Positions 1 through 64,000 of a stretch of DNA of 64,000 bases are shown here, piece after piece. Below the pieces are notes generated by a model. That model did no database searches and was not told the origin of the DNA. It saw nothing but the letters and a program-made list of their open reading frames with translations. The stretch lies in assembly GCA_964016885.1 (NCBI GenBank), contig OZ024740.1, positions 206,212,001-206,276,000 on the forward strand, given 5' to 3'. Numbering within the stretch: the first letter of the stretch is position 1; the number at the start of each line of letters is the position of its first letter. This DNA is from Eledone cirrhosa. Its lineage: Eukaryota. The position numbers and the translations under genes are program-made.

Positions 1-300
1 GTGTTAGTGTTAGTGCTCAGGTCAGTGTTAGTGTTTATGGTAGTGTTAGTTTTAGTGCTAGTGTTCAGGCTAATGTTTGTGCTAATGTTAGTTTTAGTGT
101 AAGTGTTCAGGTTGGTGTTAGTGTTTACGGTAGTGTCAGTTTTAGTGCTGATGTTCAGGTTAGTGTTAGTGTCAGTTTTAGTGTTAGTGTTCAGGTTAGT
201 GTTTGTGTTAGTTTTCAGATTTTGTGTTTGTGTTAGTTTTCATGTTAGTACTAAGTTCACTGTTAGGGCATGTGTGAGTGCAAGTGTTAGGGTAAGTTAT
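1..300. repeat. Degenerate (GTGTTA)n-type hexamer repeat
   Basis: Repeated gtgtta/gtttta/gtgttc units from window start. Confidence 0.85.
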
Positions 301-369
301 TTTTAAAGTTCGGTTTTAGCTTAAAGTTAGGTTTTCTACTTTCCAGGAAAAAAGTTGATCCTCTCTAAC

Positions 370-700
370 TTGAGTGGTGTGATATAGTGTGGTAAAGTAT
401 AGTGTTTCATAGTCTTGTGTGGTGTTGTCTATTGTTGTATAGTGTAGTATGGTATATTGTTTCATAGCATGGTCTGATGTGAGGTCGTACAGTGTTTCGT
501 AGTGTGGTGTTGGATAATGTGGTATGGTATAATGTTTGTCAGTGTGGTGTGGTGTGGTATGGTATAGGTTGATGTAGTGTGGCTTAGTTTGATTATAATA
601 ATACAAATAATAATAATTGTTCTTCTTGTTCATTTTCTTTGTCTTCTTCTGTGCCTTTGACTTCTTCTGTGCTTTTGACTTCTTCTTTGCCTTTGACTTC
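370..700. repeat. Degenerate (GTGTR)n pentamer tract followed by about three copies of an 18-bp unit (cttcttctgtgcctttga)
   Basis: Periodicity seen directly at 370-590 and 640-700. Confidence 0.7.
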
Positions 701-704
701 TTAA

Positions 705-984
705 TAATCATAAGAATTCTTTCACAGATCCAAACAAAAAATCTTCAACTTCACTATCAGGCTTACTCTGGCAACTTAAACATGATAACGTTGGGTATTC
801 GATGTTTTGGAATATTGTCTCAAGAGGGATTCCTTTTAATTCCTCATCTGAGACATGTGACCTCTGTGTGGAGGAGATATTCTTTATATTAAAATCCAAA
901 AATTCCCTTAATTTAAGGAGCAATTTATTCAGTTGCTGCAGACATAGATTGAACTCAACGTTTAAATATAAATTTAAAATGTAG
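705..984 (+). mobile_element. Penelope-like element remnant, C-terminal GIY-YIG region
   Basis: ORF 802-984 reads WNIVSRGIPFNSSSETCDLCVEEIFFILK...LNLRSNLFSCCRHR, parallel to the end of ORF 47499-47960 (WSMLK...[11 protein letters not shown]...LLNKRQE...SCNHR). Confidence 0.7.
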
Positions 985-2683
985 TATAATTAATTAAGAT
1001 ATTTAATTAATGTATGAAACCTGACGATAAATCTTTCGATTCCTTCAACTTTTTCTTTTAAACCTTCTTCATAAATATATACTAATGATGTAATTAAACT
1101 ACCCTAAAATGTAGATGCTCCCAATCTATTGAATAAATTTTACGCAAGATAAACTTCTATACTAAATATAAGAGCATCCGTAGAACAACAGGGTCTCCTA
1201 AATCCTTTAAATGATTTCTGCTAAATAAGTTTTGTTGAATAAATTTTGGTTCTTTTGTTTGCTTTTTGATTCTGATTGCTTCTAATGAACTTGGCAATAT
1301 ATTGTCAGATAAATTGGAAGGGTAGATTTCTGTGGTTGATATAGGAAGCATACTGTGTTTTTACGGCCCGAGATACTCTAGGGAGTGATGAAAATATTTT
1401 TAACGTTTTGATATCTCTGTGCTGATATATGGATATCTGGTTGTCTCTGTACAAAGGCCATATGTATTAATATGCATATGGAATGATTACAGAGTAGATT
1501 TTATCTGTCCATGTACCTATATGTGTGCATACATATATATCTATATGTATGTGTGGGTATAGTTCTGGATATGTTACAGATATGCATAATATTCTATACA
1601 TGAACGATAATCATGTATGTGAGGGCAAGAATATTAATCGTTTATTTTTTTATGTATATATATATATAGTAAAATCTTTTAGAACACAAGGAAAAATTTT
1701 TTTTCTGTGAAACAAGAAATTACAGAGTTGATCACGTAAAATCATGGGTATGTCTATAGTATCAACTAGAACTTGAGATGACCTCTTTTTCTCTTTCTTT
1801 CCTTTTCCGGAAAGTGCATATGCATGTGTATGTATATACTTATATATTTCCGTTTTTTTTGAAGTTTTATCTCAGTTTTGGTACATCGACCTCAGAATTT
1901 TAAACTAAACATATGGTCATTATTGAGCAAAATTATTTTCACACATTATATATCTATGTCTCATTCATGAATATTGATATTTACATTATATTACCCAATT
2001 CATATGAATTGATAATTCAAATTGATAGGACATAACGTAAAGATGTAAATCTATCATCCCTCTCTCTAGATATAGCTCTTTCTTCTCCTCCCTTTTTATA
2101 TATGATGAAGTCTATGTATCTGTTGTTTTAACTTTGCCTCTCAAGTTTCTCTCTTATTTCTCTCCTATTTCTCTCTTGATTTTCACCTCCCCCTATATAA
2201 TTATTATTATTTGGTCCACCTCTTTCTTTTTTTCCACCCACCTCTATCTTTCTCTCTCTCTGTTTTCCCTTCATTTTTTATTTCTCTCCGTCTCCTCCCC
2301 AACTGCAGGAGAGATTGTCCTTCATTTTTAAAGTGTGATTTGAAAGAGATTTGGCTGCTACATTTAGCAGATCGAGTGAATGCATAGGGGTTTCTCTTGG
2401 TGACATGTGATCCAAAATCTGGTCACATTCTTATTCACTAAGCATGTGACTCAATATTTATTATAAATTAGAATTGTTTGTCTTTAATAGTCTTCAGAAT
2501 GCCATCTTGGACTATATTGTCTGTGCCTTCCTTTTAAGAGGAGGTGGGATGATTTGAATGTGGTTTGCCTACTACTTCTAGTTTGTTCATTTTCTCTAAA
2601 ATAAATCCCATGTTTTTACAATATGAATCTACCATAATAATATGCCATGTGTGTTTGGACATTTATATATATATATATACGTA

Positions 2684-2760
2684 CAGGGTGTACCCCAAAA
2701 ATATAAACGCATATTTATTAGAATGCTGTTTAAGTGTGTATACATTTTTGGGACACCCTG
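2684..2760. mobile_element. Tiny Tc1/mariner-type MITE; one-ended copy at 4033-4075
   Basis: Inverted termini cagggtgtaccccaaaaat / atttttgggacaccctg embedded in TA runs. Confidence 0.6.
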
Positions 2761-2775
2761 TGTATATATATATAT

Positions 2776-3620
2776 ATAACGAAGGAGGTGTGGTAAGGAA
2801 CCAGATGGACCATAATGCACCAGAATACTCAATACTTAGGGTAGTAGAGTGGGTAATAGGAAAATGTTTAACCCCAACGGCAGAGCTCAAGCCGTTTCGG
2901 CGGCTATTTCTGGACTCAGTCGGGTTTAAATATTTTCCTATACATATATAGGGTTTAGGATGGTGGTTAGGATGGAACAAAGGAGATTCCTTCGTCAGCT
3001 GTAAATGTTTCCCGATCCGATGTTTTGGCGCTGAATTACAGGACATCGGTGGAGTTCGGAAGCACCCGAGGCTTTTTATTAATCAAAAGGCCAGGAGAAA
3101 AAGGAGAGAGAAAGAAAGAAAAAGGGAGAGGGAAAAGATGAGGAGAGAGGAAGAAAGGGAGAAAAAAAGTGAACAGGTCCCATCATGCAGGTGAAAGAAA
3201 CATGCAGATGAGTAACCGTGGAAAAATAGGGAAAGTAAGTTATGGCCAACCTGGGAGACTTTAACCTGGTGGTCAGCTTCGACTCAGAGCTGGTATAATC
3301 GTGCTGCCTATCACATAGACAGGAGAAAGTGAGAGAGAGACACGAGCAACCAAAAGTGAGGAGGAGAAGGGAAAGGTAGATAATCCAGAAGGGTGTTTTT
3401 TTTTACGATGGTGGTAAAAACATGCCGCAAAGATTGCCAACAGAGCCCCACGACACGTGTAAACATGTCAACAATCAAAACCGAACAGATGGATGGAGAG
3501 AGAAAAGAGCGAGAGTGAGGAGGAGAAGGGGAGGGTCGATGCGAAAGTGTGGAGGGAACACATCGACCACCATCCTAAACCTTGTTTTTAGTAACCACAC
3601 AGCTCCTTTCGTTTCATATC

Positions 3621-3625
<5 letters not shown>
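2776..3625. mobile_element. Unclassified repeat in (TA)n with imperfect inverted ends, possibly a Penelope terminal repeat
   Basis: aacgaaggaggtgtggt at 2778 versus accacacagctcctttcgtt near 3595-3613; TA tracts on both sides; long stem at 2857-2941. Confidence 0.35.
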
Positions 3626-3659
<34 letters not shown>

Positions 3660-3699
3660 GATAACAGGTTATCGTTATAGGCAGTCCACTTAGAGTACT

Positions 3700-3982
3700 C
3701 CTTTAATATGGGTAATTTTATTTCACAGAACCAGAACCAGTTTTGCCCAGGTTGGTTACTAAAGGTTTAAATATTGTCTCCTGTGTCAATGTCATCATTA
3801 TTGTTAGGTTGGCAGTACTGGTAGAACATCAGGCACCATGCTTTGTGGCAGAGTTATGGCTCTTTATGTTCTCCATTCAAATCTCGCTGAGGTTAGCTTT
3901 GCCTTTCATCCGTATGGGGTCAATAAAATAGAGTACCATTCAAGCACTGGGGTCGATTTAATTGACTTTCCCCTCCCCCAAA
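3700..3982 (+). repeat. Near-identical direct duplicate of 5073-5356
   Basis: Same sequence 1373 bp apart; identical 62-aa ORFs at 3743 and 5116. Confidence 0.9.
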
Positions 3983-4117
3983 CCATGTCACTCTTCTTTC
4001 TTGAATTATATATATATATATATATATACACACAGGGTGTCCCAAAAATGTATACACACTTAAACAGCATTCTATATATATATATAGTTATGTAATAAAC
4101 AATTTATTTAAATAAAT

Positions 4118-4177
4118 TTTTATTCTGACGACCGAAGTCAGGCTCGTCTGTCTTCGTGAAACCTTTGGTAAATGAAA
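4118..4177 (+). ncRNA. Minimal type I hammerhead ribozyme motif in a small TA-flanked element (about 4087-4270)
   Basis: ttttatt-CTGACGA(4125)-stem II cgaag/cttcg-GAAA(4158)-stem III cc-ttt-gg-TA-aatgaaa; stem I pairs. Confidence 0.65.
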
Positions 4178-4681
4178 TAATTATCTCATGTTGTTTATTA
4201 CATAACTAAAAAGCTCTGTAGCTTAGATAGGGCACTCTCTTTTCCTTTACCTTTCCTACGGAAACACTTCATATATATATATTTATATATCCACCTGTAA
4301 CTCTTTAACATTTATACATACAATGCATTTCCTATGTCAGTTATGTTGCTACAATAATGTTTGTAATCCAATCACAAGGTCCTAGGTTCTAACCCTACAT
4401 TTGTCTCATAAATATATATTACTCAGACATTTCAGCCTGTGTGTCATTGATACACACATGCTGAACATTTATGTAATCATATCCTAGAAATAAATTATTA
4501 AACTATCATTTTTATCTTGTGTCAATAATCAATATAAACTATAAGGTTTCTTTTATGCAAACCATGAATTAATCAAAATGTAAATTCCCCAGTTTGTATG
4601 ATTGTTTATATATATAGAATACCAATAGACTAAAACAAATTAAATACATACATTATTCCTGTCATTATTAACAGTACTAGT

Positions 4682-4865
4682 GCGGTGGATTGGCAGTATC
4701 GGTAGAGAGTCGGACGCCATGCTTTGCAGCACAGTTACGTCCCTTTACGGACTGAGTTCAAAACCCGCCGAGGTTAACTTTGCTTTTCATCATTAAGGGG
4801 TCGATAAAATAAAGTACCAGTAATACACTGGAGTAATTGCTGGCCTTGTGCCAAAAGTAGAAACA
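4682..4865 (+). mobile_element. tRNA-derived SINE family A, full copy with 18-bp TSD
   Basis: A-box-like tggcagtatcgg, B-box gagttcaaaac, core gcttttcatc...ggggtcgataaaataaagtaccag (resembles the MetaSINE domain, from recall); TSD attattaacagtactagt at 4664 and 4866. Other copies near 3808, 5180, 8190, 11645(-), 30150(-), 43130(-), 57920, 59350(-), 61880(-). Confidence 0.85.
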
Positions 4866-4906
4866 ATTATTAACAGTACTAGTTCACTAGTTATTTATAA
4901 AAGCTC

Positions 4907-5143
4907 TTAACCTTTTTGTGACTGTATTTCTTAAATACACTCTATTTTAATTAATTAATGAAGAATTTTGAGGGATTTACTAAAATTATTAATTATTTCA
5001 TTAGTAAGATAGTAACTTAATGAAAGGTTCTTATATAAAATTATGTTGGAAGATTTTAATTTAAATTGGAAACCTTTAATATGGGTAATTTTATTTCACA
5101 GAACCAGAACCAGTTTTGCCCAGGTTGGTTACTAAAGGTTTAA
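4907..5143. mobile_element. TTAA-flanked MITE (second piggyBac-type family); related copy near 51053-51275
   Basis: ttaaccttt...aaaggtttaa ends; internal sequence shared with 51053-51275. Confidence 0.5.
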
Positions 5144-5440
5144 ATATTGTCTCCTGTGTCAATGTCATCATTATTGTTAGGTTGGCAGTACTGGTAGAAC
5201 ATCAGGCACCATGCTTTGTGGCAGAGTTATGGCTCTTTATGTTCTCCATTCAAATCTCGCTGAGGTTAGCTTTGCCTTTCATCCGTATGGGGTCAATAAA
5301 ATAGAGTACCATTCAAGCACTGGGGTCGATTTAATTGACTTTCCCCTCCCCCCAAAATTGTTGGCCTTGTGCCAAAGGTAGAAACAATTATTGTGAGTCT
5401 AAACATTTTCTTTTCCAATTTATATTTCCAGGTTGAAACT

Positions 5441-6031
5441 ATGACTGTTTCATTTGGTGTATCTCGGAGATTGTACAACAAAGTACTATCTGGTGTGCAA
5501 GTATTGTTTTCACGGAAATATCTTCTTCTCACCAATACAGCAATCAGTATAACATCTGCAGCTTGTGGAGATTTTGTTCAACAATCCTATGAAATTTCAA
5601 TGCAACGACAACAAACTTGGAACAACAATCGAACTTTACATATCAGTATTACTGGTTTAATATTGGGACCTCCTAGCCATTTTTGGTATCACCTGGTAGA
5701 TTATCTTATACCAGGGTCCTCACTCCGTGTAGTTGCTAAAAAACTAATATTTGATCAAACAATAGGTACACCAATAGGAATTTTTCTGTTTTTAACTTCA
5801 CTCGGAATTCTAGAAAATTCTTCATTTGAAAAAATATTAACAGAATATAAAACCTGTGGAAAAACTTTGCTACTTTCTGAATGGCTAATTTGGACTCCTG
5901 TACAAGTGATAAATTTTGCTTTTGTACCACTTCAGTTCCGTGTTTTGTTTGATAACTCAGTATCATTTGGATTTGATATTTATTATTCTTATATTAAATA
6001 TAGAAAGGATAAAATTTCTGACAAAAGTTAA
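5441..6031 (+). CDS. MPV17L2: Mpv17/PMP22 family protein, MPV17L2-like, 196 aa, single coding exon
   Basis: LLLTNT, GDFVQQSYE, GPPSHFWY, KKLIFDQ, QVINFAFVPLQFRV and YYSYIKY match the Mpv17L2 pattern; splice acceptor tttccag at 5431 just before the ATG. Confidence 0.85.
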   Translation: MTVSFGVSRRLYNKVLSGVQVLFSRKYLLLTNTAISITSAACGDFVQQSYEISMQRQQTWNNNRTLHISITGLILGPPSHFWYHLVDYLIPGSSLRVVAKKLIFDQTIGTPIGIFLFLTSLGILENSSFEKILTEYKTCGKTLLLSEWLIWTPVQVINFAFVPLQFRVLFDNSVSFGFDIYYSYIKYRKDKISDKS

Positions 6032-6200
6032 TAATAAAATGAAATTTGATGAAAAAAGTGCCTTTCCTTTGAGATATAATATTTGGATATTTATTATTCT
6101 TATATTAAATATAGAAAGGATAAAATTTCTGACAAAAGTTAATAATAAAATGAAATTTGATGAAAAAAGTGCCTTTCCTTTGAGTTACAATATTTGGATA
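5975..6200 (+). repeat. 111-bp tandem duplication spanning the MPV17L2 stop codon
   Basis: gatatttattattcttat... begins at 5975 and again at 6086. Confidence 0.9.
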
Positions 6201-8599
6201 TGTAGGACAATTATGTTGTGAATCTCAAAACAACAAAGTTAAATATTTGCAACAACCAACTGTTCCATATTTTTGTCAGACACACCATTTATGTTACTAA
6301 AGAAAATTAATTTATTTGGTTAAAGATGGACATGTACTTTTGATGTCAGAGAGCCTGCAAAGTCCTGTTCTCCAGACCAAACCAGTATATTTAAGCCAAC
6401 CCATGACTATCCCATCTTTTTAGATGTATGTAGGACTACATTGTTTCATATGTTCTTGCACTATTTAAGACATTATCTTCATCATTTTTACATCCGCTTT
6501 TTCATGTTTGCATGGGTTGGATGACATCATTCACTCATCGCGCTCTTTTGTCGTCTCCTCTCTGAGCTTCAGTGATTTGAGATCAGTAGGCACAAAACTG
6601 AATTGCATCTTGTCTAATTTGACTCTTTCCTAAATTAGCTGTTCTAGAACTCTTTCCGTCACCTTCATAACTTGGTCCATTAGTTTTATTCCTCCATTCT
6701 AGAGTGAGGGAAACTTACTGCTATTCCTAGCAGATTAGTGACTGCACAGAAGCTACTTTTTTTTCTATTTCTGCCAGTATTTGTGAATAGCATCATTGGT
6801 TATCAGAATCTGATGAGACCATCATTGATCACTATCTAGAATAAGAAATTAAAATGTATACATATTTCTAAAGTAGCAAATATTTTTTGACATACAGCAC
6901 CTATATATATATATAAATGAAAAGTATAGAAATTATTGTAGCGAGAAGCTAACAGTATTCCATAATATATATATCATCCTCATTTAACATTCATTTTTCC
7001 ATGCTGGCATGGGTTGTCCCAGTTCTGGCATAGTGGATGCCCTTCCTATCACCAACCACTTTACAGTGCATTATATATCATCATCCGCTTTTCCATGCTT
7101 GCATGGGTCCTTCTCAGCACAGCAACTCTCCACTTGTCGCATTCCATCGTCATCTCCTCTACCAGTCTTAGAGATTTGAGGTCCACTCTCACAACCTCTG
7201 CCCAGGTCTTTCTTGACCCATCAGTCATTGTCCAAACCAATGCAGTCTTCTCTCCTACTCACCATCTCAGATTACCATTAAGCCCAGCTTCTCACTCAGC
7301 TCATCCCATATAAATGACAAAAAGAGAAAACAAATGCAAAGTCTATTGTTTGTAATCCAACTCAAACTATTGTGTAATTTGCTATCATTTGATGGATGGC
7401 GTATAAAGTTGTTTTTTTTAAAGTGGTATGAATCAATCTCATCAGTTAACATCAATTTTCTATACAAGCTAGGTTTCTACAGCCGGATGCCCTTCCTAAC
7501 GCCAACCACATTTACAGTGTGGACTGGGTGATTTTTTTTTGTTGTGATACCAACACAACTTTACAGTGTAAGGGTGGTGTGAACAGAAGTGGGTAGGTGT
7601 TGGGGGCGTTAATTAGAAATTGTATAGGATCGGTACCAATTATATTTTATAAGTTATTCACTCAGCTTTTGGGGATATTGACAATTGTAAGACAGCCATG
7701 ACATCCACTTCATTTAACTTTTTCCATCTTAAGTAAATTCTGACTTCAAGTGCTGGGTGGAACTAAAGAGCCCTAACCCTGTTTAACTGGAGATTCTTAA
7801 CAGCAATATATAAAATTAAAGTATTTTGTACATTTACATGTCAAATAAATTATATTTTTAATGAAAACTAGTTTTGTATTCAAATTAAAATGTTATTTAA
7901 CTGACCAAACAGACCATCAAATCTCCTTATTTAGGACTATATATGATCACAGAAAAACACTTGAAATATTGCAATGTAATTATAAATGGCTGCAGTTGAG
8001 CCTATAGCTGTGGAGACTTCTGGTGCGCCCTAGGACCATTTCTCTACTACCCCCATTGGCTACTCGCAGGTGTGAGCCTTGCAAGCTGGAATGGCTCTTC
8101 CGTGTCTCCCTCACCATCCTCCAGGAAAACGCCTTCTCTATTCTGTCTGCCTTGACCCTAAATTAGCAATCATTATTAAGCTGTTATTTAAGGCAGTGGA
8201 TTGACAATATCGGTAGAGCATCGAACATGCTTTGCAGCATAGTTACATTCTGAGTTCAAATCCCACTGAGGTTAGCTTTGCCTTTGATCCTTACAGGGTT
8301 GATAAAATAAAATACCAGTAATGCAATGCACTGAGTTCAATCTAATCAACTCCCCCACCCCAATCCAAAGAAAAAACATTGTTGGCCTTGTGCCTTAAGC
8401 TGGTGTTTTGAACAATGCTTAAGTTTCTTATTTAAGAACAATTTTGTACCAAAGAATCAGGGATGGTTTGGTATATATATTAAATAAATTAAAAAAAAAA
8501 AAGTTAAGGACTAGATTATAAATATTGTTTTAATTTAGAATCTTTAAACCTTTTATTACCAAGCCCCTGGTTAATTCATATCCTCCCCTTAAAAATAAA

Positions 8600-9050
8600 A
8601 ATTATATTAAGCCTGCATAGCAGTTCTTTGTCCCCAAGAGTCGTGGGGGGAAACAGTCCTTCCAGGTCCTGTCAGAAGCAGCCATATTCAACTGATCTGG
8701 CTGGATTCTTAAGCGAGACCAGCCAAGCTCACGTATGTTATCCAACCATCTTGCTCTGGGTCTCCTGCTGGTTGGTTTTGCCTGTAAAATCGGTCCAGTG
8801 ATTCTTTCCTGACACATGCCCATAGTTATCTCTCAATTTGGAGAATTAGCGGCTCTACCTAAACTCTGACCTGCGGGCCATGCACACTATCAAGTAATGT
8901 TACTCCAAGGACCATTCACAGGAACCCCATTTCAGACACTTGTATTCGCGATCGTATTCTTTCGGTAGCAACTCAGATTTTTCAAATCTCACTAATCAAG
9001 ATATATGAAACATCATGTCAACAAACAGCAGTGATTCCCAGAATGAGAGG
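8600..9050 (-). mobile_element. Degraded 3' end of a non-LTR retrotransposon; related pieces near 9850-9970 and 25440-25730
   Basis: RPRARWLDNIRELGWS-type C-terminus recurring at three loci. Confidence 0.55.
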
Positions 9051-9070
9051 AAAAACTGGACAGTTGCTAT

Positions 9071-9443
9071 TGTAGTGACCTACATTCCGCGGGCTCACAT
9101 ACATTCTCTGTGCGTGATTTGGCTCAGTTCAGCCAATCAGCGCCAGTAGAAGATGTATCCCTACGCGCCCTGAGGAAGAAATTCCCCGCGAAGATTTGAA
9201 GAATCTCTCTCTTGTACCAGGAACTTCGAGCCAGCAACACGCATAATGTAACGGTGAGATTTTGCACCCCGAGCCTCGCCGGCTTTCCGGCGCAATGGCA
9301 CATTCCCTTTTGTAACCTCTTTTTATATGTAACTTCAACCATATAAGTTAACAAACATTGTTTGTGCTACACCAAAAATAAACATACATTTCATCTCTAA
9401 TTTCTGCTGTTGAAATCATTATGTTACTCGTGTCTCAATAACA
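9071..9443 (+). mobile_element. Putative solo LTR
   Basis: TGT...ACA termini, near-TSD gctat/tctat, CCAAT at 9132, AATAAA near 9377, CpG-rich relative to flanks. Confidence 0.45.
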
Positions 9444-11310
9444 TCTATAATCCATGCTGCTGGAATTGGCGACCTGACGAAAGGAATATTGTAAATACAA
9501 AGATGGTAAATAGATCGAGGGACCTTCCCTCACGTCTATGTCGACAAGATAATCCGAGGATATTATCACTTTACCACACTGTCAACTAACGACCTTCATT
9601 CATCTACCCTGCTAAACTATAAATGTAACAATAGGGTGACTTTTATAAGTTCAAATAGTTTTGAAAAATTCTGTAACATTTGAACCAGCCATTTATACCA
9701 ACATTAAGGTAGTTTTCAAAATAACAAAAATCTCGTAAAAATACAATAGTAATGTAAATGCTAAAGGGTTGCTTTCTGTGTTCAAACATTACTTTCACCA
9801 TCACAACTATTACATGTTTTCTCATACAACAGAGTTTCATGTATTGTGTTCATTTGGAAACAATCGCTGGACAAATTGTATGGGCAGATCCCGAGTAAGA
9901 TGGTTAGATAACATCCATGAGCTTGGCGATCTAGCCAGATCAATTGGAGACAGTTGTTTCTGGCAGCAGTGTTTGAGGGCTCTGTTCTCACAAATAAGTG
10001 GGCAAAGTGTCTATTTAGGTCCAGCATACAGAGATCAGTTTTCCCTATCTTCCTGCCACATTACATCTGTACCAGTGCACATCCAGCAAAGCATACTCGT
10101 TTCATTTCTCTCCAGCTTTCAATACCCATGTCTTGCTAATATGCAACATTGCACTATGTACACTCACATACATTTTACCTTTTGTTGTCAGTAGAGATAA
10201 TAGCACCCTGAACTTAACGTCTAGGTTTTGTTCACAGATTCAGTTAGGGACCTAATTCCTCAATGGCCTGGAGTAGGGGGCCAAGCCTTGAAGAACACCT
10301 ATCTGCACACAAGCCATTTATCTACATCTAAAGACCACCTAATTATAGAGCATGGTACCATGTTAAGTGCATTCTCCAGATCAAATGCTATGTAGTCTCT
10401 TATTTCACTGGAAATATTACATCAGAAAGACCCAGACTGAACATATCACCTAAGCAAACCTTCTTCCCAATTAGTTGCACTAATGCTATGATACTTCAAT
10501 ATCTTGATCCATCAATTTGATACTTAGGAATAACCAAATATCTAGTTATATATACTGGACGTATGTATAAACACATAAATCTGAACAGGCATGTTATTGA
10601 GAAAAAAAATTGCAAATAGCATTGTTATATTATATGGAGAAAAATAATACAATATACAGCCACCTGATTCTCCCCATCTCTAATACCCTTATATATCCAA
10701 CTTGACTAACCATATTATTTCATCAAATACCAGACCCTGGGCAACTTTTTATTTTAACAAATGGATGCCAATACGACCAGTAGAATGAATAAGTACTGAC
10801 AATTCCTCTCACTATCTTTGGTTATTTGTTCTGTCATACATAAAGAGTATACCTATTTGAAGAAACTTTTATTGCCAGCAGCAATGGCCCTCTCAAAATT
10901 ATCCTAACTTACCTAGTTTTGGAGCACCCACCACCACAACTAAAAGTTATCAACTACTCCAGTGCATCTATCTACCTTACATTAAGCCTGTCCATCAACC
11001 TACACTAATTCCTATTACACATTGGATATCAAGTTTACACAAGGTACTTTGGCATTTCTAAGGGCCCCAGACAACAGTCTTCAGAATATCAATCATAAAT
11101 ACCTCTTATAATCCAGAAAATCAAAACACTAAATTCCTTGAAGTCATTACAAGCTCCCAACTTGAAGACACGGACCTCAAAGAATGTCTACACCTAGATT
11201 TTCTTTAAAACACCAGAATAAAAAGTGAAAGCAAAATGAAGCATCTACTCTCTATAACCTAAACGAAATAACACTATTACAGCCTTTGTCACCCCTGAAA
11301 CACATTTAAA

Positions 11311-11483
11311 CCCTTTAGCATTTAAGCCAGTCACATCTAGCCAACATTTTCTCACCTGTCTCTGTTCAAACCAGCTGATCATACTGATGCTTAGGTATCA
11401 AAATCTCATAGATTCAATATTATGTGAAGTAAAGGTTTTTACTACAAAAATACAATAGTAAATATAATGTAAATGCTAAAGAG
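11311..11483. mobile_element. piggyBac-type MITE (about 200 bp family)
   Basis: ccctttagcatttaa...aatgtaaatgctaaagag; same family as 26041, 35702, 54378, 57211. Confidence 0.75.
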
Positions 11484-11949
11484 TTAAAAAAAAAAAGCTA
11501 TCAGAGTGAATTGTAGCAACGATAATTCAACTACAAGTGAAGAACCAACTGAATCTTCACTGGTCTAACCCATAACATCCTGTAATGACCTAACCAAAAA
11601 TATTTAAAAAAAAGGGTTGTTAATTCAAATTTTAATTTTTATAATTATTTCTACTTTTGGCACAAGGCCAGCAATTAAACAGTACATTACTGGTACTTTA
11701 TTTTATCAACCCCGTAAGAATGAAAGGCAAGGGCCATAACTATGTGTCAAAGCATGGCGTTCGACCCTCTACCGATACTGCCAATCCACCACCCCTTAAC
11801 GTTAGTGCTCTGGGTGAGCTCTTATAATGCAGTTAATTGTGATGTCTTGTATTTTTAAGAATATCTTGTTAATTGCACTACAGGATATTAAGAGTTATAT
11901 AGCTTTTGTGGAGGAAAAAAAAATACACAAAAACAATTTCAGAGGAGAA

Positions 11950-11955
11950 TTTATT
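11950..11955 (-). terminator. RPS6 polyadenylation signal AATAAA
   Basis: About 27 nt after the TAG at 11982, followed by a U/GU-rich downstream element. Confidence 0.75.
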
Positions 11956-11981
11956 TAGAAATATAACATTGAAGTAATATA

Positions 11982-14900
11982 CTACTTCTGTTTCTTACCA
12001 GCAGATTTAGGAGTGCCAGATGCAGACTGAGCTGGTTTTGGAGACTGAGCCTGCTTTGTAGCTGGCTTAGGTGATTTAGCAGCTGGCTGTGTCTGCTTTG
12101 CAGGTTGTGCTGGTTTCGGTGATTTGGCAGCTGACTGGGCCTGTGCAGCAGGCTGTGCTGGTTTCGGTGACTTGGCAGCTGGTTGAGCCTGTTTCGGCGG
12201 CTGGGCCTGTTTGGGTGCCTTCTCAGATTTTGGAGTCTGGGCCTGTTTGGGAGCTTTCTCAGTTTTCGGAGTCTGAGCTTGTTTGGGTGCCTTCTCAGTT
12301 TTTGGAGCCTGAGCTTGTTTGGGCGCCTTCTCAGTTTTTGGAGTCTGAGCTTGTTTAGGCACCTTCTCAGTTTTAGGAGCCTGAGCTTGTTTAGGCGCTT
12401 TCTCAGATTTTGGAGCCTGCGCCTGTTTGGGAGTTTGACTCTGCTTAGGAGTCTGAGCCTGTTTGGGTGCCTTTTCCGTTTTAGTTGCCTGAGCCTGTTT
12501 TGGTGCTTTATCCGTTTTAGTAGCTTGAGCCTGCTTTGCAGGTTGAGCTTGCTTTGCAGGTTGAGCCTGCTTTTGTGGTTGACCTTGCTTTGCGGGCTGA
12601 GCCTGTTTCTGTGGTTGACTTTGCTTTGCAGGTTGAGCCTGCTTTTGTGGCTGGCCTTGCTTTGCAGGTTGAGCCTGCTTTTGTGGCTGGCCCTGTTTAG
12701 CAGGCTGAGCCTGTTTTTGTGCTTGACCTTGTTTAGCAGGTTGAGCCTGTTTTGCTGGTTGTTTAGCTGCCTGCTGTGTCTGCTTCGTAGCCTTAATTGG
12801 TTGTACCTGTGGGGTTCCCTTGGCAGGCTTAGAGGGCTGTGCCTGCTTAGCAGGTTTAGCTTGCTGTTGCTTAGCAGACTGAGTCTGTTTAGCTGGTTGA
12901 GCAGCCTTACCAGGTTGGGACACCTTTGCAGCCTTTCCAGGTTGAGACACTTTTGCAGCCTTTCCTTGTGGAGTTACTTTTGCAGCCTTTCCTTGTGGAG
13001 TTACTTTTGCAGCCTTTCCTTGTGGGGCTGCTTTTACAGTCTTTCCTTGTGGGGCTGCTTTTACAGTTTTTCCTTGTGGGGCTGCTTTTACAGTCTTTCC
13101 TTGTGGGGCTGCTTTTACAGTCTTTCCTTGTGGGGCTGCTTTTACAGTCTTTCCTTGTGGGGCTGCTTTGCCCTGTGGGGCTACTTTTGCTGCCTTGCCT
13201 GGTGGTGTAACTTTTGCTGCCTTGCCTAGTGGTGTAACTTTTGATGCCTTGCCTAGTGGTGTAACCTTTGCTGCCTTGCCTGGTTGAGCTGGCTTTGCAG
13301 CCTTAGTTGGCTGAGCTCCCTTTACCGGTTTTGTTGGCTTTGCAGCTTTGGCTGATGGCTGAGCTCCTTTGGCTGGCTGAGCGCCCTTTGGTGCTTTGGC
13401 AGCCTGCGTTGGCTTGGCTTTCTGAGCTTTAATAACCTTTTCAGTCTTACCAGCCTGTGTGGGTTTAGCTTTCTGAGCTGTGATCTTAGCTCCCACTTTA
13501 GCTGCCTTGCCAATAACCTTTGGTGGTTTCGTTGCTTTAGTTGGCTGAGCCACCTTAGCCTTGATTGGTTTAGCAGCACCCTTAGCAGTTACTTTTGGAG
13601 CTTCCTTGCCAGGCTTGGCTTTCTTAGCTGCCACTGCTGCAACTTCCTGGGTAGGCTTAGTTCTCTTAGTTGGCTGAGCTGGTTTTGCCATGCCCTTAGC
13701 AGCTTTAGTCAGCTTGGCTGCAGCCTTGACGGATGCTTTAACAGGCTTAGCTGCACCCTTAACAACCCCCTTAGCCCCTTTAACTGGCTTTCCTGCTCCT
13801 GCTCCCTTGCCTGGCTTTGCACCTTTGGCGCCCTTAGCTGGCTTGGAGACCTGTGGGGGCTTAGAAACCTTGGCGATCTTAGCAGGAGTATGAAGGACAG
13901 ATTTCTGACCAGCACCTTTTCCTGCATCCGCTGGGCTTGGCCGCTTCTTAGATTGAGGTTGTTGCTTCTTCTGAATACTAGCAACCGTAGCAGCCACTTT
14001 AGCAGCATCCTTAGCAAGCGATTCACTCCTACTTTTAGAAATTGATGATTGTTTACGTTCACGGCGCCTCTCCTTATGTTCTTTCATTCTTAAAGCAAGA
14101 AGTTTAGCATAATCTGCAGCTTCTTCACGCTTTCTGGCAAATCTCAATGCCTTCATACTTCGAAGATGTCTTCTCCTCTGCAACACCAATGGCGTCACCA
14201 ATCGTTGAATCTTCGGCGCCTTAGAGAGTGCGCTCTTACCTGATGGTAGATAGATTAAAAAAAAAAAAAAAAAAAAAAAAAGGAAAAGTTAGCACAAGCT
14301 CCAATTTATGAAAACAGGGTGAAAAAAAATTACATTGAAAGGCAGCTTACAACAATCCGAATGCAATAAGATATTTAACCCTTTAGTGTTCAAACCGCCT
14401 GAAAACACCCACACTAAAAAAATTGTTCTAAAAGTAAACAAACCATCATCAAAATCTCGTCAATTTGAGACTGCTGCGAGATTAGGCCCTTACCACAAAA
14501 ATTAACACTTAATATAGTGAAACAACTTAAAACAAGTGTTTTTTTAACTTTGAAAGTGAAACAAATTTTTTTTTGTATCAACATGGCTTATGAAAATAGC
14601 GATACTGACTTTGAAGGTTTTACACACGACGACATTCAGAATAAACAAGAAACAAACGATAATATTAGTGATTTATCTTCAAATGAATGTGATGTTTATA
14701 TTTCTGAAATTTCATCCGACGATGATTGTTTTGAAAGTGAAAACGAAGGAGGTCTCCAGGCCGCCATTGAAAAATACCACACTAATATATGTTCCCGATT
14801 TTATTCAAATTACTGGTCCACAACATAAATTAGCTCCCGATGCTAAAGCACTGGATATTTCTTTTGTTTTTACCACAAACTTTCTTCGAAGTTGTGGCAG

Positions 14901-17900
14901 AAGAGATTAATTAATATGCGCAACAGCAGATTTCAAATCAAGGAAAACCCGATCTGTTTGGCGAGCGACAGATGCTGCGGAAATGCAAGCATTTTTTACC
15001 ATAAATATTATGTTCGGTATAAAACAATTTCCAAGACTGTGGAATTACTGGAACACTGATATAAGGTTTAGTGATTCTTATATATCAAGTATTATGCCAA
15101 AAACAACGTATTTAAAATTAAACCAGTATTTGCACCTGGTTGATACTTCAAATGCCCCTATTAATGAATTTTATCTGCCCATAAAAGTCAAATTTGACCA
15201 AAAAAAAAAAAATCAGGTAAAATTATATAATTGTAAATTATTGATATTTAAACATCTGACAAAATTTCAAGCCTGCACATAGAAAATTACAAACAAATAA
15301 AATTGATAACTCTCTTGAGTATGATTAACACAAAATAATGCGAACAGATAAGCATGACGTTTGAAAATTAATTGTTTCTACTATTGGCACAAGGCTAGCA
15401 ATTACCCAGTACATTAAAATTAATGCAAATGCTAAAGGGTTAAGAAAATACTCACGTTTGCTGCCTTCCTTCAGAGGAACCGGTCTACGTACAACATATC
15501 TCCGTACATCATCTTCTTTGGAAAGATTGAACAATTTCCTAATTTTACCAGCTCTCTTGGGACCAAGACGACGTGGGATAGTAATATCAGTAAGACCAGG
15601 AATGTCCTGCTCACCTAAATAGTACAAAAAAAAAAAAAAAAAAAAAAAGTATTTTTTTTTCACAAATCCAATTACTTGTCCAGACAAGAAAAATAAACTG
15701 ACAGTACACATACCTTTCTTAATAATAATCAAGCTCAAAACACTCAAATTGGCATCAACAATACAGCCACGCACAGATTTCCTGCGCCTCTCACCCTCCC
15801 GACGTGGGCGATAACAGGAATGCCCCTTAGAAAGCAAAAGGCGGACACGTCCAGCTGTCAAGATACCTTGCTTCATGGGAAAGCCTTGTTTGTCGTTTCC
15901 ACCCGTAATTCGGAAAACATAACCCTGTATGCAAATAGACAAAAAATATATTTCAATGGTCATCCCATCAAAAATAAAAATTTCAAGAAAAATGGAATAA
16001 CTGGCTCAGTGGCTAATTAGTTTCATTGGCCACAGTAATTAGGCAGAAAACTCTCAATCTGATGTAGAACATATTCTAAAGTAAATATATTCCAAACATA
16101 ACAAGAAACTAAAGTAAATTGATTTTGGTAGCTACCTGAAAATTATGTACTAGAAAGCTCAAAATATATTTTCAAGGTATATATATATGAGGTCATATTG
16201 TAGGTTTGCTTCATTAATGAAAAGAGAGAAGAAAAAAATAGCATAGAATGACCAAAACTGCATGTAGCAAGCCTGTATAAAACAAGAATATACACTCCTT
16301 GTTTTTATAGAATTGCATAATTACTATACCCCATATTTCATTACAACAGTAATTAAGTTTACTGTAGTGGTAAGCATGATGGGGTTGCCCTATCAATCAA
16401 ATGTAAATGAAACTGTGCTAACCTTAGAGCGTCTGCACAAACATGCAGCCCTTTACAAGCTCACCTGTGGTCTGCACAAAGATTTTTTACAGCGCGTCTT
16501 ATCTTTGTAATATAAAATGAAAAAAAAAAAAATAGTTGTTGATGTGAGCAATTAGTTGTGTGTGGCCCTCAGTTTGACATGCCTGACCTAGAGTATACTG
16601 ATGAAATATCTTTGTCCTAGACTCAGATGCAGCTACCAAAAAGCTCGTAACTAATCAAAATCTGCTACAATTCCAGTCACATTACAAAAATGACCATAAG
16701 GCAATTTGAGATTCGCATTTGATGCAAAAAAGGAGGACCGAAGATTCCAATAGGTTTGATAATACAACTAGATAGCCAAGACCTCACGTTTCTGCCCATA
16801 ATTCTTTAGCAATAAGGGTATAAAATACTCAGAAAGGTAGATGCTGAACAGTGTGATGAACTAACAATTATACAGTACTCTCTTGGCTCTAAACCTGAAT
16901 ACTCCAAGCCTTGAGGATTACTGAAACAATATAACAGTATTACAATAAAATCTCTCTCCTCTCTCTCTATATATATGCACACAACTCTAAAGCAATGTAA
17001 ATACATTAAGGATGGCATAGGACATATGAATCGAAATTTACACTCATTTTCTGCAGGTTTAGCCAGTCTACTACAATGTTGCATCAGAAGTGTCTTGGAT
17101 GTTTCAATGATAGAGACACAATTAATATTGTAAAAAGCAACATAAAAGGAAGTATCCTGCTGAAGAATATGTATGAGTTGAACCCACATTATGAATGTGA
17201 GACCAACACCCTAACCACTAGGCAGTACACATTGACTACATAATAGCAACTTAATTCAATACCAGACTGGTCTTGGTTCTATTATACTAAGTCAGGGGTT
17301 GGCGGGCCACTTTTGAACATTGGAACAACTATTAGGGCCATTAATATTTATTAAGCACTATTCCAAAGATACACAACTTCTTGCCATAACATGGAACTGG
17401 GTAATTATAACACACATAACCCTATCAGTGAAGCCCTTTAGTCAACTAACAGAAAATTGTATTACGATTACAAAAAAATTCTAAATAAACCTACAAGGTA
17501 AAAATTAAAAACGGTCATCGCGGGCTACTGTGACCTGCAGCACGCTCCTGTACTAAGTTGTTTATATTTATCTAAAAACACTATCATAAATTTTATATAA
17601 GAACCTGTAAGATATTCAAAACTCTAGTCATATTACACCAACCCCCAATTTTAATTATTTAAAAAGTACAGGCAGTGTCTTTCATTTGAAATATGATCGA
17701 GTTAATCTCAAATTCTGTTTAGTCAATTTCTGCAGGGACAGCTAATCGACAAATCAATTTACAATGGAAAAGAAAATTTGTAAAAATCTTTTAAAACGGT
17801 GTCATAAGCCACTAGAAGTAGAATCTGCCAAATAAACTTATGTACAGACTTTTCAACTACAGTACACTGCAATTTCCATAGTACTATTAATATCTATGAC

Positions 17901-20900
17901 CAACTGACAGGAATATATTAATCTTCAATATGCACCTCTCGTGCATTACCTGAAAAGATTACTATCACCAGTTTCATGGGTATATCTACAGATGCAAAAA
18001 CTTTAGCAAGGCTATCATTTTTCAGTTATGGGATAGTCACGTATAAGTCACATCCCTTGTTTTACATGCAAAATTTACAGTATGCCATATATTTTTGAGT
18101 TGAGGATTTGCAGGTCCTCTAAGTCCCACACTGGTTTTTCTCATATTTACATGGAAGAATGACCAATCTATACACAATTATAGATGATATTCCATAGCAT
18201 ACCGGAAGCCTCCACTTTGGGAATTCTTCAAGCACAACACACCCAATGTTTTCCCATATTGGTAAAAGGTTTCACTAGATCTTATTGACAGAAAGGTTCA
18301 ATGTTATTTGAATATCAAAATGTTTCTGAGGCTGTGAATAGTTTTAGTAGGTAATTATGTTTAGGTGATACTAAGTGCATTTTCAAATACCATCCAAATA
18401 CTTTTGGTAGTATTAATCTAGTCATAACATACTTTAATGTGGTCAACTTAGATTGTGGCCAAACTAAGACACCACCTTTATTTTAGTTTATTCCTTAGAT
18501 ATTGTGTTGTAGAAAATACAATTATCTTCAGCAAAAAGTATCCCCCAACCCCACTGTCACCATTATTATTATTGGCATTCTCCATTTTAAATTCTTCTTT
18601 CACTTATCTTTACAAACCCCCTGCTTTGGCAATTCTTCAAGCACTTGTTCCCCATATATGTAAATATAAAGTTTTACTAGATGGCATGAAATAGTTATAA
18701 AAGAGATGAATCAACTAACCCAGCCTGTCAACTGAATGTATAATTGCAGTAAGATAATACAAAATCCAAACCATTCCAGACAACCATTTCAAGTGGTTTA
18801 CTCTGCTAAACATGCCTAACAATGAAACATCAGTATTGTAATATAACCCTTTGTACCTTAGACTATCAACCATCTGATTTGAGACGGTGAGATACAAGAA
18901 TCTAGTTATTCTTAACAGTTTGATTGACATGTAGGGACCTCTTCTGGTATACTAAACTGGTGTTTGATACAACTACCATCTAGAAGAGATATGGACAATG
19001 GCTAATGCAACCCCATGTAATTCTGAAGAGAACAAAACAGTCATGGTTGAAACTCCTTTGATCATATCAATGAGGACTGTGAGGACTAAACAACCATTAA
19101 ATTGTATCATGAGACATTCAATATAAAGTGATATTCATATTTAAATGTAAATACTGACAAGAGTTCATATCAAAATGGTTAGAACGTACCTGCATTAATC
19201 TAAACTAAGAATTTCATTAAACTTAATCAAAAATAAAACCGATATGTAACCCAATCTATTGATGATAGGGTTACATTAAACTAAACGTGTTAGGATTGTT
19301 ACTTTATTAGATTTTTAGTATCCATCCAATCTTCTGCTCCCAGTAATACGATAAAGCCGTTTATATTCATCCACCATATAAAAATATTTAAATTGTATAT
19401 CAAACACTATCTCAATAATATCAGTTATAAAACTAAATCTCTTCAAATTCATCATTATCAAACTAATAACTAATATGGAAAAAGGATTAACAGCAACATA
19501 ATATACCTGAAGCAAATAACTGATGCTCACTTCACATAAGTCTTAAAATGTTACCTGGGACAGGATTCACAAAAGTCAAACCTTTGTGAGTTTTTAACAG
19601 GTTAGTTTTTGTCCCCTAAATTATATTAGACTACAATAAAAAATGTCATTGTAGTTAAAAATTATTAGGGTTGGTAAATTTATACTTCTCATTTTTCCCA
19701 TTTGCACACTAGTTGTTTGTTTGTATTATGGATAACAGCCATTTCCAATGTCTTACTCTACTTCTTGATATACAGATGGTTGACACCCCCACCCCCCAGC
19801 TTGTTTTAGTCGTCTGTTCTATAAGCAGACTAGCCCCTACCCGAGCAACAAACAGATCGTTAGATCAGACCAAGGAAACAATATTTCCATTGGTTTGCTG
19901 ATACTAAACTGACAGCCATACATGCAATCAGAAGGAAAAACAAAGTATTTTGTTCAAGAACAAAACGTACTGCTTAGTCCAGGAATCTGACAACACTGGG
20001 TCTAATACTCTAGCCACTAGGCCGGCCACTTAAAGAAATTTGGATTTAAATGTGAAGGCACACATCACATTTTTTCTTAACCACAAATATCTCGAAATTA
20101 AACTAAGCCTATCAAAATTCAGTTAGTCACAGTATTAAATTCATGCACAATTAATGTTAGAAATCTAAATGTTTAAGAGTTCATCTATTACAGCTTGCAC
20201 ATCACACATGCAACAATGGTGTAACTACAGCACTTAATAGATGTTCTACCAGCTTAAGTAATGTTACCTGGAACAGGATTCACAAAAGTCAAACATTTGT
20301 GAGTTTTTAACAGGTTAGTTTTTGTCCCCTAAATTATATTGGACTACAATAAAAATGTCATTGTAGTTACAAATTATTAGGGTTGGTAAATTTATACCTC
20401 TCATTTTCCCATTGCACACTAGGTGTGTGTGTACCTATAATGGAGTTCTATAGTGGATAACAGCCAATTCAAATATCTTAGATATACAGATAGGTTTAAT
20501 GCTTACGCCCCCCCCCCCCCCCCAACCCGAGATGTTTTAACCGCCTGTCCTTTAAGCAGACTAATCCATACCTGAGCAATAAACAGTACTAGGATTACTC
20601 ATGATAATAGTGAAGACAACTTCCCAATATGGTGGTTAAAAGAAAAACAGATTTAATAACTATTCATATTTACACACATCAAAAGACCGATCAACAGATA
20701 GGACTATGAAAACAATCTTTCCACTGGTCTGCTAATACTAAGCTGAGTCTCACAGCGTGGTCGACGGAAAAACTTGAAATAAAGAGTATCAATCAGTCGA
20801 ATATTCAGAATATCTAAATTCTGAGATATATTTTCAACGATGCAATATTTAATGTACCAAAGTTTTGACTACACTCACAGGTATTTACCTTGAGTCGCAA

Positions 20901-22817
20901 CAAAACACAAAATAAGGTATTTTGCTCAAGAACAAGATGTGCCGCTCGGTCCAGGAATCGAACTAACAACACCGAGTCTAATACTCGGACTACTAGGCCA
21001 CTTAGAGGAATTTGGATTTAAAATGTATACTTATTACCAAATATCTCGAAATAAACCGAAGCCTATCAAAATTCAGTTACGGTCACAGTATTAAATTGGA
21101 AAGAGGCTATGTAGCCGGTCCCGGTAAAAGTGAGACACCATGAGTTACAGACTTTTACGGTCTGAGTTAAGACAATTTGAAATCCTTTCCACTATTAATT
21201 GTTAAAAACAAGTTAGAATCATTTAGTTGCCCATTCGTATCGTACGTTACGCTTTAGTTACATGCACATACATAAATAGAAATATAAAATAATTATTACA
21301 TACACACACATCTATGAATGATTGAGGACTATAGCGATGTGTTGCGTCCCTTAAGGGATCACCGGCTACATAGCCTATTCGATTAAATTCATGCACAATG
21401 TTTGGAGTTCATTTATTACAGCTTGCACATGACACATGCAACAATGGTGTAACAACAGCACTTAATAGATGTTCTACCAGCTTAAGTAATGTTACCTGGG
21501 ACAGGATTCACAAAAGTCAAACATTTGTGAGTTTTTAACAGGTTAGTTTTTGTCCCCTAAATTATATTGGACTACAATAAAAATGCCATTGTAGTTACAA
21601 ATTATTAGGGTTTATCTAAACAAAAATTAAAAGGATCACTTTCCTATTACACACATGCAATAAATCTAACATTTTCTAAACTAGATCAATCTTTCCTTCA
21701 CGGGATTATGTACTTTAAATATGTATAGCCCATGCTAGCAGGAAAATAAAAGCGGACACGTAAAGCCCGTGATTCTGATCCTTTTGAAAACAATTTTTGT
21801 TTCATGTCTTATGAAAATTAGGTTGGTGGAGACTGTCCACAAAATAGAGGTATGGGTTCCATGATCGTACCCCACCTCAATCACGTTTTGCTTTCCCTTA
21901 ATCGCAATAGGGTAATATATGTGTTTCTTTATTTATTTCAGGCATTGTGGAAATGTTACAGAAAATTATACATATGTATTAATACATTACCTTCCACTCA
22001 TCACCAAGACTTTCAGCAGTTATTTCCGCAGAGATACGTTTATCATAAAATGGACGTAATTTTCTTTCGGAATCGATTTCTATTAATTTTTGGCAGCCAG
22101 TGGCTGGATACGAGATATTCAGCTGTAAAAACAATGTATACATTGGAAATTAGAGATTGATTAAATCCCAATAAAGAATATAATTAAACATAAAATTACT
22201 TAAAACGTTGACTCATGTAATTATGAAAAGTGGACAAAAGACATTATCATCACAAGTGCGCGATGACATCGAACTCTCAAAGCAGAACAAGTCGTTGTGA
22301 TAATTTTAATATTGAATACATTTCTTAAAAGGTTTAGGTATGGTTTCTACAAATAAAAATGTGATGATTGGTTAAACTGGAATACAGTAAGTCTAGAAAT
22401 AAACAGCGTCAAACCATCGGTTATAAGTCGGCATTAAAAATAGCGATAATTTCTAAATATATACCATAATAATGTGGGCTAAAAATCATCTTGCAAAATA
22501 ATTTATTAAATACATTTTCATAAAACGTGAGAAAACTGCAACATTTTTTTTTTTTACAAAGAATAGATTTAGGTAGCTGGAGTCAGAAATTGTAAAATTA
22601 ATTTCGACCTCCATGTGTTGTTACATGGCTGTAGTATGTTTAACGTGGACTTCAACAACTTTATCTGTAGTCATCTGTATTATTTAAAGACATTTTACGA
22701 CAAATAGTTTTCTTTATCAAGTTAAATAAAACATCTAAAATACAAATATAATAATATTTTGGTAAAATTGAAATCATAAGATGATTAAAAATTAACATTT
22801 TATTTACATACCTTCAT
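11982..22817 (-). CDS. RPS6: 40S ribosomal protein S6 (eS6) with about 675-aa K/A/P/Q-rich C-terminal extension; 921 aa predicted
   Basis: Exons 22817-22812 (MK), 22122-21991 ([13 protein letters not shown]...GDEWK), 15924-15714 ([20 protein letters not shown]...), 15614-15456 (...[18 protein letters not shown]...), 14239-11982 ([11 protein letters not shown]...[12 protein letters not shown] then tail); all introns GT-AG and phase-compatible; 2766 nt. Confidence 0.95.
14379..15439 (+). mobile_element. Internally deleted piggyBac transposon in RPS6 intron 4
   Basis: TTAA flanks at 14375 and 15440, ccctttag/ctaaaggg TIRs, acidic N-terminus (DTDFEGF...SSDDD) and MQAFF...[14 protein letters not shown]...LNQYLHL transposase fragments. 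Confidence 0.85.
17293..17550. mobile_element. hAT-type MITE
   Basis: CAGG...CCTG termini with perfect 8-bp TSD TACTAAGT at 17285 and 17551. Confidence 0.75.
19546..19672 (-). ncRNA. Box H/ACA snoRNA candidate, copy 1 (RPS6 intron 2, sense)
   Basis: Hairpin (CCCUAA/UUAGGG, CUACAAU/AUUGUAG), H box ACAAAA, hairpin (ACCUG/CAGGU, UCACAAA/UUUGUGA), ACA plus 3 nt; about 127 nt. Confidence 0.8.
20259..20384 (-). ncRNA. Box H/ACA snoRNA candidate, copy 2
   Basis: Near-identical to copy 1; same boxes and stems. Confidence 0.8.
21098..21381. mobile_element. Merlin-like MITE, 284 bp
   Basis: TIR core aggctatgtagccggt/accggctacatagcct, 8-bp TSD ATTAAATT; empty site preserved in the paralogous unit near 20134. 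Confidence 0.7.
21487..21612 (-). ncRNA. Box H/ACA snoRNA candidate, copy 3
   Basis: Near-identical to copies 1 and 2. Confidence 0.8.
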
Positions 22818-22845
22818 AGCTGTTCCTTACAACGGAACTATCACG

Positions 22846-22857
22846 CGAGAAAGAGGC
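22846..22857 (-). promoter_or_regulatory. TCT initiator / 5' TOP tract of RPS6
   Basis: CCTCTTTCTC about 35 nt upstream of the ATG; typical ribosomal-protein gene start. Confidence 0.8.
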
Positions 22858-23526
22858 TCTCCACGCACACGTTGATCTGATTTATAATTCCGCACTGTCG
22901 TTACGTATTTAAAGTTTCACATTTTTTAGAATTATTTACAAAATTCATTATTATCTTAAGAAATTGATAATAAAATAATTTTAATAATTAAGCAATTAAT
23001 AATTCATAAATAAACAAGATGATAAAATACGAATATATCATGACAAACTTTGTAAAAAGTACGCAGAACAATTTCAAATTTCTCACTGGATTAATCGTAA
23101 GTAAATATTTTATTCCAGCAATAAATCGCTAAAAAAATCTTTTTTATAGTTTTATAAAATACTGAAATTTTCATTTGCATTACTTGCTGATGATTTGTTT
23201 TATTTTTCAACAGTTGTTATGTAAATAGTATAAACGAAAAATAGAAATGACGAAACCAAAATAAATAAACGGTTTTTGTTGTCATATGGAAATGTGATTA
23301 GAAGTGTAATCAATCGGATTTCTTTAGAAATTAAACATGTGAGATGTCAAGGATACACTTTTTTTCATTACATGAAACTATTACACAGAAAACAGAAGTT
23401 AGTGGTTGACAGTTTTGAATGGAAATATAACTATTATTAGCAGTATTGATGTTTTACTATTTACAAACTATATTTTTGGTTTTAAAGATTTAATAGCCAG
23501 TTTTGTTTATTTCTGTAGACTATGGA

Positions 23527-26500
23527 ATGGATGGATTATCAGAAGATTACAATTGCTTTCAACCCAGCCACTTCGTCATCTTAGATTCTCAAAATTCTTG
23601 CCCTAAATCATTGAATGAAACTTCTTTTTTGAAATCTCTTCCTGCACTTCAGACACCAAAAGCTCAAGTGAGAAAATTCCGCAGTTTTTCATCCTGATAT
23701 TTCCTTTCTATGTTCTTGACCATACAGGGTTTTGTGAAGAATTAGATTGTCTAGATTCTTCTGTGTTAACATCACTGACAACTAAAATTTAGAACGTTTT
23801 CAGGGTAGACACAAAATTATTACCAAGACCTGCCATGAAGAAAGTTATATCTACTTAAAATGCCCCCTTTCATTTCTTTCAAAACAGATGAAATAGTTGT
23901 TTTTCATTCATATAAAAAGCAATTTATTGTTAATTTTTTATGGGGAGAATATCAGTTGACATGTAACTGTGCATAGGAAGTCTTTCTTGATAATCCCGGA
24001 AAGATTTTTCATTGTACACATAAAGCAACTTTTCAAGATTTCAGTTCTATTTAGGCTCTACTCAGATTGTGGAACTCATGCTTGGTAGCCTTTCTTATTA
24101 GTTATATAACCATCTGATAAAGTAGTTCCCTTTGTGATCATATTGATCTGGGGTTGATCCTACTTTGTGGCACCTTGAGCAACAGGTTGACTGAAACTTT
24201 GTGAGAGAAATTGGGTTCACAAAAACTGACCAGTCAGATGAACTGTACTTTTTCATAGTTGGTACTTACTCCATCACTTGATTTCATGCCACCATTTGCC
24301 CTTGGATGTCTTTAGCAGAGTCAACTCTATTGCTGACATTAGGGCCATGTCTCTGTTTTGAAGATAACTCTGTGTTGTTTTTTACTGTAGAAACCAATAA
24401 ATCATCCTCTCCGCTCTTTCCTCCACCAGTCTTCAAGACCCTGTAAAGATCATAGACACTGCTTTATCTCCTGTAACTAAGCCATAAAGATAATATAACA
24501 TGTAATTTTCATCTACAGTGGATAAGAACTTACAAAAGGAGCCGTTCTGCCAATAACTCTTCAGCATTAACGAGTGGTACCAAATCAAGTTGTCCTAAGA
24601 TGTACCAGTAATATATTAGATCATTTCTTCTTGTTATATGACTTTAGACTGCAATACCCCTTCATGGGTTGCAACCATTTCTGTGTTGTTTAAAAGTTCA
24701 CTTCTCAACAACAACATAGTTTTTGGTTCAATCCCACTACATGAAACCTTGGGAAAATGTCTTTTATCAAAGTTTTGGGTCAATCAAAACCCTTTGAGTG
24801 AAATTTGAGTGGTGGAAACTGTGTAGAAGCCATTCAGAAGTAAGCATTTCTGTTGTCCATTTTAACACTACAATGTAACCCTTGGGTACTTTTAGCAGAG
24901 TCTGCTCTGTTGCAAGCATCTTGGCCAGGCATCCAGTCTAAGTGAGAGATACCCTGAAAATAATCATGAGCACTCTTTCTCCTCCATGAATTCAGTGATA
25001 TTAGACTTTGTTAACTCTTAACATCTTGTAATAATTTAGCAGAAAATATCTAAGAACAGGTTTTGCTAATTCAAAAGTTTCTAACATTTTTTCTAGCTGT
25101 CTTTATATTGTGAAAATTTGCAGTATAAGAGTAAAGATATCAATTGTTTTGTATTTTTCAAGAATGTCTTGCTAATGTAGTTCTATGTGGTACAGGATGT
25201 TAAAAATAAAAGCCAATAATTATCATTGTTTTCTGGGAGTGTGTGTTGGGGGTTGCTATTGAAATTTCTGTGTCTGTTGTTACTAACAGCAGATGAAATG
25301 TCATATGTATGAGCAAGGAATACTTCATACATTAAGTTATTAAATTTATTTCATAACAGGAAACATGCAAGTTATCATGAAGCAAGATATTATCTCCACC
25401 AAATATTTGAGTTTCAATCATTTCAAATAGCCTTCTTCTTATTCGTCCACTTATTCCTGAGAAAGTCATGGGGGCAGAGTCCTCAAACATTCCTTCCAGC
25501 AGGTCCTGTCAGAAGCAACCATCTCCAACTGATCCAGCTGGATCCACAAGCGAGACCAGTCAAGCTCATGGATATTATCCAACCATGGTACTCAGGGTTT
25601 ACCCTTGGGTCTTCTGCCAGTTGGTTTTGCCCATAAAATCTGTCCAGCAATTCTTTCCTGAGACATTCTAACCACATGCCAATTGTATCGGAGCTGTATC
25701 TCTCTATTCGGAGAAGTAGTGGCTCTCTGCATTTTGTACCTAAGGATTTACCCCTGTGATAATTTTGCTACACATTCTTTTTCTTTTTTCTTCTTCTCTA
25801 TCTCTAGCTTTTTAGCATCTTTTAAATACTTTTTGGTTTTAATGGCTTTATAAATGCATTAAAGTTTATAAGCTCTGTTGGACAATTTCACCATTTTTAT
25901 AGAATAAGCAGCTTTTGCAAGTTTTTGACTTGGATTGTTGGACAGGGAATTTCATATTCCACTTTCTGGTTATATATCTCCTCAATGTTTGAATAAGTAA
26001 CTCCACTCACATCAGTTAATTTACCTTTTCATCTTCTACTTTAACCCTTTAACATTTACATTACTCTATATATACTATTGTATTTTCACAGTAAATGCTT
26101 TACCTCACATAATATTGAATCTATGAGATTTTGATATTATTTATTTTGAGAACAATACCTTAACATCAGTATTAGTGCCGGTTACAGCCTGTTTGAACAG
26201 AAAGAGGTGAGAGAATTAAGGCTGGTTTAAATGCTAAAGGGTTAATCTATGTTATTCCAACTTGATTGATTTTGTTTTCCTATTTTAGAGTGAACACGTG
26301 GGCGTCAGTCTTTCCCCAAATCAAAAGTCTGCAGTTTCAGAGGCTTATCAATGTGATATTGACCTTAGTAAGTGTGACTGTATCATCTTCTATCATCATT
26401 AACATTTAATTATGTAAAGTTTTAGTACTTATTAGATATAGATTAAAAGCATGTTTTAATATAATATGGTTAGAGTGTTAATGTAATATATCTTATTATA

Positions 26501-29500
26501 ACACAATGAATTGAAGACAAGCCACTGCTTATGTTGTCTATATTTAGTGTATTTATAGAAACAGCCCCTCTCTAAGTAATATCCATTAGAGCAATTGAAC
26601 TCAAAACTACAACCTAACAAATTTCTTGACAGTTTTACAATACTGCTCCTAACAGTGATGGTCTGTACTCCCCACTGAGATATCTACATTCACCTTTTTG
26701 GATTAAACCATTGACAGTTAGTTATCTGGGCCATGGACACTTTGCAGTGCTGCTGACAAGACCATCATCATCATCGACGTCATTTTAATGTCTGTTTTTC
26801 CTGCTAGCAAAGGTTAGACTGACCGGTCCAGACAAACCAAGTCAGTACTGAAGTAGAGCCACTGATCTCTCAGGCAAGCCAGGGATCTGTGCTTCGCTTA
26901 TGTACAGTCTCACATTCTATTTGAGTGCTCTGTCCTTGACACAACTGAGGGTCCTCCTGACCCTTTGTCTGGCAAGCTTTCTACAGCTGCATGCCCTTTC
27001 TATCACCAACCACTTTATAGAGTGTACTGGGTATGTTTATTGTGTAGATCACCAACACTAGAGAGGCTGTCATGTCCTTCAGACAACTGAAGGGTCCAAA
27101 TCTTTTAACTGGTAGCCCTGAATCCTTTTTCATTAGTAATCTGTGCTTCTCAAAGTACTAGATAACTAACACATAAATCATGGGTTATTGAACACATTCC
27201 TGTCTTGTTAGAATATTGATAGCACTGTTTATAGTTGAACAGTCAATACTAAAATGGGACATGCTATTTTTTCTACTTTTCTGCTGTTAATATCTTGAGG
27301 GAATAGATGTACATCAAAAACTTCTCACCTAAAATATAAGCCAATTATAGAATTGTTTTGGTAGCTATTATCATCATCATCATCCCCATTATTATTCATG
27401 TTCTACACTTGTAATTCCATATTAACATTAATCTTCAAAATGACATACAAGTTTAACTTTGCTTACTACATATTGCTCTCTATTTTCTTAGATTAAACAT
27501 CATCATCACTGTTTAACGTCCATTTTTCCACGCTATGCATTTCATTCAGTCCTTGTGTATTTTTGATAAAACTTATTTCAATTCATATTTCTTCACTTGT
27601 TCGTTGATCTCCACACCCACCCACCTCTCTCTCTCTCTCTCTTGGAACTGCATTAGTAATTCTTGTGAAGTACAAAACAGCACAATGACTGCATCATATA
27701 AAAACAAATTGAAGTCTTTCATCTAATACTGCAAATATTTACAATGATCTATCTACGAGTAAAAATACTATAAACATTTGAATAAAACTTGCTTTAGATA
27801 TTTTCTGCTAAATCATAACAGAATGTTAAGAGTTAATACTTGGGTTAAAAGAAGTATCTATTTCTAACTTCATCAGGGTTGAATAAAATCAGTACCAATC
27901 ATGTATTGGGTTGAACTAAGATATGGTATACCTATTCTAAAACTAAGATATATGCTGGGATAAGGTGTAGCTATTCTAAAACTAAGATATGGTGTATTTA
28001 TTCTAAAACTAGGATACATACTGGGGTATGGTGTAGCTATTCTAAAACTAAGATACACGCACTTATATGTTATATAAAACACTAGGATATGGTGTAGTAA
28101 TTCTGAACTAAGATACATGCAGTCATATGTTCTATTAAAACATTGGAATAAATGTACATATTTTATTTTTGTCTTATAGTTGATTCCTCTAATTTTCCTG
28201 AAGTGAAATCAAAATTCTTAGAAACCTTAGAAATGGAAAGTAATCAAACTGCAACTCACAGGTAGCTATAAAACTCCTTTCTTGTTCCTTTTGTTTCAAC
28301 CCTTTCATTACCATATTTATAATGAAATAACCTGTATTCAAATTAAGGAAGAAATTAGACTTGCACTTGATGGGTTTGATCCTGAGTACTGCATCGTTGA
28401 AATGAAAATCAGTGCCGCGAAAACTGAGACACTCGTCCTCTTAATGAAGCCTGCATGGTGCACTCTACATGTGAAGCAGGTGGAGATGTTCAAGTATCTC
28501 AGGACCATGTTCACGAGTGATGGAAGGCAGGAGGCTGAATTAAATGCAAGAATTGTAGGAGCTGGTGCAGTAATGTGCCAGCTTCAGCATTCAGTAATCA
28601 GAAGGTGGTGGGGGGTAGGCATAAAAGCCAAACTCACTATCTTCAATTTGGTATTCATGCCAACCTTTAACTATGGTTGTGAATCTTGGGTAATGACCAA
28701 AAAAATACGATCATGAAACAGGCGGACGGAATGGTGTTCCTCCAAAGGGTCTTTGGAGTAACGTTACTCAATAGAGTGTGTAGCTCAGAGATCAGAGAGT
28801 TACACTTAACTCCAAATGGCCTAACACACCTAACTTTAATTTGATAATGTAGGTTGTATAGTTTACTTCTATAAACAGTGGTAACTCTGTGGAAATGATG
28901 TATGCTTTATTGACTGGTTGTGCTGAGATCAAGTCTTCTGGTGGTAAATGCTGTCTATAATAGACTAGTGTCTTGTCCAGGAGGAAGGAAGAGTTATCTC
29001 TCATTTACTTAAAATACTTCAGAAACCAGATAAAAATATTAGCTCTAGGGAACCTTGTGATTTGTAAAAAGATTAATTAATATGAAAGGAAGCTATGTCA
29101 TTTATTAGTCCCTTATTGAGCTCTTTCTTTTCTTTGCCTATTTTATTAGTTTCTTATTCCAATCACTAGATCCAACACTTAAAAAATATAAATACAGTCA
29201 GGCTTTTCTACCTATTCACTTTACTGAACGAGATGTTTTTTCTAGAACTAGGCTTTTTGTCATGTCACCAACACAACCAATTTATAGTATGGACTTGCCA
29301 CTTTTTGTTGTGTCACCAACACAACCATTTTACAGTGGATTTGCCACTTTTTGTCATGTCATCAACACAACCACTTTACAATGTGGACTTGCCACTTTTT
29401 GTTGTGTCACCAACACAACCACTTTACTATTTGATTATAATAAAATAGATGTTGCAAAACCTTATGCATCATTTAAATACATAACATATGTTTTAATATT

Positions 29501-32500
29501 GAGTTTTATCCAATTAGCCTTTAGGAGGCTGAATTTGTTTATGAATTGCTTCCCTTGAGACTGTATTATATATTAAGGGGAAATTACTATATTGGTGACT
29601 TCTGTCACCCACAGCACCAAGTGGTTTAAAGTAATATAAATTCTATTATTTGCATATCTTTCTTTCTCAGTGAATCATCTGGTGAAGACTCACACAGATA
29701 TGTTTGCAATCTGTCACAACTCCCATTTCTTAAACATTCTACTTTTAAAGAAACCCCATCACTTACAGGTATGTTGTTTTATTTATATTTCTTGTAACTT
29801 AAAGAATAAACATCACAAAATTAATTTTTGAATCTATAAACTATCAGTTTTTCTTTTCTTCCAATCAATTATTTCTCTTTATATATTTAACTACTGATGT
29901 TGTCATTAATATCCTCAACATATGCACGACCATAATTTATCCAAGTTAACTGTATGTCTTGTTAGACCAGGAATCTGTACCGTGAAGGTTCCTCGTTCAT
30001 GTCACAGGCCTCAGCAATCTCTCCATGCCACTGATGTTGTCCAAGGGAAAGGCAAGGGCTGATATAGTTTGGCATCAGTAATGTTGCAGATAAACTCAGA
30101 ACAGAAAGGGCTGAAAGAGATACTGCAAAGTATCATATTCAATGTTCTAACAATTCCACCAACTTTCAGCTACCCCAGACTGGTACTTTATTGACCCTAA
30201 AAAGGTGAAAGGCAAAGTTGACCTAGGCAGGATTTGAACTTGGAATACAGCAAGGTATTTAATCTGATACTCTAACAACCCTGCCAATTCACCACCTACC
30301 ATAACTATCATTTATTTTACTAAAATTGTTTGCAATTCCATGAGAGCCAATGGAAGTTTTTACTAGCATCTCTTATTCCAAAAGTTCAGATGCATAACGT
30401 TCCTCTCATTAAACAATTTTGATTTTTTCCACTCAGGGTTGGATTTATTACCTTGGGGGCCCCTCATGCACAAAAAATTAGAATACACAGCAACCCCCTC
30501 AATTTTACATATCAAAGTTAGCTTGGTACAAGTAATTGGAATTAAAAGTTATACATACAGGTATTTAATTCAAAAATTCTAACCATCCTAAAACTATAAA
30601 GACTAACTGAGGGCACAAATAAATTGCTACGACTGTTGCTTGTTGGGCCTCCCACTGCAGAGGACCCAGGGCAATTTCCCCCTATTATATCTGGCCCTAC
30701 TTCCACTACTAGTAATTATTTTATTGGCTTCTGAGAAATGGAAAGCAGCATTTAGGACCGTGAAGCATTGGGAGACTAGAGAAGTTTTGTGGGACGTTAG
30801 TTAGAATTGATCTCAATTTGCTGAAGTTTTGTGGCTGTTCTGTTGATTCTGTCAAGGGGAACACTCGTCGTACCCAACAGAGTGCTGCTACTGTGAAAAC
30901 TGGATTGCATTTTTGTAAACTAATATTTATCAATTTTACGTTGGGCTACAAAGTAAGTTTAAATAAAATTATTTTCAGCTAATGTTGCCTGTGAAAAACC
31001 AAGTTCATCTAAAGCCTCCACATCAGAAACTGTACAAAATGTAATGGAATCTATGGGAAAAGCTCCTGAATCTAAAAATATTTTGTATGTATCTGGACAT
31101 TTTGTTTTTTCGTTTGACTATTTTGGGAGAAAAAAAGGACAGTGTACAGAACATTTAGATAGGAGGATGTTCTTTAAAAATCTCCCTTTTTATTTTTTAT
31201 TGCTATTTGATGTATAGTCATCACCATGTAGTGAACACGATCAATGTTTTCCTCAGTGGTGGCAGTTGTAGAACATCCAGACCTTGGGTCATCTTCAAGA
31301 CTCTCCCTTGCCTTCCTAAATTCAACTGCCCACTTTTGCACTGTTGATTAAGTTTAAGTGTCATTCCTTAATGTTGCAGCCATGTCAGCATAAATGTCTT
31401 TGGGGGCTAAACCCTATTTCTGAAGGTACTTGATAACACCATGATGCTAAATTTTGTCCATTTCCAAGAGAAGTCACTATTAGTCATTTTTGAAGTCTTC
31501 TTTGAATAGTCAGCTGTCTGTTTACCTGGAAAGAAACGATGCAGTTATTAATAAGAAAATTGAAATTATTGTGTGCAAGATTTCACAGCTCTAGCATCAC
31601 TACTTCATAATCAGCCTATGAAGTTTTCAGCCCACCCTCATATTCTTATTTATTCTATTCCTGCTGGCATATAGAGTAATTGTGACTATAACAATTACAC
31701 TGTTTAATATAATCATTTATAGTAGAAGTTCTCAAACTTTTGGGGCCACCGCTCCCCTCATGACCACATAATACCGTCAGTGCCCCCCACCCCTATTTCA
31801 AGAGAAACCTGCCTACATGCAATAATATATGCTATGTATAAATAAATATTATATATTTTTTTTATTTTACTATATTTATATATAATAGAGGCACATGGCT
31901 TAGTGGTAAGAGCATTGGCCTTGCAATCGAAAGGTTGTGAGTTCAATTCTCAGACCGAGTGATGTGTTGTTTCCTTGAGCAAGACACTTTATTTCACATT
32001 GCTTCAGTTTACTCAGCTGTAGAAATGAGATAATAGGGACTGGGGTCCCTATCATTCCACTGCAAAGTGGACGTGTAGGCGCCACAGAAAAAAAGCACCC
32101 AGCACTCACTGTAAATGAGGTTGGTGTTAGGAAGGGCATCCAGCTGTAGAAATCAAGCCAGAATCAGTTCCCGTCCCACCCTTGCAAGCAGGGAAAAGCG
32201 GACGTAAAATGATGATGATATATCATTTGATATTTAATATACTATTATATCATCTCTACCACCCCCATAGGCCCCAGTGCCCCCCCTCCCTAGACCTTCT
32301 CAACGCCCCAGTATAACTGTTTGTCACAGTTATACTGTATGATAATATAATCATATAGAGTAGTAGTGACTGTGTTTGTCACAGTTATACTGTATGATAA
32401 TATAATCATATAGAGTAGTAGTGACTGTGTTTGTCACAGTTATACTGTATGATAATATAATCATATAGAATAATTGTGACAGTGTGTGTCACAGTTATCA

Positions 32501-35500
32501 TCATCATTTCATTTTACGTCCGCTTTTCCCTGCTTGCAAGGGTGGGACGGGAACTGATTTTGGCTTGATTTCTACAGCTGGATGCCCTTCCTAACACCAA
32601 CCTCATTTACAGTGAGTGCTGGGTGCTTTTTTGCCGTGGCACCTGCATGACCACTTTGCAGTGGAATGATATGGACCCCAGTCCCTATCATCTCATTTCT
32701 ACAGCTGAGTAAACTGGAGCAATGTGAAATAAAGTGTCTTGCTCAAGGAAACAACACATCACCCGGTCTGAGAATTGAACTCACAACCTTTCGATTGCAA
32801 GGCCAATGCTCTAACCACTAATATAATCATATAGAGTAGTAACGACTGTGTTTGTCACAGTTATACTGTATGATAATATAATCATATAGAGTAGTAGTGA
32901 CAGTGTTTGTCACAGTTATACTATGATAATATAATCATATAGAGTAGTAGTAACTGTGTTTGTCACAGTTATACTGTATGATAATATAATCATATAGAGT
33001 AGTAATGACTGTGTTTGTCACAGTTATACTATGATAATATAATCATATAGAGTAGAAGTGACTGTGTTTGTCACAGTTATACTGTATGATAATATAATCA
33101 TATAGTGTAGAAGTGACAGTGTTTGTCACAGTTATACTATGATAATATAATCATATACATAAAAATGTGCAAATCTTTGTCTTGATTTAGTATTGTTTAT
33201 AATAATTTTATTTAGAACTGGAAAACCTGAGGAAATTGAATCTAAAACTTTAGCCCGTAAATTTCTGTTTAAAAGTGGCCAAGATGATTCAATAAGTGAT
33301 GATAGAGGTAACTGAAGGAATTTATTATTCAAATTTATTTTTTTTATAAATCCTTATATATATTATCTATATCATGTTTAGTTATATAAACTATGTTTAT
33401 TAGTTTTCCACATCAAATTGACTTTCTACATAGTTATTCAGTCCCCAGAATTCACAATTCACTGTTTTTATTAAATGCTAAGGTGAGAAAACCCAACTCA
33501 AAACTTAAATATGTTGAATTATAATCTGTATTCTTTCACCTAAATGATGCCATTGTTTCTGATATCATCATCAAACAGAGTAAACAAATTGTTTGGAAGC
33601 CCATCGGATGGACTCTACCTGGAATGCAAAGGGCCAGCTTCGTCACACACTATAATTGGTGTTAGGAAGGGCATCCAGCTGTAGAAACCAAACCCAAATC
33701 AGTTCTGTATGAGCAAGATATGGTCATCTGACCTTGACTTGCCTCGAATAGAACAACCAGTCTAACCCATGTTGGCATGGAAAAATGGATGTTAAACGGT
33801 GATGATGGTGATGATACAAAGCTGTTTATTTTAAAGTGTTTATATTTATCTAAAATCCTTCCATCATAAGCTTAATAATAAGAATGTTATGTTATTAAAT
33901 ATCTCAAAATTCTTGATTATTTTCCAAACTAACTTAAAGCTAGGAGCAGAAATGTGGTAAGAAAAGGGTTAAAAGTAATGTCACTGTGTTGGTAGAGAAC
34001 CCATAATAATTTCTAATTTATTTAAATATAAATAGAAAGGCCTTCAAAAGTATAATCATATATATGTAAATTGCTTTTAATCTTTCTTTACAACATTCAG
34101 TTAGTATTAAAGTATTCACAAAGTGTCTTATTGATAAGTTCAAACTTCAGAGCAGTTGTTCCAGAAAGAAGAAAATGTAATTGTTCTTAAACACTTGTTT
34201 CAGTTGATTTTCACACTAATATCATTTATGTAAAAATTATTACCTCTTAGCACCATCACCACCACTACTACTACCATCATCATTGTCATCATCATCACCA
34301 CAACCACTACCACCATCATCATCACCACCACCACCACTACCACCATCATCATCATCATCGTCCATTTTCAACAAGGGTTGTGTTATATTCATTTTATTCA
34401 AAAATATAGAAATAATTAGATATAATATAAATCTTGATAATAAGGCCTGACTTTCAATAAATGTAGAATAGCTATTAAAATGATCAGATCTCCATTTGAA
34501 TTTCCCATTCAATGAAACAAGTGAATCATGCAACAATACTATAAAGACCCTTGTCAAATTAATGTGTGACTGAGTATTCTACAAACAGGTGTGCCCTTAA
34601 CACAGTTGTGAGGGAGATTCAGCATGACACATTGTGTGAGAAGCCTGGTCCTTTGAATTATAGGTACAGTTCAATTGACGTTTTTTAGATGACCATCACC
34701 ATCCTTTTGTTCCAGCAGTGACAGAGTAAAACAATTGACAAAAATACAAATAAAACGAAATTCTAATATTCAATTACTTTTTCTAAAAAGTATATTTTAT
34801 TAAAATGGAGACTTGTTTAACCTTATACATTATTAATTTACATTTTTTTTTTTAGAAAGTGAAGTAGAAGTGAATACTCCATCAAGACATATTGCTTCTC
34901 TACAAGTGTCTCCTCCTATGTCTGTGATAGTGTCAGATACAGCAGATGAGATGAAGTAAGTAGCTTGTTTCTTTGTTTGGTTAGGTTTTGTTTTCTTTCT
35001 TTAGAAGTTTTAGAATATCTTTAATATACAGTGACCAATGTGCAGGGGTCACCTATTTATGTAGATCGAAAGATTAAATAACCGTTTTTATTATGGATAC
35101 ACCAAATATGTAGAAACAATTAAAATAACCATAACAACAGAGTTTATCAATAACAACAAGAATTTACTGTATATTATTCCATTTTTCTTCTCCCTCCTTT
35201 TGATTCTCACCTCCCTCACACATAAATGTACATATATATATCAATTAAAAAGTTATTTGTCTCTAATACTTAGATATTTCAATGAATGGATAAAATATAC
35301 AGATTAAATATCAGACTCAGAGAAATAATTTAACATATTGAAATTATGCCAAAATCTGGGGGTGAGGTGGGGGATACAAGTCAGACTGACTACAATAAGT
35401 TAGTCTAACTCATAGAATCATCTCCCAATCGTGGTTTCTAGAATAGAGAAACTATTAATTATTTCAAATCATTGGAACAGCCAATGTTAGAAGAATTCTA

Positions 35501-37807
35501 TCATCAGGGAAGAATTCTTTGGAACAAGAGAAGATATTGAAAATAATGTATATAGACCATGTTGCTGCAACTCTTTTCAGGGTAAATAACTACAACCATT
35601 GATTTACTTATTAATTAATTAAGGTTGTATTTTCTCTAATAAATATTTGATGAATCAATTAACTTCATGGCAGAGTTGAATTTGTTTTTATTGCTGTAGA
35701 GTTAACCCTTTAGCATTTAAACCAGCCATATCTGGCCAAAATTCTCTCACCTCTTTCTTTTCAAACTGGCTGTAACCATCCACTCGTACTGATGTTAAGG
35801 TATTGTTCTCAAAATAAATAATATCAAAGCCTCATAGATTCGATATGTGAGATAATTATGCAAGATAAAGCCTTTACTGTGAAAATATAATAGTAAATAT
35901 AGAGTAATGTAAATGCTAAAGGGTTAATAGAACCAAATATTTTGGCTGGAAGTTGAGTTTAAAATTGTTATTTTACTTCTCAATATTTGATAATTTGTTG
36001 CTCATTTTTGTGATTGACAGTTACATTGAAGCATCACCTGAACATCAGTCATTCCCAATAATTATTCCTGATTCTCCAACCATGGAAAATTCTGACCAAG
36101 GTACATATTTTAATTTATTATCTGTTTTAAAAGGTCATTGGTTTGATTCCCATACCAGACAGAATGTTGTGTCAATAAGTAAGGCACTTCATTTCATGTT
36201 ACAGCAGCAGCAGGGGTTACGCCTATGACAGACTGGTGTCCCATTCAGTGGAGGAATTAGGATTGTACACTCAGCCAATACCAATTAAACTGAGATATTC
36301 TCCAGCTAGATGAACCTCTGGGCTTGAGATAGACTTTAACTTACAAAGATTTTTACTACAGGCACAATTTTAATTTATAATAATGTGATATACTGAACAC
36401 TTTATTTATTTATAAAAACAAGCATTTTATTTCATTTAATTAAGCATGAATAACATTGCAAATGAGGAAGGGATAAAGAGGGATAAAGAGAGGAAAGGAC
36501 TATAAAAGCCATAAATGAGAGGAAAAGGAAGGGAAAAGCAATGACTCTAGGGCCATCTATTATATAAATGACAATTTCTGTCTGTCTGTGTACTGTGTAT
36601 AACCAGTTGGTGCCTACACCAGTGATCCGATCCTGATGAAACTTTACACACATGTTAAGCTAATATTCAGAAACAGGACTGGCTAATTGTATTTCAATAA
36701 AAACCAATATGGCACATCTTTACAATGGAGGAGGAAAGAGAAGATGTTTCAGTGAGAGAGGGGGAAGAGGAGATACTACTACTGTATGTTAAACCCTCCC
36801 TCCCACTACTCAGTCCTCCAAAACGAGGCAACAACTTATTAGAAATATACATAAAAAAATTTCAAACAAAGCAGACAACAATCTAATTTTTGTTGATGAC
36901 CTAACAGATGTCTCTGTGTGTGTATATATATATATATATGTATATGTGTATATGTATATATATATACAGGGTGGAGACGATATTTGTTCACAAGATTACT
37001 GTCTAGGAAAAAATAACAGTTTTATTTTTTAAGATATATTTATCCAACTTGGGTCAGTTTGTCTTCATGACTTGTTCTTTCGATCTCACTCGATAAAACC
37101 GCCATTGGCTTTGATGACGGCCTCAAGGCGGCCTCGGAACCGGCTACAGGCCTTCGTCACTGTCCCACAACTTAGGTCCCTAAAGGCACTTGTGATCCTG
37201 GCCTTCAGATCGTCTATCATATTGCAGCTAGATATGTTGGTGTCTCGTTCCACTGCGCCCCACACAAAGAAGTCGAGGGGGTTGCAGTCAGGCGAGCTGG
37301 GAGGCCAGATGTCAGGTGAAGTGTTGTCAATGAAGTTCTCTGGCAGGGCGCTGAGTCTTGCTGCCACATGTACGGCCTACCTGCAGCTACCTGGCTCAGA
37401 AAGTGGATGTAGCCATCGGTGTTCAGCTTGAGGCCCTCAGGGAAGAAGTGAGGTGGCATGACGTCACCTTGACTGTTGACGACACCTAAGACCAATGTTG
37501 TCGGTGGAAACTTTGTCTGCATGACTCTGGGCACGTATTTGGATGAGACAGTGAGCCACCTGTTGTTCTGGTAGTTGATCTTCTGGTCTTATTTGTCCTC
37601 CCGGTGCGGATTCCAAGAAGAACTCCATGTCTCTTCGACAAATTTGGAGGTTCAAAATTATTCATAATCAATTATTCTGAAAATAAATAATGGAAATATA
37701 GTCACTGTTTTTATGAAGACAAGAGTGACAACGGAAGTAAAAATAATTTGCATAAAATTAGCAGTTGAAAATTGCGAACAAATATCGTCCGCACCCTGTA
37801 TATATAT

Positions 37808-37840
<33 letters not shown>

Positions 37841-40800
37841 GTTTAACGTCCATCTTCCACGCTTGCATGGGTTTGGACGGGAGTTTTCCCACTTGAGGCA
37901 AGATTGGTTGTCCTGCTTGTATAGGACTGTCTGGCGGGTTTTCTACGGCTGGATGCCCTTCCTAACACCAACCACGTTTACAGTGTGGACTGGGAGGTTT
38001 TTACTGTGTTACCTACACGGCCACATTACAGCGTGGACTGTGTTTTTTTGTCGTGACACCTACACGACCTCATTTGTTTCGGACTGGATGTGGTGGTACC
38101 AACATAACTTCACATTGAAGGGGGTGATGTGGATGGCGTGGGGGTAGTGGGACAGGGGTGTATTTTTGTTAGAGGTGCCTACTGACTGTAGGTTTCGCTT
38201 TGTACTTAGGCAAGGCGGGTCTTCTGTATTACTGTGTAGCGCCAAAGATCTCGGTCCAGTGACATTGTCTTGGAGAGGTGTAAGTGTGTGAGGTAGGAAT
38301 TTATCAAGTCGTCCCAGGTTTTTCTGGGTCTGCCTACTCCGTGGCTACCATCTATTTTTATCGCCCTGCACTTTTTTATACAGCTGTCGTCTTTCATGGG
38401 CATCACGTGACCGTACCAACGTAGTCTTCTCTCAAGTAAACAACATCTGATCCCTCTTATTCCTAATTTCTCCCTTAGTTCGTTTATGCTTTGCCGTTCA
38501 CGTATATTACTATTACACATCCAGCGGAGCATGCAAGCTTCATTCCTCTCCAGTTTGCGTATATCCTCTGCACACAATGCCCAGGTCTCACTGCCATGTA
38601 ACATTGCTGTTCGTATGCAGGCATCATACAGCCTGCCTTTCATTTTTAGAGAGAACCCTTTAGTGGCCAATAGTGGTATAAGCTCTCTGAACTTTTTCCA
38701 TCCCGTTCTGACTCTAGCTACTGTACTTTCAGAGCACCCTCCCCCACTGCTGATTTTGTCACCCAGGTAACGGAAGGTGTCCACTATTTCTATAGAACCA
38801 TCTGTGCAATGGAATGAGCTAGTATTCTGTGGGCACTTGCTGCTACTTATTGCACCAGAGCACCGGCCACATATAAAATCTATATTCTTAGTTAGCTTAC
38901 CTGTGATTCCACTACATATTTTATGCACCCATACTTTGCATTTTGGACATAAAATGGAGTTTCTGCCTACTCCTTTCCTACACACTGAGCATGGCCATTT
39001 CCCAGATGGGACCGGTGCCCTATTTTCCTTCCTACAAACTAGAACTTTAGTCTTAGACAAGTTAACTTTAAGGCCTTTCGATTCTAGGCCATGCTTCCAT
39101 GTTTGGAATTTCTTCTCTAGTTCAGCCATTGATTCAGCTATGAGCATTAGATCATCTACGTATAGGAGTTCCCATGGGCAGCCGGTCTTAAACTCCTCTG
39201 TTATAGCCTGAAGGGCAATAATAAATAGTAGGGGCTAAGAACGGAGCCCTGATGAACAACTTTTACGCTAAACTCTTCACTATATTCGTTGTTAATTCTA
39301 ACCTTGCTGACTGTTTCTTTATACATGGCTTGTATAGCTCTCACAAGCTATTCATCAACACCTAGTTTTCTAAGAGCCCACCAGATAATGGAGCGGGGGA
39401 CTCTGTCAAAGGCTTTCTCCAATTTAACAAAAGCTAAATATAGGGGTTTACTTTTAGCTAGGTACTTCTCCTGTAGTTGTCGTACAATGAAAAGAGCGTC
39501 TGTGGTACTTTTACCTGACACAAACCCGAACTGCATTTCATCTAGATCAATTCGCTCTCTGATTAGTTGCGCTATTACTTTTTCTGTGACCTTCATGACC
39601 TGGTCGATTAATTTAATGCCTCTATAGTTAGCCCTATCTAGGGCATCTCCTTTACCCTTGTAGCAGTTAATGATGATGCTGCTACGCCAGTCCTTCGGAA
39701 TGGCCCCATTCTGTATGACTTGGTTTACTATCCGGGTGACCATAGTGTGTCCCACCGTTCCAGATGCTTTCAGCATTTCAGCAACTATTTCCGAAGGCCC
39801 AGCCGCCTTACCCGTCTTCATATCTTTGATTGCCTTACTACCTTCAACTAGCACTACTGGTCCCTCTATTGAATCAATGTGGGGGAGACTGTCTTTCTCC
39901 CATTTATTCTCCTCATTTAGTAGCCTTTCGTAGTGACACTTCCAAGCTACCTTCTTATCAGCGTCAGTGATGGCAAGTACACCATCATCATTAAGGACAC
40001 ACTTCTCCCCAACAATATCATGGTTTTCCTTGACACATTGCCTAGTAATCCTGAACACCTCACGTTTTTGGTCCTCGCGTTGTAGAACATGCTTGAACTT
40101 TCTTTCCTCTGCTTCCCTTCTTGCGAAGTACACTTGTCTCCTAGCTTCCCTCCTGGCCACTTGATAGTCTTCTCTACTTCCCCCATCCCGCCATACTTTC
40201 CAAGCCTGCTTTTTGGCCTTAATTGACTCCTCCACCTTACTGTTCCACCACCACATTACTCTCCTCCTGCCTATAGGCCTGCTCCAGCCACAGACTTCAT
40301 CTGCCGCCTTCAGCAGGTTAGCTTTCAGGAATTCCCACTGTTCCTCTATATTGTACGACTCTAATTGCTCTTCCTTACTGTCGAAAGCATCAAGTAATAT
40401 GCTTTTAAATTTATTACTGGCTGTGGGGTCCTTTAGCTTCCATATTTTTCTCCTGAGGATAGTCCTCCTCTGTTGTCGAGTACGTCTTGTCCTGACTATG
40501 AGGTCGCTGACTATGAGTCTATGTTGGGAGGTGCATTCTTCATGGGGGGAGGGATTTAGTGTTTACAACAGACACTCTATCACGTCTTCTGGTAAGGATA
40601 TAATCTATCTGACTGGCGTGTTCCCCTGATCTATAGGTGATCCAGTGATTGTCTCGTTTTTTGAAGTTAGTGTTACAGATAGTTAGGTTATTTGCGTCAC
40701 AGAATTCCAGGATTCTGGAGCCTTCCTCATTTCTAGTACCAAACGCATAGCCTCCATGGATTCCGTCATAGCCGTCACAATGTTGTCCAACGTGACCATT

Positions 40801-43800
40801 TAAGTCGCCAGCAATAATTATGTAGTCTCTGTCGGTTATTTGGGAGGTAGTGAGCATCAATGTCTCATAGAATCTGTCTTTTATAGCGCCAGGCAGTCCG
40901 GATTGGGGTGCATACGCAGATATTACTGTCACAGTAGTTCTATTTAGGACAAGTCTTATTTTAATTATTCTGTCGTTCACTCTATTTACGTCTATTATCT
41001 TATCTACCCATTTTTCTGCTAACATGATTCCTACCCCACCCAGCCCATTGTCATTTCCCACCCAGAAAAGCTTATAGCATCATTTTTTACCCACAATGAA
41101 TCTAGCAGACCCACCCCTCCACCTGGTCTCTTGGATACAGCAAACATCAACCTCCTTACGTTCAAGCATTTCTACAACCTCGTTAGAGCGACCTTTTAAG
41201 TATGTATATGTACATACATATATGTATACAGACGTACAGTAGTATGTATATATATATATATACATACATGCACACATATATATATATGTACGTATGAATT
41301 CACCGAACATTTATTATAATGCTCAGTGTGTTTGTAAACAAACATCCCGTATTAAGCCGTAGTGTCCAGCAACCATCGTTGCTCGTTTGTTCAACACTGA
41401 CAAAAAAACACACAGTCCACGCTGTAATGTGGCCGTGTAGGTAACATGGTAAAAACTTCCCAGTCCACACTGTAAACGTGGTTGGTGTTAGGAAGGGCAT
41501 CCAGCCATAGAAAACCCGCCAGACAGTCCTATGCGAGCAAGACAACCACTCTTGCCTCAAGTGGGAAAACTCCCGTCCAAACCCATGCAAGCGTGGAAGA
41601 TGGACATTAAACGATGATGATGATGTATACATATTAAGTAACAGCCGTACTAAGAGTGAGAAATGAAATTTTGTTTCATTTTTTCCGCTTATCGTTTTCG
41701 GTGTGCCCGGCCGATTAACTCACTCGATATGCAAATTAGGCTGCTCAGCCGTTAATATGCATAAGGAAAGTATATACTTTCAGACGTTCAATCATCTGGC
41801 AGGAAGGTATACGTTGCTGACGATAGTTAATAAGCTTGAAACTAGTACAGCGTTCCTTTGTCAGTGTTGAACAAATGAGCAACGATGGTTGCTAGACACT
41901 GTACGGCTTAATTCGGTATGTTTGTTTACAAACACACCGAGCATTATAATAAATGTTCAGTGAATCCATACGTACATATATATATATGTGTGCATGTATG
42001 TATATCATCAGCATCATCATCATCGTTTAACGTCCATCTTCCACGCTAGCATGGGTTTGGAATATATATATACATACTACTGTACGTCTGTATACATATA
42101 TGTATGTACGTATACATATTTATATTTAAGTAACAGCCGTACTAAGAGTGAGAAATGAAATTTTGTTTCATTTTTTCCGTATATCTCTTCTCTATATATA
42201 TAAAACGGAAGATGTCTGTCTGTGTGTGTGTATGATTTTTATGCATTTCCACATTTCTCTACCGATTCTGATGATTTTTTTTCCAATGTGCTCCAAATTT
42301 ACCAAGGATGGTCAACGCGCAATAAACTTTGCCAAAAATGTCCTGCTTCTATGAAAAAATATCGATAAAACTAAATACATGCTGTAATCCTCTCTCTTTC
42401 ACGCTTAATTCCTCTCACTACTACCCTAAAAAATTTATGAAACTACATACATGTTGCAACTCTATATATATATATATCACACACACACACATATACATAT
42501 AAAGAGAGAAAGAGAGATGTAGTGAGAGAGAGTGAGATAGGTCGTTATACAGAGAGAGGTACAATATAATCAGATAGAGAGTGAATGGCGACGAACGCTC
42601 GTTCTCACACACACACACATACAGACAAACACATATATATATATAAAGACAGAGAGAAAGAGAGATCTGCGCGTTCTTTATTGCTCTCCATTCTGTAAAG
42701 GAAGAGAGAGAGGGGGTATGAGGGAGAGAGAGGGGGTATGAGTGAGAGAAAAAAGGGAGAGGGGTTGAGAAAGAAAGAAAGTTTAAGCAAAGAATCGCTG
42801 CTTTCAACATTAACGGGATCTTCTTAAACTAAAAAATTCAATCTGTGAACGCAGAATTAAATATTTCGAGAAACGTTGCAACCGAAGGAAAACAGGAAGA
42901 CGATATTTTGGTTTGTGAAGACGTTCCCTGGTAATGAACGGGAACAAAGCGAGGATAATACGTCGTTATATGGAAACGAGAAGAACAATTTCATGCAAAG
43001 ACAAGACCAAGTTTATGGTGTAAATGGAGTCGTTAGACTAATATTCTATTTAAAATAACCGAATGATTTCCAGCCCCGGAGTTTAAGAATGATGTAAATA
43101 AAATTGTAAACGAAAATGACAGAGGTTAGTTGTTTCTACTTTTGGCACAAGGCCAGCAATTACCCAGTACATTACTAGTACTTTACTTTATCAACCCCGT
43201 AAGGATGAAAGGCAAAGTTAACCTCGACAGGATTTTAACTTTGCCTTAAAATAGTAAAAGTAAATAGTGAAGATTTAGGCCAGTACATACGTATGCGCCG
43301 ACGGACATACACATACATATACATACGCACACACAAATACATACACATACACACGCACGCGTGTGTGTGTAAACCTTGTGCATTTCTACAGTATTTTCAC
43401 CAAACTTAAGACATACGAGGGGGGATCAAAAAGTTCGCGGAATTTTTCAGAAAATATTCTTTTTTTCAAAAAATATGATTTATCTTCAATTTATTTTTCT
43501 ACATAGTTGCCATCCAGGTCAATACACTTCACAAGGCGATGCTTCCAGCTTCGTAAGTTGAAGGCCTTGTTCGAAGCCATGTGTTGGCAGTGTTTTTAGC
43601 TTCTTCAACACCACTAAAACGGGTTCCTTTTAGCATTCCTTTGAGTTTTGGAAAGAGGAAAAAGTCTGATGGGGCTAAATCTGGACTATAAGGCGGGTGA
43701 AGAAGCACTTCCCATCGAAATTCTTGAAGAACTTCTTTTGCAACCCGCGCAGAATGCGCTGGTGCATTGTCATGGTCAAACAAGATCCCACCATAACGTT

Positions 43801-45738
43801 TCCCTTTTCGTTTCTTGACTAATGCCTCTTTCGGCTTCCTTAAAAGATTTGCATAGTAAGCTCCTGTCACAGTTCTTTGACCTTCAAGATAATCTATTAG
43901 TATCACCCCATCTGAATCCCAGAAAATGGTGGCCATCACTTTTTGATCCGACTTTTGAGATTTGAACTTGATTGGTCCCGATGATCCACGTGGAAGCCAC
44001 TGTTTTGACTGCTGTTTGGATTCAGGATCATGCTGGTAGATCCAGGTTTCATCTCCGGTGATGATTCTGGTCAGGAAATGCTCATCAACTTCAATTTTGT
44101 TTAATATCGCCAAAGACAGATCACTTCGAAGAATCAGCTGATCAGGGCGCAACGTTTTTGGGACCCATCGCGCTGAAAGCTTGCTTAGTCCAAAATTATC
44201 GTGCAGAATTGAATTTGCCGAACCATATGAAATGGCTAGGGACTTAGCTAACTGATTAACTGTTATTCTTCGATCTTCCTCAATTAAAGTCTGAGCAGGC
44301 TCAACGTTTTGGTCATTTTTTTGATGTTCCTAGTCTTCCACTGCGATGGTCGTCTTCAAGGTCGTCTCTCCCTTGTTTGAATCGCTGAATCCACTTGTAG
44401 ACAGCAGTTTTCTTTGGAGCAGTAGTACCGTAAACGTTAACTAAAACATCCATCCATAATCTGTGTCCCTTTCCATTTGAGTTTCACCAGAAACTTGATA
44501 TTCGATCTTATCTCAAAATAACTATTTTCCATTGTTCCAAAAAGAAGTTTTTTAAAGAGTGTCAGTACTGTACAATAGTCCATGCATAACTGACTGCAAG
44601 TGACTAATAGCAAGGTAAACACCCAGTGACAATGTTCTGACATGTTTAATATTGTTTTAACCTATTTTTTTCTTACTACGATAAAATTCCGCGAACTTTT
44701 TGATGCCCCCTCGTAGGTTACTTATGTACTCCGGATGGTCATGGGCACTTTCATTTTTCCAGATATTGATTATAGGGCCTCCCGGCAGATAACCCCCGTT
44801 AACCACTTCCTTGGAATCGGCTGAAGCACTGCAGTGCAATGCAACAAAACGTCATAACTTCTGGAGTTCTCAACCGATTTTCACAAAACTTGACACATGG
44901 GCTATGCTTATTCTACAGATGAATGTGAAAGGAACTTAACATTGTAACTTTAACACAGCTACTGAGCAGCCCCAAGCAACGCCGGGCTTTACTGCTATAG
45001 GCGATAAAGTCGTGCAGACAGACAGTCGTGCAGAGAGGTGATATAGGCGATAAAGTTGTGCAGACAGACAGTCGGGCTGATAGACGATGGAGGCATGCAG
45101 ACAAACAGTCGTACACCGAGGTGATATAGCCGATAAAGTTGTGCAGACAGATAGTCAGGCTGATAGACGATGGAGGCATGCAGACAGACAGTCGTGCAGA
45201 GAAGTGATATAGGAGATAAAGTTATGCAGACAGACAGTCATGCAGAGAGGTGATATAGGCGATAAAGTTGTGCAGACAGACAGTCGTTCAGAGAGGTGAT
45301 AGGCGATGAAATTGCATTTTTTTTTTTTCTTCCATGTCCATCCAATTTCTTTGTTTCAAAATAACTGATAGTTTGGTTACGCTGTTTTTTCTAAGACAAG
45401 TGTTGCAGTGTTTACATTTTCGATTTTTGTTAATGGATTACTAGTGCAGTTTTTATCCCCATTCGAGTTATGGTTATGTTTTCTTAACTTCATTAGGCAT
45501 ACTGTTGGTTGAGGGAATATTAATCAAAAGTACGACATGAAAGTCTACACTGTAGACTCTACAGATTTTAAGCCAAGAAAGGAACTTAACATTGTAACTT
45601 TAACACAGCTACTGAGCAGCCCCGAGCAATGCCGGGCTTTACTGCTAGTATGTATATATATATATATATGTATATACATATATATGTATATATATGTGTA
45701 TATATATATATATATGTGTATATATATATATGTATATA

Positions 45739-45769
<31 letters not shown>

Positions 45770-45788
45770 GTGTGTATATATATATATG

Positions 45789-45819
<31 letters not shown>

Positions 45820-48800
45820 GTATATATATGTATATATATGTATATATATATATATGTATATATACACATATATGTATACATATATATACATGTATGTATG
45901 TCATCATCATCTCATAAAAACAATGAAATAAAAACAAAGAACCTTTCGCACTGAAAAAACCACATTTTAACCTGAAAGATCACAAATCTAACTTCAACTC
46001 TAATCCTTCTATAAGACTTCCAAGTCAGACATTGGCATCATTAGTAAAAAAATTTTGGATAGAATTATCCCACAATTAAGAAAACACGTTAACTTACCAC
46101 TCTGGGAAAACACATCCCAAGTAATTAATTGGTTTACTAATATTAAAAATAAATCCTCTGCTTCATTTCTACAATTCGATATAGATGCTTATTATTCCTC
46201 TATATCACCCATACTCCTGAACAAAGCCTTGATATTTGCCAAAAATAGATCAGACTTAACTATGGATGACATCAATATTATCACGCACGCTAGACAAACA
46301 CTACTGAAGTTTCAAAAGGAATACTGGACCAGAAATACATATAATAATCTTTTCAACATAACTATGGGCTCTAGTGATTCTGTCCAAATTACCGATCTCG
46401 TGGGCCTCTTTCTTCTATTTAACATTAATTCATCTTTTCCCCACCTTAAAGGTGGTTTATATCGTGATGACTGTCTTCTTCTAACCACTAATCTTAACCT
46501 ATCAGAAATTGAAATAAATAAAAAACTTATTAGAACTTTCCTCAAAGACTATTATAATCTCACTATTACATTTGAAAACACCAGTAAAATAGTCAATTTC
46601 CTAGATATAACTATGGACCTATCTACGGGTATCTACCAACCTTACCCTTTACCTAACCAAAACTTGCATTATATACACTCACAATCCAATCACCTTAGAT
46701 CAAACCTTAAAAACCTAGCATATAATATCTCACTCAGAATCTCTAACCTTTCATCAAATCAGGATGTATTCGATAAAAACGCGCCCTTTTACAACGAAAC
46801 TTTAGCTAGAAGCGGCCACAAAAACAAATTAGTCTACATACCTCACACCAATAATATTTCAAACATACAACCTAATATTACCAACAAACACCAAATGAAA
46901 AACCCACACCTAAATGCCACTCATACTACACCTAAAAACACCAACCCAAAACTTAATTTCTCTACCTCTTCTCACATAAAATATAATGACTTTCAAAAAA
47001 CCATTCACTCCAACATATGTTAACAACATAACTAACAAAATTCCTAGTAATCAGGCTAAAACACCTAAATCAGTTAATCTAACTAAACCTATATATAATG
47101 AAATCACTAATAGTAACTCTCTTAGTAAACCTCCTGATACATTGTATAAATATAAGAAATAATGTTGAAACCGTAATAGACGGGTTACTTGGTATAATGC
47201 TCCATTTAATCTACAGATTAAAGACCATATCCCTAAAAAAAAATTCTTTGCTATCTTGGAGAAAAATTTCCCACCAAACCATAAATACCATCAAATTTTA
47301 AATAGATCTACTGTCAAATTTTCCTACTCCACTACCAAAAATATACAATAGAATATACGTGCGTATAACGCATATAAGTGTAAAAAAATCATAAATATAC
47401 AACCAACACATCAAACCAACCATAATAATATTAAAATAAACCATAACAAACCACCATCTCCTTCACCTATAACAGATCCTGTAAACTCCACACCAATTTT
47501 GACTAACTCCCCTGATATAATATTTACGAATGGTTGTAACTGTAGAATCAAAAGAAATTGCCCATTAAAGGGAAATTGTCTTATTAATCACATAGTCAAT
47601 AAATGTAAAATTAGCACTAAGGATTCCACTCATTTATATATAGGAGCTACGTCTAACCAATTTAAAGTAAGATTTAATACCCACAAACATAGTTTTAAAA
47701 ATGCCGCATTAGCTAATACAACATCCTTGGCCGAAGCAATTAATAATTATAGAAAGAAGAACATTGATTATAACCTGATCTGGAGCATGCTTAAAATGGC
47801 CACCCCTTATCAAAATAACAGATACGAGTGTAGGTTATGCTCCCAAGAACTTTTTGAAATCATGAAATCTAAGGATATCCTATTAAATAAGCGACAGGAA
47901 TTAATTATATCTTGCAATCATAGAATTAGAAAAACCTTCAAATATTTTAAACTTAATTAATATACCTTACATATTTTACAAATTATTATAATTGTTTTTT
48001 TTTATTTAGTTAACCTATAATTAGTATTTTACTACAGAGAATTTCATAATTATATTTCCCTCTTTTCCTAAAATTATTTTTAACCTCTACTTCATTTATC
48101 ACATTTAATAGCTATGATTATTAATTATAATTAATATCTTTAATATCATCAATGTCCGTATAGATACAATACTCTTTATAACAAATTTTATCTATCCCAG
48201 TTTTTCCATATATATATTTTTTATTGCTTTAATTTTTTACTTCTTTATTTATCACATTCATATGAAGAAATATAATTTTATCCCTATATGTATACCTATC
48301 AATTAATTTAATTTCCTGTTATGTATCTAGATTCCTTGTAGTTTAAATAAGATTGGTATTTCTCACTAACACCCTTATCCCCCAAAATGTTTTTTCTTTC
48401 GTTTTTAACATTCTTTAATAACATCAAATGTTCGTGTACACTTCACTATCTTCTTGACTTGACCTCATTTTCTCCTCTCCATTGTATTCTTTTCATTCAA
48501 AGCATTAATCTGCACTCCTCCACTCCTAGATTTAATTTCTACTTCTGTTAGTCTATCAAATTGACCTCTAAATCATTTCTATTGGTCTATTCAAAACCTG
48601 TTCCCAAACAGACTCTTTATATTAATTCTTTGTTTTTTTTCAATAAACACATCTCATCATTTCTGAGGACAGCATGTATATGTGAAGATATGTATATTTT
48701 CTCTGAAAATTTGTAATATTTTTACATAGCTCTTAAACATGATATACATACCAACACACATATACATCTCAGAAACGATCGTAAAATGATGAATATTTTT

Positions 48801-49016
48801 ATATAAGGAACTTGTTCTTTGTTTTTATTTCATTGTTTTTATTAATTTATCTCGACTCTGTTTTCCTATGACTTTTATCGTAAATTTTTGAATGCATCTT
48901 CTCTTTTTATGATATCTTCTATATTGGGATTACATTGAGTTCTTCATACGGATTGGACACTACCGTATATTTTGGTAGATTTATCTACATATGTATATAT
49001 ATATATAGTGGATGTG

Positions 49017-49051
<35 letters not shown>

Positions 49052-52000
49052 ATACTTTGGGAGGGTCATGTTGCCAATAAGAAACACACGCACCAGTTGC
49101 TTTCACTCCAATTATAAATTGGAGTGAAATCATAAATTTTAAAAAAATTTATAAATTTCTTATTGGCAACATGACCCTCCCAAAGTATAACAATATCGGT
49201 TTCAACGCACGTTTTCAGATAAAGAATCTTGCTAAACAAATTTAGAAATGATATATATATATTGACATCCACATATATATATCACATCCACTGATATGGA
49301 TTCTGAACATGTGCACACGCTTAGGTCACATTCAGGTCAGCTGCAGGAATCAGTGATAAGTTACTAAAAAAGTGTGATGATCAATGACCTGGAAGTTGGC
49401 TTATCATGAGATTAGTCCAAAGAATAAAACACAAATCGTATGTTGACGAATATTCGTACTCCCGGCATGTTAATTGTAACATGCCGTCTTCGAGAGTAGA
49501 GTTTATTTTGTCGATATTTCGAGGTGTCGGATCGTGGGAAGATTAACACGAATTAAGAAGATGTAACTTCTCTCCCATTATTGACACTTTGCAACAGTGA
49601 ATGTTACAAGGCCCTCTTTAGGGCCAACACTTCTGATTGTTTATCCGACTTATGGTGTTTTCTCAAGTTATGTCTACTATAGGGGGAAAACGGGATGGTT
49701 TTATTGAATTGCTTCAGTCTTTTGAAGGGCTTTACAAATGATGATATACAGGGTGCTTGAACAGTACCTGAATATGTTCACTCGGTTATAATTTCTTCAA
49801 TAATTGTGATGACTTCCTCAATTGTTCTGCCTTTGTTCTTGAGAGCTAAGGCAGTAAGTTTGCTATTCTTATACATAAGTTTGTTGAATAAGTTCAATAT
49901 TCTTCGAGCTCAAATTTTGCTGGCTTATTCACTCTGAATGAAGAAAGCTGGATGGAAGAAGGACTTATGACTTAAACAGTTATTGATAGTTCCACACAAA
50001 AAATTGATCTGCCATAAACACACCTATTGAAAATCCAGTATGGGCACCCAGGGTCGCTAGCATTTTCAAACGCACTCTAGGAACTGCGAATAACCCCACC
50101 TTTCCCGGGTATTACCGGGTACTGCAGCTAGTGTAACATAACTTAATAAAATTCTATTTTCTTACTGTTTAGCCATGGAAGGTAAGGTAGTGCCCACAGC
50201 CCTTTTCAAGGTGTCTGAAACTGGTTCGAAGGAAAGAGGAAGATACCTCCACGCTGGAGATGTCTTCTGAATGCTTGCAACAAAGTAAACTCTGTTTAAA
50301 TTCTACTAATGACACCCATGGTCCAGGTGATGGTGTTAAACTGGGCAATGGATTAAGTCTACTATGCAACTAATTTAAAATCATTTTACTTTTCTGATGC
50401 TGCCATAAGTTAAGGAATTTCATATATGTAGTGACATTTAAAGGATGATGATGATGATGATGATGATTATCAATATATATTTATCTCTTGGTGTCAATTC
50501 CGTTAAATCACGTTGATTTTCTTCTTCTTCTCCTCCTCTCACATATTCCTGAGAGGGTCGTCATCACATCATCAATCTCTTGATTCATTACAGTTGCTGA
50601 GATAATTTTGTAGTTCATTAATTTGAGATTATTTCTTTCTTGAAGATTCTTGCAGCCAGGAATCTACAGTGATGGAATCTACTGTAATAAAGAAGAAGGT
50701 AACTTTGGAAAATATTTTATTAACTTTTTCTATAAATCCTCCTCCTCTTTCAGTCTTTTCTATGTTTAGTCTGCCTGTCACCCACCTTGTGGGTTGTCCC
50801 TCTGTCGACCACTGGCTGCTGGTCTCTGTCCTCTTGGGCGTTTTTGCCCATCGCTGTCTTTGACAGCATTTAGCTGATTTAATGGCTGTTCTAGCCATGA
50901 TTTTTCTCATTTTTATATGTATTCAATCATACATTCTTGCTTCTTCATCTCGATCAGAGACAACATTGTTTTAACTTTAATATAATTGTTTTGATTGGGG
51001 GTGAATTAACATATAAAATATTTTAAACTTTTCTCGTTTAGTAATGTTAGTTTAAACCTTTACCATATCTTTAATGAAATTTGCTATATTTTAATTAATT
51101 AATAAAGAATTTGGAGCGCTTTCCTAAAATTAATAATTGTTTCATATCATAATTTAACAAATGGTTCTTATATAAAATTATGTTGGAGGATTTTAATTTA
51201 AATAGGACCCCTTTAAAATGAGTGGTTTTGTTTAATAGAACCAGAGCTTGTTTTGTCTGGGTTGGTATCAATAGAGATAATGTAGTAAATTGTCAGAGTC
51301 ATTAGAGCATTATAGTATTTGCTGTCTGTATTCTGAAATCATTGATAAATAAAGTAGAGTTTCAGGGAGGTGCATTGGATGGGATGTCTTATGATATAAG
51401 CCATAAGACTCTGACTCTCATAATTCACTTCTTCCTTACATAGGCTGTTGTATCTCCTAAATAAGATTTAGTTTAAAATCTTTAACAATATTTTAATATA
51501 AAGACTTAGCCAACATATTTTTTTGTTTTAAATGTTGCAGGAATCTCAACAGAAATCAATGGAATATTCACAGATTGAAGGTTCTAAAGAAGATAGTGAA
51601 AATATACAGCTTCACTGCACATCAATACAACCAGATTCACAGGTAAAATATTACTTGCTCTATTATTATTTTTAGTCCTCTGGTTGGGTGTTGGACTTAC
51701 AATCATAACATTTTGAATTCATTGAATTCATATTGTGTTCTTGAGCAAGGCACTTCATTTCATGTTGCTTCAGTTCACTCAGCTGAAAATTATTACAATT
51801 AGCAGCTGGGATATTAGCTCTGTGATATCATTTTAACCATTCAAAAATATATTATATTAACATTTCATTTATTTAATGAGGTGACAGCATATTCAGTACA
51901 TCACTGTAATTCGGTCTCTGACACAGTTTCATCATCATCATCACAGTTTAACATTAATTTTTCCATGTTAGCATGGGTTGTCCTGTTGTGGGCAATGCCA

Positions 52001-55000
52001 TGGTCAGGTGACCATGTCATGCTCATGCAGAACTGGTTTCTACAGCTGGATGCCCTTCCTAAAGCCAACCACATTTACAGTGTGGGCCGAGCGCTTTTTG
52101 TCATGTCACCATCATAACCACTTTACTGTGTAGGGTGGGTGCTTTTTATCATATCACTTACACGGCCACTTTACAGTGTGGGCTGGACGCTTTTTGTCGT
52201 GTCACCATCACAATCACTTTAATATCAAAGATTTTGTGTGGTTTTGAATGAGTAAAATTGCTCTTCCATGATGTAATTGAAAAGTTTGATCATACAAAAC
52301 TGTTTTTACGTTTAATATTTGTGCTTTTTCATTAGCTAATGTTTTTTACATGCTTCAAATCACTTTAATCTTCTAATATGTTTCTATTTTATTAAGACAT
52401 TTGTGATATTAAATTAGGTGCATAGCCCTATTGTTAAGAAGTTTGGTTTACAAGCCCATAGTTTATGGTTATGTCCCAATACTAGTTATGACCCCCCCCC
52501 CCCATTTTCTCCGGTGAATTCATCATCATCATCATCATCGTTTAACATCCATCTTCCACGCTAGCATGGGTTTGGACGGGTTTTTCCCACTTGAGGCAAG
52601 ATTGGTTGTCTTGCTCGCATAGGACTGACTGTCTGGTAGGTTTTCTATGGCTGGATGCCCTTCCTAACACCAACTACGTTTACAGTGTGGACTGGGAGGT
52701 TTTACCATGTTACCTACACAGCCACATTACAGCATGGACTGTGTGTTTTTTTGTCGTGACACCTACACAACCTCATTTATTTAGGACTGGATGTGGTGGT
52801 ACAAAATTGTTTATTATTATTTGTTTTGTTTTATTGAAGAAAACAAACAATATTGGTTTATATTAATTTATTTCAGGTTTATCCAAAAGAATGTTCGCAA
52901 AAAGATGAAATCTGTGGTATGTTAATTTAGATATTCATACGGTAGTAATACCAGTTTACAATGATATCAGAATATATTTCTTGGATTGCATCTCTCTCTC
53001 CCATATCCCCCTCCCTCCCTCTCTCTCTCTCTCTCTCTCCTCTCTTTCTTTCTACTTTCTTTTTCTTTCTCTCTCGCTCTCTGTCTCTCTCTACTTCCTC
53101 TCTCACTCGCTCTCCTCTCTCTCTTTCTCTCTCTCTTCTTCTCCTTTTCCTTCTCCTCTTCCTCCTCCTCCTCCTCCTCCCTCAGCAATTACGAAGAAAA
53201 AATTCCTGTGTTCTTTGTAACTCTTAATTGTGGGAGATATATTTGTTTTCTAGAGAGCCAAGACTTGAACTTGTATTTGAGCTTCAGTTCCCAAATATCA
53301 GAGATCAAGACGACACAGTCAGAAGCAAGCAAAGTTGCTGTTACAATGAAAGAACAAACGTCAAGTGAAAGTGTTCATTCTGTTTTTAAGGACAGCAGTT
53401 CTGAAGATGGTATGTTTACAAGTGTTTTTCTTTACATTTACCCCAATGTTGTGGATCTGTGTGAACAATTATAGATTTATTTTGTTTCCTCAATGAAAAC
53501 CACTGTCCTTGTTTACATTTATTGGTATATATATATCTGTTTGTCTGTCTGTCCATCTCTCCTGTTCTGTATGTCTGTTTGTCTTCTGCTGGTTCTTTTA
53601 GCAATGAGTAGGTTTCCACAGTAATAACTGATGCATTACTTTGTCTTTGCTTCTCCATCAGTGACTCATGAACCTTAGTCCCTGTTGGTGGATCATAGTT
53701 TTTATTAGTGGTAGGTTGCTATGTAGTTCAGCCTTAGTTTTATGTTCCCTCCATGATATGTTTAGTGCTGCTCATAACAATCTTGTGTAGAAACCATCCA
53801 ATGGGTTTGGGGTGACCTTTGTTTATGTCCATGTTTCAGCATTATACAACAGCACACTTTCTATTGTGGCTCTGAAGATCAAGTTCCATATTGTTACCAT
53901 TCTGTTAGATGACAAATGTACAAAATCCAGATGACAGGTGTACAAAACTTGCCTCAAACGGGACAATCCGTTTAACCCATGCTAGTGTAGAAAAATGGAT
54001 GTTAAAAGAGGATGATGATGATATAGTAAATTGTACAATACATACAAACAATGTTTAAATTATGAACTGATACGACTAAGTAGCCAACTTTAAGACAAAC
54101 ATTATTTATCATCATTATCGTTTAACGTCCATTTTCCACACTAGCATGAGTTAGACATTAGAGACAAGTTGGGTGAAGTGACCGTGTCTCACTCATACAG
54201 GACTATTTCTGGCTGGTTTTCTACGGCTGGATGTCCTTCCTAGCCAACCACATTTACCGTGTGTGCTTGGTGTTTTTTGTCGTGTCTCCTACATGACCAC
54301 TTTACCCTTGCAAGTCCTCTCATAAGGTATGTTTTGTTGCTATAAAGTATTTCATGTTTCATTCATATGTCATTATTTTAACCCTTTAATATTAACATTA
54401 CTCTATATATGCTATTATATTTTCATGATAAAGGCTTTACCTCATAATTATCTCATATAATATCGAATCTATCAGATTTTGATATTATTTATTTTGAGAA
54501 CAATATCTTAACATCAGTATGAGCGGCCAGTTTGGACAGAATTGTGGCAGGATACGGCTGGTTTAAATGCTAAAGGGTTAAATATATTTTAAGAGATTGA
54601 TCTTATATATATGTAAGTTATTAATTGTAGCTATATGTATTTATTTTGTTATTTCTTTGGTTTCAGTTCTTGAGTTTACCCTTAATTTACCAAAAGCATC
54701 ACCAGGAAACAGTCTTCACAATCCATCTTCTTCTAAGACATCACAACACAGAAGTGGTCTGAGAAAAACTTCCATTTCTCAAACTTCACAGAAAGACAGT
54801 AGCCATGCTCATTCATCTATTTCTCAGACTTCACAGAAAAAGACTAGTGTTGGTCCCCCATCTGTTTCTCAGACCTCACAGAAAGACAGGAGCCATGCTC
54901 ATTTATCTATTTCTCAGACTTCACAGAAAGGGACTAGCTTTGGTTACCCATCTGTTTCCCAGACCATACAAAAGGAAAGTAGTCTTGGTATTCCTTCTGG

Positions 55001-58000
55001 TGATAAACAGAAGAAAAGTTACCATGATTCTATGTTACAGTTGTAAGTAAATCAAAAGTATATTTGTAGCTGTCTGTCTTAAAGTTAATGTTTCATTTAC
55101 AGAATTAAAACCAATTAAGATTGCAAGAGAAGGTACGGTTGACTGGCTGAGGTGTTGGCCAGGCCTGTAGTAATGTTTTGTCATTACATATTGTTCGTGC
55201 TTGCGGAGCAAAAGAAGAATTGGTGTTTACCTTAGCAAGGTCAAGCTGCAAGAGAGAGAGAGAGGCGCCAGAACACTCCCTTATATTCGGGCTACGGGAA
55301 AGTAACTCCAATTAGTTTTGTTCCCCGGACAAAGGTGGCGGTAGTCACTACAAATGTATATGGAATGAGAATGGGATGGAAAAAGTTCAGGGAGATACTG
55401 CCATTGCACTACAAGAGGCTTTTCCCCTAGTTTTGATATGGTTTCTACAACTGGTTGCCCATTCTAACACCAAAAACTTTACAGAGTCTACTGGGTACAT
55501 CTTTTCATGGCACCAACACTAGAGAGGTTGTTATGACTTTGATGCAACTGAGGAGTCCTCTCAAGCTACAGAGTCTACTGGGTATATTTTATTGTGACAC
55601 CAAAACTAGAGAAGTTGTCATGCCTGTAATACTAATTAATCTTTATTATATTTTCTTAATCAACAAATTCATCCTATGAATTAAATTTATTTTACTAACC
55701 TCAATGAATAATATATACAAGGGTCAACTGAAAAGTTTGTAGGTTGACCAAGATACTCTCATGGAATGTGAACAAAGGAGGTTTATTTTTCAACATAGTC
55801 CCCTTTATGGTTCACATACTTCTTCCATTGGTATTGCAGTGCTTGGATCTCATTAGTGAAGAAGCTTTCATCCTGTTGGTAAAAAAAGTCATCAACAACA
55901 TGACGTCATCACCACTGTGATACTGGTTCCCAGCCAAGTGTTTTTTCATGATGGGGAACAGATGATATTTAAATGGGGCCAAATCAGGAGAATAGGGAGG
56001 GCTATCAACCAGTTCACAGTCACGCACAGCACCCATTGAAACCAAGGATGTGATTGTCCTTAAACAAGACCCTTTCATAAGTTTTCCTGGGCGTTTGGTC
56101 TTGATAGCCTTTTGTAACTGCCTCAGCAAGTTGGCATAGCACTCTGCATTGATGGTGTGGCCCTTTTGAAGATAGTCAATAAACACAATGCCTTTTGCAT
56201 CCCCAAAAAACTGAGATCATCACCTACCCTGCAGATGAAATGACCATGACCTTCTTTGGAGCAGGTGAGGAGGGGTGTTTCCACTGCATGGATTGTCTCT
56301 TTGTCTCTGGCTCAAAGTGATGAACCCAACACTCATCCCGGGTTACGAAACGTTCAAGGAAACCAGCTAGATCTGCTTCAAACAATATCAGATTTTCCCA
56401 TGATGTGATCAGCCTGGTGCACTTTTGATCAGGTTTCGGAAGACGTGGCAACCACCAAGCAGAAACCTTTATCATGCCAAGTTCATTGTGCAGAATATTC
56501 TCAACTTTCTCATGGAATTTGCTAATAGCATTGGCTATTTGATTTATAGTCAATCACCTGTCATCCATCACCATGTGGTGAACACGATTAATGTTTTTCT
56601 CAGTGGTGTCAGTTACAGGACGTCCAGATATTGGGTCATCTTCAAGACTCTCCCTTCCCCTCCTAAATTCAGCTGCCCATTTTTGCACTGTTGATAAAGC
56701 TGAAGCGATAGCAGCCATGTCAGCATGAATGTCCTTGGGGGTTAAACTCCTTTTCTGCAGGTACTTGATAACACCACAATGCCAAATTTTGTCCATTTTC
56801 AAGAGAAGTCACTACTAGTTACTTTTGAAGTCTTCTTTGAACAGTCAGATGTCAGTTTATCTGGAAAGAAACAATGCAATTATTAATAAGAGTTGAAATG
56901 AATGCATGCAAGATTTCACAGCTCTAGCACCACTCCTTCATAGTCAGCCTATGAACTTTTCAGCCCACCCTCATGTATTATTCCACTATATCTTTTGCTT
57001 GTTATTTTCCTCTTTATTGCTTTTTACTCCCAATTTTTCAATATATACTTCAGATATTTACAGGAATATTCTTGTGAATACTCACAAGATTCTGTAAACA
57101 TTCTTCTGACATTTGTCTGACTACAAAACTGGACAACATAGAGGATCAACACTGTATCTGCTTAATGACCTTATAGTCATTGTGAATCTTTCCCAGTTGA
57201 ATGACATATGTAACTTTGCATTTAAACCAGTTATATCCAGCCAGAATTCTCTCACCCCCTTCTGTTCAAACCTGCTGTAACTGACCGCTCATACTTATGT
57301 TAAGTTATTGTTCCCAAAGTAAATAACAACAAAATCTCATAGATTCGATATTATGTGAGATAATTATGTGAAGTAAAGCCTTTACCATGAAAATACAATA
57401 GTATATATAGAGTAATGTAAATGTTAAAGGGTTAAAGGATTTCTCATATGGATTCAAAATGCTCTAAAAGAATAGGTGACAACCCTCTAACAAATTGACG
57501 GAGTCATTAGAGTGTGAGACAAAATACCTTGCAGTATTTGTTCCATTTCTCTGCACTCTGAATTAATTTAAATCCCGTCACGGTCAGCTTTGCCTTTCTT
57601 TCTCTTGTAGTTGGTGAAATAAAATACCAGTCCAGGCTGGTGGATTGGCAGAATTGTTAGAGCATTGGACGAGAGGCTTTGTTGTATTTGATCTTGTTCA
57701 TTGCATTCTGGGTTCAAATTTCACTATGGCCTACTTGAGTTTTAACTTACTCTTTGACTTACAAGTTCTCTGTTTTTGTAGAGCATATTTGGTATTTTTT
57801 AACAGTCTTGCTCTTCGTAAAAATTATAATTTAATTTGATATTGTTACAAGACTTGAAGCTAGGGAATTAAACCTACTTTGGTAGTAGTACTTATTCAGT
57901 TTTATTATTTCTTATTTTGTGGAATGGCAGTATCGGTAGAGGGTCGGACGCCATGCTTTCCAGCATAGTTACGTCCCTTTACGATCTGAGTTCAAATCCC

Positions 58001-58185
58001 GCCGAGGTTGACTTTGCCTTTCATCCTTACGGGGTCGATAAAATAAAGTACCAGTAATGCACTGGGTAATTGCTGGCCTTGTGCCTAAAGTAGAAACAAT
58101 TATTTCTTATTTTGACAGGTCAAACAGTGAAACGTCTCAGCCAACATCATCATCCCTCAATGCAACTAATCTACATAAAACCCAG
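23527..58185 (+). CDS. TP53BP1: TP53-binding protein 1-like gene, N-terminal SQ/TQ-rich region (continues beyond window)
   Basis: 14 phase-compatible GT-AG exons: 23527-23667, 26289-26367, 28180-28261, 29671-29768, 30979-31084, 33216-33307, 34856-34955, 36021-36100, 50646-50698, 51541-51642, 52877-52916, 53254-53409, 54667-55042, 58119-58185 (524 codons, no stop). Motifs [20 protein letters not shown] and [13 protein letters not shown]...[17 protein letters not shown] resemble recalled vertebrate 53BP1 (LIIEDSQ, LSRHLPNL..KENPVL, STPATTLHLLQLS...PSPDAFRSTPFIVPSSPT). Tudor/BRCT domains not in window. Confidence 0.65.
26041..26245. mobile_element. piggyBac-type MITE
   Basis: TTAA-ccctttaac...gctaaaggg-TTAA. 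Confidence 0.8.
27910..28120. repeat. Degenerate minisatellite (ctattctaaaactaagata core)
   Basis: Core repeated about 6 times with variable spacing. Confidence 0.75.
28390..28800 (+). mobile_element. RTE-clade LINE fragment (post-RT region)
   Basis: MKISAAKTE...KQVEMFKYL...YGCESWVMT. Confidence 0.7.
30434..30699. mobile_element. hAT-type MITE
   Basis: cagggttggatt / atctggcccta termini; 8-bp TSD tttccact/cttccact. Confidence 0.6.
31220..31641 (-). mobile_element. Truncated mariner (5' end), same family as 55718-56972
   Basis: Colinear with about 56565-56972 including the TIR. Confidence 0.8.
31890..32220 (+). mobile_element. tRNA-derived SINE family B with RTE-derived 3' tail
   Basis: A box tggcttagtgg, B box gagttcaattc, tail cccacccttgcaagcagggaaaagcggacgtaaaatgatg shared with the RTE at 59940. 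Confidence 0.85.
32310..33160. repeat. 55-bp minisatellite (about 9 units) interrupted by a SINE
   Basis: Unit gtgactgtgtttgtcacagttatactgtatgataatataatcatatagagtagta. Confidence 0.9.
32497..32820 (-). mobile_element. SINE family B, inverted copy
   Basis: Reverse complement of about 31900-32220 with few differences. Confidence 0.85.
34250..34360. repeat. (CAC/CAT)n microsatellite
   Basis: Direct observation. Confidence 0.9.
35702..35927. mobile_element. piggyBac-type MITE
   Basis: TTAA-ccctttagc...gctaaaggg-TTAA. Confidence 0.85.
36967..37798 (-). mobile_element. Internally deleted Tc1/mariner (maT/DD37D-like) element
   Basis: TIRs cagggtggagacgatatttgttc / gaacaaatatcgtccgcaccctg, TA flanks; WQQDSAP and [17 protein letters not shown] motifs. 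Confidence 0.85.
37808..38100 (-). mobile_element. (ATG)n-tailed SINE-like repeat; copies at 41400-41625 (+) and 52520-52800 (-)
   Basis: catcatcatcgtttaacgtccatcttccacgc...ggatgcccttcctaacaccaac shared among copies. Confidence 0.8.
38206..41198 (-). mobile_element. Near full-length, disrupted RTE LINE (APE endonuclease, RT, PHD-like finger)
   Basis: [31 protein letters not shown] (APE); [19 protein letters not shown] (RT); several frameshifts/stops. Confidence 0.92.
42184..42350 (+). mobile_element. Helitron-type 5' end (similar one at 36555-36660)
   Basis: TC...tatatataaaa, then (gtct)n/(gt)n and ccgattctgatg motif. Confidence 0.5.
43416..44713 (-). mobile_element. Full-length mariner (DD34D) with frameshifted transposase
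   Basis: About 28-bp TIRs cgaggggggatcaaaaagttcgcggaattt, TA TSD; [31 protein letters not shown]. Confidence 0.93.
44995..45310. repeat. Minisatellite (gataaagttgtgcagacagacagtcgtgcagagaggtgatataggc variants)
   Basis: About 6 imperfect units. Confidence 0.8.
45577..45648 (+). mobile_element. Helitron 3' end (duplicate at 44927-44997; another near 50105-50131)
   Basis: GC hairpin cccgagcaatgccggg followed 8 nt later by CTAG|T. Confidence 0.65.
45649..45900. repeat. (TA)n/(TATG)n microsatellite
   Basis: Direct observation. Confidence 0.95.
45915..48995 (+). mobile_element. Penelope-like element: RT, GIY-YIG endonuclease and 3' terminal repeat; 5'-truncated with inverted terminal piece
   Basis: [31 protein letters not shown] (46055-47023); CNCR..CPL.GNC, YIGAT, FKVRF..HK, CRLC (47499-47960); 45916-45942 is the inverted copy of 48814-48840; TA flanks. 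Confidence 0.88.
48654..48792 (+). ncRNA. Hammerhead ribozyme motif in the Penelope terminal repeat
   Basis: Stem I tcatcattt/aaatgatga, CTGAGGA at 48663, long stem II (atgtatatgtg/cacatatacat), GAAA at 48772, palindromic stem III CGATCG, cleavage triplet GTA. Confidence 0.75.
49048..49192. mobile_element. 145-bp MITE with perfect 37-bp TIRs (Ginger-like TGT ends)
   Basis: tgttatactttgggagggtcatgttgccaataagaaa and its exact reverse complement; ATAT on both sides. Confidence 0.7.
52990..53182. repeat. CT-rich low-complexity tract
   Basis: Direct observation. Confidence 0.9.
54378..54581. mobile_element. piggyBac-type MITE
   Basis: TTAA-cccttta...ctaaaggg-TTAA. Confidence 0.8.
55718..56972 (-). 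mobile_element. Full-length degenerate mariner
   Basis: TIRs agggtcaactgaaaagtttgtaggttgac / gtcagcctatgaacttttcagcccaccct; [23 protein letters not shown]. Confidence 0.9.
57211..57435. mobile_element. piggyBac-type MITE (left end decayed)
   Basis: Colinear with 35702-35927. Confidence 0.75.
57920..58098 (+). mobile_element. SINE family A with 16-bp TSD
   Basis: TSD attatttcttattttg at 57904 and 58099. Confidence 0.85.
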
Positions 58186-59939
58186 GTATGATTTTTTTAA
58201 TATAAATAATTGCTTGATTGTGACTAGATTTGGTTGTTGGGACTTAACTGTCATATGTATTCTTGGATATGGTTATATGAAGACAGTCATTTTTATATTT
58301 AACTATATATCATCGGCATCATCATTGGCCTTTTATGTCTTTTATTTCAAACAACTTGGATTGTATTGTCTGTCACACTACAAATCAGTTCTTATTCAGA
58401 GTTATTGTCTTTGATGGGCTGGAGACCATTTTGGTATAGTCTCCACAGCTGGGATGCTCTTTCTAACTCTAATCATGTTACATGGTGTATTGAGTGTATG
58501 TATTGTGACACCAGCACGAGAGAAGTTGTCATGTCCTTGACATGACTGAAGAATCCTTACTACACTATGTTGTCACTGTTTAATTGCTGCTGCCTGCTTT
58601 GCAGAAAGTACTGGGTAGATTTTATTGTAGCACCCAAAATGAAAGAGTCCTCTGAACTCCATATAGTCTTCAGTTTTTCATCAATTTTTATCATACTTGG
58701 GACAATTTACTTGTTGGACACCCTTTCATCCTAACTATTTAACTAGGATGTAAGATTGAAGCTTCTTTTTTTTTGTTCAGTCAGCGAAACTGAAGTATTA
58801 GGGACAAAAGACTGTTAGAATTAAAATCTGAACTTATGACTATGTGGTTAATCTTTGTGGAACCCATGCATGGTTGCAGGGTTAAGAAGTTCACTTTACA
58901 AACACATGGTTCTGGATTAGATCCTACTGTGTGATTCCTTTTGCTGATGTTTATCACTGAAAGATGTAAACATTGAGGAGAAAATTAATAAACTGATGCG
59001 TGTCACAAAATCTCATATGAAATTTGTTCCACCCTTTTTGCACAGACATTCTCTTGTTATATTCACCATTGTAGGTGCAGTGATCCAGTAATTGGCTCAT
59101 TAGCAGCCTGTTTAACTACAATATGCAATATAAAATGGTTCCTAATTTAAGCATAAGGCCAACAATTTGTGGGGAGGAGAAAGTCAATTATATCAACCTC
59201 ACCACGTTACTGGTACTTTGTTTTATAGACCAGAAAAGGCAAAGTTGAATTTAGTTGGATTTGAACTCAGAACATAAAGAGCTGGAACAAATATTGTGAG
59301 GCTTTGTCAAACTCTAAAGAGTCTGGCAATGCACTACAATCATAATATAATTGTTTCTACTTTAGGCACAAGGACAGCAATTACCCAGTGCATTACTGGT
59401 ACTTTATTTTATCGACCCCGTAAGGATGAAAGGCAAAGTCAACCTCGGCGGGATTTGAACTCAGATCGTAAAGGGACGTAACTATGCTGGAAAGCATGGC
59501 GTCCGACACTCTACCGATACTGCCAATCCACCGATAATAAAGGGAGGAGTGTGGGACTGTGTCCTGAAAATATTTTTTTATCCCATTAGTAAAATAAGTT
59601 GGATTACTTAGAATAAATAATGAATATTACATAATTTATGTATTAAATTCCGTAACATATGATTAAACATAAATAATTTTATTGCTTATTTCAAGATTCA
59701 CTTCTTTTAAAAGTTTCAAATTTCAACACTTCCTGTATATCGCCACCATCACCACAACCACTTCAACTACCATATATATATAGACAAAGCAAGAAAGAAA
59801 GAGAGAGAGTGTGAAGAGAGAAATACAGATAGATAGAGTGACTATGTGACAGATATATATAGAGAGAGAGAAAGAGAAAGATGACGAGATAAGGATGTTT
59901 TTCAAGACGCTGACGTGTATGTGTGTGCGTATGTGCATA

Positions 59940-61669
59940 TACATCATCATCATCATCAACATCATTTTACGTCCGCTTTTCCCTGCTTGCAAGGGTGGGA
60001 CGGGTCTTATTCAGCACAGCATCTCTCCACTCGTCACGGTCCCTCGTCATCTCCACCGTGAGCTTCAATGATCTGAGGTCTGTTCTCACCACCTCCGCCC
60101 ATGTTTTTCGTGGTCTACCTCTACCACGTCTTCCCTCAACTGGCAATTCCTGGCACTTCTTCACCCATCGGTCATCCTCCATGCGCATCACATGTCCATA
60201 CCACCTCAGTCTCCTCTCCCGTACACTACATTCTATCCCTCTCAGACACAGTTTCTCTCTCAACACATTTATGCTGGGTCGTTCACGCACATTTACACTG
60301 CACATCCAACGGAGCATGCTTGCCTCATTTCTCTCCACCCGTCGCATATCCTCTGCAGTTGCTGCCCATGTCTCACTACCATGCAGCATCGCGCTCCTCA
60401 CACAGGCATCATACAACCGGCCTTTCGTACGCAGTGAGAAACCCTTCTTCGTCAACAGAGGAAGCAGCTCCCTAAACTTCTTCCAACCCGTCCTTATTCT
60501 AGATACTATGGCCTCGGAACACCCTCCTCCCATGCTAATCTGATCTCCTAGGTACCGGAAGCTATCCACCACTTCTATAGCGCCCTCTTGCATTTGAAAA
60601 ATGTGTCTATCAGTGCGACTTCTACTGTCTAATTTCCCTGTACATCTACTGCATACATATTTCTCCCTACCTGTTAGTTTGCCTGCTATCCCGCTACATC
60701 TCTTGTGTACCCAGGATCTGCATTGTGTGCATTTTATAGAATTTATGCCAGTTCCTTTTCTGCATATCGAACATGGCCATTTCCCTGACGGAATCAGGGT
60801 TTTGTCCTCTTTTCTACTCATCAACACTTTTGTCTTAGCTAGATTCACTCTCAGTCCTCTTGCTTCCAACTGCTGTTTCCATAGCCAGAATTTATTCTCT
60901 AGCTCCTCTACTGATTCTGCTATAAGAACCAGATCGTCAGCATAGAGAAGTTCCCATGGACACCCAGTCTTAAACTCCTCTGTTATGGCTTGGAGGACTA
61001 TAATGAACAAGAGCGGGCTGAGGACCGAACCCTGATGTACTCCTACTTGTATCTGGAATTCCTCACTAAACTCCATTCCTACCCTGACTTTACTGAGAGT
61101 ACCTCTGTACAAAGTTTACACTGTCCTCACAAGCCATTCCTCAACACCTAGCTTCCTTAGGGACCACCAGATGACAGATCGAGGTACCCTATCAAAGGCC
61201 TTCTCTAGGTCAACAAAGGCTAAGCATAGTGGCTTATTCTTCTCTAAGAACCTCTCTTGCAATTGTCTCACCAAGAAGAGGAGGGCATCTGTTGTACTCT
61301 TCCCAGGCACAAAACCAAACTGCATCTCATCTAGTTTGACCCTTTCTCTAATTAGTTGTGATAAATCCTTTCTGCCACTTTCATAACCTGATCTATCAGT
61401 TTTATACCCCTATAATTGCTCCTCTCCAGAGCATCCCCTTTACCTTTGTAGCAATTTATGAGAATACTGCTGCACCAGTCTTTGGGTATGACACCACCAT
61501 ATATAGCCTGATTGATGATGCGTGCAACCAGTTTAGTGCCTACGTCCCCTGATGCCTTCAGCATCTCAGCAACTATTCCCGATGGTCCGGCAGCCTTACC
61601 ATTTTTCATTTCCCTAATCGCCTCTTGGACCCTATATTCGTCAATCTCAATAGCTGGTCCCTCTGTCAT
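59940..61669 (-). mobile_element. 5'-truncated RTE LINE with (ATG)n tail
   Basis: [38 protein letters not shown]-like CxxC cluster; two frameshifts. Confidence 0.93.
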
Positions 61670-62294
61670 TTATATGTATGAGTATATAACTAATTGTGCA
61701 AACATAGACACACTTACAAAAATATACACTCACATACATTCACACCAACACACACATACACACACAGCATGATAGCGTTCAATAAATGGGAGGGTAAAAT
61801 GAAGTATATCTTTTTATTTACAACAAAGTTTAACTCACTTGTTGTTACAGGTTTAACTCACAGTTGTATAAAAAATATAATAATTGTTTCTACTTTTGGC
61901 ACAAGGTCAGCAATTACCCAGTGCATTACTGGTACTTTATTTTATCGACCCCATAAGGATGAAAGGCAAAGTCAACCTCGGCGGGATTTGAACTCAGATC
62001 ATACAGGGAGGTAACTCTATGCTTCAAAGCATGGCGTTTGACCCTCTACCGATACTGCCAATCCACCGCCTTTATAAAAAATATAATAATATTATGCTTA
62101 CAGAACGAAAACACAAACAAATATAATATATACAAAAGAAAAGAAGAAAAAGAAAAAAACACACAAGCAGGTAATACACACATTTAGGACCACATACAGC
62201 AAAAGACAGGCGAAAGGGGTGGACAAACAAACAGCTACCAGAGCAAAAGATAACAATATAGCGAGGAGCACTGGGAAACCTCTCTAATAAATTT

Positions 62295-62720
62295 TGAGGC
62301 AAGCCAGTACACTCGCAGCATTACCTTGGGTGATGGGAGGTGAGGTCCTGGAACAAGGAAGCACCCTCACGAGCTTCACCAGTTACCTCGGTTTGGCGAG
62401 CCACCAGTGAAGATAAGAACCTCGCTGTCGGTAGCCCGACTCCCCCAAACGTCTCAAACGCCACAGGCTGGATAATGTAGTTAGCTGACAGAACACGGTA
62501 TTTTAGGATTTTGTTCCGTTAAGCTGCGGATGCTGTAGCTCTCGCCCTTACCGCTGCATCCAGGATGTGGGAAGAAGCAAAAGAGTCACTAACTGTGACG
62601 TCCCAGATAAGGCACCTGCTTCTTGACCAGGGGCACAGGGTAAGACCATCAGGTCCATCAATTCTAGACAACCCAGATGGTTCTAAAATTGACGGGATGT
62701 TTGCCTGGGCTAAAGCTCAT
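62295..62720 (-). mobile_element. Fragment of a CRE-clade (restriction-like endonuclease) non-LTR element
   Basis: Translates to PDGLTLCPW...LIWDVTV...KILKY...QPVAFETFG...QGNAAS. Confidence 0.65.
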
Positions 62721-62877
62721 AAGTGGTAATAGGACAGTGTGTGTATGTATGCACACGTCAGTTTGTCGGCGTTCTTGAATTAGAGACGTCTGTGTGTTAC
62801 CGTTTTTAAGTTAGAGACATATATGTGTGTATCCTCTTCCTTCCTTTTACACACACATACATTCACACAAACACACA

Positions 62878-64000
62878 AGAAAATTCAAGCATGTTTTACA
62901 ACGTGAGGACCAGAAACAGGAGGTATTCAAGATTGCGAGGCAGTGTGTCAGAGATAGTTGTGATGTCATTGGAGAGAAGTGTATCCGGAATGATAAAGGT
63001 GAGCTTGCCCTCACAAGTGCTGAGAAGAAAGATGCATGGAAGAGTCATTATGATAGATTACTAAATGAGGAGAATGCATGGGAAGAAGAGACCCTACCCC
63101 ACGTAGACCCTATAGAGGGACCAGCAGTACAAGTCAGCGGCAGCGTAGTAAGTAAGGCAATCAGAGATATGAAGATAGGGAAGGCAACCGGTCCATCGGG
63201 TATAGCTGCCGAGATGCTGAAGGCATCTGGGTCTGTAGGTCACACTATAACCACACGTATCGTTAACCAGGTAATACTAGAGGGGGCCATACCAAAAGAT
63301 TGGTGCAGTAGCATCATTGTCAACTGCTACAAAGGTAAAGGCGATGCACTAGATAGAGGAAACTATAGAGGTATAAAGTTGATGGACCAGGTCATGAAAG
63401 TAACAGAAAGAGTTATAGCACAGCTGATTAGGGACCGGGTGAATATAGACGAGATGCAATTTGGGTTTGTACCAGGGAAAGGCACCACTGATGCGCTCTT
63501 CCTTGTGAGGCAATTACAGGAAAAGTACCTAGCTAAAAGTAAGCCACTCTACTTGGCATTTGTCGACCTTGAGAAAGCCTTTGACAGAGTTCCACGTGCA
63601 GTAATCTGGTGGGCTCTTAGAAAACTAGGAGTAGATGAATGGCTTGTGAAAGCGGTACAAGCCATGTATAGGGGAGCAGTCAGCAAAGTTAGGATTGGCA
63701 ATGAGTATAGCGAGGAATTTAGCGTACAGGTTGGGGTCCACCAGGGCTCTGTTCTTAGCCCTCTCCTGTTCATCATAGTCCTGCAGGCAATAACGGAGGA
63801 GTTTAAGACCGGATGCCCATGGGAACTCCTGTATGCTGATGACCTCGCACTCATAGCTGAATCTATGGTAGAACTAGAGAATAAATTCCAAACCTGGAAG
63901 CAGGGACTAGAGAGAAAGGGCCTCAAAGTCAACATGACAAAGACTAAGGTCCTTATAAGTAGACGAGAAAACAGAACCCAGATCCCCTCAGGGAAATGGC
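62878..64000 (+). mobile_element. Young 5'-truncated RTE LINE; RT frame open to window end
   Basis: Uninterrupted frame [11 protein letters not shown]...NYRGIKL...QFGF...GVHQGS...LLYADD...PSGKW. Confidence 0.93.

What the first reader, a model, noticed from the sequence alone, without database searches (positions are those of the whole stretch)
11982..14010. Ribosomal protein S6 with a giant (about 675 aa) histone-H1-like repeat tail
Seen: after the normal eS6 end ([18 protein letters not shown], about residue 246) the frame stays open for about 2 kb of K/A/P/Q-rich sequence. It ends in TAG with AATAAA about 27 nt later, and repeat units differ largely at third codon positions. The gene has a TCT/TOP start and clean splice sites, so it looks like the working RPS6 locus. 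Known: eS6 is about 240-250 aa in most eukaryotes; mosquitoes carry an H1-like extension of only roughly 100-200 aa, and Drosophila RpL22/RpL23a have H1-like N-termini. Inference: an independently evolved, much longer polybasic disordered tail on the 40S that could bind rRNA expansion segments, mRNA or chromatin, drive condensation, or be cleaved off as a separate basic protein.
Basis: partly seen in the sequence, partly recalled or inferred. Interest (0 to 1): 0.92.

Follow-up and report, generated by a model that had tools for sequence, protein, structure and literature searches.

The report
Octopus ribosomal protein with giant tail
The only gene for ribosomal protein S6 in this octopus genome encodes a protein nearly four times the usual length, because a long, positively charged, floppy tail is attached; another octopus has it too, and it may hold the unusually large RNA loops of the octopus ribosome.

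Summary
Five GT-AG exons give a 921-aa eS6: a 246-aa core plus a 675-aa K/A/P/Q tail. It is the only RPS6 locus found. Spliced contigs of one run continue past the core into the tail. Repeat units differ mostly at third codon positions (81 of 144). The tail is not unique to this genome: eS6 in the Octopus bimaculoides ribosome structure 9EHO is 808 aa with a colinear 562-aa tail. An unnamed sister lineage has about 127 aa. K/A/P tails of 43-196 aa recur in unrelated eS6, so this is an extreme variant of the mosquito-type tail. 'H1-like' holds for composition only; there is no globular domain. New lead: this genome's 18S rRNA is about 2,870 nt, with about 170 extra nt in ES3S and about 535 in ES6S. 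ES3S is the segment that wraps the eS6 C-terminus in human ribosomes. Best guess: the tail stays attached, is disordered, and acts as counter-ion or chaperone for these RNA segments. This is inferred; no protein-level evidence was available. No paper describing the tail was found in 10 searches.

The parts
22849..22856 (-). TCT/5'TOP-type pyrimidine start motif, 39 nt upstream of the ATG
   Evidence: sequence; consensus recalled; start site not measured
22812..22817 (-). coding exon 1 (2 codons)
   Evidence: GT donor follows
21991..22122 (-). coding exon 2, eS6 residues 3-46
   Evidence: AG/GT ends; PF01092 match; joined to exon 3 in run X4
15714..15924 (-). coding exon 3, eS6 residues 47-116
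   Evidence: PF01092 E 7e-33; 70 of 70 identical to 9EHO chain HH; in spliced contig 29
15456..15614 (-). coding exon 4
   Evidence: AG/GT ends; in spliced contig 29
14010..14239 (-). start of exon 5: long C-terminal helix region of eS6 and the serine cluster (RxRxxS at 229-234, further serines to 243), now internal
   Evidence: identical to 9EHO residues 171-246; S6-kinase motif recalled
13290..14009 (-). tail segment I (residues 247-486): K/A/P/G/V-rich, weakly repetitive, best conserved part; first 26 residues identical in O. bimaculoides
12897..13289 (-). tail segment II (487-617): 9-residue (27-bp) PQGK-type array, youngest and most uniform; about 81 residues have no counterpart in 9EHO
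12528..12896 (-). tail segment III (618-740): Q-rich (35%), with a 12-residue (36-bp) array
   Evidence: 20 of 29 mismatches at codon position 3
12195..12527 (-). tail segment IV (741-851): 12-residue (36-bp) array with TPK sites
   Evidence: 33 of 55 mismatches at codon position 3
11982..12194 (-). tail segment V (852-921): 16-residue SPKP repeats, KKQK end, stop codon
   Evidence: same end in 9EHO
11950..11955 (-). AATAAA polyadenylation signal, followed by a TG/T-rich stretch
   Evidence: cleavage site not observed

Best explanation
This is the ordinary, single RPS6 gene of an incirrate octopod. Its last exon has grown, by in-frame tandem duplication, a 675-residue lysine-rich tail that is made as part of eS6. 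Shown: coding frame, single copy, spliced contigs running into the tail, conservation in a second octopus. [quoted passage not shown] Inferred (about 0.45 overall): its main job is to bind, without sequence specificity, the greatly enlarged 18S expansion segments next to it (ES3S, ES6S), screening their charge and keeping them folded and soluble during assembly and translation. What selection keeps is length and even positive charge (about +0.2 per residue), not a fold.
For: Frame, splice sites, single copy. Run X4 contig 29 joins exons 2-3-4-5 and runs 60 nt into the tail; listed X4 pieces cover 1,589 of 2,025 tail bases (summed, table 8). DNA-type contigs of X1-X3 match 13140-14243 and 11770-12577 with 0-2 differences, so these parts are not an assembly artefact. 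Protein-level constraint: 81 of 144 mismatches at position 3. The one variant listed inside the tail is silent. The ortholog in 9EHO has the same segment order to the last residue; its depositors built sequences from annotations and RNA-seq (supplement passage). Disorder: all five segments fall on the disordered side of the charge-hydropathy line, with no aromatic residue and net +138. Charge per residue is 0.10-0.27 in all 31 K/A/P tails found. 18S genes are 2,844-2,878 nt against 1,831 model positions (11 copies scored), with about 166 nt inserted in V2/ES3S, about 535 in V4/ES6S and about 250 in V7. [quoted passage not shown] Mosquito precedent for retention: PMC548281. eL22 (136 aa) and eL24 (158 aa) in 9EHO are near normal and uL23 has about 45 extra residues, so the giant addition is local to eS6 among 4 proteins tested.
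Against: No protein-level data: a PDB sequence record does not show that the tail is on the particle, and I could not see which residues are modelled. X4's kind is not on record, it belongs to the same study as the DNA runs, no listed contig spans the whole tail, and 766 joints were not shown. The 18S link is one co-occurrence. +138 charges offset only a fifth of about 700 added phosphates. The 28S is also long (5,114 nt), yet eL22 and eL24 have no tails. I could not measure 18S size in the sister lineage with the 127-aa tail or in other tailed lineages. Mapping V2/V4 to ES3S/ES6S is from my own knowledge. Tail length differs by 113 residues between two octopods, which argues for loose constraint.
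Confidence: 0.45

Rival explanations
1. The tail stays on eS6 but works outward: a cationic brush or scaffold that holds mRNA, initiation or RNA-binding factors, or neighbouring ribosomes (for example in neuronal RNA granules), or steers nucleolar import and assembly.
For: Contour length about 240 nm and estimated Rg about 7.6 nm reach far beyond ES3S. Distinct repeat blocks are kept in order between two species. 18 S/T-P sites offer regulation. mRNA passes the ES6S region, and eS6 cross-links weakly to it in mammalian 48S complexes (PMC6887119, passages). Fly RpL22/RpL23a H1-like extensions were found as PARP partners (PMC548281; PMC3074143).
Against: No aromatic residue and only 2 Arg against 149 Lys, so the usual Tyr/Arg stickers of self-condensing proteins are missing (the rule is recalled). 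No partner was identified.
Confidence: 0.25
2. The tail is tolerated cargo: repeat expansion at a surface-exposed C-terminus, with selection only against frameshifts, stops and sticky residues, and no specific job.
For: Such tails arose many times (31 of 342; scattered on the tree). Array copy number differs between the two octopods. The 27-bp array shows no third-position bias. The genome is large and repeat-rich.
Against: It adds 68 kDa to a one-per-ribosome protein. Residues 247-272 are identical and the next ~100 about 77% identical in O. bimaculoides (counted by eye from the match line). Three of four arrays are biased to silent change.
Confidence: 0.15
3. The tail is cut off after synthesis and serves as a transient assembly chaperone or as a separate H1-like basic protein on chromatin.
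For: Ubiquitin-ribosomal-protein fusions are a precedent for cleavage (named in PMC548281). Dibasic pairs sit at 260 and 267, in the stretch most conserved with 9EHO.
Against: The mosquito tail is retained on ribosomal subunits (PMC548281). No H1 globular domain and no S/TPKK motif. No recognisable protease module.
Confidence: 0.12
4. Artefact, or a silent or minor isoform: most mRNA ends or splices shortly after the core.
For: No full-length read was seen; an ATTAAA lies at 13433 and several donor-like sites lie inside the exon; many joints were not listed.
Against: There is no stop after K246, so early ending would give a non-stop mRNA. X4 contig 29 crosses the junction, contig 28 crosses 13433, and tail contigs have depth figures like the core contig (1,947-2,561 against 1,725). 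Single locus. Orthologous tail in a second species.
Confidence: 0.03

Closest known systems
Octopus bimaculoides eS6, PDB 9EHO chain HH (808 aa; preprint PMC13321053)
   Same: Ortholog. Exon 3 identical (70 of 70), residues 171-272 identical, tail colinear to the same last residues.
   Different: Tail 562 against 675 aa; the extra length lies mainly in the 9-mer and 12-mer arrays. The preprint's main text has 0 hits for 'RPS6' and 'extension', and its supplement 0 for 'eS6', 'RPS6' and 'extension'.
[quoted passage not shown]
   Same: Same protein, same attachment point after the serine cluster, encoded in the same last exon, K/A-rich, reported as retained on ribosomes (PMC548281).
   Different: About 100-170 aa, K/A/E-rich; here 675 aa, K/A/P/Q-rich, 1.5% E, built of tandem arrays. 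Separated by tail-less molluscs and arthropods, so most likely convergent.
Unnamed JGI proteins P0024, P0025, P0260
   Same: Sister group to the window protein (100/99), 83.7% core identity, same junction sequence, tail charge 0.23 per residue.
   Different: Tail only 127-128 aa, no Q-rich arrays; no source name. A non-octopus cephalopod is my guess, not shown.
Drosophila RpL22 / RpL23a N-terminal H1-like extensions
   Same: K/A/P-rich extension on a ribosomal protein (PMC3074143; fly eL22 is 299 aa in PDB).
   Different: N-terminal, on the 60S, about 170 aa. Octopus eL22 lacks it (136 aa) and uL23 has only about 45 extra residues.
Linker histone H1 C-terminal domain
   Same: K/A/P-rich, basic, disordered, with S/T-P sites.
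   Different: No globular domain, no S/TPKK, lysine 22% (H1 tails about 40%, recalled), 16% glutamine, several times longer.

Membership tests
eS6 / RPS6 (PF01092) | Ribosomal_S6e N-terminal domain above the Pfam cut-off | tested here: met
   113.5 bits against cut-off 26; exons 2 and 3
eS6 / RPS6 (PF01092) | Long basic C-terminal helix region ending in a serine cluster with RxRxxS | tested here: met
   matches 43 PDB eS6 sequences; motif at 229-234 read; motif definition recalled
eS6 / RPS6 (PF01092) | Functional, expressed locus rather than a pseudogene | tested here: met
   intact five-exon frame, only locus found, spliced contigs in one run
eS6 with H1-like C-terminal extension (mosquito type) | K/A/P-rich low-complexity extension in frame after the serine cluster, in the last exon | tested here: met
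   definition from PMC548281
eS6 with H1-like C-terminal extension (mosquito type) | Extension retained on mature ribosomal subunits | not testable with these tools
   needs a blot or proteomics; the modelled range of 9EHO chain HH could not be seen
eS6 with H1-like C-terminal extension (mosquito type) | Common descent with the mosquito tail | tested here: inconclusive
   no mosquito sequence was held; tail-less named taxa lie between the lineages, which favours convergence
Linker histone H1 | Winged-helix globular domain | tested here: not met
   0 Pfam families at E <= 0.1 for the tail or the last exon; no H1 chain among 4 PDB hits at E <= 10
Linker histone H1 | S/TPKK-type motifs in a tail of about 40% lysine | tested here: not met
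   0 S/TPKK, 1 S/TPxK, 10 S/TPK; K 22%; H1 values recalled
Linker histone H1 | Binds nucleosomes or linker DNA | not testable with these tools
   no assay possible
Cleaved ribosomal-protein fusions (ubiquitin-eS31/eL40 type) | Folded N-terminal ubiquitin-like partner removed by a protease | tested here: not met
   the addition is C-terminal, has no Pfam domain and scores as disordered

The most novel reading that the evidence does not exclude
Octopods have built a lineage-specific RNA-protein appendage on the 40S body: a 560-675-residue cationic eS6 tail that grew together with about 700 extra nucleotides of ES3S and ES6S. Because ES3S belongs to the shoulder that moves during decoding and wraps the eS6 C-terminus, this appendage, with the S6-kinase serines at its base, sets elongation speed. 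It would explain the ~30% slower translation of octopus ribosomes, which the H88 rRNA break does not explain (PMC13321053).
Probability: 0.15. Interest if true: 0.85.

Novelty: new variant of a known kind. Interest (0 to 1): 0.62.

Why it matters
eS6 is nearly constant in size and is the classic read-out of mTOR/S6K signalling. A 97-kDa form would be by far the largest protein of the small subunit (usual sizes recalled); its tail is 3.4 times the longest other K/A/P eS6 tail retrieved here (196 aa). Octopus ribosomes have just been reported as slower and more accurate than squid ones, with the slowness unexplained, and that preprint does not mention the eS6 tail or the 18S size in the term searches run. 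Purified ribosomes, cryo-EM maps and a reconstituted translation system already exist, so the old question of what H1-like tails and large expansion segments do becomes directly testable in an extreme natural case. Practical point: phospho-S6 blots in octopus should be read near or above 97 kDa, not 29-32 kDa, if the tail is retained.

Tried and rejected
No RNA holder was listed by the run search; this blank is not evidence. X4 was judged RNA-derived only from its exact exon joins. Three protein searches and the 50%-cluster search listed no named cephalopod eS6 and no K/A/P-tailed eS6 over 451 aa; only the best 23, 120, 120 and 150 hits were shown, so squid, cuttlefish, nautilus and cirrate tails remain undated. 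Long eS6 entries such as P0003, P0005, P0008, P0019-P0023 and P0150 carry non-K/A/P additions or repeated cores, look like fused gene models, and were left out of the tail count (23 of 54 tails of 30 aa or more were dropped for K+A+P under 45%). ESM Atlas: best score 0.81, a lead only, nothing used. BLASTP of the last exon against P0024 gave only noise, as expected from compositional adjustment. No structure model was obtained: the job on alignment A1 had not finished, so disorder rests on charge-hydropathy alone and the planned read-out of the modelled length of 9EHO chain HH was not done. No tRNA in the window and no Rfam family, including intronic snoRNA, in 10,000-24,000. No second genomic match to the last-exon DNA, so no donor gene for the tail was found; that search skips simple repeats. 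Three look-ups in earlier scan findings were empty. A first exon-4 boundary was two bases off and was corrected. A complex prediction was not sent: the open question is protein-RNA, which that tool does not score.

Full report
1. The observation. The feature is real and almost exactly as described. On the minus strand five exons with GT-AG introns (22817-22812, 22122-21991, 15924-15714, 15614-15456, 14239-11982) give one open frame of 921 codons. It comprises a 246-residue eS6 core (28.4 kDa) and a 675-residue tail (68.5 kDa, 14009-11985), all of the tail in the last exon. None of 1,000 base shuffles of the tail is open, and the other five frames hold 8-56 stops. The tail is built of tandem arrays whose listed periods are multiples of three. 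Comparing each base with the base one period away, in four arrays defined from DNA alone, 81 of 144 mismatches fall at codon position 3 (p = 1.4e-8). Three arrays show this singly; the 27-bp array does not (p = 0.21). AATAAA starts 27 nt after the stop, and a TCT-type motif lies 39 nt before the ATG.

2. It is the working gene. In the 3.0-Gb own genome the exon-3 protein has one match (6 of 6 candidates scored). The Pfam eS6 model has two matches, both exons of this gene, and the last-exon DNA has one. Four public runs of one study hold the stretch. X1-X3 look like DNA: their contigs run through introns and match 13140-14243 and 11770-12577 with 0-2 differences. X4's kind is not on record, but its contig 29 joins exon 2 to 3 to 4 to 5 at the predicted sites and continues to 13950, 60 nt into the tail. 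Further X4 contigs cover 13141-13829, 12687-12968, 12424-12576 and 11988-12392, in sum 1,589 of 2,025 tail bases among the pieces listed. Their depth figures are 1,947-2,561, against 1,725 for the spliced contig and 2.5 for the one intronic piece listed. Limits: contigs cannot show transcript ends or levels, none spans the tail, 766 joints were not listed, and the study may be the source of the assembly.

3. What organism, and who else has it. The best PDB match is 9EHO chain HH, an 808-residue eS6. 9EHO is the Octopus bimaculoides ribosome of preprint PMC13321053. It is identical to the window protein over exon 3 and residues 171-272. By my count from the match line, about 79 of the next 102 residues are identical, and the segments follow the same order to the same last residues. 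The 113-residue difference lies mainly in the 9-mer and first 12-mer arrays. This genome's 28S gene carries the exact 8-base sequence that the preprint gives as the Incirrata-specific H88 break site, at about position 4,360 against 4,322 in O. bimaculoides, so the window is from an incirrate octopod. Three unnamed JGI proteins (P0024, P0025, P0260) share the junction and carry 127-128-residue K/A tails. P0024 and P0025 are the window protein's sister group (100/99; 83.7% core identity; 46 rows chosen by me: the window core, 26 named taxa and 19 unnamed tailed proteins). All 11 named gastropods and bivalves in that tree have tails of at most 8 residues. The simplest history is a short tail gained after the split from other molluscs and expanded four- to five-fold in octopods by tandem duplication. 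The taxon of the sister is not known. More widely, 31 of 342 held proteins with the eS6 C-terminal motif have K/A/P-rich tails of 43-196 residues (a biased sample of search hits). They sit in several separate clades, including a named mite, Tropilaelaps.

4. Anatomy of the tail. It has 149 Lys, 2 Arg, 13 acidic residues and no aromatic or Cys residue; net charge is +138, or 0.20 per residue, and even along five segments (0.16-0.23). Every segment lies on the disordered side of the charge-hydropathy boundary. The 31 other tails have 0.10-0.27. No Pfam family matches, and there is no S/TPKK motif, so it is not a histone H1; it resembles H1 tails in make-up only, and its second half is Q-rich. 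The serine cluster with the RxRxxS motif (recalled as the S6-kinase site) is intact but now internal.

5. How it most likely works. [quoted passage not shown] In human ribosomes ES3S wraps around it and belongs to the shoulder that moves in decoding (PMC10156603, passage). I therefore measured this genome's 18S genes: 2,844-2,878 nt against a model of 1,831 (11 of about 2,316 candidates scored). Insertions are about 108 + 58 nt in V2, about 535 nt in V4 and about 250 nt in V7; they are 61-66% G+C, and the regions have nearly the same size in 4 of 4 copies checked. V2 and V4 correspond to ES3S and ES6S (my knowledge). So about 700 extra nucleotides lie near the point where the tail starts. Among four ribosomal proteins checked in 9EHO, only eS6 has a giant addition: eL22 136, eL24 158, uL23 201 residues. 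The mosquito tail is reported to stay on ribosomal subunits (PMC548281). My best reading is a retained, unfolded polycation that binds and screens the enlarged expansion segments (0.45). Against it: this is one co-occurrence; the charge covers only a fifth of the added phosphates; the 28S is also long (5,114 nt) without matching tails on eL22 or eL24; and nothing here shows the protein. Rivals: an outward-facing brush or scaffold for mRNA, factors or granules (0.25), tolerated cargo (0.15), cleavage to a free basic protein (0.12), artefact or minor isoform (0.03).

6. What is known. H1-like extensions on mosquito eS6 and on fly eL22/uL23 are in print (PMC548281, parts 1-2 of 3 read; PMC11764897, PMC3074143 and PMC9409236, passages). 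The octopus tail is in a public sequence record but seems unremarked. Of PMC13321053 I read parts 1-2 of 6, the limitations section and term passages. The main text has no 'RPS6' or 'extension', and the paper search counted 0 'eS6' in it. Two term searches of its one supplement found no 'eS6', 'RPS6', 'extension' or '18S'; figures were not visible. It reports ~30% slower translation that is independent of the H88 break. Ten library searches (listings and abstract starts only, unless named above) showed no paper on a cephalopod eS6 tail. The library lacks most subscription journals, including the three further Fallon-lab papers seen only as references. PMC9932298, PMC6887119, PMC10281867 and PMC4610693 were seen as passages. 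That cephalopod 18S genes are long is, from recall, known to phylogeneticists.

7. Verdict. A real, expressed, octopod-conserved extreme of a known kind of ribosomal-protein extension: a new variant, not a new category. It still deserves follow-up: the size is far outside the range retrieved, it coincides with a 1-kb enlargement of the 18S rRNA at the same corner of the 40S, and existing octopus ribosome preparations and maps can settle retention and binding quickly. Interest 0.62.

Noticed in passing
L005-L008 (G000:C25:22125279-22128146; C12:25167906-25170781 and others): 18S rRNA genes of 2,844-2,878 nt, about 1,040 nt over the eukaryotic model, with G+C-rich, A-poor insertions in V2, V4 and V7; copies on at least four contigs (C2, C4, C12, C25).
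   Followed up: partly
L014:91-5204, motif at 4450-4457: 28S rRNA gene of 5,114 nt carrying the exact H88 break-site sequence reported as specific to incirrate octopuses.
   Followed up: yes
L014:6227-7203: An ~88-bp tandem repeat of at least 12 copies in the rDNA spacer downstream of the 28S gene (seen as evenly spaced pattern hits).
   Followed up: no
window 5441-6031 (+): Apparently single-exon Mpv17/PMP22-family gene (Pfam E 6e-19), tail to tail with RPS6; about 95 bp around its stop codon are duplicated just downstream (about 5978-6072 and 6087-6180).
   Followed up: partly
L011 (G000:C4:328317695-328317856); PDB 9EHO chain X: Octopus uL23 in 9EHO is 201 aa, about 45 residues longer at the N-terminus than vertebrate uL23; its composition was not examined.
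   Followed up: no
proteins P0210, P0198, P0247, P0228, P0256, P0227, P0199, P0116, P0087, P0090, P0252, P0002, P0004: K/A/P-rich eS6 tails of 43-196 aa occur in several separate clades, including the mite Tropilaelaps mercedesae, with a similar net charge per residue; the trait is much commoner than the mosquito papers read here suggest.
   Followed up: partly
window 14330-15400: Intron 4 of RPS6 holds a high-copy repeat (very high contig depth) with short open frames that look like remnants of a piggyBac-type transposase (resemblance recalled, not tested).
   Followed up: no
window 19590-20460 and 21400-21620: Intron 2 of RPS6 has a ~100-150-bp block repeated three times (near 19690, 20380 and 21610), read directly.
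   Followed up: no
window 38206-41079 (-), 59967-61669 (+), 46004-47960 (+), 37033-37588, 43529-44329, 55812-56553: Broken retrotransposon (LINE/RTE-like, Penelope-like) and mariner-like transposase frames, judged from the ORF translations; not tested against families.
   Followed up: no
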